Shown: positions 1-64,000 of the stretch, piece after piece
Numbering within the stretch: the stretch's first letter is position 1
Layout: each line of letters opens with the position of its first letter
Source of the DNA: a virus
Lineage: Duplodnaviria > Caudoviricetes
Virus record (IMG/VR): IMGVR_UViG_2548876794_000003
Coordinates: 96,001 to 160,000 of that record
Direction: 5' to 3' (one strand)
DNA length: 64,000 nucleotides
Position numbers and translations under genes: made by a program
Notes under the pieces: model-generated
What the model was told of the DNA's origin: nothing
Databases searched by the model: none
Seen by the model: the letters and a program-made list of their open reading frames with translations, nothing else

Positions 1-4
1 TTTA

Positions 5-3000
5 TTGAACACAGGAGGATTCGACAAGTCCGCAGAAGATATGCTCAAGATGCTTAACCAAGATGATGAATCGTTGTTACAGAACATCGTTACAGGTTAC
101 AACGATTTTAATAAAGACAACTCTGCATTTTTAAATAAGAACGTATTATCGACGATGCGACGTTATGTTGAAAATCCAAAGACTGCCCTTGACCATGTAT
201 CAATCAAGAACGACTCACAAATGACCGGTAAATTATTTGGTACGGAAAATCGTTCAAGTAACTTCATTGACGAACTTCGTTTAGAGATTGAAAAAGAAGC
301 CTATATGCGACAGGCTCGTCATGTACGCACAGACGATGGGCAAGTAAACATTCGTGGACTAAGCGACTTAATTGGCGGTTCTGGTGCGCAATATGATCAA
401 GTAAGGAACGCACAAAATGTAGCTGACTTCGCTACGTTCCAATCTTTAACAGGTGTTTATAAGGATGCCACTGACAACAAGTCTGTACAAGAATCTGCCG
501 ACATGGCAGAACAAGCTATCAAGCTATTCGCTCGTCGTGAAGGTGATGACCAACGGAATGATATATCCGAACGATTAGTAAACAATGTATTAAACAAGAC
601 AAACAAATTTGAAACAAGCTATGACATCCATATGCAACAGGAGAATATCGTAGAAGGTTTTGGTAACGATGCGTGGATACACATGAATAAGGCAATTTCG
701 CCAATGGACTTGCTTCGAAACTTGAACGATAAGGAATTTAGAAAGTCATTCGTTAAGCAGTTTGTAGCTGGCCGTAATGATATGGAGAATGTGACAACCG
801 CTACGATGATGCCATATTTCTTCCTAAATCGCCTAAATGATCCGCTTGAAAAAATCGGAGTAGGTTTGTCATCTGAATATCGCGGAAGCTCTGTAGACTT
901 AATGCGTGGCATTGTAATGAAAAGAGCACTACCTATTGCAATGGGTATTACTGGCTATAACTACATGAACGACTTTTCGCAAGCAACAACAGGCGTCGGC
1001 ATTACAGAGTCGTTCTTATCGAACGCTGCGAACATTGACTTGGGTATGCGCGGTGTCGCTGATATAACAGGTGTTAGCGATTGGTTAAAAGATGAACGTG
1101 CTTTAAACCCAATTGCTCAATACCTATTCGGTGAAGAGTATATGGATAAAGATGAACGTGCTGACTACTATCAAAATGGTTATAGCGCAATGCGTAAAGG
1201 CCGTTGGTGGTCGTTCGGTTCATTAAATGAATTTAGAGGTAGCAAGGTTCAATACTGGCAACCTAATTTGTTACGTCGAGTAACCAGCGACTATCACGAT
1301 GAATCCTTGTATGATGGATTTCTTGATAAATGGAGCCACAGCTGGATGCCAACACCAACCAACCCACTATCTCCATTAAATGCGTTGATGGATCCATATT
1401 GGTTGGAAAACAAACATTACGAAGATCGACCGTATATGGTGTCGGGAAAAATGTTCACCGAAGAAACACCATGGGGACCACTGTTAAATGCGACAGTTGG
1501 TAACGTATTGAAACCACAAATACAGATGCACCAAGAACGATTGAACAGCGATTATGTCGATGTACGTGCCATTATTGAACGACGAAACAGAGAAACGATG
1601 GAGCGAGCTAATGGTGAAAATCGCAACCTTGCTCGATTCAAAGATGGTGCGATTGAAGCGGTAAACTTCACATCATATGATGCACCCACTGAATCACAAC
1701 GCATTGTTCGTATAAATCAAAGCAATGGTCAATCTGATGTCACAGCGATGAACTACGGTGCATTCACTGGCGTTACAACAGGTGAAGCGTATATGCGTCA
1801 AAAAGCAATTAGTGAAGATGCTGCAGGTGGAGGAGCTACTGGCGAATTCTTAACAGGCGTAGCAGAAGGAACCAACCAAAGGCTAGGTAACTCTGCATTG
1901 ATGGACTACGGTAGCAAAGCTGGCGGTGTTATGGACCTAATGAGCTCGATTGGCAACGGTGGCGAAATCAGTGTCGGTACTGGTTTAAGCTTCGCAGATC
2001 GTGCGGAAATTGAAGGTGCTGGTGGCAATGTTGTCGCAAAACTATTTTCAACACTACGCCGCGAAAGTAATGAATCCATGAATATCGTCAGTGACTTGAA
2101 CTATAACACGCTAATGAATACTCGTTCCTATCGGCCTAGTAACTCACACGTACGAGAGGGTGGTGTTGTAACAACAGAATCACTTTACAAAGCGAGCGCT
2201 CGTTTCGGTGATGGTATTTTGGATAATAAAGAAGCAATATCCGATTTGAAAGGCTTATCTGGCGGGGATGACATGATTGGCGAGCTGGCTTACTCTGCTC
2301 GTTTCATTACAGGTATTTATGGTTACGGTTCATTCTTAGCTGCAGGGGGTAGCGCTAAGAACAAAGTATCTGACGCAAGTGACATGACCAGTCCTATTCG
2401 TAGCTTCTGGGATGCAAACCTTGGCGGTGTTGGTGGTAACTATCTTGAAATCTTCCGTCGTTTTATTCCATCAAATAACTTCTTAGAAAACAACTTTAAT
2501 CCATTGATGAATACTATGCCCGACTGGATGCCAGATAAATATCGTTTTGGCGATCCGTATACAGCGCTCCCTAAAGGTGAAATGCGTATGCCGGGTAAAG
2601 GGTATGAATCACTTAACGAGCTGCATTCTGATCAGTATGGACGTTATGGAGCATTTGACCGATACAAAATACTTTCGGATATTTCGCCCGGTTCAGAAGA
2701 GTACAAGATTTGGCGTGATATTGCGAAGGAAACGGTCTCTAGTCCCGAACTAAAAGAAGAGATGGACCGTATTAACGATCGTGTCAAAAAGCAAAACGAG
2801 AACTATGACTTCTTCGATTATCAATTTTTAGGAAAATCCACTCGTAAAGAGAAAGTGCAAATTTCCGAAGTAATCGACAACAACTTCTTCAAAGTAGCAG
2901 GGGATGACAAAACATACAGATTAGCTGGTGTGTCGGTCACAAATAAAAACAAAAAAGACGACGCATTATCTTTAACTGATGGCACACGCGCAATTGACCA

Positions 3001-4729
3001 ATTCCTTGCACCAGGTCAAGAAGTCGTGATTTCACGAGACAAAGATACATTCGACGGCACCGACCAACAAAGCGGCGCTGTTAGTGCGGCGCTATTCATT
3101 AACGGTAAATCTGTTGGTAAAGAATTAATGGATATGGGGTATGCTGAAAAACGTGGTGACACGTCCGCTGCAGCTGCAGACAGTGTTTATTCTGCCACAC
3201 AGATTGCGCGTGGTAAGGCGTATGAAGCAATCGCCCATCTACCTATCCCTGTTTTTCAACAAAAATTCATGAAAGTACGAAATCCATTAGAATCGTATAA
3301 ACAAGAATTGGTGTACGGTACAAACTATACAAGTTGGAATCGCCCAATCGACAGTATCTTACTACCTGCTTTTGAACGTTCATTAATGAGTGACGGCGAA
3401 GTACTAATAGGAATTGGCGCAGCCGTAGCGAATCATCTCACTTATAAAATGACAGATGATAAAGCAAGCCGAGCTGTTGCCAATGTTGCGATGGCACTAT
3501 CTAATCGTGGTGCATTCATTGGTGGATTCTTAGCTAAAGGATTGAGCATACCAAACTCGCAAATTCGTAAAGCAGCCTTTGTTGGTGCTGGTGCGCAAGT
3601 TGCTGGCTACCTTTACACTCGTCAAGACCAACCGCTTCAAGAAGGCGTAATGGGAGGACTATTAGGTATGGGTGTTGGTCACTTATTGAAAGATATAGGC
3701 ATAAGAAAAGGCGGAGCAATTGGTGCCGCTACAGGCTTCCTTTTCGGTGGTATGAGTTCATCTGCTTTGAGTGACGACGCTTATGGCTTTGGCAACAAAT
3801 ACATTCCAGAACGAACTCGTGAAACTTGGGATATGCGTGAGTACTATGACCGCTTAGAATATGTTAAATACTCTGGTCTATTTGAAAAGGCTGCGCGTAA
3901 AGCGAAGCATAAAGAGCATATGGATATTGGGAAACTCGTAAAAGATTACGAGAAGCAGCGTGAAGAAAACCGTAAAGTAAATGAGCAACTTGGAGAATAT
4001 CGTCAAATCATCATGCAAGCTTACGCTCCGGGAAGTCAGCGTCGTGACCAACTGTTGAATGAAATTGATGGCAAGATGAATGTATTGAAAGAATCAGAAT
4101 TCAACATTGCAGTAGGCGACTACGCGAAATCAGCATTGATTTATAAACAAGCGATGGACTCTACCATCTATGGTCTAAAAGACGATGCTACGTGGTCTCA
4201 AATTGTACGTGCTACACCGACCAATGAGCGTGATCATTTTATGGCCTTCATGAAAGAAGCTAATCCTAAAAAACGTAAAGAGATATTAAAATATGTCTCA
4301 CCTTACGAAGCTAAGGTCTTGAAAACCGCTTGGGGTATGGAGACTGAAAAACAAGAATCGAATAGCTCTTACTTTGAACATCACCGTATGCCAGGGGCAA
4401 CATGGAGTGGGTGGCGTCCAGACAAAGACTTATCGGACATTCAAGTAAAAACTATACATAATGAAGGCCGATTGCTTTCAGACTTCGGATTCTTTGAATC
4501 ACAGCTACGTGATCCAGACGTTATCCGAGCAGACCAAGCTTCGCCTAATCAACCCGGTAGCGGCTTCCTACAGACGAAAATGGCAATGATTGCGACATTA
4601 AAAGGATATGGGCTAACTAATGTAAACGTAAACGTTGAGCCTAAAAAGGAAAGTGGTATGGAAGTTATCGCAAATGTGGCGAATATTACACAATACAATA
4701 TCCATAACGCTTTAACAAATTTACTATAA
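5..4729 (+). CDS. Giant virion or ejection-type protein, 5'-truncated by the window edge; degenerate SNase (thermonuclease) fold and Gly-rich hydrophobic segments
   Basis: Frame is open from the window start. SNase-like pattern EVIDNNFFKV..YRLAGVSV..LFINGKSVGKELMDMGYA (about 2849-3145) lacks the catalytic DGDT/DAPE/DRYGR residues. Gly-zipper hydrophobic stretches at about 3398-3760. Confidence 0.6.
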   Translation: MNTGGFDKSAEDMLKMLNQDDESLLQNIVTGYNDFNKDNSAFLNKNVLSTMRRYVENPKTALDHVSIKNDSQMTGKLFGTENRSSNFIDELRLEIEKEAYMRQARHVRTDDGQVNIRGLSDLIGGSGAQYDQVRNAQNVADFATFQSLTGVYKDATDNKSVQESADMAEQAIKLFARREGDDQRNDISERLVNNVLNKTNKFETSYDIHMQQENIVEGFGNDAWIHMNKAISPMDLLRNLNDKEFRKSFVKQFVAGRNDMENVTTATMMPYFFLNRLNDPLEKIGVGLSSEYRGSSVDLMRGIVMKRALPIAMGITGYNYMNDFSQATTGVGITESFLSNAANIDLGMRGVADITGVSDWLKDERALNPIAQYLFGEEYMDKDERADYYQNGYSAMRKGRWWSFGSLNEFRGSKVQYWQPNLLRRVTSDYHDESLYDGFLDKWSHSWMPTPTNPLSPLNALMDPYWLENKHYEDRPYMVSGKMFTEETPWGPLLNATVGNVLKPQIQMHQERLNSDYVDVRAIIERRNRETMERANGENRNLARFKDGAIEAVNFTSYDAPTESQRIVRINQSNGQSDVTAMNYGAFTGVTTGEAYMRQKAISEDAAGGGATGEFLTGVAEGTNQRLGNSALMDYGSKAGGVMDLMSSIGNGGEISVGTGLSFADRAEIEGAGGNVVAKLFSTLRRESNESMNIVSDLNYNTLMNTRSYRPSNSHVREGGVVTTESLYKASARFGDGILDNKEAISDLKGLSGGDDMIGELAYSARFITGIYGYGSFLAAGGSAKNKVSDASDMTSPIRSFWDANLGGVGGNYLEIFRRFIPSNNFLENNFNPLMNTMPDWMPDKYRFGDPYTALPKGEMRMPGKGYESLNELHSDQYGRYGAFDRYKILSDISPGSEEYKIWRDIAKETVSSPELKEEMDRINDRVKKQNENYDFFDYQFLGKSTRKEKVQISEVIDNNFFKVAGDDKTYRLAGVSVTNKNKKDDALSLTDGTRAIDQFLAPGQEVVISRDKDTFDGTDQQSGAVSAALFINGKSVGKELMDMGYAEKRGDTSAAAADSVYSATQIARGKAYEAIAHLPIPVFQQKFMKVRNPLESYKQELVYGTNYTSWNRPIDSILLPAFERSLMSDGEVLIGIGAAVANHLTYKMTDDKASRAVANVAMALSNRGAFIGGFLAKGLSIPNSQIRKAAFVGAGAQVAGYLYTRQDQPLQEGVMGGLLGMGVGHLLKDIGIRKGGAIGAATGFLFGGMSSSALSDDAYGFGNKYIPERTRETWDMREYYDRLEYVKYSGLFEKAARKAKHKEHMDIGKLVKDYEKQREENRKVNEQLGEYRQIIMQAYAPGSQRRDQLLNEIDGKMNVLKESEFNIAVGDYAKSALIYKQAMDSTIYGLKDDATWSQIVRATPTNERDHFMAFMKEANPKKRKEILKYVSPYEAKVLKTAWGMETEKQESNSSYFEHHRMPGATWSGWRPDKDLSDIQVKTIHNEGRLLSDFGFFESQLRDPDVIRADQASPNQPGSGFLQTKMAMIATLKGYGLTNVNVNVEPKKESGMEVIANVANITQYNIHNALTNLL

Positions 4730-4754
4730 GGGAGCTTCGGCTCTCTTTTATTTT
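4730..4754 (+). terminator. Intrinsic terminator
   Basis: GGGAGC-TTCG-GCTCTC hairpin (cUUCGg loop) followed by TTTTATTTT, directly after the stop codon. Confidence 0.8.
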
Positions 4755-4837
4755 AAGCGAAACTATTTCATTTTGTAGATAATAGGATAAAATACAGGAT
4801 GCATTTTAAGATGCACTATTTAAAAAGGAGGGTTTTG

Positions 4838-7800
4838 ATGGTACAAGAATCATTTTGGGAAAACAGTTCCATTAAACGATTTAATGGAAAGCGACAGAAA
4901 GCATTGATTCAAGCTCGTTCAGAGAAGTCCGCACAGGATGCACTCGGCAACACACAAGCTGGTTACAAGGCTTTAGTAAACGAACACATGAAAGCGACTA
5001 GCTTTATGTATGCCAACCAGATTAAGGATGTTGTGTTAGATAACAAGTCACCTTATAAATTCTTAATGAACACTGGTAAAACAGCATTAAAAGAAAATCC
5101 AGATGTGCTTAATTCATATGCAGATTTCTTCAATGCAGCAGCGTCCACTTTTACAGTAAAGGAGAAAAGCGGACAGAAGTTCATGGCTGAAAACGTAGAG
5201 GTCAACAAGATTTTTACGATTAATAACCAATCCCGAGGTACAGAGACAGTTTCACTTAAAGATGAAGAAGCGGCATGGAAACGTATGCAGAAAGGCGCTT
5301 ATACCGTATTTGACTTTGAAACGTTCGGTGGGCGCAATGCGTTCGGTGTGCAAACATTGGACCAACTTACAGAATATAGTTTCGAAACCTTTGACAATAT
5401 TAAAGCGAAGAAGTCGTCGAATCGTATCGAGGGCGTTGTTGGGATTACCGATGCGAAGAAAGATGAATTTATCAAAAAATTCATTGGTGGCTCACGAGAC
5501 ATACAGGACACACGTAATTTAAATGGTGGATTAATTGACTTCACTCGCTTCACTGAATTAGAGCAAATTCAATTGAATACTTTAGCTCGTATGGGTAGTA
5601 AAGAAACAACAATTTCAAATGTGGACGAACAATTCAAGGATGGTTTTAACGGGCGCTATCGCGTAACTAAAACAATCGCCAATGAAGATGTAGAAATTTC
5701 AAAAGAGAACGTACTGCGTGGGGTTGAACGTCTACATGATATTGGTACTGTACAGCGCGCAGGTTCAGTGAATGGCTTACAAGTTTGGGAGAAAGATTTA
5801 GCTGATGCGATGTCAATTGCAACGAAAGGCGACCATGTATTAACTGGTCACAACGTAGCGCAGGCCGACGTTCCTTGGTTTAACCAAACATTAACTCGTG
5901 GATCGAAGCCATTTAGGGACTATTACTTTAAAGAGTTGCAAGGCGAGTTGGTTAAAACAACTGGAGGAGCTGTATTTGATTTACTTCCACTTGCACGTAT
6001 GGCCGACTTGAATGGCGCACTCTCTCGTGAGATTGAATCAAATCCAAACGCTCAGAAGCGACTTGGCGAAATGGGTTCTACTGCATTGCAACAAGAAACA
6101 TTGGTTGCAACGACACTATCTAAAAACGTCATCGAAAATACGACGAACGCACCACATACAGCTGCAGAAGATACCCGCCTATTTAATGAGATTATTCGAG
6201 GGGGGCGCATCAATTCTTCTGATAAAGAAACTCTTGTCGAAAAAGCTTTCCGTATGGCTAAAATGAATATGACAAACGAAGCGATACCTTTGACAGCTGC
6301 TCCATCTGAACAGCAAGTGAAGGAATCTAATGGCACAACGAAAAATATTGTAATGAACGCACGAAAAGGTCTGTTCAATTATAAAGGTTTATCTGGTGTC
6401 ATTGGTTATAATGTGGACCAGATTGATGGACGTATCCGTACTTCTAATGGATATGAAATTTCTCCAGATGGCTCAGTTAAGAGTGGATTTGGTGATGCTA
6501 TCATCAAGAAAGATGTCAGCTACGTTGCACAAGGCTTACAGAAATTAACGACAGGCAATGACGATGGCATGCTAGACATCATGAAGCGTATGGGGAAAAC
6601 CGACGCACATATGGCAGAAGGTGAGCTTTACAAGCTGGTTCTTTCTCCAGTACGTGAGGGGAACATTGAACCTAGCGCTAGTACGGCATCTGAAAAAACG
6701 AACATGAAGATGAATATGCCTGTAGCTCTGCTAGGTTCCCGCGATGAAATTCAACGTTATCTAAATGGCAATATGATTGCCTTTGCTAATGCGACCGAAC
6801 AATTGGACGGCAGCGTCAAGTTAGATCCGATTGAAAGTGGAATGAAGGAACTGGCGAATTACAACACAGTTACACATAAAGTAGAAGAAACGACGCCTTT
6901 AGACGTCATTAAACGCGGTGAAAAGAAAGCATTGAATGATTCATTTAACCGTAGTATCACTGAAAGTGAACTGCCGAAGATTGAGCGATACATGAAGTTC
7001 AGCGACACTGTAAAAGAATTTGCGAAGGAAAAACATATCGACATTGGTTCAGCTCGTAATGCTGTGATGGATGGCGCTATGGAAATCGCTTATCAAGTTT
7101 CTCGTGGTCGAACAATTACGAAGGATATGCAAGATATGGTTGGGCTTGATGCCTACAATATTCTTTCCAATAACGGAAAGCATGCACTTGATTATCGTTC
7201 ACTCGACAAGGCTGCCGCTTCACTAGACTTTATCGAAAGCGCACGCGCACCATTAAATCAACTGATTCAAGGGATTAAAGGCAAAAAGTTAGGCTCCTCA
7301 AAAGAAGAGCAGTTCGTATTCAAACAAGTGATGCAAGGAATTACTGCAGAATTGAATGATAGCTTTGTGCAAGCGAATGATCCGAAATTCAAAGCAGCAA
7401 ACAAACCATACATAAGTGTCCCTTCATACGAAAAGAATGTCATTCAATTATCTCGCCCAAGCTCGATGCGCGAGAAGAATGGTCGTGTAATGGGGCTTGA
7501 TACGCAAGAGAAAATGCTGCGTATCAATTTAGATGACTCACCAGAAACAAAACTGATTAACGCTGTGACAAAAACACTTCGTCGTAAAAGCGACGGTGCA
7601 ATCAAGAGTAGATTACTTTCACTAGCGGAGGAAAATAACATCGCATTAGATGGCACAAGTGAAATGAATCGTTATCAAGTAGCTCAAACTATTGTTGATA
7701 AGATTCACACGCAGCGTAAAGTCGATCCGCTTCTATTCGCACAAAGCGGTGTGTCAGCGAACGACTTTTCTAAAGGATCAGTAATACTTAGCAGTGAAGC

Positions 7801-10800
7801 ACATGCAGATAAGATTTCCTCTTACATTGACGACTACCTATCAAAATACCAGAAGGGGACGGTTGTCGATCTAAATCATTACTTTACAAAGTCGGGCGCA
7901 CTTAATAAGAATACGTTGATCAATGACGTTGTTGACAACTTCTTAATGGACTCAAATTACAATTTAAAAGACCATGGTTTTAATGATGAACAAGTTAAAT
8001 TTCTGCAGGATTCACGTAATCTTCGCCGCAAAGATTATACGAAATATGCGGAGGAGCTAATCAACGGTGTCCATAAGTCAGGCGCAAGCTTAGTATTCGA
8101 TGCAGATAAAGGCATCTTCGGTATGACTAGAGGTGGAGAGTACACAAACCTAGCCAATATCGTAGCGCGTGACCGATTCCATAATGGTGTGTTCTATACG
8201 CAAGTCGGCAAAAACCGATTACGCACAGGTACTTACTTAGGAATGTTTGGCGCCGGTGACAAAGATGAATACGCTTTAAGTGATGTAAAAGCTGTGTCTG
8301 GACTCGGAAAATCAATGGATGCTGCGCCAGGGAATCTGGACTGGAGTATTAAACGAGCAATCGAGAATGACGATGATCCGACGAAGAGTGTGGAGCGATG
8401 GTTAAAAAATATTAATAGTTCATTGCGTGAAGGTGCAAGTGTTGATTATTTCAATGAGAAAGATATGAAAGCCCAAGGGCAATTGAATATCTCTAAGTTG
8501 ATAGATAATCTAGGCAAAGTAAAAGGCATTGAGAACATGACTGCTGACGACGAAAGTGAAATTAAAGAACTTATTTCAAGAGCTCGCAAGGACAATTTCA
8601 GTTTTAGTAAGATGACCGATTCTACAAATATGTACATGCAGAAATCAATTAGTCCATTGCTACAATTCCTAACACAGGGCGTGAAAGACGAGTGGGTAAA
8701 AGACTCTGTAAAACGTATCGGAAACCGCGTGAAATCGAGCGCCAATGAAAAAGGGAATTATGGCGTAATTGACTTTCAAACAGAACTTGAAATGTTCAAT
8801 AATGCTTCTCGTGGTATTGATGCGCAAAACAGTTTTATTTCATTTGATGAAGATACAGCGCGTAAGGCCCTATTAACACCAGATGAATATACCGGTGAAT
8901 CGCTTGATAAGCGTGTGGGGATTGGTTCCAACTTGCGTACAGAATTAGGGGCTGCTAGAGACAACATGCTTTCAGAGGAACACACCCAAAAACGCCGTTC
9001 ATCATTTGAGCTTCAACGTGCTGCCTACTCACCTGCAGAGCTACATATGAAACTAAAAGAGGCTTATTTAGCAACAGACGATCAAGCGGAACGCACATCT
9101 ATTCAGAAACTAATGAATATCGGTAACGTGACAGAGGGGGCTGCTGTGATGAACTCACGAGTAGCCGATGCGATTATTCAAGGGTATGACAAACAGAAAA
9201 TAGATTTCTCAAAAGACCTGTTCTCACAAGAATTGAGCGCTGACGTAGAATCTATGACAAAAAAGGAATCGAAAGCCTATAAGAAAAGGATGGACAACAT
9301 CTCAAAAATGGCTCCTGTGTTTAAAGACAAGGGCAATCGCGGTTTCGATTTTAATTACGGAAAAGGTTACTATGTACGTCATGGTGAAACGCTCGCAAAT
9401 GTTCGTTCCGAATACGGCAACAATGTGTCTCCAGTAGCAGCGAAGTACGATGGCTTTGCTCGTTTCGGCTTGTTCACACGAGATGGTGCTCTTGTTTCGG
9501 CAAAAGATGCACAGGAGTTTCTACGCGAACAAGCTCGTAAAAAGCAAGTAAATATCAGTAACATTCAAGAGATGATTGATTTCGCTAAGAATTACTACGA
9601 CACAAAAATGTATGTTGATAAGCTAGACATGACAACATATCGTAAAATCCAAGAAGATAATCTTGAAAAACATATGACAAGTTTTACTTATCAATCATTA
9701 GGCGCCTTAGATGACCACAGTAAACCGTCACAAGGAATTGGAGCAGCATTAGATAACTTAGGCTTAAACCATTTAAAAGGTCGTACGCTTCGTCCAGAAT
9801 TCTTTAACGAGCTACTGTCTGGTGAAGCTTATGACAGTGGTGTACTAAAGACTGCAGCAAAAGGCGGCATGGGTTATCAAAAAGCAATTCAATCGGCTGG
9901 CTTTAAAGATGAAAGTGAATTCAAGCGTCAGCTAGAGAAGGAGCGTCACTTAGCCGGTGACATCCTGCAACAAGTAACAGGAGCAGACGCAATCGTTCAC
10001 TCGGATGATGTAAGCCACAAAAACGCTGGTGCTCGTATCAAATCTGCAATTAATGATATGCACTACAACCAATTAAACGCAGTCATGGACGAGCAAGGCT
10101 TGGCACGAGCTACGCCAGAAGCTATCCGAGAAGCGTCTCAACGAGTCGTTGATGCAGTGGGCGATGCCTTCGAAATCAACGGAAAAGATGGATTGTTTGT
10201 AGATAAAAATAACCGTATAGGATTGACTGGTGGCTTCAACTACTACAACGGCGATGGCGTAAATGTAAACCGGTTAAAAGAAGCATATGATGCGATGATG
10301 CCTGGCACTGATAAACCAGAAAATCAATTTGATAACATCGGGGCTTCTAACGGTAAGGTATCACGCCATGGTTACAATCTAATTAACGACACAACCAACT
10401 TCCAAGGTACAGGACGTACAGAAGTATTGGATGACACAGAGATTAATCGTAATAAAATAGCGATGAAATCAGGATTAAAAATGACTGACCGAGAATTGAA
10501 TATGTTAGAGTTACAACGATACGATAAAGATGAATTAAGCTCTATTCGTTCCGCAATGAATGATGACGCACTATTCAAACGTGCCTTTGGCCATGTATTG
10601 AATGACAATATGGAATTAGCCGACGGCGCGCAAGACATGAAAGTACTTGGACGATATACCGACGAAATCCGTCTAAACCAATTTGCTTCTGCGGGAGATG
10701 CATTATTGCTAAATGCTGACGGTAGCCAAGCGATGCAAAATGTCGAGAGCAACCTCATTAAGTCAGCTAATGCGCTACAAAAACAAAGTGGCGGTGCCGT

Positions 10801-13429
10801 TTCGTTAGAATCAGCAAAACAATATCACTCTGTTGTTAGTAACACGCAAGCGATGCGGTTCAACAATGGCACATTGTCCTTGAATGATTTATTAGAAGAA
10901 GGTAAATCTACTGCCGATAAAAAAATGAACTTCAAAGTAGTTAGCATCGGAGACCTAACTGTATCAAACGGCAACGATGGTGAGATCATTATGAAGGATG
11001 GTAGCTCTGTTTATAACCAAAATGTAGTGATTGATATGAAAGATAAATATTTAGGTGGCGTACCAGAGCGCATGGGTAATCGTTACTTAGCTATTGGTGC
11101 TGTACCGACCTCTGTAATTGGAGATGAAGTGTTAGACAAAAATCCTCACAAAACAATCAATTCAATCGTTTCAGCTCGACAAGCAATTATTGATGGCGAT
11201 GCTGGAACAGCCGAAGCAATTGAACGGAAGAAAGAATTAATCGTTGAAAAAGCAGGGCAATTGAACGATGACTTGTCAGAAGTAGTATTCGGCAAAAAAG
11301 GTGCTATCGGGCAACTAAGCTCTTATCGTGCGCAGCACTCTGCATTCGGTAAGGCGATGCTGCAAGATACTGCTCATGCACTGAATACATACAGTGAAGG
11401 TATGTTCCCGATGCTAGATAACGTTGAAATCGACGGCAAAAAAATCCGAGACCATTATGCGCAAGGTGGTTTAATGGATGTCAAAGTATTCGGTATGGGG
11501 CATGCAGAACGACTTGGCTTATTTGACCAAGAGTATCTGGACCACATCGGCTCTACAAAAGAAGATGTCATCAAGCAATTAGAAGGTGGCGTACTTGGTT
11601 TATCTCAACGTCATCCGGCTGTATACGAAGGTACAAAGCGTTCAACATACTTTGTACTGAACCGTTCGCTAGGCGATGAAGTCATCGAAAGTGCTGCGGG
11701 TGCATTGACTGCTAAAACCGATGCCGATGGTGATAGCCCTGGTAGTGAGCTTTCATCTTACACAGATAAGAAAACAGGACGCCGAGTGGACTCATTAGAG
11801 TATGCATTAAAAGGAGGAGCTGCCGGTGGGCAATTCTCTGCAGACATTAACGAAGCTTTCCAACAGCAAAAATCAAGTAACTATATCAACGCGTATGTTC
11901 GTAACCCACACTTCCAATCGAAGCTAGATAAAGCGAACGCAGAAGCATATGATATTATTCGTGACATTGACTTAGGCGAACGAGGTGAAGCAACCGCTGC
12001 TATGCAAGATGTAGCATGGGGTAAAGACGGCTCGGAGTTGGGCAAACTCCGTCCATCGTTACCACACTTATGGAATGAAAAAGAACGTGCAGAACTAATG
12101 GACGCTAAATCAGACCTACGCAATAAAGCATTGGCTTCTTACGCAACTGAACATAACTTATCGACAGCAGACGCTCTTACTCAACTACGTGGATCTGAAG
12201 AGGGTGGCAGAAGTTTTGAACTACACGAGGACTTTATCTCTCGACAAAAACAAGTAATTCGAGATACTGGTGATGCTGCGCAAGCGGATCTATACGAACG
12301 TGCTATGATTTATGAAGATAAATCCGACAGTTTCAAAGCCGCACAGATGGGTGCATTAAAACGACAAAGCGCTGGTGAAATTAACCTTAGCATGTACAAG
12401 GCTCGTAAGCTGCGTAACCTCTCTATTAACAATGGTTATACGAATGATGAATCACGATTCCTTGAGCATGTATTCGAAGCTTCCGAAGAAGCCTTCCTAT
12501 CTCCGAAGCATAGTGATAAAATCATCGTTGAAAATCCAGACGTGATGGACCAATTCAAACGAGCGTGGGGCTCTGCTACCGGTACACCTCAAAAAGGTGA
12601 TGAAGCGGGGACAGACCTACTGAAACAATACTTCCGCGACCAGACATCAACTCGTATGCGTTGGGAGAGTGAATCTAAGGAAGTTGTTGCGACGAAGATG
12701 GACCGCGCTGCGGATATGATTCAAGAAATCTTTAATAAGTCGGAGAACGGAAAAGATTTCAATATGTTCTTAGGTGCCGTTGGTCAATGGAAAAACGGTA
12801 TTCCAACATCACGAATTGAAGATGCAATGATTGGTATGAACTCATCATCTATGATGTCGCAAGTATATGGTGCGCTCTCAGAAGGCAATGGCGACCTTGG
12901 ATGGGAAACCCGCGACCTTCAAATGCGTGAGCGTATAGAAGGAGCTTTCAGTGACTCAAGACCGCTTCAAGGTAACGACTATATGCCACCAACAGTCCAG
13001 TCGCTTCGCAGCGAGTTTTCTGATAAAATGGGTGGCGTTAAAAACCTACTAAGTAAAGTTAGTGGTAAACAAGCGGTATTTGGTATTGCTGGTATGGCAG
13101 GAATGTCAATGCTAGGCGCATTCGTTGGCGGTAATCCTTCTGAGCCAACAGGACAACATGCAGCGCAAGCCCCATCAGCCGGTGGGTATGAATCAATGCC
13201 GTTATCAGACGGCACTGGATCGGTAAGCCAAATTCCTTCTGGTCAAGGTTATGTCGTGAATGTCAACGCACAATCACCAAAAGGACAAGCACATGCACAA
13301 GAAGCAATTCGACAAGCCGTTCGACAAGCAAGCGGCGGTTCTGTCAATATCTCTATGACAACGCGAAACGAATACAACAACTTGGACAACGAAAGCGTCA
13401 CAAGTATCCTGTCAAATGCGTTTAATTAG
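4838..13429 (+). CDS. Single-polypeptide two-barrel RNA polymerase (fused beta/beta'-like) with N-terminal DEDDh 3'-5' exonuclease; probable virion protein
   Basis: AGGAGG RBS at 4826-4831 favours ATG 4838 (2863 aa). Exo motifs FDFET, GHNVAQAD, HTAAED. Beta-like motifs GNVTEGAAVMNSRV, RKIQEDNLEKH, ADAIVHSDDVSHKNAG, SGLKMTDRELNMLE. Beta'-like motifs GKKGAIGQLSSYRAQHS, QRHP, KTDADGD, ALKRQSAGEI, EEAFLSPKH. Confidence 0.8.
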   Translation: MVQESFWENSSIKRFNGKRQKALIQARSEKSAQDALGNTQAGYKALVNEHMKATSFMYANQIKDVVLDNKSPYKFLMNTGKTALKENPDVLNSYADFFNAAASTFTVKEKSGQKFMAENVEVNKIFTINNQSRGTETVSLKDEEAAWKRMQKGAYTVFDFETFGGRNAFGVQTLDQLTEYSFETFDNIKAKKSSNRIEGVVGITDAKKDEFIKKFIGGSRDIQDTRNLNGGLIDFTRFTELEQIQLNTLARMGSKETTISNVDEQFKDGFNGRYRVTKTIANEDVEISKENVLRGVERLHDIGTVQRAGSVNGLQVWEKDLADAMSIATKGDHVLTGHNVAQADVPWFNQTLTRGSKPFRDYYFKELQGELVKTTGGAVFDLLPLARMADLNGALSREIESNPNAQKRLGEMGSTALQQETLVATTLSKNVIENTTNAPHTAAEDTRLFNEIIRGGRINSSDKETLVEKAFRMAKMNMTNEAIPLTAAPSEQQVKESNGTTKNIVMNARKGLFNYKGLSGVIGYNVDQIDGRIRTSNGYEISPDGSVKSGFGDAIIKKDVSYVAQGLQKLTTGNDDGMLDIMKRMGKTDAHMAEGELYKLVLSPVREGNIEPSASTASEKTNMKMNMPVALLGSRDEIQRYLNGNMIAFANATEQLDGSVKLDPIESGMKELANYNTVTHKVEETTPLDVIKRGEKKALNDSFNRSITESELPKIERYMKFSDTVKEFAKEKHIDIGSARNAVMDGAMEIAYQVSRGRTITKDMQDMVGLDAYNILSNNGKHALDYRSLDKAAASLDFIESARAPLNQLIQGIKGKKLGSSKEEQFVFKQVMQGITAELNDSFVQANDPKFKAANKPYISVPSYEKNVIQLSRPSSMREKNGRVMGLDTQEKMLRINLDDSPETKLINAVTKTLRRKSDGAIKSRLLSLAEENNIALDGTSEMNRYQVAQTIVDKIHTQRKVDPLLFAQSGVSANDFSKGSVILSSEAHADKISSYIDDYLSKYQKGTVVDLNHYFTKSGALNKNTLINDVVDNFLMDSNYNLKDHGFNDEQVKFLQDSRNLRRKDYTKYAEELINGVHKSGASLVFDADKGIFGMTRGGEYTNLANIVARDRFHNGVFYTQVGKNRLRTGTYLGMFGAGDKDEYALSDVKAVSGLGKSMDAAPGNLDWSIKRAIENDDDPTKSVERWLKNINSSLREGASVDYFNEKDMKAQGQLNISKLIDNLGKVKGIENMTADDESEIKELISRARKDNFSFSKMTDSTNMYMQKSISPLLQFLTQGVKDEWVKDSVKRIGNRVKSSANEKGNYGVIDFQTELEMFNNASRGIDAQNSFISFDEDTARKALLTPDEYTGESLDKRVGIGSNLRTELGAARDNMLSEEHTQKRRSSFELQRAAYSPAELHMKLKEAYLATDDQAERTSIQKLMNIGNVTEGAAVMNSRVADAIIQGYDKQKIDFSKDLFSQELSADVESMTKKESKAYKKRMDNISKMAPVFKDKGNRGFDFNYGKGYYVRHGETLANVRSEYGNNVSPVAAKYDGFARFGLFTRDGALVSAKDAQEFLREQARKKQVNISNIQEMIDFAKNYYDTKMYVDKLDMTTYRKIQEDNLEKHMTSFTYQSLGALDDHSKPSQGIGAALDNLGLNHLKGRTLRPEFFNELLSGEAYDSGVLKTAAKGGMGYQKAIQSAGFKDESEFKRQLEKERHLAGDILQQVTGADAIVHSDDVSHKNAGARIKSAINDMHYNQLNAVMDEQGLARATPEAIREASQRVVDAVGDAFEINGKDGLFVDKNNRIGLTGGFNYYNGDGVNVNRLKEAYDAMMPGTDKPENQFDNIGASNGKVSRHGYNLINDTTNFQGTGRTEVLDDTEINRNKIAMKSGLKMTDRELNMLELQRYDKDELSSIRSAMNDDALFKRAFGHVLNDNMELADGAQDMKVLGRYTDEIRLNQFASAGDALLLNADGSQAMQNVESNLIKSANALQKQSGGAVSLESAKQYHSVVSNTQAMRFNNGTLSLNDLLEEGKSTADKKMNFKVVSIGDLTVSNGNDGEIIMKDGSSVYNQNVVIDMKDKYLGGVPERMGNRYLAIGAVPTSVIGDEVLDKNPHKTINSIVSARQAIIDGDAGTAEAIERKKELIVEKAGQLNDDLSEVVFGKKGAIGQLSSYRAQHSAFGKAMLQDTAHALNTYSEGMFPMLDNVEIDGKKIRDHYAQGGLMDVKVFGMGHAERLGLFDQEYLDHIGSTKEDVIKQLEGGVLGLSQRHPAVYEGTKRSTYFVLNRSLGDEVIESAAGALTAKTDADGDSPGSELSSYTDKKTGRRVDSLEYALKGGAAGGQFSADINEAFQQQKSSNYINAYVRNPHFQSKLDKANAEAYDIIRDIDLGERGEATAAMQDVAWGKDGSELGKLRPSLPHLWNEKERAELMDAKSDLRNKALASYATEHNLSTADALTQLRGSEEGGRSFELHEDFISRQKQVIRDTGDAAQADLYERAMIYEDKSDSFKAAQMGALKRQSAGEINLSMYKARKLRNLSINNGYTNDESRFLEHVFEASEEAFLSPKHSDKIIVENPDVMDQFKRAWGSATGTPQKGDEAGTDLLKQYFRDQTSTRMRWESESKEVVATKMDRAADMIQEIFNKSENGKDFNMFLGAVGQWKNGIPTSRIEDAMIGMNSSSMMSQVYGALSEGNGDLGWETRDLQMRERIEGAFSDSRPLQGNDYMPPTVQSLRSEFSDKMGGVKNLLSKVSGKQAVFGIAGMAGMSMLGAFVGGNPSEPTGQHAAQAPSAGGYESMPLSDGTGSVSQIPSGQGYVVNVNAQSPKGQAHAQEAIRQAVRQASGGSVNISMTTRNEYNNLDNESVTSILSNAFN

Positions 13430-13440
13430 GGGGAACTATT

Positions 13441-16400
13441 ATGGCATCTACAAAGACTGCTAAAGAATTAAAAGAGCTTTATGGCACGATGAATAAAGAA
13501 AATCTCATTCTAACAGATGAAGATTTCTTCTTGCCGTCCATGGGCGACATGTACGTCAATTCAGTCGATAGCGCACGATTAAATGATTTTGCCGCTTCAC
13601 TGGAAGGCAATGCAGGTAAAGACAAAATGACGAAAGCTTCGTTCTATTTGGAAAATCCATTTGCGAGCGAACTTGGCTTCTATGAAAAGAATCACCTTAT
13701 TTTTGTAAAAGCAAAGCCATTGATTACAACGCAAGATGTACTTGCGGGAAAAGTCGATGGAGACACACTGACCTTCAAGGTCAGTGCTGTCGTTGGTGAT
13801 GACGATGGCAAAGCAAAGTCAAAGATTCAAGAAGAGGTAAAACGCGGTACTGAAAAAATCATCAACGCTGTTAATGACAAGGCTTCATTAGATTTGATGG
13901 ATCGACTAGAGAGCTTAGGATTAGATTTAAGTGATCCTAAGAATAGCGAGTACAAAAAATATTTACGTGAATCAAGTGAGCAAGAATTTAAAATTCGTTT
14001 CCTTGGAATCAATGCACCAGAGGTTTCAAAATGGACACATATGTCGAATATTAATGCGGATTATTTAAAAGTCGAATTTAAAGAATACGGAGACATCAAG
14101 AATGATGAAGCACATTATTATTGCCGACGCTACGAAGGCCGCAAAGATAAAGAAGTAATTGCCTTCGTAACATTGAGTGATGCAATGAGCCATGACGACG
14201 GAATTGACTTGGGTGAAATGTTTATCGAAACGAATAGCGAATATAGTCCATTAACAAAGAGTCGTATTAAATCAGAGAAAAAATTAGACTTCTATTATTT
14301 AAATACAGTAGGTGAGACTGAGAAGAAACGTCGTGAACAGGGTGATTTAGCGCAACGACGCGTAATCAAAGCAATCAATGCTTCTGCAGATGGTTATGTT
14401 TACCTAATGTTAAACACTTCTACTTTGAAGATGGCCACAGACCGCTATGCTTCTATCTTCGATGATGTGACAGCACTGAGTAAAGGTCCTATTAATAAAT
14501 TAAAATACATCTTTAGCCAACTTGTTAGCTACAACGATTATTCATATAAAGGCTATAATATGTGGGGAACTGACGCATATAATCGTTTCCTTGGAACACC
14601 ATATGTCATTACAGACGAAGGTTACGTGAACTTAGCTAAATATGTGATTGCTGGTGACGACGAGAAAATGGTTGACGTATTTCCAGACTATGGCGATACA
14701 CCTTGGTCTGGCGTAAACAATAACTATGCCGATAAGTATTTCAATTTAGCCAGTTATGATTTTGACAACTACGCTCTATATGATGCGACGAAGGTTGCTG
14801 GCGATGATATTGATGACCGCAGAAAGGTACAAGAAGAAATCTTCGGTCGTTCATTTGATGAATTGCGAGAATGGACTGTCGGTATTGGTGACACATTCTT
14901 CTTCGTTCCACCAACAAGTATCAATGTCACGAATGAAGTATCGAATGAACGCCTACGCACAATGCGTTCTAAAGGCTCGATGGTTAAAGGTGGCACCAAG
15001 GTAGATAAGTATATCGAGCTGGACTTGTATTTCAATGACGAGCGCGGTATCAATGGCTACCCTTGGGAGACAACTTTACCAAACGGAGATAAAACTACAT
15101 ATTATATGAATGGATTACGTGCTTTAATTTCGCAATTCAAGTTCACGCCATTTCTACCAATTGAAAATCGTTACATTAATCAGATGTGTAATATCGAAGC
15201 GGTCAATTTACTAACGTTAGAAATCTCTACAGTTGAGGGTTTCCCTCGAACATTAGTAGCTCGTGTCGTACTACAAGCATTTGATTGGCGTACTTATATG
15301 CCAGATTTACCGGCAAACATTCAAATGGATGACCAGCAAGATGAAGATGAATACTTCAACATTTTCGCTAAATCAATCGACTACGCTACGATGCGCTGGT
15401 ATTACCAACGTGCTATTCGAAGAGGGAATAAAGTAGATGGTCTTGATGCAAATTCCATTAAATACATAGAAAAAACATTGGGTAGCAATACTGCATTACA
15501 ACCAATGCACTTTGAAGATTCCGGTGTGAAGTTTTACGTTGCAAACGAAGATTACTTGAAGAAAATGCTTCAAGTGAAAATCAATGCACTTGATACGTCC
15601 AAAACATACGCAGTCTTAACAGATCTTGAAAAAGAACTGTTGGTCGACTTAGCTCCTTTAGGCAAAGCTGCAGATGATGCGCTTACTGACAAAATGATGG
15701 GGCAGTACACAACGAGCTTGATCGATAAATTAAAACCAGCCAAAGATGGCCGCCTACCTGTATTAACTGCAGAGAAAGCAAGCAAAGGGTTGGTTTATGG
15801 AAAAGCGAAACTGGGTTCTCCTAAGATCATGCGAGTTGAAACAAACGGCTTTATTTTTGATGACGAGTACTTCCCAGAATATATGAATCTTGTTCAATCG
15901 AGAATGGTTGACGCATTCAAGGATGTTCAAGGGAAAGAAAAGATTCTAAACGATGTGACACCTTACTACAAAGTAGGAGATGACTACATTACGTTTGGTG
16001 TGTGTCTGGACTTGTATATGCCAGGTTTTACAACACCTGCTCAAATTACAAACCTTATTGCGGAAGCATCTACCGCTACAGGAGTGAGCCGAGATAAATT
16101 TAATTTAGTAGATGAAAAACTATATATCAGTTATCGCGTTGAATTAAAAGATAAAGTTGGTGTAAAAACAGGTATTGACCGATTCATTACAACGGATTAT
16201 GACGGAGTTATCCAATATCCTGCTTTACCAAACACAACGAAGTCGGGCTACGATTATCAGATGTTAGCTTATGCTCAACAATATAAAAAAATCAAAGACA
16301 GCGATGAAGACACCCCGAACGAAGAAGTTGCTGATACAGCGAAGAATGTAGATTACATTAGTCCGTACACTTTGACTTATGATCAATATGAGATGGGCCA

Positions 16401-19400
16401 TGTGACCGTTCAAAATATTTCTGTTAGTACAACGAACAGCTTTATGAAGTATGGACTGAACGGTAGCGAAGGTTACGCCAGCCAGTACATGGGTTCAGAA
16501 GATTCTATTATTGAAATCACGCTTCACTCAATGGATGAATATGCAGTGGGGATGATTAATCAAATGACGTCGCTTCAAACACGCTACGCTCGTGATTACC
16601 GCTTGATTCTTCCAGCCTGCCCATTCCGAATTGATACAGAACTGACACGAACACTTGGGATTAATGAAATCATTTTAGATAAGGTAGAAGTAAGCACTGT
16701 TGCAGGAGCGCCGGGCTTATACGACATACATATTAGTGCTATCTCAATGGACCGTACTTTGCGTAGCCGAGAAGCATTAAACAAAGTGAACGATTGGACG
16801 AACAATGGTTCTATTGGTAACGATAACGCAACAGAGCTTAAATTGAAGTCTTATGACAATTTAAACGAAACATTGGCTGCGGCAGAGTTATATCCAGACC
16901 TTGAATTGCCAACAGTGAAAGAACTTGAATCGAAAGGATTTAACTTTATTCGTCATGTATTCGACAGAGATCGAAGTTATCCAGATCCCGATTTCTATTT
17001 CGTGTATGGGTACTTACTACAAGCAGACGTATTACGAGATGCTGTTTCACAAGCGTACGAGCAAAGTATTGCTGAGTCTACTTGGACTGATGAATACGGC
17101 GGTTCTGTTGAGCTGGAAACAAATAAGGAATTTGGGTACATCACTAAAAAAGAAGGCAAGAATACGAAAGACTTGCACGAAAGTATTAGTAAAGTTGAGG
17201 CAGCTGCAGATAAATCGAAGAGTGTCACAGAATACGTTAATAGTGGAGAAGCCTTAATTGATATTATCCAGTCTGCAGAGGATGCAGAAGGTTGGAGCGT
17301 TTCACCAAAAATACGTGTGCTAGGAATCGACCAGTATCATCAAGATTTATTGCACAGAGATGATGCAATGAAGAAAGGTAAGACAGGCGAGGAACGACAA
17401 GGCAAGTGGTTATCAGAACGAATGGATGAAGCAAGAGAAGCAAGTAAGCTAATCAAAGCCGCTTTAGATAAACCACTGTCAAGCATTGGTCAAGCACATG
17501 ATGCTCGTAAAGATGATGACTTTACTCGTCGTTTTAGTGACCGCGTAATCAGAGAATGTTTGAACGAGGACTTTGGCGATGCTCTCGCGAAATTAAATTT
17601 CTCTGCAGAAGAATTTACGGACAGCGGATCGCAGACAGCAGATTCATTCATCAAGATTTTAAAATCAATCGCTACAGCATTTAGCAGTAAAAAAGAGTGG
17701 ACTAAGAAGGCCGGTAAAGATGGCGACGCTAATTTTAAATATTTAGGTTACGCAATTGATACTGATACGAACAGCTCTGGTAATCGTTCTGCCGCTTCGA
17801 TTGATGATGCTGTTGAGAATGGCGTAGAGTTTTCTGTTTTCGGATTAAAAATGCTGAAACGCAAAAAGCTTAAAAAGCTTGAAGTATATGGCGAAATCCA
17901 TAAGCGTGTAGACGATGATGTAAGCGTGAATATGAACTATTACACGTTAGATCCGTACTACCGTCGTGAAGGTGTAACAGCAAAAGAAATTGAAGAGTAC
18001 AAGCGCGCGTGTTGTACAGATTACACTGTTGCAGCGCAGGCTTTCGTTCGTAATACGATGCTATTCCTTGCAAAAGCAATCGACGAATACATCTTCCCTA
18101 ACATTACATTTGACTTGATGGCCAGTGAACTTCGCGAAGCAATGAAGAGTGTAGAGAATAAGAAACTAGCAGATGAAATCAATGATTACGAAGATTTCCT
18201 TAATGACGAGGATAGACCAATCAATGCTGGTAAGTTATTTATCTGTTCATTAGCTGCAGCGACCAATTCACAAAAAGTTCTGGAGTACGTGAAGCAAGGT
18301 CGATATGAGGACTTAAATCAAATGGTTTACCAGTCTATTAATGAAAAAGGTACGGAGCTTTACGACAATAGCGAAGCAATCTTCTATCGTAAATTCTTCC
18401 GTAAACTAGTTGATTACAAAATGATTGATAACCTCGGAGCAGTAGGGAACGACGATAAGAACATCGTAACGGATCGACGTCGTGAATATCGTGAACGTGT
18501 TTACATTGAAGCGGCGAACAATCCTAGCGAATACATTACGCACTCGTTCCACGATATGACTGTCAATGATATGCGTGGGCGTATGGCTAGAGCATTTCCA
18601 ACGTTCTATATGTTGTTAGTAGATGAAGGGCGACGAATTGGTCTTTGGAAGCTACATGATAACTTCTATAACATCAACTCTATTTCTGAAATCGCAATCA
18701 CAAAATCTCGTAAGAATCCTGCAGACACGATTAAGATAACGATGTCCAATATGTTCCATACATATACAACGGATGACGAAGATATAAAAGTAAATTTTGA
18801 ATATGACTATCGAGATGTATTCAATTCTATCTTTAACTCCGAAGCTTACTACGAAAAAGAAGAAGCGAAGCGAATGGGGCAGCAACCATTGAATCGCGCA
18901 AAATTAAAACCTGGCATTCGTATGCATGTGCGTATGGGCTACAATTCAAACGCAGCCACTTTACCAATCATGTTCAACGGTAGAATCGCTGAGGTGTCAG
19001 CTGGCGAAACAGTTGAAATTGTAGGGCAAGGTGATGGTGTTGAGCTATTAAATACGATTTCCGTTCAAGAGTCTAAGTCCCTTAACCAAGGGAACGGTAA
19101 GCTATGGCTGTACTCAAAAGTAGATGGCCAACAAACGCCAAAAGAAATATTCGACAAAGTACTATGTAATAAAGGTACGATGACGTCGCGCGCCTTAGAT
19201 ACTGTATCGAATGGTTACTATCGTTCATACAATGAATACGGAATTGTTCACTTTGGCGATCCACGTTACAACGTTATATTCGAAAATGGTGAGCCATCAC
19301 AAAATATCTATGAAGCGACTACTCAACCTAAATGGTATAAGGAGCAATCTAAATCAGCAGAATATGGTTTAGAGGAGCCACCACAGATCAGCATCATGAC

Positions 19401-21615
19401 GCGTGGACGCACTGTATGGGATGTTTTCAACATCGCAGCAAGTATGTCACCAGATTTCATTTTGGGTATCGCACCGTTCGGTATGCGCTCTACACTGTTC
19501 CATGGGCATCCGCGTTTCTATTATGCTTACGATTACATAAAAGATAAAGATGGAAACTATTTAGAGAAGCGTAAACCATACCAACAGTTCCACTTGGTTT
19601 CCTCTATGAGCGACATTATTCAAAACAATATTACTGCGACATCTCAAAGCATTGCGACAAACGCAGTGGGACTGTACAAAACAAAATTCACAATTGGTGA
19701 AAAAGAATATACGACTGGACGACTATACGTTGACTGGGACATCTACCCAGAGAACCAGCGATCTATCGTACACGATACAGGGATTGTTTACAAAGGTAAC
19801 AATGAAGTCGTATCAAAAGTTCCGTTAATAGGGGACGCAACAAAAGTAATTACTGACCGAGCGTTCGAGTTGCCAAGTGGCGGTAAAGAGAAGGCATGGC
19901 GTTCAACAGCGAAAGCATTGAAACATTCTATTCACGATATGTATACAGGGAACATTATGCTTGTCGGGAATCCTTCTATTAAGCCGCATGACCGTTTAGA
20001 AATTTATGATACATATGAAAACATTAGTGGACCAGTGTTGGTTGAATCAGTAACGCACATTATGAGCCCGGATACAGGGTTTGTTACAGACGTTGTTCCG
20101 GATTGTATTGCGGTAGTGGATGACCGCTTCGAAACAACAACTCAATCTTTCGTGAACAACTATATTAAACCAGCAATGATTTATAGCGCTGTAACAACAG
20201 CAATCGCGGCTTCAACAAAATCCTTGTCACCGACGCTATCTCTGTTAAAATCATTTTCGAATTCCAAAGGTAAGCAAGTAAACTACGTTGCAAACACTGT
20301 GAAGAAACTGGTTGGTGATACAGATAAGGCAAAGGATGCGAGTAAAGTTTCAAGGAAAGGACTGCGCCTATTATATAAAGCATTAAATGCTTCTAAAGGT
20401 CAGCTCGGTTCCCTCGGTGCGAAACTTGGGTTAGCCGGCGCTGTTGGTGGACCCGCTGGTGTTGCTGCATTAACAATTGGTTTCTTTGTCGAATCACTTG
20501 TTTCAATGAGTATCGGTTATGCAGTCAACAATAAGATTAAACACTCGCTACGAAACAAGCAGGTGCTAGAGATTTATCCTATTAAGAAGAATACAAAAGT
20601 ACTGACTGCAGGGCTTACAGGTCAAATGGGCTTAGTCGTTGGTTCACCGACTGGTGGTATGAACGGTGTTGTCGATAGCGTTGTAGACTGGTTCGTTAAT
20701 AAGAGCGATGATAACCGCGTATTCGGTTTTGTTCGTGACACATTATTAGCAGACGATACAGTGGATTATATGCGTACTGTTGGGCGACGCAATGAAAACC
20801 TACTTCAAGATGGTACAGAATATGCGCGACAAAGCGTATTGAACAATGTACTTGCATCTGTATCGAAAGAAGAAGCGGTTCAGATTGGTGGCCTTTCCGA
20901 GTTACTGCTAACGCCACGCGTCACACCTCCTCCAAGTAGTGAGTCAACGGAGAGAAAAGCTAATTACGCAACGAAGATGAATGCAAAATATACAGAGCTA
21001 AAAGTAGACACTATTACCAACATGGGCGGCAATGCGAAGATTGTTGAGAATATGGTAGCAATCGAAGGTAGTGAGAAAATCGCTGACTACTTAGATCGTG
21101 GTATCTTGCGTTTAATTTGGAAAGAAAAATTTAACGATGAAAAAGATTACGAATACGTGACGTTTGAAACCAAAGGTGAGAACCTTAAAGCTCGTTGTAT
21201 CAAGACAGTTGTTTCTAAAAAGAACAGCGATACTTGCTACGATATTCCATTCCTGCATCCAGATGCATTAGCACTTCTCGAAGAAATTTGTCGAGTGGCC
21301 AGTAACTATTTGGTATCAGATGAAGAGGAAAAGAACGAGAACGAATCAAACTTCATTGCAGTAACATCTGCAGCGCGTATCGGTGATACGGAGTCACTGG
21401 CGTCAACAGGGCTATCATTCAAGTTGGAATCAAGCGGAAAAGATTCTAAAACAATTCTAAAAAATGTGCTACATGACATTAATGAAGCGATGGATGAAAT
21501 GCGAAGCGTTGGCTTACCAGACGACTACATTATCTTTGAACGTACAAAAATTAAAGAAGGCGGGATTTCTGAGGACGGTAAGAGTGTCCGTATAACAGTT
21601 TACCCACCAGCATAG
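13441..21615 (+). CDS. Multidomain baseplate hub megaprotein (SNase nuclease + two tube/initiator-like repeats + gp27/gpD-like hub + degenerate M15-like C-terminus)
   Basis: SNase motifs VDGDT, IRFLGINAPE, DAYNRFLG. Repeated E(I/V)STVxGxP module. Hub-type motifs LKPGIRMHVRMGY..FNGRIAEV and GNPSIKPHD..VESVTH..GFVT. Lies directly before the spike-like gene. Confidence 0.65.
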   Translation: MASTKTAKELKELYGTMNKENLILTDEDFFLPSMGDMYVNSVDSARLNDFAASLEGNAGKDKMTKASFYLENPFASELGFYEKNHLIFVKAKPLITTQDVLAGKVDGDTLTFKVSAVVGDDDGKAKSKIQEEVKRGTEKIINAVNDKASLDLMDRLESLGLDLSDPKNSEYKKYLRESSEQEFKIRFLGINAPEVSKWTHMSNINADYLKVEFKEYGDIKNDEAHYYCRRYEGRKDKEVIAFVTLSDAMSHDDGIDLGEMFIETNSEYSPLTKSRIKSEKKLDFYYLNTVGETEKKRREQGDLAQRRVIKAINASADGYVYLMLNTSTLKMATDRYASIFDDVTALSKGPINKLKYIFSQLVSYNDYSYKGYNMWGTDAYNRFLGTPYVITDEGYVNLAKYVIAGDDEKMVDVFPDYGDTPWSGVNNNYADKYFNLASYDFDNYALYDATKVAGDDIDDRRKVQEEIFGRSFDELREWTVGIGDTFFFVPPTSINVTNEVSNERLRTMRSKGSMVKGGTKVDKYIELDLYFNDERGINGYPWETTLPNGDKTTYYMNGLRALISQFKFTPFLPIENRYINQMCNIEAVNLLTLEISTVEGFPRTLVARVVLQAFDWRTYMPDLPANIQMDDQQDEDEYFNIFAKSIDYATMRWYYQRAIRRGNKVDGLDANSIKYIEKTLGSNTALQPMHFEDSGVKFYVANEDYLKKMLQVKINALDTSKTYAVLTDLEKELLVDLAPLGKAADDALTDKMMGQYTTSLIDKLKPAKDGRLPVLTAEKASKGLVYGKAKLGSPKIMRVETNGFIFDDEYFPEYMNLVQSRMVDAFKDVQGKEKILNDVTPYYKVGDDYITFGVCLDLYMPGFTTPAQITNLIAEASTATGVSRDKFNLVDEKLYISYRVELKDKVGVKTGIDRFITTDYDGVIQYPALPNTTKSGYDYQMLAYAQQYKKIKDSDEDTPNEEVADTAKNVDYISPYTLTYDQYEMGHVTVQNISVSTTNSFMKYGLNGSEGYASQYMGSEDSIIEITLHSMDEYAVGMINQMTSLQTRYARDYRLILPACPFRIDTELTRTLGINEIILDKVEVSTVAGAPGLYDIHISAISMDRTLRSREALNKVNDWTNNGSIGNDNATELKLKSYDNLNETLAAAELYPDLELPTVKELESKGFNFIRHVFDRDRSYPDPDFYFVYGYLLQADVLRDAVSQAYEQSIAESTWTDEYGGSVELETNKEFGYITKKEGKNTKDLHESISKVEAAADKSKSVTEYVNSGEALIDIIQSAEDAEGWSVSPKIRVLGIDQYHQDLLHRDDAMKKGKTGEERQGKWLSERMDEAREASKLIKAALDKPLSSIGQAHDARKDDDFTRRFSDRVIRECLNEDFGDALAKLNFSAEEFTDSGSQTADSFIKILKSIATAFSSKKEWTKKAGKDGDANFKYLGYAIDTDTNSSGNRSAASIDDAVENGVEFSVFGLKMLKRKKLKKLEVYGEIHKRVDDDVSVNMNYYTLDPYYRREGVTAKEIEEYKRACCTDYTVAAQAFVRNTMLFLAKAIDEYIFPNITFDLMASELREAMKSVENKKLADEINDYEDFLNDEDRPINAGKLFICSLAAATNSQKVLEYVKQGRYEDLNQMVYQSINEKGTELYDNSEAIFYRKFFRKLVDYKMIDNLGAVGNDDKNIVTDRRREYRERVYIEAANNPSEYITHSFHDMTVNDMRGRMARAFPTFYMLLVDEGRRIGLWKLHDNFYNINSISEIAITKSRKNPADTIKITMSNMFHTYTTDDEDIKVNFEYDYRDVFNSIFNSEAYYEKEEAKRMGQQPLNRAKLKPGIRMHVRMGYNSNAATLPIMFNGRIAEVSAGETVEIVGQGDGVELLNTISVQESKSLNQGNGKLWLYSKVDGQQTPKEIFDKVLCNKGTMTSRALDTVSNGYYRSYNEYGIVHFGDPRYNVIFENGEPSQNIYEATTQPKWYKEQSKSAEYGLEEPPQISIMTRGRTVWDVFNIAASMSPDFILGIAPFGMRSTLFHGHPRFYYAYDYIKDKDGNYLEKRKPYQQFHLVSSMSDIIQNNITATSQSIATNAVGLYKTKFTIGEKEYTTGRLYVDWDIYPENQRSIVHDTGIVYKGNNEVVSKVPLIGDATKVITDRAFELPSGGKEKAWRSTAKALKHSIHDMYTGNIMLVGNPSIKPHDRLEIYDTYENISGPVLVESVTHIMSPDTGFVTDVVPDCIAVVDDRFETTTQSFVNNYIKPAMIYSAVTTAIAASTKSLSPTLSLLKSFSNSKGKQVNYVANTVKKLVGDTDKAKDASKVSRKGLRLLYKALNASKGQLGSLGAKLGLAGAVGGPAGVAALTIGFFVESLVSMSIGYAVNNKIKHSLRNKQVLEIYPIKKNTKVLTAGLTGQMGLVVGSPTGGMNGVVDSVVDWFVNKSDDNRVFGFVRDTLLADDTVDYMRTVGRRNENLLQDGTEYARQSVLNNVLASVSKEEAVQIGGLSELLLTPRVTPPPSSESTERKANYATKMNAKYTELKVDTITNMGGNAKIVENMVAIEGSEKIADYLDRGILRLIWKEKFNDEKDYEYVTFETKGENLKARCIKTVVSKKNSDTCYDIPFLHPDALALLEEICRVASNYLVSDEEEKNENESNFIAVTSAARIGDTESLASTGLSFKLESSGKDSKTILKNVLHDINEAMDEMRSVGLPDDYIIFERTKIKEGGISEDGKSVRITVYPPA

Positions 21616-21626
21616 GGGGAGAGAGA

Positions 21627-22001
21627 ATGGCTGGATTAAAAGATGTTATCGCCGAAAAGGTTGTATCTCCGTCGGTAAATAACGATGGCGACCATTTTGA
21701 TGTAGAAGCAATTGTCCGCACGATTGATGCAGACAATAGCACATGTACAATTACATATCGAAGCGGTGAAGGCCGCGTCACACGAGAAAACGTATTAGTT
21801 CGTACAGGTAGTGTTTCGTTCGTTGATTGGTTCCCAGAGAAAGGAGACCATGTTCTCGTCAACATTATCAATGGGCGACATTATGTAACTGGCCCTTCTG
21901 ATGCAGAGTTACGAGGGATGCGAAAACGGAATTCGCGACTGGTCAGTGACATTTATAGCGACATGACAGCGACAGATACACAAGGGGGTTGGATTTTCTA
22001 A
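21627..22001 (+). CDS. Baseplate spike OB-fold protein (gp5/gpV N-terminal-like)
   Basis: VRTID..CTITY..V...WFPEKGDHVLVNIING..YVTG pattern typical of spike OB domains; follows the hub gene. Confidence 0.55.
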   Translation: MAGLKDVIAEKVVSPSVNNDGDHFDVEAIVRTIDADNSTCTITYRSGEGRVTRENVLVRTGSVSFVDWFPEKGDHVLVNIINGRHYVTGPSDAELRGMRKRNSRLVSDIYSDMTATDTQGGWIF

Positions 22002-22702
22002 TGAGCGAAAAAGCAGCAGCCGTCACGTTTGTACAGGATGAACCAGCAGACAATATTATTGCTCGAATCAAAAAAGATGTAGCAAACACGAAAGCGGGAA
22101 TCGAGAAGGCACTCGTCAACAAGCATTCGAAATCGAGCTTGACTATGCGTAAGGATGGTGACATTACGCTAGCTTCAAATACGAAAACGCAAATGAAGCT
22201 AGATAACAATGGTAAATCCTTAGATATGACACAAGATAGCATCACGATTGCAAATAGACGAACGCTTGAAGTTGAGGATATTGTTATCAACAATCATAAA
22301 ATGAATCCTCAATTGCTTTACTATACGGATGGCGTGTCAGTATTAAACGATACAGATAGCTACGTATCGTCGTTTCAGATGCAGGGGAGTGTCATGGTGA
22401 AAGCGTGGGATGCTTCGAGCAAAAAGTATAAGATGATTCGCAGACCTGCGAACCTATCTATGTTTAGCCCACGTTTAAATACAGCACAGATTCCAAAAGA
22501 CCTTGGTGTTCCAGACACAGTGAAAGAGCAGATCGAGGAAATTGCTTCTACAAATCAAAGCGTATCGAACGCAAGTGAAGTAGAGAAAGCAACAGATGGC
22601 ACAGCTGCAGTGGAAACAGTTGCGGATAAAAAATCCAAAGTAGCTGATTCAATCGTAGCTAAAGGTGGCACACCCATTACAAAAACAGCTAAGAAACAAT
22701 AA
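22001..22702 (+). CDS. Putative spike beta-helix protein
   Basis: TAATG coupling with the upstream gene and a GGGGG RBS. Short beta-repeat pattern SSLTMRKDGDITLASNTKTQMKLDNNG. Confidence 0.45.
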   Translation: MSEKAAAVTFVQDEPADNIIARIKKDVANTKAGIEKALVNKHSKSSLTMRKDGDITLASNTKTQMKLDNNGKSLDMTQDSITIANRRTLEVEDIVINNHKMNPQLLYYTDGVSVLNDTDSYVSSFQMQGSVMVKAWDASSKKYKMIRRPANLSMFSPRLNTAQIPKDLGVPDTVKEQIEEIASTNQSVSNASEVEKATDGTAAVETVADKKSKVADSIVAKGGTPITKTAKKQ

Positions 22703-22710
22703 AATTGTAA

Positions 22711-22740
22711 CAAAAACACCTCAAAATGGGTGTTTTTTGT
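22711..22740. terminator. Bidirectional intrinsic terminator between convergent genes
   Basis: CAAAAACACC-loop-GGTGTTTTTTG with A/T tracts on both sides. Confidence 0.7.
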
Positions 22741-22746
22741 TACCTA

Positions 22747-23475
22747 CTATTCAATTGCACAGCCGACAGCGAATGCCGTTGCACATGCAAAGTCACACGC
22801 ACCACCAACAGCTAGTCCCACGCCAGGAATGAAATGCAATCCACCACACATAGAACCACAAGCAATTAATCCAGACATACTACAAGCAAAAGCTACACCA
22901 TTGAATTTAAACTTATAAGTAGCAATGCCTGAATCGTTAGCTTCTTCAACTTCTCCAATATTGAAAGAATTTAGAACATCATAACTTTCATCAGAGAAAT
23001 CTAATAAAACTGTGTTAGACATTAAAACTTTTTTCTCTTTTAAATCAATCCACATAATCTCGCGTAAGATTTTCTTATTGTCTTTATTATTGTTATCATA
23101 GTAATAAGCAGCATAACTTACGACATTTTCATAGTTTACGCCTTGGTCTTCTAGGTTTTTAAATTGTGTATAAGTTTGCGCATCTTTAGCTAGAAGGTAT
23201 CCTTTTTTCTTATAAGACTTTAGAATTTTTTTAGCTTCTGAATTACGATCTTTCTTAGCAACTTTGTTTACAGACTTTTTCACTTTTTTACTAAGCTCTT
23301 GATTGACTTCTGTACCAGACGCTTCTAATTGTTCAATAGCTTTTTGTACATCGCTATTCGGATTATCACATTGGCAATCTTCCTTTGCAATATTGCTAAC
23401 AGCTGTGGATTGTTGAGGCGTTAATGAGAACACCAGAATAAAGGCCATTGAGATAACACTTAAAATTTTCTTCAA
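22747..23475 (-). CDS. Secreted bacteriocin-like precursor with C-terminal Cys-rich halocin-C8-like domain
   Basis: Signal peptide MKKILSVISMAFILVFSL..STA, charged central region, C-terminal hydrophobic domain with 6 Cys (ACSMSGLIACGSMCGG..GGACDFACATAFAVGC). AAGGGAG RBS before the TTG start. Confidence 0.7.
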   Translation of the reverse strand: MKKILSVISMAFILVFSLTPQQSTAVSNIAKEDCQCDNPNSDVQKAIEQLEASGTEVNQELSKKVKKSVNKVAKKDRNSEAKKILKSYKKKGYLLAKDAQTYTQFKNLEDQGVNYENVVSYAAYYYDNNNKDNKKILREIMWIDLKEKKVLMSNTVLLDFSDESYDVLNSFNIGEVEEANDSGIATYKFKFNGVAFACSMSGLIACGSMCGGLHFIPGVGLAVGGACDFACATAFAVGCAIE

Positions 23476-23497
23476 AACAAAGCAACTCCCTTAAATA

Positions 23498-23671
23498 TTA
23501 TGTAGTTTTTCTCTCTCTAACTCTGATTACTAAATAAACTAAAAGTGCCACAATAAAAGCTAGCAATTGATCTAGTAACATATCACCAGTGTTAAACCAT
23601 CTTATTAAAAAAACTAACCCAAAAATCAACATACCTAAAATACTTATTATTTTAATAACTTTTTCACCCAA
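23498..23671 (-). CDS. 57-aa two-TM membrane protein, candidate immunity protein (not in the ORF track)
   Basis: Manual translation MGEKVIKIISILGMLIFGLVFLIRWFNTGDMLLDQLLAFIVALLVYLVIRVRERKTT. GGAGGTG RBS (23679-23685, minus strand) 7 nt before the TTG start. Confidence 0.75.
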   Translation of the reverse strand: MGEKVIKIISILGMLIFGLVFLIRWFNTGDMLLDQLLAFIVALLVYLVIRVRERKTT

Positions 23672-24008
23672 CTTATTACACCTCCAAACTCGACATTTTA
23701 AAGACAGTTTACTTTTAAATGTTTACATATTGGTTATTAATTGTCAAATTTGTATTTTATTAACCAATTACAATTACTCTTCAAAATGGCGTAACAGCGG
23801 CGTTTGTGAGGGGTGATTTTTTATTTTATAAAGTGGCTTGAGTGATGAAAATTTATTTAAAAATTGACTTTTAAATCAAGCAAGGGGATTTACTTTTAGA
23901 CGTATTACAAAAAGACTACTTGTTCATCTTTAAAAAACTTCTTTCTTCATGTAAACTTGCACGCGCAAGCAGTAAAATACTGCATGAAAGAAAGGGGTTT
24001 TTTATTTT

Positions 24009-24506
24009 ATGGTCGATTTTCAAACGACAAAAAACGGTGACATCGTGTTCAAAGACTACAATAAAAAAGCTGGAATTGTATTGAATATGCAGACAGCAGA
24101 TGCATGTATTGTTCTATCTCATTCTACAAGTAATCAACCGCAAAGCCGCGCCACAGATGGTATTCGGTTAACATTCAGAACCGTCACTGATGACGCAGGA
24201 CTAGACGTTGATATTGTTTCCGACAACGATGCAATATCTCAACAAATCGAATGGGAATGCAAAACAGAAATCGGTGAATTACCGATAAGTACGTTCGGGA
24301 GTACAGTGTACAAGAGTATGCACAAAGAGATTGGACTAGAAGAAACGGCAGAAGCTATCCGTTTGTCCATCCAATCTATCGTCGATCAATACATTACTGA
24401 TGCGACAGTGACGATTGAGCGTCATAAAGATGCTTCCGTTTTTAACTATCAAACATACCATGCAATGATTGAAGCAACAGGATTCCATCATTCATTTACT
24501 ATTTAG
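24009..24506 (+). CDS. Baseplate gp25/GPW-like protein (sheath initiator)
   Basis: C-terminal VSDNDAISQQIEWECKTEIGELP..FGS..AEAIRLSIQSIV resembles the gp25 family; sits between spike and wedge genes. Confidence 0.6.
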   Translation: MVDFQTTKNGDIVFKDYNKKAGIVLNMQTADACIVLSHSTSNQPQSRATDGIRLTFRTVTDDAGLDVDIVSDNDAISQQIEWECKTEIGELPISTFGSTVYKSMHKEIGLEETAEAIRLSIQSIVDQYITDATVTIERHKDASVFNYQTYHAMIEATGFHHSFTI

Positions 24507-24515
24507 GAGGACATT

Positions 24516-25295
24516 ATGAAAACAGCAAGTACGATTAAACAAGATATAAAAAATAACATGAACGTTGATTTCTACGAAGGTAGCTTTATCGACAACGTTC
24601 TTAATGCTATTGCCGACTCTGAGGAGAAGGTATACGAAGAAGTAGATAAGGCCCGTAGCCCTTACTTGTACAGTCAAGTTTTAAACTTCGCAGACAATTT
24701 AGATGACCTTGGCCAGATGTACAACCTCGTTCGCGAGGAAGGGGAAAGCGACCAAAACTATCTGTACCGCATTATTAATTGGAAGCTAATTTCAGAAGCA
24801 GGGAATAAAACAGCAATTCAAGCATCAATCATCAATCCTGTGAACGCTTCGTATATGGAGTATCTTCCGTTAACAAACGGCGCCAATACTGGTTCTATCT
24901 ATATCGTACCTAATGATTATGAGGTTGAAACGAAGTTAGCCGCCATCGAAGAAGCGAAGAAGAAAATCGAAGCCGTTGTTTCACCAGGGATGTACATGGA
25001 GTATGTTATTCCAGACATGGTTGCGATTGATTTAGACATTAAAATCGAAACTAGCAATTCAAATCAAACACTGCTAAAATCAGCGGTGAATTCGGCAATA
25101 CGAGAGTATGTCAATAACATTGCACCAAATGATTACTTAACAATCGGTGCGCTAAATCGTATTGGCATTAACTTAGCTGGTGTGGATTATTTCAATGTAA
25201 CGCAAGTGTACATTGGCGGCAGCGCAACAAAGTCGAATAAAAACTTACAAGAGATTGACAAGAAATTCGTACTGAATCTCGTCTCTTGGGATTAG
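24516..25295 (+). CDS. Baseplate wedge protein (gpI/gpJ-like)
   Basis: LDDLGQMYNLVREEGESDQNYLYRI..AGNKTAI motif, then a gpJ-like C-terminus (AIREYVNNIAPND..LAGVDYFNV). Confidence 0.6.
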   Translation: MKTASTIKQDIKNNMNVDFYEGSFIDNVLNAIADSEEKVYEEVDKARSPYLYSQVLNFADNLDDLGQMYNLVREEGESDQNYLYRIINWKLISEAGNKTAIQASIINPVNASYMEYLPLTNGANTGSIYIVPNDYEVETKLAAIEEAKKKIEAVVSPGMYMEYVIPDMVAIDLDIKIETSNSNQTLLKSAVNSAIREYVNNIAPNDYLTIGALNRIGINLAGVDYFNVTQVYIGGSATKSNKNLQEIDKKFVLNLVSWD

Positions 25296-25306
25296 GAGAA
25301 CCATAT

Positions 25307-28300
25307 ATGTTAGACAAGAAACAATTGTATGAAAATGCGATAATGCATTTCCCTCGACGCTCTGACATTCGTAAACGAAAAACCAGTAACGGTGCCAAGC
25401 TACTTCGCAGCATCTTAGAAGAAGCAGACGACTTCAATCAAGCCATCGAAGAGCTACGTGCTTCATTCTTTGCTATTAACTACAAGGGGAAAGCAGACGA
25501 ACTTCTATTGAACTTATCAATGTTTCCGGTTGGATCCGTTGCAGACGACATTCAGATGGACGGTTTCACACAGGCTCTTGATGAAAACCACTTCATGAAT
25601 GATGCGCAGACATTCATCGTTGAAGATGGCTTTTGCTACCTACATCGTCAAAACACGCTCTTTGTTTCATATCGAGCAAACGGTGATACATATACGGCTC
25701 AGTTAAAAGATATGACGTACTGGAACATCATTGATGAGTTTGCGATGATTTCTTCTATTGATCGCTTTGATAATGAGTCGAACGAAGAATTACTTAATCG
25801 CGTTTTCCTAAGTTATCGTAACGTGACAAATAGCTCTGCAATAGGATTGAAGAATGCCATTATAAACGCTGTCAGTAATCACGTAGAAATCATTCCAGAT
25901 GATATTGTCATTGAGCCAATGAACGAACAAAACTTACATACATACTTCGATGAAATCGAATTGATTGAAAACCTTAGCTTTATTAATAAAGATGTGCTGC
26001 GTCAAAAAGTATGGGGGCGCTCAAAGTGGGAGCATCCTTTTGCTGGTATTGAAAACGTACCGAGTGAATGGGATGTAGTCATGCCAGCCGTACAGGATGG
26101 GGTAGGCGACATTCGTGCCACTTACGCAAAAGACATTTCAGATTCTTTATTCAAAAGAGCTGTCGTCAATACATATAACAAATCAGAAGCTATGATTTCA
26201 AACTACATGCTTTCGAACAATATTGACGTTGATATTAACTTAGGCCTAACGAAACTTTCAAACCGGTTAAATTCTAAAAAGGTAAGTTACAAAGTGTCCG
26301 CAGAAAAAGTGACGGACGTTTCTAACGATGTTATTCGACTGAACAATGAATATAGCGGCAGAAGCGTCGGTCACTTGCAAGACATCGTTGCAAACTTAAC
26401 GGACTACCGAGCGAACATTACATCAAATAATCTACTTGAAGCTGGTCATGATTATCGTGTCACTGTAGAAGCGGAAGGTGACTATGACGCATTAAAAGTA
26501 GAACAACTTGAACTACTAAACAGCGATGGCTCTAAACGTTCATATCTACAGCCGAATGCTGGCTTTAAAAAGGACAGTGACGGTAATTACATTCCTGACA
26601 ACATTTTGAAGCGAATCAACTCTACAGAAGATATGTACAATGTACAGAACTTCGTGACAACATTAGATGGCATTGAGTTAGAGGACACAGCAAACAAAGG
26701 CCATGCTGAAATTTCTATTGAAGGAGCAAGTAACAAATACCTTATCATCAAAGAAAGCTGCCAAATGGTTTCGTTCACAGGTAACAATGCGTTGCTTAAG
26801 GCAGAAGGTTTCACGTTAACGAATGGCATGTTAACATCTCGAAACGAAAGTGACCGCATTACGATTGAAATGACTTGTCGTAATATGCAATTCGCTGTAT
26901 CAAGTGGGCGCATTAATTATGATTTGTACGTGAATGGTGAAAATGTAGCTTCCGAATCAAACATAACTACCGACGATGTAAAATATTCGTTTGATAAGCC
27001 AACTAAAATTAAGATGGTTATTCGCCCAGTCGGTACGCAAAGCACAATACTTTCAAACTTTATGTACAACAATTATGAATTGAGCATGAGCGTTGATGGG
27101 GCGAGCCTTTATCACAACAATACATTCGGTCACATTATTTACGAAGCGGATCCGGGCGCCAAGTTGATTTTAGACATGTCGTGCAAAACCGGATTCTCAC
27201 CAGTTATTGAATACATACATATTGGCGGTATCGTCAAAGGCAAAAAATACGTTGTTAGTAACATTATTCCGAAAGAGGATAGTCTACTTCTGTTAAAAGC
27301 AGATGGCGCAATTACCGTAGAAGATTTAACGGATGGTCGCGTTATTGGTCACGAATCAGATATGGTACTTGCACTTAGAAACAATGGTGCAACGCCGATG
27401 AATGTAAAGCTAAATATCGCGAACTATACAGACTTCTCAATTGAAAATTACACTATCAATCGCATCTTTACAGCAGGTGTTGAAAACTATTACTTATCGC
27501 TTCAACCAGGGGCGAGCATTTCATCGTTTATTACGAATGGTACATATAAAAAATCCGTCTATGAAAAAACTATTAAGGACGTATTGAACACTCAAAACGT
27601 TTACGTATCAAGTTACCAGAATGGATTCTTTGATGGCATCTCTGGTCACGAAGTTAAGCTGGTGCGCGATATGTTTTCAGATGCACCAACGTTTAACAGT
27701 TGTGAAATCATTTCAAAAAGCAACGTTCGTTATAACTTTATGGCAACGGCTAACAGTAGCATTTCAGTTGAGACAACTTACTTCAAACAAGATTTTGTTC
27801 AAATTGGTTGTGTAGCAATTGCTGGAGAACAGCATATTTGCTATAACACGCAACGTGTACTTAGCTCTATCACAGAGAATATACAGGTAGCGCGCTTATT
27901 CTATCCAGAACTAGAAGCGAGCCAACTGTACTGTTTCTATATCGAAACGTCGACAAGTGGCGCTAAAGTAACGTTCATGGACACAAATATTGGCACAAGT
28001 TATATCGGTGAATATGTAAAAATTGAATTGGATAATTTTGCATCGGACGAATCAAACTACATAAAAGAATCAGTCGTGGTGAGACGGAATGCCGTACTAT
28101 CAAATGTAATGTACCTAGATCGTACTTTCGTTAAGGAAGGCAAAGAAATTGATTTAGCGGAATATATGATTTCTCCACCACAAGGATTAGAGGTCGTTTA
28201 TGCAAACGGCACAGAACAAGCTTCTGAATCATTTTATGCGGAGCAAGATGGCTTCAACAAACTTAAAAAATCCAACATTGAAAGTATTGACTATATTATG

Positions 28301-30148
28301 GTCAACGGTTCAAAAGTAAGCAGCGCCTTATACACATTACTTAACAAAGAAGGCATTATCTGCTGGAATGATGAATCACTATATGGTAAGACAATCGACA
28401 TTCGCTACCGCTTCAAAGTCCCAATGTCGTTGCGTGTACTGAGCCTTGACTACCTGTACGAAAAAGTAGGGTACAAGGTTGACACACTTGAACACACAGG
28501 GACGTTTGTATTCGATAACGTAGGAACATACGTCGAGCTGTCAGATAGCGAGTACAGTTCAATAAGTGAAGCGGACAGCTACACAATCGAAGTGAACAAT
28601 GAGAACTATCGTGCAACAATCATCGGGAAGATGTTGATATTCCAACTAATCAATGATGACGATGCGATCCTTGTTAATAGTGGCTATTACTATCGAGGAG
28701 GAAACGAGTATTATCATTTTGCGCAACCATTCGAAGCTGACACTACTGGAGCGAACGGCATCAAAATTGAAAACGGCATGAAGTACGCAGGGCAATTAAA
28801 GCTATCACAGGAATCAGAGAATTTTATGCCAAACTCTAGCATGTTCCTAAATAAAATAGAAACGGTTTCTCATATTGATTTTGTAAATGAATACAATGTG
28901 AATGAAACAAGCGGAGCGAAGACGTACACAGCTTGCGACCACGCAGCATTTTGGAATACTTACAACATGAGCACAGGACTTGTAGATAGCTACAACGGCT
29001 ATGGCTTAAACTTTACGAGCAATGATGAAGCAGGATATGCGATGCTACAGCTGAATAAATTGTTCCTAGAAAAACGTGGTGTCGTTAGCTTGTATGCGTC
29101 ACAACAGCCTTTCATTGCAGTTGGGTACCAAAACGCAAACGGCGATAACCTAAATGACAGCTTTGCGCCAGTCAAGAAAGTTCCAATGATTGAGCATACG
29201 AAGAACTTATGGGAGCTTGATGTTACAACTTACTTAGTAAAAGGGCAAAGCATTTTCCTTTATATCAATCAAGCAATGACAGTAGACGATATTGTTACTG
29301 GCGTGAACATCACAGAGGATATGCATACAACAAATGTTGAGCGCTATGGCATAGGTTTTTCATTCCGTCGCTCAAAAGATGAAGTCATTACGATTCCATT
29401 GGCACAGGAAGATCTGTTGTACAAAGGATGCGAATTCTATAAAGGAGCTATCCGACAGGAGTCATCGCTTAATTGGGGCTATACAAACATTAAGAAGTTT
29501 GCAGAGAACTGGAACGATGTGAGCTATACAGGAATGGAGTTATACAAACAAAATGCCATTGTTAATAGAACAAACAGCGGTACGTTTGAAACGAAAGCTG
29601 CAACCATCCCTCGATTAAAATACGTCAGCGAGTTGTTGATCTACGTCGAAGAGTTGAAAAATAATCCAGACATTGAGATCAGCGTACTTACTTCGAAAAC
29701 ATCGAATGGCACTTACCGCACAGTGAATGTTTCAAAAATCGGCAACGGTGTCATCGTGCTAGAAGCTGGCGCACTAGATGCCTATGTGAAAATTGCAGCC
29801 ACTATTGTAGGCGAAGCACACATTAAAGCAATCGACATTTACGTGGCTTACAATTCATACGATGGCAATATGAGTTTGACGTATAACACAAATAGTAACT
29901 TCACGACGAAGATATATGACTTAGGAAGCGTTGTAGACTTCAAGGTGAAGAATGAATTAACAGCGGAAGATGCTCGTCTATACGTTCGTGGTATTCGGAT
30001 GGACGGTCGAAATTTCGTTCCGACAAAATGGTATGACATCGCAGAAGAACATGAATTTGTGCAATATAAATTCTTGCAATTTAAACTAATGCTCGAAACA
30101 GAAGATGCCTACGCAAAAATTAATAACTTTACAGTGGAGGTGCAGTGA
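25307..30148 (+). CDS. Large baseplate wedge-associated virion protein
   Basis: AGGAG RBS favours ATG 25307. N-terminal IIDEFAM..RFDNESNEELLNRV..GLKNAI wedge-like motif (shared with the previous gene), followed by a long beta-rich region. Confidence 0.55.
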   Translation: MLDKKQLYENAIMHFPRRSDIRKRKTSNGAKLLRSILEEADDFNQAIEELRASFFAINYKGKADELLLNLSMFPVGSVADDIQMDGFTQALDENHFMNDAQTFIVEDGFCYLHRQNTLFVSYRANGDTYTAQLKDMTYWNIIDEFAMISSIDRFDNESNEELLNRVFLSYRNVTNSSAIGLKNAIINAVSNHVEIIPDDIVIEPMNEQNLHTYFDEIELIENLSFINKDVLRQKVWGRSKWEHPFAGIENVPSEWDVVMPAVQDGVGDIRATYAKDISDSLFKRAVVNTYNKSEAMISNYMLSNNIDVDINLGLTKLSNRLNSKKVSYKVSAEKVTDVSNDVIRLNNEYSGRSVGHLQDIVANLTDYRANITSNNLLEAGHDYRVTVEAEGDYDALKVEQLELLNSDGSKRSYLQPNAGFKKDSDGNYIPDNILKRINSTEDMYNVQNFVTTLDGIELEDTANKGHAEISIEGASNKYLIIKESCQMVSFTGNNALLKAEGFTLTNGMLTSRNESDRITIEMTCRNMQFAVSSGRINYDLYVNGENVASESNITTDDVKYSFDKPTKIKMVIRPVGTQSTILSNFMYNNYELSMSVDGASLYHNNTFGHIIYEADPGAKLILDMSCKTGFSPVIEYIHIGGIVKGKKYVVSNIIPKEDSLLLLKADGAITVEDLTDGRVIGHESDMVLALRNNGATPMNVKLNIANYTDFSIENYTINRIFTAGVENYYLSLQPGASISSFITNGTYKKSVYEKTIKDVLNTQNVYVSSYQNGFFDGISGHEVKLVRDMFSDAPTFNSCEIISKSNVRYNFMATANSSISVETTYFKQDFVQIGCVAIAGEQHICYNTQRVLSSITENIQVARLFYPELEASQLYCFYIETSTSGAKVTFMDTNIGTSYIGEYVKIELDNFASDESNYIKESVVVRRNAVLSNVMYLDRTFVKEGKEIDLAEYMISPPQGLEVVYANGTEQASESFYAEQDGFNKLKKSNIESIDYIMVNGSKVSSALYTLLNKEGIICWNDESLYGKTIDIRYRFKVPMSLRVLSLDYLYEKVGYKVDTLEHTGTFVFDNVGTYVELSDSEYSSISEADSYTIEVNNENYRATIIGKMLIFQLINDDDAILVNSGYYYRGGNEYYHFAQPFEADTTGANGIKIENGMKYAGQLKLSQESENFMPNSSMFLNKIETVSHIDFVNEYNVNETSGAKTYTACDHAAFWNTYNMSTGLVDSYNGYGLNFTSNDEAGYAMLQLNKLFLEKRGVVSLYASQQPFIAVGYQNANGDNLNDSFAPVKKVPMIEHTKNLWELDVTTYLVKGQSIFLYINQAMTVDDIVTGVNITEDMHTTNVERYGIGFSFRRSKDEVITIPLAQEDLLYKGCEFYKGAIRQESSLNWGYTNIKKFAENWNDVSYTGMELYKQNAIVNRTNSGTFETKAATIPRLKYVSELLIYVEELKNNPDIEISVLTSKTSNGTYRTVNVSKIGNGVIVLEAGALDAYVKIAATIVGEAHIKAIDIYVAYNSYDGNMSLTYNTNSNFTTKIYDLGSVVDFKVKNELTAEDARLYVRGIRMDGRNFVPTKWYDIAEEHEFVQYKFLQFKLMLETEDAYAKINNFTVEVQ

Positions 30149-30149
30149 G

Positions 30150-31943
30150 ATGCTAATGGATTATAACCGAACAATCAATGACAACGGCGCATATTTTTAT
30201 GAGCCAGATTTCCTCGTGAACAATGCAGTATTTTACAATGCTACGAAGGTGACGATTAAATTAGATTATTTAAATCAAGGATTTGGAGTATTGGTTTCAA
30301 AAGGTGGATTCCAACATGCGTCGCTTATGGAGGACAGTTATGGCATATTCCTTGTAGAAGATGCTATCGAATTGGTTCGTTACATTGAAGGCACCCGTAC
30401 AGTTATCAACAAATATGCGTACCGCTTAACAATGCCTGTTAAAGCGATGACATTAGAAGTCTACAAGAATGGCGATTATCTGTACGTGATGAATAGCGGG
30501 AAAACGATTCTCTATACGAAGCTCGATGAATCTTATACAGCATATGGATTCGGTTTCTACTCTAATAGATGGAATACAATTCATTCTATTAACTATCAAT
30601 CAAATACGCCGCAAGAGTGGGATTTGAATGTACTTAGCTCAAAAGGTGGCAAGATTCAATTCTATCAAGATGGCTTCTCTATTGTAGACGCACGAAGCGA
30701 CGTACAAGTAGAACAAAGCCGCATTCATCTGCCAGCAGGGAAGTATTACTTAACGTATTCAGAGGTGCCGGTAGAAGGGCAATTTGACATCAAATGTTAC
30801 GCATATTATAGCGATGATGAAAAGATAAATGCCATAGATAAAAACATACTAAAGGGGAACCGATTAGAGCTCTCAGAGGATGCTTATATCAACGTTCATT
30901 TTTGTGGCCAATATGGAGCAATTGAACAAATTGCTATCAAAAAATTCCTTGCGTTACCGTACGTTGGAACGACTGGAACAAATGAAGCTAAAAGTGGAAG
31001 CCTTCTTCAAATCGACTTAGATCAAATCGTTGAATTTGAATTAGAGGGGCGCATTGTTTCTACGCCAATCACTGATTCAACTGCCGATGATAAATCGTAT
31101 TACTACGTTAAATACGAAGGCGTTGAATATCGTGAAGCGGAAACACGACTAGGGGAAGACTGTCTATTCTCAATGCTACTTAAGCAGGACGAGTTACTAT
31201 CGAAGAACTTAACAACTGGTAAGCAAGCAACATTGGCCATTGACTACTCTGAACCGCTTCTGTACTTACTGCATAATCTAGATGCAATCATTAGTCGGTT
31301 TGTCGTTCGTTACAAAGATGGAAGAGAGATTGACTACTTGAATGAGGTGACTGACAAGTACTATGTACCAAACACCATAACATCTCCTGTGCTTGCAGTG
31401 GATGAATACTACGAGCCATTAGACTTATCTAGCTCATATCGAATCATTGAGCATGAAAATGGCGCTGAGTATGCGTATACGAATCGAGAGCGTGAATGGT
31501 TCACAAATGAAAAAGCCGCGCTTTCGCTTGAAAAATCATTGCGCACTAATAATCCAGATGTCGTTGTATACGGAATCCCTAATGGAATCAACGTCCATAA
31601 AGAAAATATTTATCGAATCAGTGAAGGGGTAGATACGATTGAAAATTTCGCCGCGGAATATGACATGATTTCACCGTCTGATTACCAAGTCGACACGAAT
31701 GGTAGCTTCGTCATCTTAAAAAACGCTGTATCTAAAGCCTATGCTTACTTCGTAGTTGACTATTTAAAAGAGCGTTCATACGCAATCAATTACAACAAAG
31801 AGCTGCAGTCTTATGAGGTTGATATTTCAAGCTCCACATCGACAAAAATTTTATACGATTTTGGTGACGACGGTTCAGTGCGCCAGTATATTTCAACTGG
31901 TTTTAAGCCGGACGACAATAAATACATCGTGCTATCAATTTAA
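30150..31943 (+). CDS. Putative virion structural protein (beta-rich)
   Basis: GGAGG RBS favours ATG 30150; long ORF within the baseplate operon. Confidence 0.5.
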   Translation: MLMDYNRTINDNGAYFYEPDFLVNNAVFYNATKVTIKLDYLNQGFGVLVSKGGFQHASLMEDSYGIFLVEDAIELVRYIEGTRTVINKYAYRLTMPVKAMTLEVYKNGDYLYVMNSGKTILYTKLDESYTAYGFGFYSNRWNTIHSINYQSNTPQEWDLNVLSSKGGKIQFYQDGFSIVDARSDVQVEQSRIHLPAGKYYLTYSEVPVEGQFDIKCYAYYSDDEKINAIDKNILKGNRLELSEDAYINVHFCGQYGAIEQIAIKKFLALPYVGTTGTNEAKSGSLLQIDLDQIVEFELEGRIVSTPITDSTADDKSYYYVKYEGVEYREAETRLGEDCLFSMLLKQDELLSKNLTTGKQATLAIDYSEPLLYLLHNLDAIISRFVVRYKDGREIDYLNEVTDKYYVPNTITSPVLAVDEYYEPLDLSSSYRIIEHENGAEYAYTNREREWFTNEKAALSLEKSLRTNNPDVVVYGIPNGINVHKENIYRISEGVDTIENFAAEYDMISPSDYQVDTNGSFVILKNAVSKAYAYFVVDYLKERSYAINYNKELQSYEVDISSSTSTKILYDFGDDGSVRQYISTGFKPDDNKYIVLSI

Positions 31944-31955
31944 GGAGAGGACACA

Positions 31956-33746
31956 ATGAAGATCTATCCATCATTTAGCAAAATAGAAGAACGCCAATCC
32001 CTTGTGGATGGCGACATCCCAATCGCCTATGTGTCTGTAGAGAATCGTGAAATCAATATGAACGTTGAGAAAATCACGCAAATCACTGACCAAGGTGACA
32101 TTACAGAGCCGGTATATCCATATACACCTGTACAAGATACAAACGAATACTTGTTTGATGAAGCGGGAACGGTTGCTGACAACACGACATTCATTGAAAA
32201 AGTGAATGGTGTCAACGTAATAAAAGCAGGTATCGTAAAAGAATTTACACCAGAGCGTTTTAAAGCTTCTGTCACTGTAAAGAAAAACATGGACTTTGAT
32301 ATTACAAAAGCCGTCAATCTTCGGATTGGCGTAATTGAATCTAGCATGAGTAGCATCGCCAAAAACCTTGTATCAATAACAGGCGATGGCGGTCGTAGAG
32401 GAATGATTCCTGCGAATATGCGAATCAACAACGAAGATACGTCGATTGATTCGTTTTATGATTTCAACGAATCCGAACTAGACCTTCTAATTATCGAATC
32501 CCACGATGGGGTCCATTATGCAGAAACGAACGAAGTGATCGATTTTGAGCACTTCCTTCACCAGCATATTAACGTACTGATTGCTACGAATGAGATGCAG
32601 GATATTTTTGAAAAAGTAAGCGCTCAAGAAATATTTGACGACGAAGGGTTTGCACTAGATATGCAAGAGCCATTCAATTACGTGATACAGGAACCATTCT
32701 GTTATAAAGAAGAATTCATTACGCTAGATAAAATAACAGGCTATTGGTATATGAATGAATTGCTGGCAAAGCTACGCGGCACAAGTAACGACATCTACCA
32801 ACCACGTTATTTATTCGTAGATAATCAGCCAGTGGGCGCCATTGAAAACGTTGGAAATGCCTTCCTATTATTCTCTGAAAAAGGCATCTTTGAAGCTGCG
32901 CTTGCGAATCGCCAATTCATATCTGAAATGCTTCTATATATTTATTATCGAGGATATAAAAACATCCAGACAGAAACCAATTGGATTGCAGACGAAACGA
33001 TTTCGATGCTGTATTCTCCGAAAAATTATTATATGGATAACCAAAGCGTTATCAACATCGTGAAGCTATTGACGAAAGTGGACCCGTATATTACTGCCTT
33101 CACGATCCATGGTGTCGAAACAGATAATAGCAACGTGAAATATCTATCAAGAACGCTTGAAGGAAACTTGCGTTTTGCTAAGTTATCTCCGACTGATCCA
33201 ACTAGACAAAAAGGAACCACATCCATTTATACACGCAATGGTAGCATCGTTCACTATAAAGAAAAGTTGTACCGTCGTGAAACGAGCTACAACTATCGCG
33301 TACAAGAAATGGCGTCAACTTATGAAGTAACAGTAGATGCGATTAAATCGAGCAAATACTCATTAGATACGATGGCACAAGTAGCAAACGTACCTAAGCA
33401 AAACGGAACATACCTCATTTGTGCGAAACCAATGATAAAAGAGTTATTTATTTTAAGACAGGCAGATTTTTCTGATGACTATATTCCATTGCTGCGATTG
33501 GACGTCGTGGAAAAGAACACAAGAAAACTGTTCGATGCTTTTGTTCCCGGCGGTGGTTTACCTGTGCAATATGATGATGATTACAACTATCTTGATATTG
33601 CGAGTATCGAAGGACGACCGTATCGCATTAGCTCAGGCGTTGTGATAAAATTGCCCCGTCAATTGGAAGAGTACGACAAAGAGATTCGTTCGGAGATTGA
33701 AAAGCATCAATCATCGGGCGAAATCATCAAAATAAAATACGAGTAG
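31956..33746 (+). CDS. Putative virion structural protein
   Basis: AAGGAGAGG RBS, 596 aa, within the structural operon. Confidence 0.5.
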   Translation: MKIYPSFSKIEERQSLVDGDIPIAYVSVENREINMNVEKITQITDQGDITEPVYPYTPVQDTNEYLFDEAGTVADNTTFIEKVNGVNVIKAGIVKEFTPERFKASVTVKKNMDFDITKAVNLRIGVIESSMSSIAKNLVSITGDGGRRGMIPANMRINNEDTSIDSFYDFNESELDLLIIESHDGVHYAETNEVIDFEHFLHQHINVLIATNEMQDIFEKVSAQEIFDDEGFALDMQEPFNYVIQEPFCYKEEFITLDKITGYWYMNELLAKLRGTSNDIYQPRYLFVDNQPVGAIENVGNAFLLFSEKGIFEAALANRQFISEMLLYIYYRGYKNIQTETNWIADETISMLYSPKNYYMDNQSVINIVKLLTKVDPYITAFTIHGVETDNSNVKYLSRTLEGNLRFAKLSPTDPTRQKGTTSIYTRNGSIVHYKEKLYRRETSYNYRVQEMASTYEVTVDAIKSSKYSLDTMAQVANVPKQNGTYLICAKPMIKELFILRQADFSDDYIPLLRLDVVEKNTRKLFDAFVPGGGLPVQYDDDYNYLDIASIEGRPYRISSGVVIKLPRQLEEYDKEIRSEIEKHQSSGEIIKIKYE

Positions 33747-33756
33747 GTGAAGAAAG

Positions 33757-35733
33757 ATGACAAAAATGACTCTTGTTGATTTTGCGAAAAGTATTCGCTC
33801 AAACGACATTATGTCCAACTTCTATGAATTAGAAGGGCAACTACAACAAGAACGTGTTCGCGTTGGCGGATTCGGCATCATTGACGGTTTTAAGGTAACT
33901 GTTAATGACTATACACTACATATTCCAGCAGGGAAAATTGTCACACGAGAAGGTGACGTACAGGAAGTCAAAGGCACGACATTACAAATACCTTTCATTC
34001 TTCCAAAGGAAATTACATATAAAGACTCCATTGACAGTGACACATATATTGTAGGTGAAGATGGTACCATCACACTTGCTTACGCACCGTATTCATTAAA
34101 GAATCGTGGTTACTTAACAGGCAGCTATTATAGCAGTGCCTATCCTAATTCTGAGGAAGAACTTCTAATCACGATTAGTGATACAAGAAATACACGAATC
34201 CAAGCAACAAATATTGATAAGAACATCTTAACGTTGGACAAACGATATGCTGGCAAAAAGGTAAATGTACAATACTTAAGAGCGAACAATCGTACTGACA
34301 TTGTGACCGTTACAAAAGATGGCCAGTTTAAAATTGTTGAATCTGTTAACTCAACGTCAAGCTCTATCGCTGCGCGTGATGACTACGCTGACCAGTTTGT
34401 CGTGTGCTATGTGAAAACAATCGTTGATGATCCAGACCGGTTGGAGGTTTATGCGACGCCGCCTTATCAAGAGGTTCGTCCCGTATACGTTGATGAAAAC
34501 AACAAGCTGTATCTAAACGGAATTCCATACGAAGGTACTTTCATTTATTTTGAAGAGCCAGCTGTACCGCAGCTTCGCACGTTTTGGTACGACGTAGAAA
34601 ATAATAAACTATATGTATGGTTAAGTATCGAAGGCGTTGAGCAATGGGTGCTGGTAAACGCTCGTAATGAATCGTTGATTGCTCGCCTTGCTTTTTATAA
34701 ACCCGAGGACAACCCAGAAGATTTACAAACATTCAATTTTGAGCATCGTGAAGATATGCGCTTCTTACCAGGCAATTATGAAGTACAAGTGAATGTTAAC
34801 AATAATGTTCTTATGCAAGATGAATTCACAGAGATTGTTGAGGGTGATGAAACTAACGGTACAGGTATTGGAATTAAATTGAACTACGCTTTGGACGAAC
34901 CTTCTTTCGTTGAAATTATCGTAACGCATACCGTACAAACAAACCCAATTAACACTGTATTTGAACGTGTTGGCTCATATGTAGAAGATAACAGTATTAC
35001 CTATTCCGAAGCCGCACCAGATCTTGATGGAATGAACTTCACGACACGTAAAGAATATCGAATGGGAGAGAACCAATTGGAAGTATACTTAGACGGTCGT
35101 CGCTTAGTACGCAATATTGATTGGTACGAATGCAGAGAAGTAGGCATCGCTGCAGGTACTTCTGATAAGACCCAACTTAGTACATATTTTAAGCTGCGCA
35201 ACAAAGCCGAAGATGGCCAGACGATTAGTTACCGCGTACAGCAGAATGTATTTAGCTACTCTCACTTAGATAAACTGTTAATAGAAATGAAGGAGACAGT
35301 CAACGAAGCGTTAGTGAGCGCTAATGCTGCAGTGGAGAAAGCGAATACGATTGCAAAAAATGCGAACAACAAAATGTCTGAAATGAATGACAAGATGGAA
35401 ACGCTCGAAGCAGCGGTTAAACGATTCGATAGTTTCCTTACGGCTGATTCGATTTTAAGCATCCGTAATTTAGAAGCGGCTGCTCGCAAAGGATTGAAGA
35501 GCAATACATATTTAACATTGGTTGATGTGAAGCCATTGATTAGCATTAAAGACTTGGTGGCTGGAGATTTCTACATTCTTTCACAAGAAATGAACGGTCA
35601 ATCGAAAGTGTTAAAACGAGGTGTCGATTATGAAGCTGAGGAAACGAAGGACAGCATCCAATTTGCACTATCACAAGAATCAATTCTAATGGGCGGCGTT
35701 GTACAAATTACAGGCGTCCACTTTGGATTATAG
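33757..35733 (+). CDS. Putative tail fibre or baseplate-peripheral protein
   Basis: N-terminal GIIDGFKVT..LHIPAG..G fibre-attachment-like motif, WYDxxxxKLYVW knob, YxxGxNxLxVYxxG beta-modules, coiled coil near the C-terminus. Confidence 0.5.
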   Translation: MTKMTLVDFAKSIRSNDIMSNFYELEGQLQQERVRVGGFGIIDGFKVTVNDYTLHIPAGKIVTREGDVQEVKGTTLQIPFILPKEITYKDSIDSDTYIVGEDGTITLAYAPYSLKNRGYLTGSYYSSAYPNSEEELLITISDTRNTRIQATNIDKNILTLDKRYAGKKVNVQYLRANNRTDIVTVTKDGQFKIVESVNSTSSSIAARDDYADQFVVCYVKTIVDDPDRLEVYATPPYQEVRPVYVDENNKLYLNGIPYEGTFIYFEEPAVPQLRTFWYDVENNKLYVWLSIEGVEQWVLVNARNESLIARLAFYKPEDNPEDLQTFNFEHREDMRFLPGNYEVQVNVNNNVLMQDEFTEIVEGDETNGTGIGIKLNYALDEPSFVEIIVTHTVQTNPINTVFERVGSYVEDNSITYSEAAPDLDGMNFTTRKEYRMGENQLEVYLDGRRLVRNIDWYECREVGIAAGTSDKTQLSTYFKLRNKAEDGQTISYRVQQNVFSYSHLDKLLIEMKETVNEALVSANAAVEKANTIAKNANNKMSEMNDKMETLEAAVKRFDSFLTADSILSIRNLEAAARKGLKSNTYLTLVDVKPLISIKDLVAGDFYILSQEMNGQSKVLKRGVDYEAEETKDSIQFALSQESILMGGVVQITGVHFGL

Positions 35734-35742
35734 GAGGTACAT

Positions 35743-36162
35743 ATGTCTAAATTAAAATTCTTCGTATTAGAAGATGATACATACAAAGCAAAATATGAAC
35801 ATAACATGGGGAACTATAGTGGTGATGAACAGCTTGTTACAAAGTTACAACTGTGGAACAACCGATATGGCACAGAAGATACGGACATGGTTACTAAGCC
35901 GACCATGTACTTCTATTACAAAAATGTAGAAGATAACAACCTGCTTAATTACTACACGTTAAAGGTAGATGGCCGCGTAGTAGATTTCGTTATTCAGAAT
36001 AACAAAGCGATCGTCGTCCTCCCACGATTAATCGTAGGCGATGCAAACAACGGCACTGAAGAAAATACAGGCAATTACGTTTCAATCGAGCTAGTATTCG
36101 ACGCAGCAAATGAAACATTAAAAAATAACGACTTGAAAGAATTGTATGTTGAAATCCGTTAA
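35743..36162 (+). CDS. Hypothetical virion protein
   Basis: AGGAGG RBS, 139 aa. Confidence 0.5.
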   Translation: MSKLKFFVLEDDTYKAKYEHNMGNYSGDEQLVTKLQLWNNRYGTEDTDMVTKPTMYFYYKNVEDNNLLNYYTLKVDGRVVDFVIQNNKAIVVLPRLIVGDANNGTEENTGNYVSIELVFDAANETLKNNDLKELYVEIR

Positions 36163-36227
36163 ATGAGCCGTCTGTAGCGGTACTGATACTATGTATCACA
36201 ATACAGACGAAAAGGAGTTGATTATCC

Positions 36228-36527
36228 ATGGTTGTTGTGAAATTCGATGACAATAAAAAGGATGATAACAAAGGGCTTCCAGCAGTGAACGGTTCTGGAG
36301 AAGGTAGTACACCTATCCCACCAGAGCCAACGGAATCGCAAAATACATTGAATGGCTTATTACTTCGAGTAAACGGTGAAAACGTTGTAACCACTAAGAA
36401 AAAAGAAGTCAACTTCCAAAGTGGCAGCTTAAAACTTGCACAAGATGGAGAAGGCAATATCAGCATTGAAGCGGATGTTAATGCATCAGATTTATCATTC
36501 GATGTAATTGACGGCGGTACTTGGTAG
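36228..36527 (+). CDS. Hypothetical protein
   Basis: AAAGGAG RBS, 99 aa, ends IDGGTW. Confidence 0.5.
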   Translation: MVVVKFDDNKKDDNKGLPAVNGSGEGSTPIPPEPTESQNTLNGLLLRVNGENVVTTKKKEVNFQSGSLKLAQDGEGNISIEADVNASDLSFDVIDGGTW

Positions 36528-36537
36528 AACTTCTAAA

Positions 36538-36570
36538 GCACACTGGCCTAAGAAACCAGTGTGTCTTTGT
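36538..36570 (+). terminator. Probable intrinsic terminator
   Basis: GCACACTGG-loop-CCAGTGTGT followed by a T-rich tail. Confidence 0.5.
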
Positions 36571-36626
36571 TCTTGGGTAGAATGCTAAAAATGTTCTACA
36601 AAAAAACAAAACGGTAGGTGATTAAC

Positions 36627-37076
36627 GTGAGTAACACTGAGAAAACTGGCGCACATTATCACTGCGAGATTATGCTGAAAGATCACGAAGGTCGTCTACG
36701 AACATTAGAGGAAGACGGTCGTGTAATGAAGCAAGAAATCGAGGACACGAATGTTCGCGTCGACAAAACAAATGAACGTTTCGACGAAATGAGCCAACGA
36801 TTCATGCGCTTAGAAAACACAATTATGTCAGAAAATCGCGATACCCGTACGACGATTAATAACGTCCTTGATAAACAATGGGAAATTATCAATCAACGTG
36901 AAGTCGAGAAAACAAAACAGCGTGAACGAGAAAATACAGCTCGTGACGAAACACGACACTATTGGTTCGAAACGCTAACACAAGTGTTTTCAAAAGGCGG
37001 TATCGTATTCATTGTTATTATTGTGCTATTAAAAGTGCTGTTTAACGTTGACCTAACAAGTCTGCTCGGAATGTAA
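36627..37076 (+). CDS. XhlA-like lysis-associated membrane protein (coiled coil + C-terminal TM)
   Basis: AGGTG RBS favours GTG 36627. LKDHEGRLRTLE coiled coil, C-terminal GGIVFIVIIVLLKVLF helix, adjacent to a holin-like gene. Confidence 0.5.
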   Translation: MSNTEKTGAHYHCEIMLKDHEGRLRTLEEDGRVMKQEIEDTNVRVDKTNERFDEMSQRFMRLENTIMSENRDTRTTINNVLDKQWEIINQREVEKTKQRERENTARDETRHYWFETLTQVFSKGGIVFIVIIVLLKVLFNVDLTSLLGM

Positions 37077-37091
37077 GGAGGCATACATAAT

Positions 37092-37364
37092 ATGAACACT
37101 GCAAAAATTCTCTCAACCATCTTAAAACTAGAAGCATATAAGTATGCAGGTCGATTAAAAAATATTGGCAAAACGAAAGCTATTGCACTGATTGCTTCTA
37201 TCGTATTGTTAGTAGAAGGCCTAGCTTATGAAAATGGCTTTGATGGACAAATGGTGGGTGAGCAAGTAAGACATGTACTTGAATTGCTACTAGGTCTGCT
37301 TATTGTATTCGGTATTCTAAAGGATGACGATAACGACCATCACACAGGCGCACACGAAGCATAA
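37092..37364 (+). CDS. Putative holin
   Basis: 90 aa, two hydrophobic helices (AIALIASIVLLV; LELLLGLLIVFGIL) and a charged C-terminal tail. Confidence 0.6.
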   Translation: MNTAKILSTILKLEAYKYAGRLKNIGKTKAIALIASIVLLVEGLAYENGFDGQMVGEQVRHVLELLLGLLIVFGILKDDDNDHHTGAHEA

Positions 37365-37367
37365 CTT

Positions 37368-37393
37368 AAAGCACCCGTTTTTGGGTGCTTTTT
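37368..37393 (+). terminator. Intrinsic terminator
   Basis: AAAGCACCC-loop-GGGTGCTTTTT. Confidence 0.8.
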
Positions 37394-37458
37394 GTGTATA
37401 GGTTTACAAATTGAAGGTACTAATCTATTGAAAGTCAAATTACAAGGAGGAATCATAT

Positions 37459-38682
37459 ATGAATATTCGTGGTGTAAAAAAAGTGAACGAAACAATTATT
37501 GAAAATGGACGCTCACTTGTTATCAATGAGGATGAACGCTCATTGGATATGAAACGAATTCCCGACGGTTCGCTACGTTCTGATCCGCAAACTGGCCAAC
37601 TTTACTCAAAGCTTGGTGGAAATGATTTCTTCACACCATTAGCATTGCGCATGGACGGCTCTGTTATGCCGCCAGCAGAAATCACACGCTATGAAGAAAC
37701 ATACACAATCAAACAAAATGATGTAACGACACGCCGCTTCTGGTACGAATTTGAAGGCGATACATACGAGGGTGAAATTACAAATCAAGGTTATGAATTC
37801 CACTTAAAAAAAGGTTTCTATCGTCGTGGTCGCGGCTATATCCACGCCATCATTAATGGTGTAAAATACGTGGATGCAGAAGCTAGTGGCGGTTTAATCG
37901 AAGCGGATGCAGACTATTTTATTATCAAAAGTGACTTGATGTTAGGTCAATTCCTTGAGGTAGGTACAACAATCTCCGTTAAGTATTTCCATGCGATTGC
38001 TCGTGGCCGTCAGAAATATGGACCAGCACAATTATGGCTAGACCTGTCTGGCGACAAAGATAGCGATGAAAATTACTTCAATCTACAAGAAATGTTAGAA
38101 GTAGAGAACCATCCAACATTCTTTGTTGATCCAGGTACGAAAGGTGAAGAGATTGCATTAAATACTGCGCATAGCTTAGGTCATCGTTTAGTCATCGTTG
38201 GCGACGAAGGTGAATCATCATCTACAGAGACAATGACATCTCGCTTCAAAGTGACAGAGGATGAAACACCTGTATTCGAAGATAATTGTAAAATTGCCAT
38301 TGTATTAGATGAAGGTCAATTGACACTTCTTGGCGAGGACTATGATGATGAAGTTTCATATCCAGCGATTACAGTCGATTACAACGTCACTGTTGTACAT
38401 GACAATATGCATGTCAACAATGATTACGGCTACATCTATCGCTTACAATCACTTGTTGGTTACAACGGCAGCGTTAAAATCGACATCTGGGATGTATTCC
38501 GTTACGGCAAAGATGCGATGAATTTAAGCGTCGAGGTACGTGTGAAAGATACTGCAGCTGGTATTACGAAAGGCCGCTTCATTGATGGCGACGCTGTATC
38601 TGTTATCGCGCGTGACAGCCGCTTCATTGAAATCTTCAACACATTCGATGTTGATTTAGAATTCGATATTTTAATTCGATAG
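37459..38682 (+). CDS. Putative virion or fibre-associated protein
   Basis: AAGGAGG RBS, 407 aa, beta-rich with a YxxGxxxIxAxxNG module like its neighbours. Confidence 0.45.
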   Translation: MNIRGVKKVNETIIENGRSLVINEDERSLDMKRIPDGSLRSDPQTGQLYSKLGGNDFFTPLALRMDGSVMPPAEITRYEETYTIKQNDVTTRRFWYEFEGDTYEGEITNQGYEFHLKKGFYRRGRGYIHAIINGVKYVDAEASGGLIEADADYFIIKSDLMLGQFLEVGTTISVKYFHAIARGRQKYGPAQLWLDLSGDKDSDENYFNLQEMLEVENHPTFFVDPGTKGEEIALNTAHSLGHRLVIVGDEGESSSTETMTSRFKVTEDETPVFEDNCKIAIVLDEGQLTLLGEDYDDEVSYPAITVDYNVTVVHDNMHVNNDYGYIYRLQSLVGYNGSVKIDIWDVFRYGKDAMNLSVEVRVKDTAAGITKGRFIDGDAVSVIARDSRFIEIFNTFDVDLEFDILIR

Positions 38683-38693
38683 GAGGGAATTCC

Positions 38694-41534
38694 ATGCGAG
38701 GGAAAACAATTCGCGAGCGCTCATACAAAGAAGGGCGCTCAAATGGGGCGGTACTCGATAACGAAACGTTACGTGTTTTACAAACCGTCTCTACTTTAAA
38801 CGTTGACCGCACTGATCGAGAAGATGGTCCCGAACCAGTAATTGACCGCGGGCTGTACTTAGATGATGACGGTGGCGAGCTTCGCTACTACGACATCGCG
38901 AAAGATAAGTGGCTCAACGTATTCGGTGAGAAGTTCCAAATCACTGACCAGATGCTAACAGATTATCCAAGCGATAGCCCAGTGTTCGGTCAGCTTTGGT
39001 TAAATCAAGATGTGCTGTTTTACTACGACGGCAATGGATGGCGACCGGTTAAAACAATCTTAGAAGATAAGAGTGAATTAAACGTTAGTATCTTTGAGGA
39101 TTTCTTGATTCTGGACCCGATTAATCAAATCGGCAGCACAATTGAAGAAGATGAACAGTATGCTCAATTCCTTGTGCCGCGTGTAGACACTGGACGCTTT
39201 TATAGTTATGGCCATCTAAAAGAAGGCTATGACCGAGTGAACGCTGTGACAGTGCAATATGATAAGCGCCTTATCTCTGAAAACAATTCAACATGGGTGC
39301 ATGTCAACCCAGCGAAGCTACGCAATGTCGAAAAGAAATTATTCTTATTAGACAAGACTTCGCAGTTCATCAATCACACATCAAGTAATACAGAGTTCTA
39401 TGGGTTCCGTCGTGAAAGTTACGGCGGTTCACTATTGCGACCAACTGTAGATTACAAAGCGCAGCATCAAGGCATCCTGTTAAGTGATGTCGTTGCGTTG
39501 AAGTATGACTTCATCCTTGCTGTGCATTATTCATTCGGATGGATTCGTTCATCTGGTGAGCTTGAAGTACTAGATGAAAAGCTACGACATACCTTTGCAA
39601 CAACAGGGCTCACTGGTGGCGTCAACGTATTTGTTGAAGGCTACCAATTGGACCCAAAGCAATATACATATGATCCAGTGGACGACTACGTGGAAATTAC
39701 AGATCCAGAGATGGACGATGATTTAGAAGTAATGGTCATGTCGAATGTTGAACACATGGAATCCGGTGTCATTAAGGCACAGTACACACATAACCGCGCA
39801 ACAATCCGATTGCGCAAAAAATACACCAACCCATTAGTCTTTGTAAATGGTGAAGCACTTCACGCTGGTAGTGATTCTGCAGACCTTCAATACGATAGCT
39901 CAATTGACCGTATGTACATTACTGGTGCTCATGCGAACATGGAATACACTGTAATGGACCTTTATGTGCCATCAGAGATTAACGGTGTACCCGATGCAGA
40001 TTCATTTGTTAGCAGTGGTCATGTAAGTTTGTATTCAGATACACAACAAACATGGTACATTCCAATCCCAGACGTTCCAGAAGATGAACATGTCATGCTG
40101 TTCGTGGAAGGCAATGCCGTTACAAAAGAAGCGATTTATACATTCCATGACGAGAACGGTCAACGTTGTGTAGCTATTGATGGAGATGAAGGAGAATGCC
40201 TAGAGCAGATGCAACGTTACATCGTGCTGCTTGATACATTCCATGCGCTCTATAGCGAAGGCGATAACCGAGATGTCATCCGTACAAATAGCGCAGATGA
40301 AGCGTTAGTGTACGTAAATGGATTCCTTCAATTAGATCACCGCTTCATTACTAAATTGAACTTAGCAGAAGCAGAGAGAGAAGATAATCGCATTGTTAGC
40401 GCATTTGACGAGAATCTTAATACATATAATTACTATTCATATAGCACGTACTACAATGAGTGGCAGCTAATTAGCGATGAAGATGCCGCATACATCGAAC
40501 AACTGACGAATACATACACACAAGCCCCTCGTTCAATTCTGTTTAGAGAACGCATTGGGAATGATGCAGATGTACGTGTGTACGCATATAAATTAGCCAG
40601 TCGCATCAGTAACCCTTTAATCGTTGGTCGAATGGAAGGTAACGTTATTCCAGATGAAAGCGAGAATAAGACGTATGATGAACTGCTAGATTGGTATGGG
40701 CAAGATACGTTTTACTTAAAAAATGTAACGTACGTACCGGGGCGTAATTCATTACAGGTGTTCGTTGATGGTGTACGCCAATACGACGTCGAAGAAATGA
40801 AACTAGGTAATGGCTTCAAATTGCCTTATCCAGTAATCGGCATTGTTTCATACATTATTGAGAAGCCCGACGAAGGAGAAGTACGCAGCTGCGAACGTGA
40901 AGTATTAGATGCAAGTGATGCTATCGACAATGGGCGCAATATCTACCGCACGAAAGAGTCCCTCTATCCTGGTTCTTTAACAGTATATGTTTCTGGTATT
41001 CGCCAGCCAAAAGAGAGTTACACAATTCTCGATGCGCATACCATTATGTTTAAAGATGCCACGCGTAAATTAATCGGCTCTACCGATACGTTCCCAACGC
41101 TATCAACGATTGATTACAACGACGAAGCGGTGGATGTGCCGATGATGAATGATGACCGTATCTTAATCGAGCGTCGTAATTTACTTTCACGCAATGAAGA
41201 TAGTTTCGTTTTCACATCATTTGCAGATGGCGTATCAATTGACCTTGACGAGCGCGGAATCAATCACGACATAGTAGATACCAAGGACCATATGTTGTTC
41301 TTCCTAGATGGCAGGTTCCTCGGCTTACGCTGGAACAATGAGGAGTATGAGCTTGTACCGACGCAACGTAAGATTCTGATTCACGACAAATTGTATGAAG
41401 CGCATTTAGAAACCAATCCATTATATACATTGGTAGCAAGTGATCCTGTATTAGCTGAACAATACGAACGTTTATTTAACAAGTCCATTGAGGACATTAC
41501 AAAAGACCATCTATTAACAATCGAGTGGAGGTAA
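38694..41534 (+). CDS. Putative virion or fibre protein with tandem beta-sandwich repeats
   Basis: At least seven hydrophobic-(F/Y)-x-(N/D/E/S)-G modules and N-terminal GQLW..YYDGNGW knob motifs. Confidence 0.5.
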   Translation: MRGKTIRERSYKEGRSNGAVLDNETLRVLQTVSTLNVDRTDREDGPEPVIDRGLYLDDDGGELRYYDIAKDKWLNVFGEKFQITDQMLTDYPSDSPVFGQLWLNQDVLFYYDGNGWRPVKTILEDKSELNVSIFEDFLILDPINQIGSTIEEDEQYAQFLVPRVDTGRFYSYGHLKEGYDRVNAVTVQYDKRLISENNSTWVHVNPAKLRNVEKKLFLLDKTSQFINHTSSNTEFYGFRRESYGGSLLRPTVDYKAQHQGILLSDVVALKYDFILAVHYSFGWIRSSGELEVLDEKLRHTFATTGLTGGVNVFVEGYQLDPKQYTYDPVDDYVEITDPEMDDDLEVMVMSNVEHMESGVIKAQYTHNRATIRLRKKYTNPLVFVNGEALHAGSDSADLQYDSSIDRMYITGAHANMEYTVMDLYVPSEINGVPDADSFVSSGHVSLYSDTQQTWYIPIPDVPEDEHVMLFVEGNAVTKEAIYTFHDENGQRCVAIDGDEGECLEQMQRYIVLLDTFHALYSEGDNRDVIRTNSADEALVYVNGFLQLDHRFITKLNLAEAEREDNRIVSAFDENLNTYNYYSYSTYYNEWQLISDEDAAYIEQLTNTYTQAPRSILFRERIGNDADVRVYAYKLASRISNPLIVGRMEGNVIPDESENKTYDELLDWYGQDTFYLKNVTYVPGRNSLQVFVDGVRQYDVEEMKLGNGFKLPYPVIGIVSYIIEKPDEGEVRSCEREVLDASDAIDNGRNIYRTKESLYPGSLTVYVSGIRQPKESYTILDAHTIMFKDATRKLIGSTDTFPTLSTIDYNDEAVDVPMMNDDRILIERRNLLSRNEDSFVFTSFADGVSIDLDERGINHDIVDTKDHMLFFLDGRFLGLRWNNEEYELVPTQRKILIHDKLYEAHLETNPLYTLVASDPVLAEQYERLFNKSIEDITKDHLLTIEWR

Positions 41535-41539
41535 CACAC

Positions 41540-43591
41540 ATGACAAAAACAGCACATGATTTAACACAGCTATCTTTAAGCCTTCTTCCATTAGAGGACT
41601 TACAAGCGTATCTGCAATTAAAGCAAGGCTTTGTAGCAGGGGACGAATCAGCCTATGACACATTACACGTTGCAGGCATTCCCTCTGGCAACATCGCCAT
41701 TTCAATCGAAGGCGACCGTCACACTGTCAGTAATAGTTTGAAATTGGGCGACCGAGAAGCAAGCGAATACCTAACAGTAGATGATGGCGGTAAGATTATC
41801 ACTTCATTTGAAAAGATTCGCTCAACGTACACAAAAGAAATGACGGACATCCGAGACGAGTTCTATCAATTAAAATCTGACCTAACTCGCCAGGGCATTG
41901 TTGCTAACGTCGATAGCTACAAAGGCTTCCACGACACATTCAACAAGCATGATGTTATTTACAATCAAGATCCTGTGTGCGAAATTGAAGCGTTCCTGTC
42001 AACTAGCAAAATTCGTACGACTCAAGATTTATCAAATGACGTATTCATCGGAGATTATTTAGTCATTAAAAATGTAGCGGAGAATATTGATGGTGGACAC
42101 GTATGCCGCGTAACCGATGTGGAAAATGAAACATTCACCTTCATGCCTTCATACCCTGGCGATACAGACATTTCAAATGTTGAAGTAGTGAAGTCGTTAG
42201 GTACTTATTACAAAGGTTCATTTGCTTTCGCATCTAAAGATGAAAACGTTCCAAGCAATGAGGTAAACCACTCAACAGTCGATGACGACCAGTACGTGAA
42301 GAACATGAATATCGTAGGTAACGGAACGGGCGTAGCGTATTCGTTTAAATTAGGCATGCAAGCGTTCAGCGGTGTCGAAGATAAAACTGCCGGTTACTTA
42401 TGCGATTTAAAATTGCGTGGAACAGTAGTGAATGAAGCGAAGCTAGATGAATCGCAAACCTTAACAGCTTATGTGATTCATGAGCGTGATCGTGCGAACT
42501 TTAAAAACGTAGAACAAGCACAAGAAGATAACTTAATCGTTGCGCAATCTCAGCCACTTGTTGTCAGCTCTCGACGCAATAGTCACGTATTCCCATTCAC
42601 TTTCCGCGATGGCGACCAATATCCTGTTGTTCGTTCACACGATGATAACTTGATTCCTGTCCGTTACTGCTTAGTCGTAGTAACAGAGAATCCAAACGGT
42701 AAAGATTTCCCAACAGAATGCGCCATTGCATTCAATACATTGTATCGTCAAGAGGGCGCTGTTGAAGCAGACCTACAAACGAACAATTCAATGTACCGCT
42801 TCCATGAGGTTGCATACAACTCGAATGACAGCTCAACGACAATCGACATCGACTTCCAAGGTAAAGAGCTTTACTATTCATTTGGTACACGAGAGATTGT
42901 AGAAAACACAATCGTTCCATTCCAAAATGGATTGTACACTGTTAGTCGTAAGCTACCGGATTGCATGAAAGCTTCATATGCTCGTGTAACATTACGTGTT
43001 CACCGAGAAGGTATGTTTGAAGTGTCTGCTGCAGAAGCCGACACGCACATTAAAGCTGGCGACTTATTCGCTATTGCAAAAGAGCAAGGTGCTGGCGGAA
43101 GTTACGACCTGTACTCAACAAACGGCATTGGATTGAACGCCGTCAATAGTGGCCATGTTATTGTTGGCGGTAAATTGATTAAAGGCGTAGCGAACGGTAT
43201 TGACCAAGTAGTTGCAGAAAGTGCTGTTGAAATTGAATCACGAGCAGATGTATTGAACATCGACAACTACGTGGTGCGATTAGTGGCAATTAAGCATACA
43301 TTCAATGAAGATACCGCTACGTACGAAACTGAAAAACGTGTAGCTGCAGAGTTGGCGCCTAGCTGTGTTGTGCGTGACCGTATTCGTAAAGATGATACAG
43401 TATCGGACCGCATTATCTTTGAGGGTGTATTTGAAGATGAAGATGGTGAACCAATTTTATTCGATGAATATGAATTGCAAATTGCATGGAAATCTCCGTA
43501 TTCATCGAACGTCCTATTGGATGAAGAATCTAAAGAGCATTTATACGGTGCGATTTCTCACATCAACCTAACACTGGATGCAACAATTTAA
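41540..43591 (+). CDS. Putative virion structural protein
   Basis: GGAGG RBS favours ATG 41540; 683 aa, followed by a terminator. Confidence 0.5.
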   Translation: MTKTAHDLTQLSLSLLPLEDLQAYLQLKQGFVAGDESAYDTLHVAGIPSGNIAISIEGDRHTVSNSLKLGDREASEYLTVDDGGKIITSFEKIRSTYTKEMTDIRDEFYQLKSDLTRQGIVANVDSYKGFHDTFNKHDVIYNQDPVCEIEAFLSTSKIRTTQDLSNDVFIGDYLVIKNVAENIDGGHVCRVTDVENETFTFMPSYPGDTDISNVEVVKSLGTYYKGSFAFASKDENVPSNEVNHSTVDDDQYVKNMNIVGNGTGVAYSFKLGMQAFSGVEDKTAGYLCDLKLRGTVVNEAKLDESQTLTAYVIHERDRANFKNVEQAQEDNLIVAQSQPLVVSSRRNSHVFPFTFRDGDQYPVVRSHDDNLIPVRYCLVVVTENPNGKDFPTECAIAFNTLYRQEGAVEADLQTNNSMYRFHEVAYNSNDSSTTIDIDFQGKELYYSFGTREIVENTIVPFQNGLYTVSRKLPDCMKASYARVTLRVHREGMFEVSAAEADTHIKAGDLFAIAKEQGAGGSYDLYSTNGIGLNAVNSGHVIVGGKLIKGVANGIDQVVAESAVEIESRADVLNIDNYVVRLVAIKHTFNEDTATYETEKRVAAELAPSCVVRDRIRKDDTVSDRIIFEGVFEDEDGEPILFDEYELQIAWKSPYSSNVLLDEESKEHLYGAISHINLTLDATI

Positions 43592-43610
43592 AACATACAT
43601 ACACTGAACG

Positions 43611-43640
43611 AGGGGGCCTCTACTATGGGGTCCCCTTTTA
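43611..43640 (+). terminator. Intrinsic terminator
   Basis: AGGGGGCCTC-TACTAT-GGGGTCCCCT followed by TTTA. Confidence 0.75.
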
Positions 43641-43683
43641 TGTTAAAATGTCCTCAGTCTTTTGAGACAAGGGAGGAATACAC

Positions 43684-44430
43684 ATGCTGAATACAGCAAA
43701 AAACTACGCATCGGCTATTGCCATGCTTCGAGAAAGGAGCCAGCCAACGCTTACTGAGCAAACAAATTTATTGGACGCTAAAGCATTTAACGACACGTTT
43801 GCGTCATTCGAAAGCTCACTGAATAGCATTTACCAAAAGACACGCATTGCATTTGAACTGAATGAATATATTGAGACATTTGCCAATGAAAAGATTAAAG
43901 GATATAGCAATCGAATGGACAATGTAGAACGTTCAATTAACAATGTTTTAGATGTTATGCGACAAACTCCTTCTATTTATATTGAAGATACTTTTCTTCA
44001 AAAAGATACGACAGTTGTTTATCGTGATCGTGATGGTTCAATCATGAGCAATTGTACAGTAGAAAAAAGTGGGCTAGTCCCTTATACATCTACTGCGACA
44101 GGCGGGCAATACGGCATTGTTTATAGTAATCGTGGAGAAATTCTGATTGATGTGACAGAATACAAAAAAGGCAAAGGAATTCAATTGATTATCGAAGAGT
44201 CTTCTCGACTAAATGGTCGTGTGGCTTCTACCTTTATATTTGAACCAGATGCGCCATTTAAAGCGAACCGCATTTCATTTAAAGAGATGAATGGTGAAGT
44301 TATCGCCATCTCCGTATTCAACGACTACAATGTTGAAACAGAAGTGGCAGATGTTAATAGCGGGCTGTTCCTTGAACAAGAAATACATAAAATTAAATTC
44401 ACAGTCGCAACAACGGAAGAGGTGGTATAG
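43684..44430 (+). CDS. Hypothetical, probable virion protein
   Basis: GGGAGG RBS; helical N-terminus and beta C-terminus; first gene of a translationally coupled cluster. Confidence 0.5.
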   Translation: MLNTAKNYASAIAMLRERSQPTLTEQTNLLDAKAFNDTFASFESSLNSIYQKTRIAFELNEYIETFANEKIKGYSNRMDNVERSINNVLDVMRQTPSIYIEDTFLQKDTTVVYRDRDGSIMSNCTVEKSGLVPYTSTATGGQYGIVYSNRGEILIDVTEYKKGKGIQLIIEESSRLNGRVASTFIFEPDAPFKANRISFKEMNGEVIAISVFNDYNVETEVADVNSGLFLEQEIHKIKFTVATTEEVV

Positions 44431-45305
44431 TGCCAATCATTTATTCAAATGCGAAAGCAATTTTATCCGATGTGTTTACCATCAACGTTGATTACCTGGA
44501 GGACGCAAGCATCATTGATGAAGTCTATAACGTACGGCTCCAGAATGACAACGTATTGATTACGGAGTTCAAAGGCGGCATCACAAGGAAAATCCTAAAA
44601 GTCGATGATGAATTTGAAGAGGGATACATGCTATTTAGAATCGGTACTCTAGGCGATCCAGTAAAAGCGTTAGGTACAGAAGTTCAAATTGGCGAGATTG
44701 AAATTCGCTCAAATACAATGTATGTGTTCGTTGCGAACTATGCAGAGCCCGAAAACGAAGAAATGATTGCACTAGCAGAGCAAGATTATTTTCACTTTGG
44801 TATAAGCGACATTACGCTATCGAAGGAAGTAGCCGAACATAGTGCTTGTTTCATTTCACGACAAATGAAAATCAATGGTGATTATCTATCACTAGACCTT
44901 ACATATTACGGTGGCAGCTCGACATCCGTTGAAGCCAGCATACTTATCGGTGGGAAAGAGTTTCCTATCATGCCAAAAGGCGATACATATATTAGAAATG
45001 AAAAGATATTTTATGGGATGCCAACACGATTCCCAGTAGATGAAACAAAAGGCATGACTGTTTACTACAAAGGTGAAATGGTGTCGAAAACATTTGAAGA
45101 AGCACAGGCTGATTCACTAGAAGGCTACTCGGTCAGTTATTATCCAGTTGATATTGATGACGCTAAAACACTTTATGTGCGAGATCAATCGTACGTTGTT
45201 CCAAAGTATGTACTACGCAACCTGTCTGATACAAAACACGACATGGCTAGAATCAATCGCGCGATGCTGGTTGTCGATGGAGAGAGGAGCAATCTAAATG
45301 GATAA
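44430..45305 (+). CDS. Hypothetical, probable virion protein
   Basis: TAGTG stop-start overlap with GAGGTG RBS. Confidence 0.5.
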   Translation: MPIIYSNAKAILSDVFTINVDYLEDASIIDEVYNVRLQNDNVLITEFKGGITRKILKVDDEFEEGYMLFRIGTLGDPVKALGTEVQIGEIEIRSNTMYVFVANYAEPENEEMIALAEQDYFHFGISDITLSKEVAEHSACFISRQMKINGDYLSLDLTYYGGSSTSVEASILIGGKEFPIMPKGDTYIRNEKIFYGMPTRFPVDETKGMTVYYKGEMVSKTFEEAQADSLEGYSVSYYPVDIDDAKTLYVRDQSYVVPKYVLRNLSDTKHDMARINRAMLVVDGERSNLNG

Positions 45306-46239
45306 AGCTACGATTATCAAAGAGCACAACAAATCTGTCAGAAGCGTTCCAGACGCAGATTTGATTTTTGAAATTAATGACGACAAACTAACCGCCCCTG
45401 CATTGCGTGTAATGCCGCATCCAGAATGGGTCCCTGAAATTAATACAATCAACTCTATACATAACACTCTAGGAAAATCTATTGATTATGCTGATGAAAC
45501 GTTTGTAGCGATTGCTACAGACTTCGAAGAAATCGTTGGCACAGTAAATACATACGGTAATTTAATCGAAACAAACATACGCACAGAGGAAACCATCGCT
45601 GCTGATTTGAACTACATCAACGGAAACTTCACTGGCGCAATCGTTGAAAATCTAACAGTAGACGATTTCGAAGGGGAATTCACTGAGCTAAACGGCGTAT
45701 TTTATCCACCAGTTTCAGATAACGAAGAAGTAGCGCTCGCTATTGAGAGCATCACAGGCAATGGGTACGAAGGTAATCAATATGCACTGGCAAATGAAAC
45801 GACATTCTTACAGGACCTAGTTTCAACCGACCGAGAAAACATGATTGATAACGACATCACATCGTACTTTGAATACTCACGCATCCACTCGCCAAACGAC
45901 GGAAAGACTCGTCCGATTGAATTTAAGAATTTCTATGAGGATTTATCTTGCACCGTTGTGCTATCATCACGAAAAATATTCGACCAGTTAATCATTGATT
46001 CTGATACGAAAACGTTGCAAATTGCGTTCGTCGAAACAAGCACTGACGGTACAAACTGGATTACTGAGCTAGTGACAGAAGAAGAATTTAATAACGTACG
46101 AGCATCATATCGAGATGCAGCAGTCGCATACGGTACAGGGATTATAGATATTACACCTTCTACTTATGTGCGCATTGGATTTAAAAACAATACATATGAT
46201 TCACATATCTTAGGCTATGAAGAAGAGGTGGCAGGATGA
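45298..46239 (+). CDS. Hypothetical, probable virion protein
   Basis: GAGGAG RBS; discoidin-like C-terminal pattern (MIDNDITSYF..VETSTDGTNW..TYVRI). Confidence 0.45.
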   Translation: MDKATIIKEHNKSVRSVPDADLIFEINDDKLTAPALRVMPHPEWVPEINTINSIHNTLGKSIDYADETFVAIATDFEEIVGTVNTYGNLIETNIRTEETIAADLNYINGNFTGAIVENLTVDDFEGEFTELNGVFYPPVSDNEEVALAIESITGNGYEGNQYALANETTFLQDLVSTDRENMIDNDITSYFEYSRIHSPNDGKTRPIEFKNFYEDLSCTVVLSSRKIFDQLIIDSDTKTLQIAFVETSTDGTNWITELVTEEEFNNVRASYRDAAVAYGTGIIDITPSTYVRIGFKNNTYDSHILGYEEEVAG

Positions 46240-46712
46240 CAACGATGAAAGAAAAATCGTATGCAAGTGCATTCATAAAGAATGGCAGCCGCTTCCGACG
46301 CGATTATCAATCGAAACGACACAGTGTAAAACTTAATAACATTGTTGCTTCAAAACATACATATGAAAAAAGCATGTCGATGCAAAGCCGCGAGCTAATC
46401 GACAAAGGTGCAAAAATTAAAATGATTGCGGTCTACGCAAATAAAATTAATGATGCGCAAAACGAAAAAGCCTCACTTACATACACGCTAATTATTAACG
46501 GAAGCATTACACAAAAAATTGTACCAATCAATGTAGCTGCGACAAATGATGAAATTAAGTTCATTCGCAGAAAAGATGGTACAGAACAGATTGATAATAC
46601 GTTGTTGATTGATGATTATATCTCTAGCGCTGTACTTGTAATCGAGGGACGATACGACGAAACCGTTGCAATAGCAAATATCAAAGTAATCAAAGAAGGA
46701 GTGGATGCGTAA
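46236..46712 (+). CDS. Hypothetical protein
   Basis: ATGA overlap with the upstream stop, GAGGTG RBS. Confidence 0.5.
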   Translation: MTTMKEKSYASAFIKNGSRFRRDYQSKRHSVKLNNIVASKHTYEKSMSMQSRELIDKGAKIKMIAVYANKINDAQNEKASLTYTLIINGSITQKIVPINVAATNDEIKFIRRKDGTEQIDNTLLIDDYISSAVLVIEGRYDETVAIANIKVIKEGVDA

Positions 46713-47887
46713 TGTTTAGCGACTATATTAAAAAGCTCTACTTCTACCGACAACAAGTTATCGAGCAATTGGTCTACTACGGTATTCCATTGAACACAGG
46801 GAATATTGAGAAGCGGTTGGCGAACATTGATGCATCTATCGCTATTTACACACACACAAACATCCAGAACGATATGACATTCGATGCGGAGGATTACGCA
46901 AAGCGATTGCGAGAAATCATGAAAGACTTAGAAATCATCTATGAAATTATCTACGATGAAATCCTGAGCAACTTAGACCAAACGAAACGTCGCGTAAAAG
47001 CAAGCATGCGAGATATTCTGATTCGTTCAGAAAGAACACTATTAAAGGCAAAAATAGAAGCAGGGACAGCATTAGATGGGAAGAACGTTGTCAGCATAAC
47101 GAAGGACTTCGATCTATACCAAACGAATGAATACTTGAATGTAGACATCGGAGCCTTTGATGTGCCAGGAGGAACCCGACTAGCATTGTTTGTTGAGAGT
47201 GACGAAACGAATAATGAGGACATTCAGCTCACACTGGTACATGATGGCATCACTACGATTATGTCACCATATGAATCCAACAATCACAACCTTCTACAAG
47301 TAGGAGCTAGTACGTCGACTTCCTATACTTGCTTAGTTGATGAAGGTCTGCAAGTAGAGAACGTTGCTTATTTGCGATACGAGTCAAATCTAGACGATGC
47401 GCATAAGTACGAAGTGTTCTCACAACAAAACAAATTTCGTATGATGCATCAAGACGGTACTGTTAGTTATGTAGATATTACGAAGGACTTCGATGAAGTC
47501 GTGGGATCGCATGTGAAAATATATGTGAAGGATGCGACATTTATTCGCGCATACTTCGCCAATGAGCCATCAAATAAAAACTTCATCGGAAACTCGATAG
47601 ATAATCCAAAGGCTTTAGAGGTACTAGAGTTTTCTTATGCAGAGGATGCGGTCAACGTATCAAAGTCTTTCCATATTGAAACAGATGGCAAATTGTTCGG
47701 TCAACAGCAAGAGGGGCTCGTAGATGAAACAGGCTTATATGTTGCAGATGCCCAAGGAGAATATGAGTATTATGTTGTTGAGACATCTTCTGGTGCATCC
47801 AGCGCTTGTGAAGGGCTTCTAAAAATCAAAGACGGTAACGCTTCAAAACTAAAAGGCGTATTTATTCGTGCGATAGGGGTGAATTAA
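46712..47887 (+). CDS. Hypothetical, probable virion protein
   Basis: TAATG overlap, AAGGAG RBS, 391 aa. Confidence 0.5.
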   Translation: MFSDYIKKLYFYRQQVIEQLVYYGIPLNTGNIEKRLANIDASIAIYTHTNIQNDMTFDAEDYAKRLREIMKDLEIIYEIIYDEILSNLDQTKRRVKASMRDILIRSERTLLKAKIEAGTALDGKNVVSITKDFDLYQTNEYLNVDIGAFDVPGGTRLALFVESDETNNEDIQLTLVHDGITTIMSPYESNNHNLLQVGASTSTSYTCLVDEGLQVENVAYLRYESNLDDAHKYEVFSQQNKFRMMHQDGTVSYVDITKDFDEVVGSHVKIYVKDATFIRAYFANEPSNKNFIGNSIDNPKALEVLEFSYAEDAVNVSKSFHIETDGKLFGQQQEGLVDETGLYVADAQGEYEYYVVETSSGASSACEGLLKIKDGNASKLKGVFIRAIGVN

Positions 47888-48115
47888 ATGCGACGACATC
47901 ATTTCCCGTATCGACGTAATTTTGAATACGACCGACATACAATCTTCCTATTAGAGCTAGTGAACAGCTTAACTCGTTCATTAGATAATGACGACACAGA
48001 CAATATTAAACAAGTGATGAAAGAATGCGACGAAGTTATCGCAAGTACGAAAGCGCTTATGTGTTCAGACTTACAAACAAACGTTATTCGAAAAAAAATG
48101 AAAGGAGCTTATTAA
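47888..48115 (+). CDS. Hypothetical protein
   Basis: GGGGTG RBS, abuts both neighbours. Confidence 0.5.
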   Translation: MRRHHFPYRRNFEYDRHTIFLLELVNSLTRSLDNDDTDNIKQVMKECDEVIASTKALMCSDLQTNVIRKKMKGAY

Positions 48116-48116
48116 A

Positions 48117-49145
48117 ATGATTGAAAAAGCAAGTTCGATTGATTTAAATAATTTCGCAAAAGAAGCTACGAATAAAATGAATGCTATGCACGACATGGCT
48201 ATTAAGAAGATAAAGCAAGCAGAGAAGTACCGACGAATCGGCAATGCAATACAGGAGGCAATGAGCTTTAACTTAAACAGCGCCAGCTTAGGTAATTACA
48301 ATAAGTCAATGGTGCTCGATGATGCAGTTGATGGCACATACGATACATACGGAAACTATATTCATCCAGTGAGTGCGACAGGTCAGCCGCGTAACTTATT
48401 GAATGTACTATCTAGCGGTCGCAAAGAAGTTATCTTTAGAGATAATGTTATCTGTACATTAAATGGCGTAACGAATCGTGATGTACAGGCTGCACTTTAC
48501 CACGAAGATCATGCAGAGAAAGATTACTACTTTGATTTCTTCGATGAAGATACAGTCGAGTTAAAAGTAAAAGTCAATGACGAGAACTACGTGGCATTAA
48601 TGGATATTGATATGATTGAGATTGCCCCGACAATTGGCAGCACATTCCGTTTAGAGAAGATGGTGTTAAAAGATTACTACACAAACGAAGTTGTAGAGAT
48701 TGATTCCGCATTAATCAATGCTGGGCCAACCCGCTACTTATTGGATAAGAAGGTGAGCCTTAGTGAAGTGACATTTACTTTTAAACTCCATTACAAGGAC
48801 AGCAATGGTAAATACCCGTTCGGTTTGAATCACATTTACTTCCTTGACTTCAATGCAGACACTCGATCAAATGCAGTAATCGCGTTTAAGCACACAGACT
48901 TCATTGATTCGATTAGTGAAAAGGTTTATCTGCAAACCCCAACAGAAGTTGTAGAGACTACATTGACTGACATTGGCGCGAAGCTGTACTTGAATTATAG
49001 CAACGGTATATTTGACTATGAGATTGAAACGAGCATCAACGACGACCGTCATTATCTGTCCGTTAATACACGTACAATTTATATTAGCCTACCAATTAAA
49101 AATGCTTACGCAAGTTTGCAGTTCGATGAAATCCTAACAAAATAA
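48117..49145 (+). CDS. Hypothetical, probable virion protein
   Basis: AAGGAG RBS, 342 aa, last gene before the module boundary. Confidence 0.5.
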   Translation: MIEKASSIDLNNFAKEATNKMNAMHDMAIKKIKQAEKYRRIGNAIQEAMSFNLNSASLGNYNKSMVLDDAVDGTYDTYGNYIHPVSATGQPRNLLNVLSSGRKEVIFRDNVICTLNGVTNRDVQAALYHEDHAEKDYYFDFFDEDTVELKVKVNDENYVALMDIDMIEIAPTIGSTFRLEKMVLKDYYTNEVVEIDSALINAGPTRYLLDKKVSLSEVTFTFKLHYKDSNGKYPFGLNHIYFLDFNADTRSNAVIAFKHTDFIDSISEKVYLQTPTEVVETTLTDIGAKLYLNYSNGIFDYEIETSINDDRHYLSVNTRTIYISLPIKNAYASLQFDEILTK

Positions 49146-49153
49146 CTCAAATA

Positions 49154-49206
49154 AAAAAGTCGAGAAGTTCTGAAAAAAGTTGTGAACTGTTCTTGACTTT
49201 TTATTT
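49154..49206 (+). terminator. Terminator-like hairpin at the structural/replication module boundary
   Basis: AAAAAGTCGAGAA (49154-49166) pairs with TTCTTGACTTTTT (49190-49202), T-rich tail. Confidence 0.5.
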
Positions 49207-49222
49207 ATTATAGTAATATAAT
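49193..49222 (+). promoter_or_regulatory. SigmaA-type promoter of the primase/helicase operon
   Basis: TTGACT-N18-TATAAT, upstream of an AGGAGG RBS and ATG 49255. Confidence 0.7.
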
Positions 49223-49254
49223 AATAGTACAAAAGACGCAGGAGGTTATACCTA

Positions 49255-49857
49255 ATGAAAATAGTAGACGATTACGTTTCGTATTATTTAGGCTGTGAAG
49301 TGGCTGATGATACCTATAAAATGATGTGTGCGGTATGTGCGCATATGTTAGAAGGCGGCATTACAGAGCAAGAAGTGACAAGCTTCTTAGAAAGCAAGGA
49401 AAGCGCGGAGGACGTTCGCTTTGATACAATTCCTCAATCCATGTGGGAAGATTCATTTATCGACAAAGATGCGTTCTACGTTCATCCAGAGCTTCGCTTG
49501 ATGGCACCAGCTCCACGATTCAACTCGTCAACTGGCGCAGTCGAAAGAACACCATTCTTTTTAGAAATGAAAATCCGCTACACCGTAAAAGACTTAATTG
49601 CTTACTATAAAAAAACTGTACAACCAATTGAATCGCTTTACGACGAAAAGCGTACGATAGGATCCTTTGAGTTCTTATTCAATAAGTATCGAAGTATCGA
49701 CATAGGGACAACGATTGATTTCCTATTAAAGCTAATTGACGTAGCGCGTAACAAACACATTGAAGCGATTCAGCTTTCTAACTATGAGCAAGAAGCTTAT
49801 GAGCTGCATCGTGTCGGCACAATGAATGGAAAAGGAGAGATTGTATGGAGAGTGTAG
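49255..49857 (+). CDS. Hypothetical protein, first gene of the replication operon
   Basis: AGGAGG RBS, 200 aa, overlaps the primase start. Confidence 0.6.
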   Translation: MKIVDDYVSYYLGCEVADDTYKMMCAVCAHMLEGGITEQEVTSFLESKESAEDVRFDTIPQSMWEDSFIDKDAFYVHPELRLMAPAPRFNSSTGAVERTPFFLEMKIRYTVKDLIAYYKKTVQPIESLYDEKRTIGSFEFLFNKYRSIDIGTTIDFLLKLIDVARNKHIEAIQLSNYEQEAYELHRVGTMNGKGEIVWRV

Positions 49858-50873
49858 CTTATCAAGAACTGGGTGGAGCGAAGGACGGTTATTTCGCTCG
49901 AAAGATTTACATTCCAGTTGACGATACCTATTACGAGAACGTTAATAAGCACGTAAAGAAATACAGAACAACAGATTGCTATACGTCAGTCTACATATAT
50001 GACACGACCGAAATTGATAAAGCGATGATGTACGGTCCGGTTTACTTAGACTTGGATGGCAAGCTCGATACAGACGAGGACTTCAACGCCTTAAAACGTG
50101 ACGTACTAATGTCCGTTGGCGCACTTGAATTACTGTTCGGTATTCCCGAAGATCAAGTTGAGCTATATTTCTCTGGTTCAAAAGGGTTTCACATCCTAGT
50201 GCAACCAGAATCATTTGGCCTTGTGCCTGTGAAAAACCTTGAAGTTTACTACAAAGCGATTGCGGTAAAAATCAATAGCCTAACAATTGGTGGCTTCATT
50301 GATACATCCATCTTCGATAAGAAGCGATTGTTCAGAATGCCAAACACCATCAACAGCAAAACCGGTCTGTACAAGGTACCTATTACGATTGATGAATTGC
50401 GCAAAACAGATTTAACAGAAATGAAGCAGTACGCTTCTCAACAGCATCAAGTTGACTGGCCACAAAAGAAAATGGTGCAAGGAGCCTTACAAAAAATCGT
50501 AAGCAATGCTGAAAACCTAGTGACTGCCACACATAGGAAAAGCAATCCGAAAAGCATCGTCTCATTTAAGAAGCGTCCACCACTGCCATGTGTACAGCTA
50601 TTAATTGAGCAAGGTTCTAAAGAAGGGCATCGTAATAATGACTGTGTTGCTATCGCATCTAGCCTAGCACAAGCGGGCTATTCGCTAGACGAAGCAACAG
50701 AAATTATGGCGTCATGGAATGACAATACGGAACCACCGTTACCATTCAGTGAAGTAATGCGTACGGTAAGAAGTGCATATGATATTGCAAAAGCAGGGCG
50801 AGGTTACGGTTGTAACTACTTCAAACGAAGCGGCTATTGCGTAGGAGAAACATGTAAGCTATTCAAAAAATAA
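49845..50873 (+). CDS. Archaeo-eukaryotic primase (AEP) with PriCT-like C-terminal domain
   Basis: Motif I YLDLD, motif II FSGSKGFH, motif III IDTSIF..RLFRMP. C-terminal EGHRNN..PPLPFSEV..V.SA and a Cys cluster (C..CVGETC). Confidence 0.85.
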   Translation: MESVAYQELGGAKDGYFARKIYIPVDDTYYENVNKHVKKYRTTDCYTSVYIYDTTEIDKAMMYGPVYLDLDGKLDTDEDFNALKRDVLMSVGALELLFGIPEDQVELYFSGSKGFHILVQPESFGLVPVKNLEVYYKAIAVKINSLTIGGFIDTSIFDKKRLFRMPNTINSKTGLYKVPITIDELRKTDLTEMKQYASQQHQVDWPQKKMVQGALQKIVSNAENLVTATHRKSNPKSIVSFKKRPPLPCVQLLIEQGSKEGHRNNDCVAIASSLAQAGYSLDEATEIMASWNDNTEPPLPFSEVMRTVRSAYDIAKAGRGYGCNYFKRSGYCVGETCKLFKK

Positions 50874-50899
50874 TACTTTTAAGGGAGAACGACTAAACT

Positions 50900-52062
50900 A
50901 TGAATCCATTTACAGCATACAAACAATTAAACGATATTGAAGCAACAACAGAGGAAACAGTAAACGAAAATCTATTCGCAACAAAACCGCAATTAAACTT
51001 TGAAATCCAAGAGGGCGCAATCATTGAAGATGCAGAAGATGGTGACGAGCTTATCGGTAACATTGACTTCTTCAAGGAATCAGATGATGACTTAGATAGC
51101 TTTGAGGAACGAGCTTGGAAAAAAGGTGCTGGCTACAAACTGCCAAACTTCCCCGAAGTAGAAGAGCGACTAGAAGGCCTTGAATCTGGTCTGTATATTT
51201 TCGCCGGTGAATCCAATATGGGTAAAACGGCAGCAATGATGGCGATGTTATACGATGTCGGCATGTGCGAAGAAAATAACGTGCTTGCGCTACTAATCAC
51301 AATTGATGACACGAAAGATGAAGTGCTACCTCGTGTCATTGCCGCAGAACAACGCATTCCAATTTCAGCCGTTGGCAAACCAAGCCGATACGTTGAAGAA
51401 ATCAATAATGGTTCTCCCGACACACTAAAATTTGAAGAGTACTTAGAAAAACGAAAAAAGGAATTCAACTCTTGAAAGATAAGAAGAATATGTTTAAAGT
51501 AGTAGATGCTTTAAAGGATGAGACTAAAAACCTACGTTATGCCGAAGGAATTGAAGAGTATATTAGGAAGCTAGTCCTATATTTGAAAGCAGTTGATCCA
51601 GAGAGAAAACTGGTTGTGGGTATTGATTCCCTTAACGATGTACAGCACATGGGCAAGAGCTTAGAAGCGAAAGAGCGTAATGAAAAAACAGCTAAGTGGT
51701 CGAAGGGGCTTGCGAAGCGTTTCGACATTCCTGTATTCGGTACAACGCATTTAAGAAAACTAAATGGCAACCGTCGTCCAACGACAGAAGATTTGAAAGA
51801 TACAGTTGAGTATCAATACGAATCATCAGTGCTGTTCCTAGTTTATAACGATGTTTCTAAGAATAAAGAAGCTGCTGGCGTATTCTACACTGACACTGAA
51901 ATCGAAGGACGTCGTCCGATTATCGAATTGGACTGGGCTAAAAATAAGAAATCTTCATACAAAGGCCGTACGTACTCATTCTTTGTTCCAGACCAGTCTC
52001 GCTTACAAGAAGTGGACGCTGAAACAAAACGAAGCTACGACACAATTATTTTAGAAGGATAA
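50900..52062 (+). CDS. DnaB-like (SF4) replicative helicase, split by a -1 frameshift near 51454-51460
   Basis: Walker A AGESNMGKT in 50900-51475. Walker B VVGIDSL, HLRK..RRPTTEDLK and WAKNK in 51472-52062 (-1 frame). Joined length 387 aa. Confidence 0.8.
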
Positions 52063-52076
52063 GGAGAATCATTCAC

Positions 52077-52367
52077 ATGTTATATTTTCAACCAATTTAC
52101 CAAGGCGAGCCTACAATTACATTAGGCAACCGTCAAGATGTATGTGTCATTAGTTCCGCTAAATACACATCATCAAAAAACGCTACGTTAAGTGGCGCTG
52201 AAATTGAGCTACGTAAAACAATGCCACTAGAAGGAAAGCCTGTTTTTAAATTCCGCCAATACGGTCGTGACGTTTGTTTATCAATTGAAGCAATGCGTGA
52301 AGTCGTTGAGCAGTACGACAGCGAGCAAGCTATTAAAGTAGAAGCAGCTAACGTAGATGCTGAATAA
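52077..52367 (+). CDS. Small protein, possibly PC4-like ssDNA-binding
   Basis: AAGGAG RBS; weak IELRK...RDVCLSIEAMREV pattern. Confidence 0.35.
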   Translation: MLYFQPIYQGEPTITLGNRQDVCVISSAKYTSSKNATLSGAEIELRKTMPLEGKPVFKFRQYGRDVCLSIEAMREVVEQYDSEQAIKVEAANVDAE

Positions 52368-52578
52368 AAAGCAATGGAGTGCAAAGGGAGCAAGAGATAA
52401 CTGCCCACGCTTCGCTCTATGCCCTATGTGCTATGGTTGCAGAAACTTTGATTCTAGCTTGGAGGATTGCAGAGCTTGCCAAGAGGATAATGCAAAAGAC
52501 AATATCTGTGCTACGGAACGTCACACACCAGATCGTTTAGCGATGATGATTCGGAGGGAAACGATTGTTGCGAAATAA
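52357..52578 (+). CDS. Small Cys-rich (metal-binding) protein
   Basis: CPRFALCPMCYGC..CRAC..C, 7 Cys in 73 aa. Confidence 0.55.
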   Translation: MLNKKQWSAKGARDNCPRFALCPMCYGCRNFDSSLEDCRACQEDNAKDNICATERHTPDRLAMMIRRETIVAK

Positions 52579-52954
52579 AACAACTTGTTATAGTGGCTAT
52601 ATTTCATCCGCTTCATTCGACTTGGCAGATGAATTAGCTATTAAACATAACTTAACTGCAGACGAAGCATTCTTCGCCAGTGCATTAATTGAACTACATA
52701 AATTACATAAGAGTAACGAAATCAAACGTTCTAGTTTTAGAGGAATAACGGATGATAGCGTAATGAAAGCAACGAGTGCTGTTGCGACACATATCGGTAC
52801 GAAGATTATCGTATCAAAACATAACAAAGCAATTCATGATTCCGCAGATACTTACATCTATAAAGATGCAGGGGAAAGCGGCCATACATATTTTACATTC
52901 GGAGTCGAATGTTACAAGAACCGCAAAAACTTCAATATTATTTGTATTTTATAG
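52565..52954 (+). CDS. Hypothetical protein
   Basis: GGAGGG RBS, TTG start. Confidence 0.5.
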   Translation: MLRNKTTCYSGYISSASFDLADELAIKHNLTADEAFFASALIELHKLHKSNEIKRSSFRGITDDSVMKATSAVATHIGTKIIVSKHNKAIHDSADTYIYKDAGESGHTYFTFGVECYKNRKNFNIICIL

Positions 52955-52965
52955 GAGGACTAAAA

Positions 52966-53436
52966 ATGAACGATATTAAATCAACTGCATTAGAAAGCAT
53001 TGCTTATGAGGATATTAAAAGTATTGTTACAGCTATGCTGAAAGAACATGCAAGCAAAGAAACACTTCAAGCGAGCGATGAATTGCATTCCCTTTTACAT
53101 GGGCTACTAATTCATCGTGGCGTTATTCACGAAGATCAACCACAACAAGGTTTTGAAGATGTATTAGCGGCAGCATGCCTGTTGCACAATATCCACTCAG
53201 TTGAAAAACCTAGCGACTTATTCTTCGTACGTGACTTATTTGAACAATACAATGCAGAGTTCACACTGCCACAACAAATCATTGATGCAATTTGTGCTTC
53301 AATTGAAGGCAAGTTTGGTGTAAACTCTCCAGTGAAATCGTGCATTCCGCAACAAGGAACCCCAACAGCAATGTTTGCTGACGCTTGTTGGATGCAAACA
53401 TACATGAAAAACCTAGCGACGATTGAGCACATCTAA
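52966..53436 (+). CDS. HD-domain-like protein with HN replacing HD
   Basis: AGGAGG RBS favours ATG 52966; DVLAAACLLHNI and late FAD motif. Confidence 0.45.
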   Translation: MNDIKSTALESIAYEDIKSIVTAMLKEHASKETLQASDELHSLLHGLLIHRGVIHEDQPQQGFEDVLAAACLLHNIHSVEKPSDLFFVRDLFEQYNAEFTLPQQIIDAICASIEGKFGVNSPVKSCIPQQGTPTAMFADACWMQTYMKNLATIEHI

Positions 53437-54146
53437 TGGATGTGACTGAACAACAACTGTTCGACTATCTGCAGTGTCCTGTTTACTATGACATCACAGT
53501 AAATAAGAAGCTACCGTCTGAACAACCCGTACAGCTTTCGGACTTGTTGATGAAAGTTACGCGATTTTTCTACTTGCAGTTGAGCCTTGGGGAAGTACCA
53601 ACACTTGCAACATTGAAACGAAAATGGGATATGGTATTCCAACCGTATCAAGAAATCCTCGGTGAGAAAAAAGCCATCGAAGGATTACAGCTATTAATGA
53701 AACTATACGATTGGGCGAAGGAGACGAAGTTGGTTGTTATCGACATCGACTCTCCTTATGCAATTACTTCTGGTAAGAATAAACTAGAAGGCGTTATGGG
53801 TGTTATCGCTGCTGGCAAAAATGGCAGAGACGAGCTGCTCGTAACAAGCTTTTCTCCACGAATGTCACACGAAGATCTAGACGCATTAAAATTAAAATAC
53901 ACGATTGACTCGTACGCATACCGTTTGAAATACGGTAAAGATTTAAGTGGTATTCGCATACATCATGTGAAGCATGGGAAGGACAGCCTTACGTTCAGAA
54001 AAAACTCAGACTACGAACGACTATTCGGAACGATAAATGGTGTGTGTAAAAGCTTAGAAAACAACATCTATTACGTTCGCGATCATTATGGCTGCGCTAT
54101 ATGTCCTGTTAATAATCTGTGCAAGTACTGGTTCAATAACTATTAA
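53436..54146 (+). CDS. Cas4/AddB-like PD-(D/E)XK fold protein with 4-Cys cluster, catalytic motif degenerate
   Basis: N-terminal YLQCP and C-terminal CAICPVNNLC. The expected GxIDxI..DYK reads GVMGVI..TSF. Confidence 0.6.
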   Translation: MDVTEQQLFDYLQCPVYYDITVNKKLPSEQPVQLSDLLMKVTRFFYLQLSLGEVPTLATLKRKWDMVFQPYQEILGEKKAIEGLQLLMKLYDWAKETKLVVIDIDSPYAITSGKNKLEGVMGVIAAGKNGRDELLVTSFSPRMSHEDLDALKLKYTIDSYAYRLKYGKDLSGIRIHHVKHGKDSLTFRKNSDYERLFGTINGVCKSLENNIYYVRDHYGCAICPVNNLCKYWFNNY

Positions 54147-54159
54147 GGGGGTGAAGCAC

Positions 54160-54294
54160 ATGGACGTTAAAGAACACCAAGACTATTTCGAAGCGGAAGA
54201 TCCCGCTACAAAGGTGCCGATGCCAGAGAAAGAAGCGTTAATGCCTAATTCAAAAAACGGCAAACAAGTAAGTCAACCAAAGAAAAAGAATTAG
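54160..54294 (+). CDS. 44-aa hypothetical protein
   Basis: AAGGGGGTG RBS before ATG 54160; fills the gap between genes. Confidence 0.45.
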   Translation: MDVKEHQDYFEAEDPATKVPMPEKEALMPNSKNGKQVSQPKKKN

Positions 54295-54316
54295 GGGATA
54301 AGGGTAGGCGAGAAAC

Positions 54317-54991
54317 ATGGTAAAAGCATTAGTGAAAGGTAAAGCGAAGGTAAACGTCAAGAAGAGCTCAAAGCCAGAGCACAATTCGGGACCGGTAAAA
54401 CTTCAACCAAAGTTTGAATCGGATGGCTGTGTGTTTAAAACAAAATTGATGCTCTTATACTACCTACGTTTGAAAGAGCTAATGGCCAATGGCTTCATTC
54501 AATCATTTGATGTACCACACCAAACTATTGAAACCGATGAACAAGGAAACGAACGATATACGACTAAAGAGCTTAATGGAAAGAAGCTCAATAGCAGTAA
54601 ATGCTATATCAATGGAATCGAGTTCGACTCCGTACAAGAATCAAAATTCTACTTGTTCCTAATGGAGAAAAAAGCTACGGGTAAAATCATAGACTTTTTA
54701 CTACAACCTACCTATGTATTAATGAATAGTTATCGCCGCAAAGAAGATAACAAGATGGTTCGCAAGATGACGTATAGTGCCGATTTCCTTGTTATGCGCA
54801 ATGATGAAAGCATTGTTGCGATTGATACAAAGGGATTCGAAACAGATACGTTTAAAATCAAACGCAAGCTATATGATTTTTTACATGAACACTTACCAGA
54901 AATGTATCCTAAACTGGTGCTGATTAAAATTCGTGAACGGATTAAAGGAGATGCTTGGTTCAACATGGATTCGGACGAGGAGATTCGTTAG
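54317..54991 (+). CDS. DUF1064-like PD-(D/E)XK endonuclease
   Basis: NGIEFDSVQE..Y..LQP.Y.L..YSADF..IDTKG..FKIKRKL. Confidence 0.7.
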   Translation: MVKALVKGKAKVNVKKSSKPEHNSGPVKLQPKFESDGCVFKTKLMLLYYLRLKELMANGFIQSFDVPHQTIETDEQGNERYTTKELNGKKLNSSKCYINGIEFDSVQESKFYLFLMEKKATGKIIDFLLQPTYVLMNSYRRKEDNKMVRKMTYSADFLVMRNDESIVAIDTKGFETDTFKIKRKLYDFLHEHLPEMYPKLVLIKIRERIKGDAWFNMDSDEEIR

Positions 54992-55001
54992 GAGACAATT
55001 A

Positions 55002-55949
55002 GTGAACGAAGAACTAGACTTTATCACTTCTGAGGTTGATGACAATGAAGAATTGTCGCAACGTGAAGTGTATGAGCAAAAGCAAATCGCATGGCAAGAA
55101 ATCGAAGATCTAGTCATGATTTATAAAAAACGTTTCGACGATGAAAAAGTAGACGACGAAGTTATCGCAGCTTCGGAACGCGCAGGGGAAGAACTGATTG
55201 CACGATTTGAAAACTTATTCCATAAGTATTCATCACTCGTACGCACAGGTAACTTCAATTGGAGAGATCGTACTTCCAAAAAATTCGTTCGTCTATTCAT
55301 CGACGACCAACAGTTGAAATCAGCACTTTCGAGAACAAAAAGTAACAACCAGTTTCGCCGCAAGATTCACGACAAATTCAATTTCGTCGTGGACACATAC
55401 GGTGCGCTAGACGAGGAATATATTTTAAGCGACCTTCACACAGTCTTTTGTGACTTGATGAAGCGCTACGAGCCGATGGGCAGAACATTCTGCGGATACA
55501 TTAATAATGCATTCCGATTCTATTTATACCGTCACATCACTTCATACATAAAAGAACCAATGTCTGTTAAAAGCAACGTGATTGAATTTAAAAGCGAGAT
55601 TGTAGATGATGAAACATTGCATGAATACAATCGAGAAGGCGTCATCACAAAAGAAGAAGATGACACATTCGAACACAACCTGGGGATTCCAGATGAGCGT
55701 TGGATTACTGGTGAGGAATGCGGTGAAGCCTTCCAAGGTCTTACGCCAATTCAACGCAAGATTATCGTGAAGTACTATCTTGAAAACTGGAACGACCGAC
55801 AAATCAGTGATGCTTATTGCATGCACATCAACGCTGTAAACCAATTACGCAGACGAGCAATACGAACAATTGCAGAATCGCAAGGCATTAATTTAGAGTG
55901 GATCCGACGAGTTCGAAACTCTGGCGCAAAAGCGCGTTTGCCGAAGTAA
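55002..55949 (+). CDS. Phage sigma70-family RNA polymerase sigma factor
   Basis: AGGAG RBS favours GTG 55002. Region 2-like DL..VF..LMKRYE..TFCGYI; region 4 LTPIQRKIIVKYYLENWNDRQIS..AVNQLRRRAI. Confidence 0.75.
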   Translation: MNEELDFITSEVDDNEELSQREVYEQKQIAWQEIEDLVMIYKKRFDDEKVDDEVIAASERAGEELIARFENLFHKYSSLVRTGNFNWRDRTSKKFVRLFIDDQQLKSALSRTKSNNQFRRKIHDKFNFVVDTYGALDEEYILSDLHTVFCDLMKRYEPMGRTFCGYINNAFRFYLYRHITSYIKEPMSVKSNVIEFKSEIVDDETLHEYNREGVITKEEDDTFEHNLGIPDERWITGEECGEAFQGLTPIQRKIIVKYYLENWNDRQISDAYCMHINAVNQLRRRAIRTIAESQGINLEWIRRVRNSGAKARLPK

Positions 55950-55950
55950 C

Positions 55951-55980
55951 AAAAAAGTAGCCCTTTATGGCTACTTTTTT
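55951..55980. terminator. Intrinsic (bidirectional-type) terminator
   Basis: AAAAAAGTAGCC-loop-GGCTACTTTTTT. Confidence 0.8.
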
Positions 55981-55991
55981 GTCGTTTACAC

Positions 55992-56020
55992 TTGTAATTA
56001 TAGGTATAAGGTGCTATTAT
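55992..56020 (+). promoter_or_regulatory. SigmaA-type promoter of the RHH-recJ-dnaE operon
   Basis: TTGTAA-N17-TATTAT with extended -10 TG. Confidence 0.6.
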
Positions 56021-56032
56021 TATCACATAAAG

Positions 56033-56051
56033 GTTCACAACTGTTGTGAAC
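56033..56051. promoter_or_regulatory. Palindromic operator candidate
   Basis: Perfect inverted repeat GTTCACAAC-T-GTTGTGAAC between the -10 element and the RBS. Confidence 0.55.
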
Positions 56052-56073
56052 TATCAAGGAGCTGAAATTAAAT

Positions 56074-56250
56074 ATGGCAATTAAAGAGGGCAACTGTTAT
56101 TTAAACTTAGTTGTTTCACAAGAAGTAAAAGACGCTATTAAGGCGATTGCAGAAGAGGAAGGCAGCACAGTATCGAAGATTGGTGCTCGTATCATCTCTA
56201 GGTCAGAGGAGGTGAAGAAAATTGTGGAAGCTAAGAGACAAGCAGACTAA
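56074..56250 (+). CDS. 58-aa ribbon-helix-helix (CopG/Arc-like) DNA-binding protein (not in the ORF track)
   Basis: Manual translation MAIKEGNCYLNLVVSQEVKDAIKAIAEEEGSTVSKIGARIISRSEEVKKIVEAKRQAD. Alternating beta strand, helix, G-x-T-V-S turn, helix; AAGGAG RBS. Confidence 0.7.
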   Translation: MAIKEGNCYLNLVVSQEVKDAIKAIAEEEGSTVSKIGARIISRSEEVKKIVEAKRQAD

Positions 56251-57919
56251 CGTTGACGGTGGCGACAATAAGCTATTGAAAATAGTGCTGGAGAATCGTG
56301 GGATAGAGAGTAACTCGATTGACCGTATCTTCAACAACCCACTCGATGTACTTATTCCAGCGGAGAAAATCGTCAACGGAATGAAGGCCGCAGAAGTAAT
56401 CGTTCAAGCGATTGAAGCGAATGCAGAGATTTGGACTTTTAATGACTATGATTGCGATGGCATGACGAGTGGATTTATTATGACAGATTTCTTACGCAGG
56501 ATTTCAGACAACACAGTCTATCCTTATTATCCGAACAGAACAGAAGGTTATGGGTTGAGCATGAGCTTCTGCAGACGAATCGTTAAACGAATGCAGGAAG
56601 TCAATAAGCCTGTACTCGTTATCACGAATGATAATGGCGTGACGAAGGTGGAAGAGGTTGCTTACTTGAAAGCGAATGGCGTTGAGGTTGTCGTGACCGA
56701 CCACCACGAGCCTAAAGAAGTGCTGCCCGACTGTGTAGTCGTTAATCCTCACATTGAAACAGACACGACGTTCCACCATCTTTGCGGTGCGGGTGTAAGT
56801 TACAAAGTCATTCAGTGCATTGAAAAATATGCAGACTTAAACGAGTACAGTCAAGACTATCTGTACGCTGTAGCATTAGGTACTGTCGCAGATATGATGC
56901 CACCGCATGAAGAGAACCAAGTCATGATTCGATTAGGGATTATGCAAATGAATTCTCGAAAATATTGTCCTTCAAATATTGCGCAGTTCAAAAAGCATCT
57001 AGGTATGGAAAGCGTTACACCAGTCAGCATCGCATGGGAATTTGGACCACGACTAAATGCGACTGGTCGAATGGGTGAAGTCGATGTAGGTGCGGGATTC
57101 TTCTATGAGCAAGATGTTGATACGGTACTTGAATACGTTGAACGAATTGAAAAGTTGAATAACGAACGTAAAAGCAGAACAAACGAAGCGAAGAAAATCA
57201 TCGGTAGCATGGACTTCCCACCGGAGAACGCCGCTATCTTATTTGATGCGACAGGGTTCCCGAAAGGAATTACAGGCATTGTAGCAAGTAAGGTTCTCGA
57301 TAAAACGATGAAACCTGCATTAGCTTATTCGGTCAGTGGAAACGGAACGCTCACTGGATCAGCACGAGTGCCAGAAGGTATCGACTTAATTCCAGCACTT
57401 GAAACAGCTGTTGAGCAGGGCGTCATTGAATCGTATGGCGGTCACGCACAAGCTGCAGGGTTTAACCTAAAGCCCGAAAACATCGAAGCCTTCCAAGCTG
57501 TTCTAAACAAAGAGCTTAAAGAAAGCGTGGATAACTTAGAAATAGATGACACTGTATTGGTTGATAGTGAAATCCATATTGCAGACCTAAATAAAAATAA
57601 CTTCTATGCGTTGAATACACTGTATTATGACCGAGAAAAATTCATGCGTCCGTTATTCGTATTAAAAGGTGTGACAGTGAAGGCACATAAAGTATCTAAA
57701 AAGAATAAAGATAATATCGAATTTGAAATAGACGATGGTCAACGTACCTTGAAGATATGGGCATGGGGACAAGGCATACGCTACTCGCAACTAGGAGAGC
57801 CCAAAACAATTGATATTGTTGGCTCAATCGACATCAACTTTTTAAATAAACGATATGCTACGTTGAATGTATCGAACATATTCGTTGCAGAGAAAAGTAC
57901 AGCAACCATTGCATCGTAA
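56222..57919 (+). CDS. recJ: Single-stranded DNA exonuclease RecJ (DHH family)
   Basis: DYDCDG, PNRTEGYG, TNDNG, TDHH, LGTVAD, PRLNATGR, GGHAQAAG motifs. Confidence 0.92.
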   Translation: MWKLRDKQTNVDGGDNKLLKIVLENRGIESNSIDRIFNNPLDVLIPAEKIVNGMKAAEVIVQAIEANAEIWTFNDYDCDGMTSGFIMTDFLRRISDNTVYPYYPNRTEGYGLSMSFCRRIVKRMQEVNKPVLVITNDNGVTKVEEVAYLKANGVEVVVTDHHEPKEVLPDCVVVNPHIETDTTFHHLCGAGVSYKVIQCIEKYADLNEYSQDYLYAVALGTVADMMPPHEENQVMIRLGIMQMNSRKYCPSNIAQFKKHLGMESVTPVSIAWEFGPRLNATGRMGEVDVGAGFFYEQDVDTVLEYVERIEKLNNERKSRTNEAKKIIGSMDFPPENAAILFDATGFPKGITGIVASKVLDKTMKPALAYSVSGNGTLTGSARVPEGIDLIPALETAVEQGVIESYGGHAQAAGFNLKPENIEAFQAVLNKELKESVDNLEIDDTVLVDSEIHIADLNKNNFYALNTLYYDREKFMRPLFVLKGVTVKAHKVSKKNKDNIEFEIDDGQRTLKIWAWGQGIRYSQLGEPKTIDIVGSIDINFLNKRYATLNVSNIFVAEKSTATIAS

Positions 57920-57950
57920 TGATGTAGTGTAATTGAAGGGAGGTGAAAGT

Positions 57951-58319
57951 ATGAAGCTACCAGTTAAAACATTTTACTTTAATCAGCATTCGCACACAGC
58001 TCGTCTAAATGTAGGAACAATGAAAACGTATCTTGAAGTGAAGTTCAGCGTAAGCATTAAATTGGAGAGCCGCGTGAAGCAAGCACTTTTAAACGGTGAT
58101 GATGTTGAGTTGATTGCAGATGGCATCAAGGACAAACGAGTGTCTGTTGTTATTCCTAGTTCAACTGCTCAATTGCGTATAGCTAGTATCGAAAAGCGAA
58201 CGAAAGATTATTACCGAGACTTACCAATCAACGAATCGAAGATCGTCGAGAAATCCGTATTCACTATTTATGTTAATCAGCCGAACTTTTTAGAAGTGAC
58301 TGAATCAGAAAAGGAATGA
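57951..58319 (+). CDS. Hypothetical protein
   Basis: GGAGGTG RBS favours ATG 57951. Confidence 0.55.
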   Translation: MKLPVKTFYFNQHSHTARLNVGTMKTYLEVKFSVSIKLESRVKQALLNGDDVELIADGIKDKRVSVVIPSSTAQLRIASIEKRTKDYYRDLPINESKIVEKSVFTIYVNQPNFLEVTESEKE

Positions 58320-58323
58320 TTAA

Positions 58324-58698
58324 ATGAACTTGCTAGACATGTTAGTTAAGAAGATGGTTCATGCTCCGTATGGCATTGTAAAATGTTCATCCGTAGCGTT
58401 AGATGCAAAAGCCAACGGGAGAATAACAATGGCCTTTCAGTGCAAAGGTAGACAAACTTTTATTGAATCGCATCAAGCGATTATAAATTCATTGATGAAG
58501 CCATATACTTTATTCGATGTTGAGTGCGAAGGCGAAATTATCATCGTTAAAAATAGAGATGTGCTAGATCGTTGCTTTGGAAAAGCGCGTAGGGAAGATG
58601 GCGTACTGTTTGTTGAGCTTATCGTAGAATGCACTAGCGCTCGTAAAATCACCTCATTGGAATCTGCAATTCAATTGGTATACAAAGGGGTGGCGTAG
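58324..58698 (+). CDS. Hypothetical protein
   Basis: AAGGA RBS, 124 aa. Confidence 0.5.
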   Translation: MNLLDMLVKKMVHAPYGIVKCSSVALDAKANGRITMAFQCKGRQTFIESHQAIINSLMKPYTLFDVECEGEIIIVKNRDVLDRCFGKARREDGVLFVELIVECTSARKITSLESAIQLVYKGVA

Positions 58699-59126
58699 TG
58701 AATCTACTTGATATGATGATGGATAAAAATGAGACATCTATCTGTGTCGTGTGGGCTTATGATGCAAGGCTCGATTCTATAAAAGAGCATAGGATTTCTT
58801 TATATAGACGCTCCCGAGAAGAACGCTTTATATCTGAGCCGCGATACGACTTGCGTTATCGAACAGAAGCACCACAGTTATCTGCAGAAGAATACAAAAA
58901 ACAAGATGTGTTCATTATTCGATTCAAGGATAGGAAAGACCTATGCCTTCTAATAAACAAAAGCGATATTTGCTATCGTACCAATCACGAAAATAAAAAG
59001 CTAAACGAACGAAGCGCACACTTAAAGCTATTCAATGTACTTGCATTTAATTTCTTTGATGATGCGTTGAATGCAGCACAGCGAGTAAGAGATGTCGTAA
59101 AGGATCCTGCTGCCACATGGATTTAA
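58698..59126 (+). CDS. Hypothetical protein
   Basis: TAGTG overlap, GGGGTG RBS. Confidence 0.5.
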   Translation: MNLLDMMMDKNETSICVVWAYDARLDSIKEHRISLYRRSREERFISEPRYDLRYRTEAPQLSAEEYKKQDVFIIRFKDRKDLCLLINKSDICYRTNHENKKLNERSAHLKLFNVLAFNFFDDALNAAQRVRDVVKDPAATWI

Positions 59127-59467
59127 TTTATTGCTTACATCGCCTAGAAGGACTACGCATGCTGAGGACCGTTCGAAGAATGATAGGTGTAGATGTGGAA
59201 AATACGTTCATTATCTTCGCATCACTGAACCGAGTGAATGAAAGTATCGAGATAATAGAGAAATACTTTTCATACGTAACACGAACACCTATTAGTAAGC
59301 TGTCCTTTTCATATAACCAGAAGCGTACTACTATTCGTGGACGCACTATATACGAAACACATATTTCCGTTGATGGATGGTTTAACGAAATCATCCCCAT
59401 GGAAGAAATGAATACCCGACTAACAAATGCTTATTTAAAACTAGAGCAAAATAATAAAAACGAATAG
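59117..59467 (+). CDS. Hypothetical protein
   Basis: Fills the gap before dnaE; start uncertain. Confidence 0.45.
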   Translation: MDLIYCLHRLEGLRMLRTVRRMIGVDVENTFIIFASLNRVNESIEIIEKYFSYVTRTPISKLSFSYNQKRTTIRGRTIYETHISVDGWFNEIIPMEEMNTRLTNAYLKLEQNNKNE

Positions 59468-59479
59468 AGGAAATATCTT

Positions 59480-62400
59480 ATGGATTTATCAACAATTGAA
59501 CTGCCGCAAACAGAAAGTGAAGTTATTTTAAAAGCGATTGAGAATGCCGCCACTGCCATTGGCGTAAGAAACTTCATTCACTTACACTTACATACTACAT
59601 ATAGCTTCTTGGATGGATTTAACCGCCCAGAGGATTCAGCAAGGAAAGCAAAAGAGCTTGGTATGCCAGCAATGGCCATCACCGACCACAATCATTTATG
59701 TGGGGTACTCGACTTTAAAGAAGCTTGCGACAAGAAGGCATTAAGCCGATTCTTGGCTTCGAAGGTTACTGGACGCAAGATACAAACATTTTGAGCCTAA
59801 CTGCCGATGAACGTACCGAGTATGCAATCAAGCAAGCTCGTGCAGATGGCGTCGATGTTCCAGAAAAAATCAATAACAAAAAGCCTACGAAGAGACAGCT
59901 CGAACCATTCATTAGAAATTATGAATACGACACAAGCCAATATCATATTATCTTCCTTGCGAAGAATCAAACAGGGTGGCACAACCTAGTGAAGCTTCAA
60001 TCCGAAGCGGCTGACCACTGTACATATAATGGTCGTTTCCTATGCGACACAGAGATGATGCGCAAGTATTCAGAAGGCGTCATTTGCACAACAGCATGCG
60101 TACATAATATTGTCTGCGAATTATTCGCAAGCGGTAAAGACAATGAAGCAATCGCTATCTTAGAAGAGTGGGATAGCATTTATGGTGAAAACCTATACAT
60201 AGAATTACAACCTAACAACTTTAAAAAACAGTGGGTAGCAAATATTAAATTAATCAACTGGGCTCGTGCAAACAATAAGCAATTCATCGTAACGAACGAT
60301 GTTCATTACACAGAGCAATCAGATCACGATGACCACGATACATTACTTTGTATCGGTACTGGTAAGAAGAAAGCGGAAGATGCTCGTATGCATTACGACA
60401 ATTCCTTCTGGGTCCGTTCATTCGATGAAATGCTTTACTATTTCTCTGAACAGATTTCTATGATTGAAGCGACTGATTTTGCTGAAAAAGATTTATACGA
60501 CCGAGATACATACATTCAAGCAATCGTTGAAGGCTTGAACAACACGAACGCTATTGCCGCTTCTGTAGAAGATGTGAAGCTGAATTCAGACAAACCGCTG
60601 TTTCCTAAGCTAGACATTCCGCATGGTTTAGATAGCGCAACTGTTCTAACATCACGTTGCTTCCAAAACCTATACAAGTACAAAGCGAAAAATCCTGAAA
60701 TCAATCTGCGTATCTACGAGAAACGTTTAAGTGACGAACTAAGTATCATCAATCCAAAAGGCTATGCGCCCTATATGTTAGCTGTAGAAGAGTACATCAC
60801 ATGGGCAAACGAAAATGGCGTACCAACTGGACCAGGGCGTGGTTCTGCAGCGGGTAGCTTAACATTGTTCCTACTAGGTGTAACACGCGTAATTGATCCG
60901 ATTAAAAATGGATTGCTGTTCTTCCGATTCCTTACTGCGGATCGTACATCGCCGCCCGATGTAGATACCGATTTTGATTACGAAGGACGACCAAGAGTTA
61001 TCGAACATTTAGAAGAAAAGTACGGTATTGACCACGTAGCGCATATCGGCACTTACTCAACACTTGGCGTAAAGTCTGGTATTAAAGATGTTGCGCGTGT
61101 GCTTGATATTCCATTCGATGTTGTAAATGGCATCACGAAAGAGATTGGTGACATTCTCGATATTCCAGATTTAGCATTTGAAAACCTCGACGAATTGAAA
61201 GAAAGCGATCCTAACGAATGGCAACGTTTCGATGCACTTGAAAAAGCGAATCCAGAAATCTTCCGACTTGCTCGCCGTTTCGAAGGCGTTGCTCGTGGGG
61301 TAGGGGTACATGCTTCTGGCGTATTAGTAACGCCCGAACCCGTCACTGATTTATTCCCAACGCGTAAAGCAAAAGATGGTACGACTGTTACACTGTATAC
61401 AGGCGTACAGCTTGAAGCACTGAACGCTATTAAGTTCGATATTCTAGGATTAAAAACAGTAACAGTTATTAAGAAGGCATTGAAAGCGATTGATGAAAAC
61501 CTTACATTCGAAGATTTATATGAATGCATTGATATGAAGGATGAAAAAGCATTCAAGCTGCTCCGAGATAAAAAGACAAGCGGCACCTTCCAAATGGGTT
61601 CTAATCTGTTCAAAGGTTTGATTGACGATATTAAACCGTCTGAATTCAATGACCTTGTAGTCATTACATCTGTGGCTCGCCCAGGTCCTCTTAAAGCAGG
61701 AATGCATACGATGTATGCGAATGTTAAGAATGGCATCCAAAAAGCGAAAGAGCCGTTGCCTAATACATGGGACATCGTAGAGGATTCGCAAGGCGTCATT
61801 GCATACCAAGAACAGGTAATGCGTATTTCCCAACGTGTCGCTGACTTCAACGATAACCAAGCAGATAGTTACTTACGTAAAGCCATGGCAAAGAAGAAAA
61901 TTGAAAAAATGAATATGTGTCGCCAATGGTTTATCTACGGTAAGCGTAATGAGCCAGCGCCAGCAGGTTATGACGAAAACAATCTGGACCAACCAATGTA
62001 CGATCCAACTGGAAAGCATGGCACTGCGATTACTGGAGGTATTGCAAATGGGTATTCCGAAGCGGAGCTAAAACAATTCTGGAAGGACATTGAGGGGTAC
62101 GCAACATATCTGTTCAATTTAAGCCACGCAGCTTGTTATTCATACATCACGATTTTAACAATGTATTTGAAAGCATATTATCCAACAGAGTTCATGGCTG
62201 CGCTATTAACAATGGAAGATGATGAAGCGAAGAAATCTCGATATGTAGAAGAAGCGCAAGACCTCGGATTAAAAGTTGTTGTGCCTAGCATTAATGAATC
62301 AGATTTCGATTTCAAAGCGATTGCTACGAAGAAAGAAATTATTTACGGCCTATGCTCTATTAAAGGTGTCAGCAAAGCAAGTGCTGCGCCAATAATTGAA

Positions 62401-62961
62401 AACAGACCATACACTTCTATTGAAGATGCAGTGGAACGTGTTCCTAAGAAATCATTCAACAAACGTGTAGGCATGGCGTTGATTAAATCGGGTGGCTTTG
62501 ACAAGTTAGGTAAGAACCGAATTGACACAGTGAACCGTTTCCATATTATTCGCAAAGACAAAGATGACTTAGAGGAAGTTGATTCATACGATCGTTTAAT
62601 TGCAATGGGCTACGAACGTGAAACACTGGGTATGTGCTTATCAGCTAAATCATATTTCTCTCGTCTAAAAGATAATGCAACTGTTAATAACACATTCGTA
62701 GTTGAAGCGTTAAACGTGCGCAACGATCGTAACGGTCGTGCGATGGCGCATATGACACTATCTTGCGAAGGTGAAAAAATCAAAGCATTGATGTTCTCTT
62801 CAAGCTATAAAAAGCATAAGTTTTTAGAGAAAGGTCAAACATATATCATGAAGGGCAAGAAGAGCGAGAATTCGTTCATTGTTAATAATGCAGATATGCT
62901 AGACGGCTCGAAAGGCATTGATGTCGTGACTGCGTTCATGAATCAGCCCGTCAGCATCTAA
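59480..62961 (+). pseudogene. dnaE: DNA polymerase III alpha subunit (DnaE, family C), interrupted as sequenced by a -1 frameshift near 59731-59736 (may be a sequencing error)
   Basis: PHP motifs HLHLHT.YS.LDG and AITDHN in 59480-59794. GIKPILGFE, TNDVHY, GRGSAAGSL, PDVDTDF, KFDILGL in the -1 frame to 62961. One extra A restores ACDKEGIKP and a 1160-aa protein. Confidence 0.85.
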
Positions 62962-62971
62962 TATTTTTACT

Positions 62972-63000
62972 AAAGGGGTCGCACAAGTGGCTCCTTTTTT
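62972..63000 (+). terminator. Intrinsic terminator
   Basis: AAAGGGGTCGC-ACAA-GTGGCTCCTTTTTT. Confidence 0.75.
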
Positions 63001-63159
63001 CATAGTAAGAATCACATAACAATAGTAAATACTATAGAGTTTACATATTTAACATAAAAGGAATTCTATTCATAAAAGTAAAAATGAAGTGTTCCCTAAT
63101 TTACTAGAGTGGACAACGCGAAATAGGTCGCTATTTTTACAAACAAAAGGAGGATGGGT

Positions 63160-63711
63160 ATGTTTCTTGTATGGTGTATTATCGTGATAATTGCTTGCTA
63201 TGTCATCATGGCGATATGGGATTCTGGCGAGAAAAAAAGCATGGAGAATAAAGGCTATTCTGCGCAACTGTTAGATGTTTTACATGTTGGTGGCATACCA
63301 AATTTAGCGCCTGGTGAATTTACAAAGTTACGTGTATCAGATAGGCGCTTAGAAATTGGTGAGAAGAATAGTTTTCCTTTAAGACAGATAAAAAGAGCAG
63401 AGCACATGAAGAACAATGAGCTGCGAGAAAAACAAAAATCTGTAATCGGGCGAGCAGTTGCGGGTGGTTTACTCTTAGGTCCTGTAGCTGCAATTATCGG
63501 CGGACTTTCTGGAGTTGGAACGAAGAAAGTAGAAGCAGACGAACAGATCATTTCAATAGATTTTATAGGTCATGACGGTGAAGAAAGAACAGCCGTATTT
63601 ATCGACCGAAACAAATCGGGAATCGGAATGTCATATAAAGAATTTGTTTCAGAGCTTAACAAAAAAATCAGTCATACAGCAGTAGCGACGAATGACTCTC
63701 AAAAAATCTAG
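63160..63711 (+). CDS. Membrane-anchored accessory (moron-like) protein
   Basis: AGGAGG RBS 6 nt before ATG 63160. N-terminal TM helix; SVIGRAVAGGLLLGPVAAIIGGLSG glycine-zipper motif; flanked by terminators. Confidence 0.65.
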   Translation: MFLVWCIIVIIACYVIMAIWDSGEKKSMENKGYSAQLLDVLHVGGIPNLAPGEFTKLRVSDRRLEIGEKNSFPLRQIKRAEHMKNNELREKQKSVIGRAVAGGLLLGPVAAIIGGLSGVGTKKVEADEQIISIDFIGHDGEERTAVFIDRNKSGIGMSYKEFVSELNKKISHTAVATNDSQKI

Positions 63712-63717
63712 TCCGAC

Positions 63718-63744
63718 AAGAGACCGCATAAGCGGTCTTTTTTT
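63718..63744 (+). terminator. Intrinsic terminator
   Basis: AAGAGACCGC-ATAA-GCGGTCTTTTTTT. Confidence 0.85.
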
Positions 63745-63772
63745 GCGTACTAATATTCTGGAGGTGCATGCG

Positions 63773-64000
63773 ATGAAGATGGATTATGTAGACATCACAC
63801 CTGTTTCTGTTCAAAGGCCCAACGGTGCATACGATTCGTTCGGGCATGGTGTAATCATAGGTCGTAATACATACATGAATAATAATATATACGGTGCGCT
63901 ATTCGACACGCTTATGACGACACGAGCTGTTTCTCCAGACATCGGTTCAATGGCTGGCGGTTACGCACAGCTTGGTATTGTTTTTCCTTCTGCAAAGCGG
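63773..64000 (+). CDS. Hypothetical protein, 3'-truncated by the window edge
   Basis: GGAGGTG RBS, ATG 63773, frame open to the end (MKMDYVDITPVSVQRPNGAYDSFGHG...). Confidence 0.55.
   Translation, partial: MKMDYVDITPVSVQRPNGAYDSFGHGVIIGRNTYMNNNIYGALFDTLMTTRAVSPDIGSMAGGYAQLGIVFPSAKR

Follow-up and report, generated by a model that had tools for sequence, protein, structure and literature searches.

Injected RNA polymerases are known experimentally from N4-like, phiKZ-like, and crAss-like phages and from one Thermus siphovirus, and giant polymerases pass through the tails of P23-45, N4, and the crAss-like phages. The closest precedent for the protein described here is gp96 of P23-45 (also in P74-26, G20c, and TSP4; PDB 8H2M/8H2N; PMC10770324), a virion RNA polymerase fused to a tape measure. 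It belongs to a siphovirus, its polymerase is N-terminal (327–1124 of 5002), it is clamp-less and "flat," and it has no exonuclease. Gp66 of the Cellulophaga phage phi14:2 (the crAss-like virion polymerase, PDB 6VR4) is also a giant (2180 aa), virion-delivered, single-chain two-barrel enzyme, acting on early genes; it comes from a podovirus-like lineage, has a DFDxD motif, and likewise carries no exonuclease. Single-stranded DNA is the preferred template of both gp66 and QDE-1 (bioRxiv 10.1101/2020.03.07.982082).

We analyzed a gene of a 0305phi8-36-like jumbo myovirus, located in a window of 64,000 nt (positions 96,001 to 160,000 of IMGVR_UViG_2548876794_000003); all coordinates below refer to this window, and all features lie on its + strand. 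The reading frame is uninterrupted over 4799–13429, and from the ATG at 4838 the gene (4838–13429) encodes 2863 aa. A Shine-Dalgarno sequence (AAAGGAGGG, 4824–4832) lies 5 nt 5′ of this ATG, and the database copy (P0002), also of 2863 aa, has the same start. Residues are numbered in the P0001 frame from nt 4799, residue n beginning at 4799+3(n−1). Between the upstream giant gene and the polymerase-bearing gene there is a terminator-like hairpin (4728–4747).

A preliminary description, made from sequence alone, had read this frame as a 2863-aa protein containing a complete, very divergent single-chain beta-beta′ polymerase, and had listed ten motifs. The frame (4838–13429) held, and 10 out of 10 motifs were found at the coordinates claimed for them: they start at 9122, 9362, 9641 (with the Lys codons 9644 and 9668), 9983, 10469, 11291, 11609 (RHP), and 12353, with DADGD at 11720–11734, 37 codons past the Arg of RHP, and the trigger-loop segment at 12476–12511.

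In common with gp96, the protein is a giant in the tape-measure slot, with membrane segments and a single-chain two-barrel polymerase bearing RxP...DxDGD, and it is partnered by a second, non-virion two-barrel polymerase elsewhere in the genome. It differs in that its phage is a contractile-tailed jumbo phage, its polymerase lies in the C-terminal half of the chain, its model has a clamp-like region (from alignments to the beta′ N terminus and to an archaeal clamp domain), and an exonuclease is present. The structural match to gp96 (Z 7.5, rmsd 4.0, 241 residues, model 13–1185) has a lower Z than those to QDE-1, beta′, and gp62, and hhalign of our family profile against gp96 recovers only the catalytic loop (prob 1%). 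We infer that the protein resembles gp96 in its way of working but is not a member of the gp96 family, homology beyond the superfamily level not being supported. The preliminary description had named phi14:2 gp66 as the analog; we correct this to gp96, which it did not mention (the match to gp66 in BFVD, S0A2C3_2, is nonsignificant, with E 0.047 and prob 0.20). Compared with the phage fused beta-beta′ enzymes (Rpb2_6 + Rpb1_2 in one chain) and the jumbo-phage polymerases, the present protein is three times longer, lies in the tail module, and has exonuclease and membrane-anchor parts.

Fold and conservation of the polymerase module

The single-chain two-barrel polymerase module occupies residues 1442–2626 (9122–12676), as delimited by an AlphaFold model and its structural matches. 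The AF2 model of residues 1430–2629 has a pLDDT of 78.5 and a pTM of 0.71. In an unbiased structural search (VIA, 48,161 PDB representatives), ranks 1–17 are all two-barrel RNA polymerases, including QDE-1 (Z 10.3), P74-26 gp62 (8.4), P23-45 gp96 (7.5), Pol I–V, vaccinia, and ASFV. The single-chain polymerases QDE-1, gp62, and gp96 align over model positions 13 to 1166–1185, so that both barrels are covered. QDE-1 and YonO (PF05183) have the same single-chain order of beta-like barrel, beta′-like barrel, and bridge helix, and QDE-1 gives the top VIA score (Z 10.3–10.8, rmsd 3.5–3.6, ~282 residues over both barrels). Its high rank may simply reflect one chain covering both barrels, and the similarity to PF05183 is at the level of the fold only. 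The N-terminal beta′ subunits of AR9 and phiKZ score Z 8.4–8.9 against the model.

Two further structural searches agree. With Foldseek against the PDB, the first 50 matches all come from RNA polymerase entries and are almost exclusively beta′ chains; the AR9 and phiKZ nonvirion polymerases (nvRNAP) are among them. In the ESM Atlas of predicted metagenomic structures, eight out of eight listed rows are RNA polymerase clusters, the best shape match being a phage Rpb2_6+Rpb1_2 fusion cluster (585 residues aligned, model 9–957, TM 0.48 by target). Z scores of 8–11 are "middling" on the tool's own scale; the case for a polymerase is therefore made by the uniformity of the hit lists together with the conservation of catalytic residues, and not by any single strong score. 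PolD and RNA polymerase beta chains are missing from the listed top 50 structural matches, which is not evidence against similarity.

The beta-like barrel strands with the Lys pair (9599–9685) contain the invariant K1616 (9644–9646) and E1623-K1624 (9665–9670, ≥95%). K1616 and K1624 are 8 residues apart, in the adjacent model strands E185–190 and E194–200. The model predicts that a beta-like barrel N-terminal to the catalytic barrel supplies this pair; that barrel was not matched alone, and it has not been shown that the lysines face the Asp triad. A clamp-like region and the start of the beta′-like part follow (10751–11314). Here the alignments to beta′ begin (model 594–596, at about residues 12–24 of beta′), and the archaeal RNA polymerase clamp domain 3qqc_A matches model 556–743 with Z 5.8.

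The catalytic double-psi beta-barrel (DPBB-A; 11333–11905, residues ~2179–2369) bears RxP (11609–11617) and DADGD. After rank 17 of the VIA list, generic DPBB domains (the designed DPBB 7dww/7dbo, Cdc48-N, VAT-N, and a formylmethanofuran dehydrogenase subunit) align to model 750–940, the barrel that carries DxDGD. A DxDxD barrel preceded by RxP, the criterion for the two-barrel RNA polymerase superfamily, is thus present at the level of model and alignment. Beyond this barrel the model predicts a bridge helix and trigger loop, as the superfamily also leads one to expect. The bridge-helix-like helix is 53 residues long (12275–12433, residues 2493–2545, model 1064–1116) and includes the invariant G2526; the beta′ alignments run through it to model ~1191–1197 (beta′ ~1150–1250). 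The trigger-loop-like segment EASEEAFLSPKH (12476–12511), with the invariant K2570, comes directly after the helix that succeeds the bridge helix in the model and is assigned by position only.

HMMER returned 24 matches, 21 of which are full-length (2650–3150 aa) at 16–38% identity; the alignment used (A1) has 21 sequences and a mean column identity of 28%. K1616, R2271, P2273, D2308, D2310, D2312, G2526, and K2570 are invariant in the 21 homologs, and E1623, K1624, H1740, and R1898 are conserved at ≥90–95% (K1624 at ≥95%). The 116 residues of the ten motifs account for nine of the alignment's 12 invariant columns (P = 9e-8, hypergeometric). The first two beta-like motifs (GNVTEG... and KGYY...) show moderate conservation only, mainly at one E, one R, and one G. 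DADGD is the sole D.D.D in the protein, and since composition alone predicts ~1.1 D.D.D and 0.09 D.DGD, the motif by itself could be due to chance. A chance DxDGD in a structural protein was considered and rejected on the pattern of conservation.

We can thus state how the preliminary reading fared. A model without paired barrels had been named in advance as grounds for refutation; the model matches two-barrel RNA polymerases, and this condition is not met. The claim that DxDGD and the Lys pair are conserved in homologs held, with DxDxD, RxP, and K1616 invariant and K1624 at ≥95%. Equivalence of the beta-like motifs to Escherichia coli beta, residue by residue, was not established. The complete, very divergent single-chain beta-beta′ polymerase is supported: the fold, the domain order, and the preservation of every catalytic residue have been demonstrated at the level of model and alignment, and RNA synthesis is inferred.

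Sequence searches reveal little of this. A word-based search of 5.8 billion proteins gave the self-match only and, with the family profile, eight family members. Querying Pfam, PHROGs, and PDB sequences with the full-length protein yielded no usable match, the sole ones being a sub-threshold AcrIIA4 at 276–306 and a hypothetical protein (E 0.42). No Pfam RNA polymerase model reached threshold, and PF05183 (RdRP) was not matched at E ≤ 1. Residues 1400–2650 had no match by tblastn among 50,697 phage records, nor did a viral contig scan give any. When the family profile was compared with PDB sequences, phiKZ gp55 (beta′) was matched exactly at hRxPt...aDxDGD (E 0.027); this is the best RNA polymerase match of that search, third after two outer-membrane-protein chains.

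The exonuclease, middle, and C-terminal regions

Residues ~167–481 (5297–6241) are assigned to a DEDDh (DnaQ-like) 3′–5′ exonuclease with the motifs ExoI DFE (5306–5332; D172 and E174), ExoII HNxxxAD (5846–5875; N352 and D357), and ExoIII HxxxxD (6155–6181; H453 and D458). D172, E174, N352, D357, D394, H453, and D458 show no variation in 20 homologs. For the AF2 model of this region, Pol III epsilon is the best structural match (Z 12.1, rmsd 3.0, 170/174 residues aligned), the top 50 of 48,161 chains are all DnaQ-like exonucleases, and RNase T, epsilon, and ExoI lead the Foldseek list; no Pfam model reached threshold over the region. From the conserved residues and the predicted fold we infer that it is a DEDDh member and apparently active. 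What role it would have alongside an injected polymerase is unexplained.

The middle region (6242–9121, residues ~482–1441, ~950 residues) is of unknown function and is conserved at the family average. It has no match in Pfam, PHROG, or PDB sequences, and an Atlas feature search with residues 560–1430 gave scores of ≤0.79 to sub-threshold viral clusters only, which is uninformative. Predicted globular enzymes account for at least 1500 of the protein's 2863 residues; a classical tape measure is a long, extended ruler, mainly of helices, that determines how long the tail becomes.

The last 125 residues are the best-conserved stretch of the protein. They include a conserved hydrophobic, Gly/Ala-rich membrane helix (13073–13132, residues 2759–2778) and a conserved C-terminal domain of ~60 residues (13241–13426; GY-V-N-I-N-A ... 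N-V-N-V-x-M-N-I), in whose alignment (A3) G, Y, N, and N are invariant. This domain probably serves as the anchor to the tail tip or hub, although that is an inference. It matches the C terminus of gp146, the 0305phi8-36 "tape measure," weakly but at exactly the corresponding position (E 0.004, prob 8%), and BLAST comparisons of the C terminus with the upstream giant and with gp146 gave weak matches only.

Tail-module position and cultured relatives

Upstream of the locus lie genes for terminase, portal, protease, capsid, and sheath; three giant genes come next, and then baseplate wedge. The polymerase gene has the tail chaperones on one side and the baseplate hub on the other, and the third giant, directly downstream, is a homolog of the 0305phi8-36 hub gp147. 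The order in 0305phi8-36 (gp143/144 chaperonins, gp145, gp146 "TMP," and gp147 hub) is syntenic with the present locus, and similar synteny is seen in Bacillus phage vB_BceM_WH1, in Acinetobacter phage vB_AbaM_ME3, and in a 252-kb JGI contig. Synteny thus shows the gene to be in a tape-measure locus, that is, between tail chaperones and baseplate or hub. The upstream 2148-aa giant could be the tail ruler instead of the polymerase-bearing protein. A folded polymerase of ~130 kDa would need unfolding to pass the tube of a contractile tail.

The middle giant of 0305phi8-36, gp146, carries a tape-measure annotation, and mass spectrometry has identified it in virions (PMC2147016). DxDxD is entirely absent from it, and since its similarity to our protein extends to the C-terminal 60 residues at most, its virion evidence transfers only weakly. 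The family profile found no match by hhalign in 0305phi8-36 gp146, Moorella phage MTATph1 CDS0027, or ME3 gp36. The claim that the protein is packaged and injected, made in the preliminary description, stays an inference from gene position: the phage probably injects its own transcription enzyme, with no virion or activity data for any motif-bearing homolog.

Distant relatives occur in one cultured phage and probably in a second. WH1 gp095 (BCO16148.1) has RYP-37-DHDGD and is annotated as a "virion structural protein," not as a polymerase. Against the family profiles, its catalytic barrel scores prob 86% (E 5e-6) and its C terminus prob 95% (E 3.9e-8; hhalign); the DEDDh motifs were not seen in it. 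ME3 gp36 (AND75197.1; 1603 aa) has REP-43-DHDQD and a C-terminal membrane helix, is not annotated as a polymerase, and shows no profile-level sequence similarity to the family; its relationship is likely rather than certain. In both phages, tail chaperones and hub flank three giant genes, of which the one concerned here is the middle. Structural matches in BFVD are led by an entry at E 3.3e-11, which is very likely WH1 gp095 (an assignment resting on fragment length), and include one at E 2e-5 that is probably ME3 gp36 (from organism name and fragment length). In the literature we searched, there was no paper on WH1 gp095 and no description of WH1 gp095, ME3 gp36, or the family proteins as polymerases.

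The genome holds other transcription genes. P0032, ~32–37 kb upstream of the window, is a second, YonO/RdRP-like polymerase gene that carries DWDMD; it, and not the present gene, is the PF05183-like gene of this genome (nearest Atlas clusters PF05183 RdRP, score 0.92), and tblastn of P0032 against phages found no match. A sigma-factor-like protein, a DNA polymerase, and a primase are also encoded. Because of the sigma-factor-like protein, the host polymerase is probably used too. A k-mer search of 77 upstream regions of the 179-kb contig revealed no convincing repeated motif that might be a phage-specific promoter.

Proposed mechanism, rival explanations, and implications

The explanation we favor, and consider likely overall, is a tail-module protein with exonuclease, polymerase, membrane helix, and C-terminal domain that is delivered by the virion; delivery and activity are both inferred. 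Expressed together with the tail genes, the protein would be incorporated into the virion by way of its C-terminal part, taking the place of the relatives' "tape measure." At infection it would be expelled through the tail, its hydrophobic helix engaging the membrane, and the polymerase would then transcribe the first phage genes without host RNA polymerase; these would include the second, non-virion polymerase (P0032). The most plausible substrate of the exonuclease would be the entering DNA end, or else nucleic-acid 3′ ends at the polymerase. More speculatively, it may resect the 3′ strand to leave a single-stranded template, the form favored by gp66 and QDE-1. A bolder reading, which we regard as unlikely, is that the whole 0305phi8-36-related jumbo myovirus lineage, WH1 and ME3 included, delivers a beta-beta′-type polymerase from the tape-measure slot and that in the present branch the coupled exonuclease resects the 3′ strand of the first-entering end, with the result that the polymerase creates a single-stranded template for itself and can dispense with promoter melting. 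If true, this would be a new way to begin transcription of an injected genome.

The polymerase might instead be competent but not delivered by the virion, acting late in the cell in late transcription or packaging-linked RNA synthesis. The lack of virion data for any motif-bearing homolog leaves room for this, the hairpin at 4728–4747 is compatible with separate regulation, and a folded enzyme of such size suits a tail tube poorly. Against it, the chaperone-hub position is strictly kept in three lineages; the best-conserved part is the C-terminal membrane helix and small domain, of the tape-measure C-terminus kind; the C-terminal domain is common to WH1 gp095, an annotated virion structural protein; the separate YonO-like polymerase already fills the intracellular role; and P23-45, N4, and crAss-like phages all provide precedents for tail delivery of giant polymerases. 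We therefore hold the intracellular alternative to be unlikely.

Less likely still are two explanations that deny the protein an RNA polymerase activity of the expected kind. One is a two-barrel enzyme of other chemistry, either a DNA polymerase or primase like archaeal PolD or an RNA-templated enzyme, with the DEDDh domain as proofreader. In its favor, 3′–5′ proofreading exonucleases normally partner DNA polymerases and the best match here is Pol III epsilon; DNA synthesis by a two-barrel fold is exemplified by PolD (PMC10770324); and the enzyme at the head of the structural list, QDE-1, was initially reported as RNA-dependent. However, PolD is in neither VIA top 50, against 17 RNA polymerases there (a point that is not exclusive), the long bridge helix and following helices align with beta′ to ~1150–1250, no conserved elements were found that PolD and RNA polymerases share outside the two barrels (PMC10770324), and a DNA polymerase and a primase are encoded elsewhere in the genome. 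The other is a tail, tape-measure, or ejection protein with a structural role alone, whose polymerase domain is a non-catalytic fossil, as might be suggested by 0305phi8-36 gp146, which occupies the same slot without DxDxD and so demonstrates that a polymerase is dispensable there. Yet the invariant columns are the Asp triad, RxP, the second-barrel Lys, and bridge-helix/trigger-loop residues, and all five catalytic residues of the exonuclease are invariant as well. Because both sets of catalytic residues are invariant at 16–38% identity, purifying selection appears to act on two active sites. We regard both explanations as very unlikely.

On the favored reading of a virion-delivered polymerase, the solution of a polymerase in the tape-measure slot is extended to contractile-tailed jumbo phages. 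The present version appears to resemble the fused beta-beta′ enzymes more than it does gp96, and it adds a conserved, apparently active exonuclease. The "tape measure" label of the middle giant gene in the 0305phi8-36-like lineage would on this reading need revisiting, and the cultured phages WH1 (host Bacillus cereus) and ME3 allow direct testing. An injected polymerase would mean that the phage can start its program without the host enzyme, despite host defenses that target transcription.

Invariant residues and predicted fold of the polymerase region

One single ORF occupies 4799-13429 on the + strand (residues are numbered here from nt 4799), and a strong Shine-Dalgarno sequence, AAAGGAGGG (4824-4832, +), precedes the ATG at 4838. 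Translation from this ATG gives the 2863 aa proposed in the preliminary description, and the database copy is equally long. That description had read the protein as a hidden beta-beta' fusion RNA polymerase from ten quoted motifs; all 10 were found where it had placed them, its overall observation is confirmed, and its interpretation as a polymerase is supported. The pattern D.D.D occurs once in the whole protein, as DADGD, against a chance expectation of ~1; the motif list alone is therefore no proof, and homologues and fold had to decide. The viral contig measures 178,960 bp (the window being bases 96001-160000), with an estimated completeness of 78%.

The protein had no match in Pfam, PHROGs, or PDB sequences, and tblastn found none in a set of 50,697 phage genomes. 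When 1.84 billion representatives were searched exhaustively with HMMER, 24 proteins matched, 21 of them full-length homologues (2650-3150 aa) with only 16%-38% identity to the query. Aligned over residues 1430-2629 (A1), the full-length homologues have a mean column identity of 28%, and only 12 columns are invariant. Nine of these (K1616, K2166, R2271, P2273, D2308, D2310, D2312, G2526, and K2570) fall inside the 116 residues spanned by the proposed motifs (P = 9e-8), and three (A2018, N2022, and A2098) lie outside; E1623, K1624, H1740, and R1898 are conserved at ≥90%-95%. The conserved set comprises the Asp triad, the preceding RxP, the Lys pair 8 residues apart, the bridge-helix Gly, and a later Lys. 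The invariant residues are thus those needed by a two-barrel polymerase. The beta-like motifs proposed at 9122 and 9362 show no more than loose conservation across homologues.

The AlphaFold2 model of residues 1430-2629, built with A1, is confident (pLDDT 78.5, pTM 0.71). The 50 best Foldseek matches in the PDB are all RNA polymerase entries, nearly all of them beta' chains, including bacterial and plastid enzymes and the AR9 and phiKZ non-virion polymerases (nvRNAPs), with probabilities of 0.75-1.0, most >0.9. When these matches were realigned, QDE-1 came top (Z 10.8, rmsd 3.6, 282 residues, model 13..1166), followed by beta' chains at Z ~9, whose alignments run from beta' ~12 at model ~595 to beta' ~1150-1250 at model ~1195. 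A Foldseek-independent search of 48,161 representative structures placed two-barrel RNA polymerases at all of ranks 1-17: QDE-1 (Z 10.3), AR9 (8.8), Mycobacterium tuberculosis beta' (8.5), phiKZ gp55 (8.4), P74-26 gp62 (8.4), and P23-45 gp96 (7.5, model 13..1185), together with Pol I, II, III, IV, and V and the archaeal, vaccinia, and ASFV enzymes. Below rank 17 are generic double-psi barrels (designed DPBBs, Cdc48-N, VAT-N, a formylmethanofuran dehydrogenase subunit, and barwin), all aligning at model 750-940, the barrel with RxP and DxDGD. Model 556-743 aligned with an archaeal clamp domain (Z 5.8). All eight rows listed by an ESM Atlas search are RNA polymerase clusters, the top match being 911-aa phage proteins with Rpb2 domain 6 and Rpb1 domain 2 (585 residues, model 9-957). 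When the family profile was compared with PDB sequences, phiKZ gp55 was matched precisely at hRxPt...aDxDGD (E 0.027).

Individually the structure scores are moderate. Taken with the conservation pattern, little fits but a single-chain two-barrel polymerase in beta-then-beta' order, which we regard as very likely. This remains a prediction from the model, in which the beta-like barrel was not matched alone and the Lys pair was not shown to face the Asp triad.

Exonuclease, C-terminus, and tail-module position

In the exonuclease region (residues ~167-481), D172, E174, N352, D357, D394, H453, and D458 are invariant. The ordered core of its model superimposes on Pol III epsilon (Z 12.1, rmsd 3.0, 170/174 residues), and all 50 of the 50 best structural matches are DnaQ-like exonucleases. 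The searches run gave no explanation for the middle region, residues ~482-1441. The best-conserved stretch of the protein is its final 125 residues, in which a membrane helix rich in Gly and Ala (2759-2778) is accompanied by a C-terminal domain of ~60 residues.

Upstream of the gene, on the same strand, lie genes for terminase, portal, protease, major capsid protein, and tail sheath; after the sheath come three giant genes (2148, 2876, and 2724 aa) and then the baseplate wedge. The third giant (2724 aa; 13441-21615, +) starts 12 nt past the polymerase gene; its PHROG match is phrog_20474 (1954 positions, E 7e-183). Its tblastn matches are gp147 of Bacillus phage 0305phi8-36, a baseplate hub with peptidoglycan-degrading domains, and the counterpart genes in Moorella phage MTATph1, Bacillus phages WH1, Edson, and KLEB27-3, and Acinetobacter phage ME3. 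These matches tie the contig to the 0305phi8-36/WH1/ME3/MTATph1 lineage. Gene order in 0305phi8-36 is tail chaperonins gp143/144, gp145, gp146, and hub gp147, and a 252-kb JGI contig with a homologue has its giants in identical order; the gene therefore occupies the position that the "tape measure" has in this lineage.

In 0305phi8-36, gp146 (L013:9059-16672) bears the annotation "hypothetical tape measure protein," an assignment made chiefly on length (PMC2147016); mass spectrometry detected the protein in virions. It has no DxDxD anywhere and shares at most its C-terminal 60 residues with the polymerase protein (E 0.004, prob 8%). MTATph1 (L012:8184-15540) has a short middle giant (1309 aa) with a transposase gene after it, so the slot may be disrupted there.

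The first giant (2148 aa; window 2-4729, +; whole gene G000:C1:94283-100729, L009:2283-8729) matched no family apart from a weak Gly-zipper signal at residues 1787-1826, and is a candidate for the tail ruler proper. In the 70-nt gap between it and the polymerase gene is a terminator-like hairpin (4728-4747, +; 8 pairs, a TTCG loop, then a T-run), with no sigma-70-like promoter after it on the + strand. Possibly the hairpin makes the polymerase gene less strongly expressed than the upstream giant.

Relatives and known systems

WH1 gp095 (L015:7154-14701; 2515 aa), annotated "virion structural protein," carries RYP-37-DHDGD; comparison with the family profile aligns its catalytic barrel (prob 86%, E 5e-6) and its C-terminus (prob 95%, E 3.9e-8). 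It is also, as assigned by fragment length, the top BFVD structural match (E 3.3e-11). The third BFVD match (E 2e-5) is likely ME3 gp36 (L014:9939-14750; 1603 aa), which contains REP-43-DHDQD, has a membrane helix at its C-terminus, and gave no signal by sequence profile against the family. Further BFVD matches include Microcystis phage MaMV-DC and an uncultured siphovirus "minor tail protein." Both gp095 and gp36 are middle giants of tail modules in cultured jumbo phages, have RxP...DxDxD and a C-terminal membrane helix, and are annotated as merely structural or hypothetical. From these motifs and matches, without activity data, we infer that they are likely to be unrecognized polymerases; the literature searched nowhere describes the WH1, ME3, or metagenomic proteins as such.

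A virion polymerase in the tape-measure slot is already known: P23-45 gp96, the tape-measure-fused virion RNAP of a Thermus phage, is a functional precedent, yet the protein studied here does not belong to its family. Sequence likeness is restricted to the catalytic loop; our protein has its polymerase in the C-terminal half rather than at the N-terminus, has a clamp-like region whereas gp96 is clamp-less, and comes from a myovirus and carries an exonuclease, both unlike gp96. Nor is it a member of PF05183, and phi14:2 gp66 of crAss-like phages, the analogue suggested in the preliminary description, gave no significant match. Since, QDE-1 aside, the closest structures in shape are beta' subunits and phage beta-beta' fusions, an origin in the multisubunit clade is possible, although this rests on shape without a profile dendrogram.

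Other genes of the contig and a proposed mechanism

Two adjacent minus-strand genes (848 and 759 aa; G000:C1:59262-64247; L008:1262-3541 and L008:3701-6247) lie ~32-37 kb upstream of the window. The 848-aa gene, on the strand opposite to the polymerase gene, encodes YRSP...DWDMD; its closest Atlas clusters are PF05183 RdRP (score 0.92, 175-180 features in common), and it has no Pfam match at E ≤ 0.1. The pair is probably a YonO-like non-virion RNA polymerase, apparently split directly past the catalytic loop, a lead rather than a demonstration; 0305phi8-36 orf99 is a comparable gene (PMC2147016; PMC7824862).

Elsewhere, a 338-aa protein (54933-55949, +) has a C-terminus matching phage sigma-factor and transcriptional-activator PHROGs (E 3e-6), which suggests that host RNA polymerase serves part of the programme too. 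The replication module (49845-50873, 56222-57919, and 59725-62961, +) contains a primase (phrog_16345, E 3e-40), a RecJ-like exonuclease (E 2e-96), and a DNA polymerase (phrog_405, E 4e-249). An RHS/polymorphic-toxin-like protein of 1987 aa (G000:C1:26708-32671; L004:6708-12671, +), with seven RHS repeats (E 3e-25) and DUF6531, stands alone on the + strand within a minus-strand phage gene block. A promoter-motif search found no conserved motif.

At the level of alignment and model, and without activity data, a single chain holds two apparently active enzymes, a two-barrel polymerase and a DEDDh exonuclease. At the same level, the chain has a conserved membrane helix and a small domain at its end, and its gene occupies the tape-measure slot. 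We infer that the C-terminus would build the protein into the tail, that it would be expelled upon infection, and that the expelled polymerase would transcribe the first genes independently of the host. More speculatively, the exonuclease might resect the 3′ strand at the incoming end of the DNA, leaving a single-stranded template, the form preferred by crAss gp66 and QDE-1. In P23-45, gp96 transcribes the pre-early genes, among them that for the nvRNAP gp64 (PMC10770324); by analogy, a polymerase in the tail slot together with a YonO-like gene may reflect the same scheme of virion and non-virion polymerases.

Follow-up and report, generated by a model that had tools for sequence, protein, structure and literature searches.

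A DEDDh exonuclease domain fused to a probable two-barrel RNA polymerase core in giant tail-module proteins of uncultured large phages

Virion-carried RNA polymerases (RNAPs) have been recognised in few phage groups, namely N4, the crAss-like phages, the phiKZ/AR9-like jumbo phages and P23-45, and to our knowledge none has been described with a nuclease of the DEDDh type. In Thermus phage P23-45, gp96 is a two-barrel virion RNAP fused to the tape measure, and the phage has a second, non-virion RNAP (PMC10770324). In another example, gp66 of the crAss-like phage phi14:2 is a virion RNAP that favours single-stranded templates in vitro (10.1101/2020.03.07.982082); the nearest characterised analogues of the polymerase considered here transcribe single-stranded, not native double-stranded, DNA. 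Fusion of a hydrolase to an RNAP has a precedent in the AR9-type Bacillus jumbo phages, where a beta-like RNAP subunit is joined to an HD phosphohydrolase (PMC7824862), and archaeal PolD pairs a two-barrel core (DP2) with a 3'-5' exonuclease (DP1) (PMC4996933, PMC6355029). Finally, coronavirus nsp14 ExoN is a DEDDh exonuclease functionally tied to nsp12, a polymerase that synthesises RNA. No description of a two-barrel RNAP-DEDDh fusion was found in the gp66, P23-45, crAss and jumbo-phage papers or in the full-text literature searched, and the P23-45 gp96 paper (PMC10770324) makes no mention of an exonuclease or nuclease.

The window analysed here is a 64,000-nucleotide stretch of an uncultured tailed-phage genome. 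A first-pass annotation, made from sequence alone, had proposed that one of its open reading frames (ORFs) carries an intact DEDDh exonuclease at the N-terminus of an RNAP, and was aware of no described fusion of this kind; within the literature searched, none came to light. The ORF and its neighbours are as follows.

4799–13429, plus strand: exonuclease-RNAP fusion ORF, 2876 codons, open throughout, likely start ATG 4838
2–4729, plus strand: upstream giant ORF, C-terminal 1575 aa (full-genome length 2148 aa), in conserved synteny with the fusion gene
13441–21615, plus strand: downstream giant ORF, 2724 aa, with an endolysin-like region (phrog_20474, E 7e-183), synteny conserved

A strong ribosome-binding site, AAGGAGG, lies at 4825–4831 ahead of ATG 4838, and the fusion protein is therefore probably 2863 aa long, the length of its database copy (P0002). 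Residue numbers below are counted from the ATG at 4799, and 13 should be subtracted if ATG 4838 is the true start. The gene order runs terL, portal, protease, capsid, sheath and then the giant ORFs of 2148, 2876 and 2724 aa, placing the fusion gene among contractile-tail genes and between two other giant ORFs, a synteny retained in 8 relatives. The phage also encodes RecJ and, as a separate gene 46 kb downstream of the fusion gene, DnaE with a PHP domain; the 179-kb record, 78% complete, yielded no second PF00929-type exonuclease.

The fusion is borne out as a single ORF. No stop or frameshift separates the exonuclease and polymerase parts in 38 full-length homologues or in contigs from four other studies, the latter also being free of indels across the gene, and 35 of the 39 strain-level substitutions checked in the ORF are synonymous (4 non-synonymous). 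The exonuclease features within it are listed here.

5297–6241, plus strand: DEDDh (DnaQ/epsilon-like) 3'-5' exonuclease domain, aa ~167–481, from an AF2 model and structure and profile matches
5306–5329, plus strand: ExoI, VFDFETFG (D172, E174), with D and E invariant in all members
5438–5785 (boundaries approximate), plus strand: family-specific insertion, aa ~214–329, from model secondary structure, the exonuclease alignment and spacing relative to epsilon
5843–5878, plus strand: ExoII, TGHNVAQADVPW (N352, D357), from motif reading and family alignments
6152–6175, plus strand: ExoIII, PHTAAEDT (H453, D458; the 'h' subtype, not 'y'), from motif reading and family alignments

All three motifs lie exactly where the first-pass annotation had placed them: ExoI VFDFET (D172, nt 5312; E174, nt 5318), ExoII GHNVAQAD (H351, nt 5849; D357, nt 5867) and ExoIII PHTAAED (H453, nt 6155; D458, nt 6170). 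They also share their frame with the RNAP-type DADGD motif (aa 2308–2312, nt 11720–11734), as claimed. H351, flagged earlier within ExoII, is non-catalytic and variable (H/Y/F/Q), the conserved ExoII pair being N352 and D357. A bare five-residue DEDDh pattern at the observed spacings arose in 1227 of 3000 protein shuffles and is not significant alone, whereas the contextual motifs (hydrophobic-x-DxE[TS]xG ... G[HYFQ]NxxxxD ... Hx[AS]xxD) arose in none of 3000.

Conservation across the family is correspondingly strict. In a 39-sequence alignment, D172 and E174 are each present in 39/39, N352 in 36/38, D357 in 37/38, H453 in 36/36 and D458 in 35/36, and the full set of 43 members, nearly all of 2,660–3,175 aa, agrees in showing the DEDDh residues almost invariant. 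Taken together, the five catalytic residues and N352 are retained in ~36/38 full-length members at 20–35% identity, conservation of the exonuclease core equals that of the polymerase active site, and the earlier reading of a DnaQ/RNase T-type signature held. The large insertions claimed between motifs were likewise confirmed, with 183 aa between ExoI and ExoII and 96 aa between ExoII and ExoIII (vs. ~89 and ~59 aa in Pol III epsilon). The family-specific insertions total roughly 100–150 aa; the one at aa ~214–329 falls between core strand 3 and the pre-ExoII helix and is predicted to consist of helices together with a small hairpin and a single disordered loop (model residues ~65–180). A 31-residue match to AcrIIA4 within this insertion was rejected as chance, since it scored below the cut-off (18–19 bits vs. 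27) and occurred in only one of nine members.

An RNase H-like fold is well supported. The AF2 model of the exonuclease domain is confident (pLDDT 85.8, pTM 0.85), and its closest structure by VIA-align is Pol III epsilon (1j53_A; Z 12.3, rmsd 3.0, 169/174 aa, model residues 18–332). All of the top 50 structural matches are chains of DnaQ-like exonucleases, and the Foldseek list agrees. Further matches include ExoI (Z 11.4), the PolC exonuclease (11.2), the DinG exonuclease and a TREX1 homologue (both 10.8), Cas2-DEDDh (10.3), the defence-associated DEDDh exonuclease Cap18 (10.2) and T4 DexA (8kel; 8.9), with RNase structures scoring slightly lower (Z 9.2–10.2) and RNase T, oligoribonuclease, 3'hExo and CAF1 at Z 9–10. 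An alignment of the 387-aa query with full-length homologues pulled the query's tail to distant columns and was left out of the folding.

At the sequence level, the evidence is much weaker. The exonuclease family profile searched against the PDB returned the TREX1 homologue Plex9.1 as its top match (E 0.008), with the three motifs collinear, and Pfam scans of nine homologues gave one RNase_T match (E 0.0014) and two DNA_pol_B_exo1 matches (E 0.0029), all below cut-off. In the fusion protein itself, PF00929 was not matched at E<=1; scanning the whole protein and its N-terminal 600 aa against Pfam, NCBIfam and PHROGs yielded neither an exonuclease nor an RNAP, and phmmer searches of the protein and the exonuclease region against PDB sequences returned only noise. 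The family goes undetected by standard annotation libraries. We conclude that nt ~5297–6241 encode a genuine DnaQ/epsilon-type DEDDh domain with every catalytic residue present, its activity being an inference, and hold the domain's identity and its fusion, taken jointly, with high confidence.

Identification of the polymerase rests on slimmer evidence, and here the first-pass annotation, otherwise supported, needs qualification. Three further features are relevant.

9644–9670, plus strand: candidate beta-like barrel motif K1616 ... E1623-K1624, lysines eight codons apart, in nearly all full-length members
11609–11734, plus strand: beta-prime-like barrel R2271-x-P2273 ... D2308-A-D-G-D2312, metal-binding loop, from motifs and fold matches
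13070–13132, plus strand: conserved glycine-zipper-like hydrophobic segment near the C-terminus, aa 2758–2778, from a hydropathy scan and the family consensus

The RxP ... DADGD stretch (aa 2271–2312) is retained in ~37/38 full-length members. K1616 and K1624 vary hardly at all, but model confidence falls below pLDDT 50 at this site, which no fold match spans. Chains of double-psi beta-barrel (DPBB) fold and beta-prime chains match residues 655–799 of the RNAP-region model, but these matches are only indicative because the model is of low quality (pLDDT 64 and pTM 0.35, with pLDDT below 50 in the catalytic loops): Foldseek returned exclusively beta-prime chains, but with E >= 0.027, and VIA-align gave Z of at most 6.3 at an rmsd of ~15. 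The RNAP-region profile had no match among PDB sequences, and hhalign detected no similarity between it and the phage's own YonO-like protein, which itself has no Pfam match. A single-chain two-barrel RNAP core (K..EK, RxP, DxDGD) at aa ~1440–2430 is considered likely on the strength of motifs and weak beta-prime fold matches (Z ~6) alone, without any strong match. Exonuclease and polymerase core are separated by ~1,000 residues of unknown function; profiles of the intervening regions (aa 495–1050 and 1040–1580) matched nothing in the PDB, and for further parts of the protein the leads from the ESM Atlas all stayed below 0.9. Toward the C-terminus, the glycine-zipper-like segment may insert into membranes.

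The fusion is a fixed trait of ~40 sequence clusters, every one from uncultured large phages, and the metagenomes in which the family is common are manure, faecal and wastewater samples. Both domains are present in every full-length member, including four recruited by the polymerase profile alone. One member, P0008, is 47% identical to P0005 over the full length and keeps the domain itself, but is without the ExoII and ExoIII residues, K..EK, RxP and DxDxD, suggesting that the two activities are retained or dropped together; this double loss has been seen only once and could merely reflect a decaying gene. That the fusion is invariably present at identities of only 20–35% points to a core step of infection rather than a patchy accessory function. 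No cultured phage carrying a DEDDh-RNAP fusion was found: tblastn with the whole protein and its N-terminus against 50,697 GenBank phage records gave no match, and neither the exonuclease nor the RNAP profile had a match in Bacillus phage 0305phi8-36 or Moorella phage MTATph1. Similarly, a word-indexed homologue search with the exonuclease or RNAP region returned only the fusion protein itself, and a related-locus search of viral and genome contigs from the single protein returned nothing.

Among known systems, the fusion protein shares with Pol III epsilon (1J53) and the DEDDh group the fold and the ordered motifs ExoI DxE, ExoII NxxxxD and ExoIII HxxxxD, but differs in its lack of a PF00929 match and its ~100–150 extra residues, and in that its exonuclease, instead of serving a DNA polymerase, forms part of a giant tail-module protein that also has an RNAP-type core. 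Like P23-45 gp96, it is a giant protein encoded among tail genes with a single-chain two-barrel RNAP, in its own case a probable one (10.1101/2022.12.01.518664, PMC10770324); the gp96 RNAP, however, is N-terminal, whereas the probable core of the fusion protein lies behind the exonuclease, no sequence similarity was found, and host and tail type differ. Like phi14:2 gp66, it is a large protein of the virion module that has large neighbours and joins both barrels, inferred in the fusion protein, in a single chain; large neighbours are shared too, which in phi14:2 are co-packaged (10.1101/2020.03.07.982082), but no exonuclease domain has been described for gp66, sequence similarity is undetectable, and phi14:2 is a podovirus of Bacteroidota. 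The remaining systems differ as follows: the AR9-type hydrolase is of the HD family, fused C-terminally to a multisubunit RNAP; DP1 of PolD is Mre11-like, a separate subunit, and part of a DNA polymerase; and nsp14 is a separate protein that partners a palm-type RdRp and acts on RNA during genome replication.

For the role of the exonuclease, we put forward, as a working proposal that we rate as the best single explanation but less likely than not, that a virion-carried enzyme resects the entering genome end to supply a single-stranded template; its activity, substrate and virion location are all inferred. The fusion protein would travel in the virion and be ejected together with the DNA, which is likely by analogy with P23-45 gp96, crAss gp66 and N4 gp50. 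The DEDDh domain would then remove the 3'-ended strand at the genome end entering the cell, so that a polymerase without a sigma-like melting factor would gain a single-stranded template, and the first transcripts would run toward the genome terminus. The idea of template preparation is prompted by the preference of crAss gp66 for single-stranded templates in vitro, and DNA is favoured as the substrate because structural and profile searches alike rank DNA exonucleases highest, a preference over RNA that rests only on Z differences of 1–3 and weak profile matches. In the 179-kb record, the genes of both arms are directed outwards, the orientation that resection requires, but this argument is weak because the record reaches just 78% completeness, with its true ends unknown. 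Against resection, no structure places the exonuclease and the polymerase core on the same nucleic acid, and no phage is known to destroy one strand of its early region, as resection would.

A bolder reading, no more than possible and entirely inferred, is that exonuclease and polymerase act as a single machine in place of promoter melting, with the C-terminal glycine zipper anchoring the sigma-less polymerase at the membrane while the exposed strand is transcribed toward the terminus. If true, this would amount to exonuclease-primed transcription initiation, which is unknown for any RNAP.

The first-pass annotation had offered transcript trimming or proofreading, genome-end resection and anti-defence activity as functional options, and all three remain because no evidence tests the activity or substrate of the exonuclease domain. 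The strongest rival to template-supplying resection, and one that remains possible, is a transcript-directed RNase: the domain would trim the 3' end of nascent RNA, rescuing backtracked or misincorporated complexes or shaping 3' ends, and would stand in for the Gre/TFIIS-assisted cleavage of cellular two-barrel RNAPs, much as coronavirus nsp14 ExoN serves an RNA polymerase of unrelated type. In its favour, many DEDDh enzymes are RNases, several of which match the domain (RNase T, oligoribonuclease, 3'hExo and CAF1, as above), and conservation of the exonuclease site strictly accompanies that of the polymerase site, P0008 having lost both. Against it, the top matches are DNA exonucleases, early transcripts would scarcely need high fidelity, and no evidence puts the exonuclease site by the polymerase secondary channel, the two being ~1,000 residues apart in sequence.

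Genome-end processing independent of transcription is less plausible and is regarded as unlikely. Here, the 3' strands of direct terminal repeats would be resected so that the ends anneal into a circle or concatemers. The domain is indeed DNA-exonuclease-like, a tail-module protein would be the first to meet the DNA end, the same phage encodes RecJ, and in Bacillus jumbo phage 0305phi8-36 the genome is non-permuted and carries a 6.5-kb terminal repeat (PMC3357382). This explanation, however, leaves unexplained the constant fusion to a polymerase and the joint loss in P0008; moreover, the termini of the phage studied here are unknown, and 0305phi8-36 is without a detectable fusion homologue.

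A nuclease for host takeover or anti-defence is similarly doubtful. In this scenario, the injected domain would degrade host DNA or RNA, or the nucleic acids of defence systems, and would merely be carried on the ejected protein. Arrival ahead of the DNA would suit counter-defence, and the fold matches include the phage DEDDh enzyme T4 DexA and the defence-associated Cap18. Counter-defence modules are usually patchy, however, whereas practically all members of this highly divergent family carry the domain with its residues intact; the delivered copies per cell would be few, and the sub-threshold AcrIIA4 match is confined to a single member.

Very unlikely is the possibility that the two-barrel core is a DNA or primer polymerase with the DEDDh domain as its proofreader, or, in a variant, that the phage DnaE is the enzyme it proofreads for. 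PolD demonstrates that two-barrel DNA polymerases with exonuclease partners exist (PMC4996933, PMC6355029), the replicative proofreader epsilon is the top fold match, and the record encodes DnaE without another PF00929-type exonuclease having been found. Yet the gene sits in the tail module rather than the replication module, DnaE with its PHP domain is separate, the PolD exonuclease is Mre11-like rather than DEDDh, and, with the record at only 78% completeness, its missing portion might contain a DnaQ gene. Association with a replicative DNA polymerase, as expected of a proofreading subunit, is not seen, the domain residing in a tail-module protein with RNAP-type motifs. Finally, a catalytically silent structural remnant is the least likely reading: P0008 keeps the domain after losing its residues and no enzyme assay contradicts this view, but the catalytic residues and N352 persist in nearly all full-length members despite their divergence, and strain-level changes across the ORF are overwhelmingly synonymous.

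A conserved and, by inference, active exonuclease in these proteins would imply either an additional nucleic-acid processing step at the start of infection or the first dedicated exonuclease partner of a two-barrel RNAP. Either outcome bears on how sigma-less single-chain polymerases, including the related eukaryotic RNAi polymerases, are supplied with template, and would inform how very large phages of Gram-positive bacteria launch gene expression.

The giant protein of this tail module contains a conserved DEDDh (DnaQ-like) exonuclease domain that retains all of its catalytic residues and is permanently joined to a probable RNA polymerase (RNAP). Anything beyond the domain's presence and its fusion is inference, including exonuclease activity, substrate and location in the virion. 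The window covers bases 96,001-160,000 of an IMG/VR virus record that is linear, 178,960 bp long and an estimated 78% complete. A strong ribosome-binding site, AAGGAGG at 4825-4831, lies six bases ahead of an ATG at 4838, and the database copy of the protein has 2863 aa, so that 4838 is probably the true start codon; residues are numbered here from the ATG at 4799, and 13 should be subtracted for the later start.

Features of the fusion gene and its downstream neighbor
4799-13429, + strand: fusion ORF, a single open frame of 2876 codons
5297-6241, + strand: exonuclease domain, aa ~167-481, from model and alignment
5312 and 5318, + strand: D172 and E174 of ExoI, VFDFET, from the ORF translation
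5849 and 5867, + strand: H351 and D357 of ExoII, GHNVAQAD, from the ORF translation
6155 and 6170, + strand: H453 and D458 of ExoIII, PHTAAED, from the ORF translation
13441-21615: downstream ORF of 2724 aa with an endolysin-like region (phrog_20474 'endolysin', aa 1944-2404, E 7e-183)

A DADGD loop at aa 2308-2312 lies in the reading frame of all three Exo motifs. Taken together with the sequence context usual for them, the motifs appeared in none of 3000 shuffles of the fusion protein, while the five bare catalytic residues at the observed spacings appeared in 1227 of 3000. The protein's length thus makes the bare pattern non-significant, and significance must rest on conservation and fold, both of which are strong.

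The domain escapes standard annotation libraries: scans of Pfam, NCBIfam and PHROGs gave no match to it, a PDB sequence search gave none for the fusion protein or the exonuclease region, and 50,697 GenBank phage records held no match to the fusion protein. A HMMER search with aa 138-524, run exhaustively over 1.84 billion cluster representatives, retrieved 39 proteins, nearly all of 2,660-3,150 aa and matching at the same N-terminal position. In their alignment, D172 and E174 are each conserved in 39/39 sequences, D357 in 37/38, H453 in 36/36 and D458 in 35/36. The ExoII residue N352 is likewise kept (36/38), and H351, which is not catalytic, is H, Y, F or Q among homologues. Between ExoII and ExoIII lie a conserved D[ST]L-like 'vfDtL' and an 'sQEaL' stretch, which match the epsilon sequence. 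Some homologues also give sub-threshold Pfam matches to RNase_T and DNA_pol_B_exo1. Against PDB sequences, the profile of a nine-sequence alignment, built with eight fetched homologous loci, found a TREX1 homologue best (E 0.008, three motifs collinear), followed by RNase T and TREX1.

The AlphaFold2 model built on that alignment is confident (pLDDT 85.8, pTM 0.85). The domain is ~100-150 residues longer than epsilon, including one disordered loop, and the model places the extra residues mostly between core strand 3 and the helix preceding ExoII. In an all-against-representatives structural search, the 50 top listed matches were all DnaQ-like chains, including Pol III epsilon (1j53_A; Z 12.3, rmsd 3.0, 169/174 residues aligned), Exonuclease I (Z 11.4), the exonuclease domains of a PolC-type polymerase (Z 11.2) and S. 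aureus DinG (Z 10.8), the TREX1 homologue Plex9.1 (Z 10.8), Cas2-DEDDh (Z 10.3) and Cap18 (Z 10.2). Foldseek also returned these families, only at weak E-values, since its alignments are interrupted by the insertions. As a DEDDh superfamily member the domain satisfies all the sequence and fold criteria that could be tested, and only the curated Pfam threshold is missed. Separately, a segment of the insertion (5624-5716, aa 276-306) gave a Pfam match to AcrIIA4 of 18-19 bits, below the cut-off of 27; it was seen in only one of nine members, the fusion protein itself, and was judged to be chance.

HMMs from the nine-sequence alignment and from the RNAP region (aa 1570-2430), run on full-length family members, detected both regions in 37 of 38, a count that takes in four members retrieved through the polymerase profile alone. 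The remaining member, P0027, was not matched by the small RNAP HMM, and forced alignment shows its K..EK, RxP and DFDSD. Site by site, the exonuclease residues are kept in nearly all members together with those of the polymerase (K1616, E1623, K1624, H1740, R2271, P2273 and DxDxD at 2308-2312). P0027 and a second member, P0042, were apparent exceptions in which the motifs proved present on inspection; in P0043, ExoIII is present and ExoII was not found by pattern. A different case is P0008, a member of 2692 aa that is 47% identical to member P0005 along its entire length and in which the ExoII D is G, the ExoIII D is N, and K..EK, RxP and the aspartate loop are absent, leaving both sites dead in one protein. 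It may be a doubly dead copy of unchanged size, perhaps with only a structural role left. Within the phage itself, contigs from four studies (manure, bird, faeces and wastewater), two of them spanning the entire gene, showed no insertion or deletion over 4700-13500, and 35 of the 39 substitutions checked were synonymous.

The RNAP label stands on weaker ground than the exonuclease label. An RxPxxYxxS...DxDGD pattern has its counterpart in the beta-prime barrel, and a pair of lysines spaced eight residues apart has one in the beta barrel. The profile of aa 1570-2430 found nothing among PDB sequences, and the AF2 model of this region is poor (pLDDT 64). Its Foldseek list consists of RNAP largest subunits throughout, headed by the AR9 non-virion RNAP (E 0.027). 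VIA-align places model residues 455-799 onto beta-prime ~24-491 (Z ~6), ending just past the catalytic loop, generic DPBB folds match residues 655-791, and the weak BFVD hits are a 'minor tail protein' and RNAP subunits of phages and giant viruses. From the motifs and the weak fold matches of a poor model, an RNAP core remains the likely reading. The first-pass annotation had claimed an intact DEDDh exonuclease in one ORF with polymerase motifs, and this held on motifs, conservation, fold and contigs: its motif coordinates were all exact, and the stop or frameshift between the two parts that would have refuted it is absent from the indel-free contigs. Its RNAP identification held in part, on motifs and weak fold matches without a PDB-sequence match.

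Upstream lie genes for the large terminase, portal, protease, major capsid protein and a 1012-aa tail sheath, followed by small ORFs, a 2148-aa ORF, the fusion gene and the 2724-aa ORF. The last, which also has a weak DUF6046 match, is possibly a tail-associated lysin or hub protein, judging from its phrog_20474 and DUF6046 matches. All eight relatives fetched, whose contigs reach 247 kb, keep the giant-ORF trio in synteny. Near the fusion protein's C-terminus (aa 2758-2778) is one strongly hydrophobic, family-conserved, glycine-zipper-like segment. The ends of the 2148-aa ORF (4600-4729) and the 2876-aa ORF (13270-13426) share a short C-terminal motif, GYGLTNVNVNVEP versus GQGYVVNVNAQSP, followed in both by an N/I-rich tail; BLAST found no similarity between the two proteins, and the motif may serve both as a signal for assembly or targeting.

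The host is probably one of the Bacillota, since the best DnaE matches are Moorella, Geobacillus and Bacillus phages and one relative has Rap/arbitrium-like genes beside its fusion gene. In that relative (L003, an NCBI assembly contig of 238 kb), the first giant ORF and the fusion gene are separated by an insertion of five reverse-strand genes at 6476-9867. Among them are genes for a RapH_N/TPR protein and, as a weak match, an AimP/Phr-like peptide, a hint of a communication system and of a host of Bacillus type. Bacillus phage 0305phi8-36 and Moorella phage MTATph1 have no detectable homologue of either domain. Sequencing runs of manure, bird, faecal, wastewater and soil samples, from 11 studies in all, contain near-identical DNA (~99.4% over 4700-13500). 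Animal-associated waste is thus a widespread habitat of this uncultured phage.

From gene position, and by analogy with P23-45 gp96, crAss gp66 and N4 gp50, the fusion protein would be carried in the virion and delivered. In the leading model, the exonuclease domain would then resect the incoming genome end on its 3'-ended strand, leaving a single-stranded template. The idea of template preparation stems from crAss phi14:2 gp66, which prefers single-stranded templates in vitro, as is reported for QDE-1 (bioRxiv 10.1101/2020.03.07.982082). The geometry would need first transcripts running towards the terminus. On the whole record, ORFs of at least 200 aa at 2-64 kb are all on the minus strand except one at 26.7-32.7 kb, and those at 66-178 kb nearly all occupy the plus strand. 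Transcription thus runs outwards on both arms from a switch near 65 kb, as the model requires; the record's true ends are unknown and the support is weak. We hold this model tentatively, as rather more apt to fail than to hold.

Among the alternatives, trimming of nascent RNA 3' ends, for backtrack rescue or proofreading, remains possible; only a mild preference for DNA over RNA is predicted, since the nearest structures and profile matches are DNA exonucleases. Resection of terminal repeats for annealing is improbable, as is a nuclease that degrades nucleic acids of the host or of its defences. That the protein is a PolD-like enzyme for DNA synthesis, accompanied by its proofreader, is still harder to credit. 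Among the other genes of the phage are those for a DnaE-type Pol III alpha that has a PHP domain (59725-62961) and for RecJ, and no other PF00929-type exonuclease was found in the 179 kb of the 78%-complete record besides the diverged domain of the giant protein. That the domain is a silent remnant is all but excluded. It is invariant in a family at 20-35% identity, and its loss is seen only where the polymerase site has gone as well, which argues for a core rather than an accessory function.

The fusion protein resembles P23-45 gp96 and crAss gp66 in kind, as a putative virion RNAP, and not in sequence; nor was similarity found to the separate YonO-like RNAP pair of the same genome. The gp96 (PMC10770324) and gp66 (bioRxiv 10.1101/2020.03.07.982082) papers mention no nuclease, and the crAss comparative paper and a jumbo-phage survey (PMC7824862) describe no DEDDh-RNAP fusion, the nearest precedent in these being an AR9-type beta-like subunit fused to an HD phosphohydrolase (PMC7824862). 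The full-text literature searched held nothing relevant on DEDDh or DnaQ with a virion or two-barrel RNAP. The first-pass remark that it knew of no described fusion of this kind stands for the literature searched, and of the roles it offered (transcript trimming or proofreading, genome-end resection, anti-defence nuclease) none is decided and resection is favoured. Because no such fusion appears in that literature, the novelty lies in a conserved and hitherto undescribed architecture, built from a domain type and an infection strategy that were both already known.
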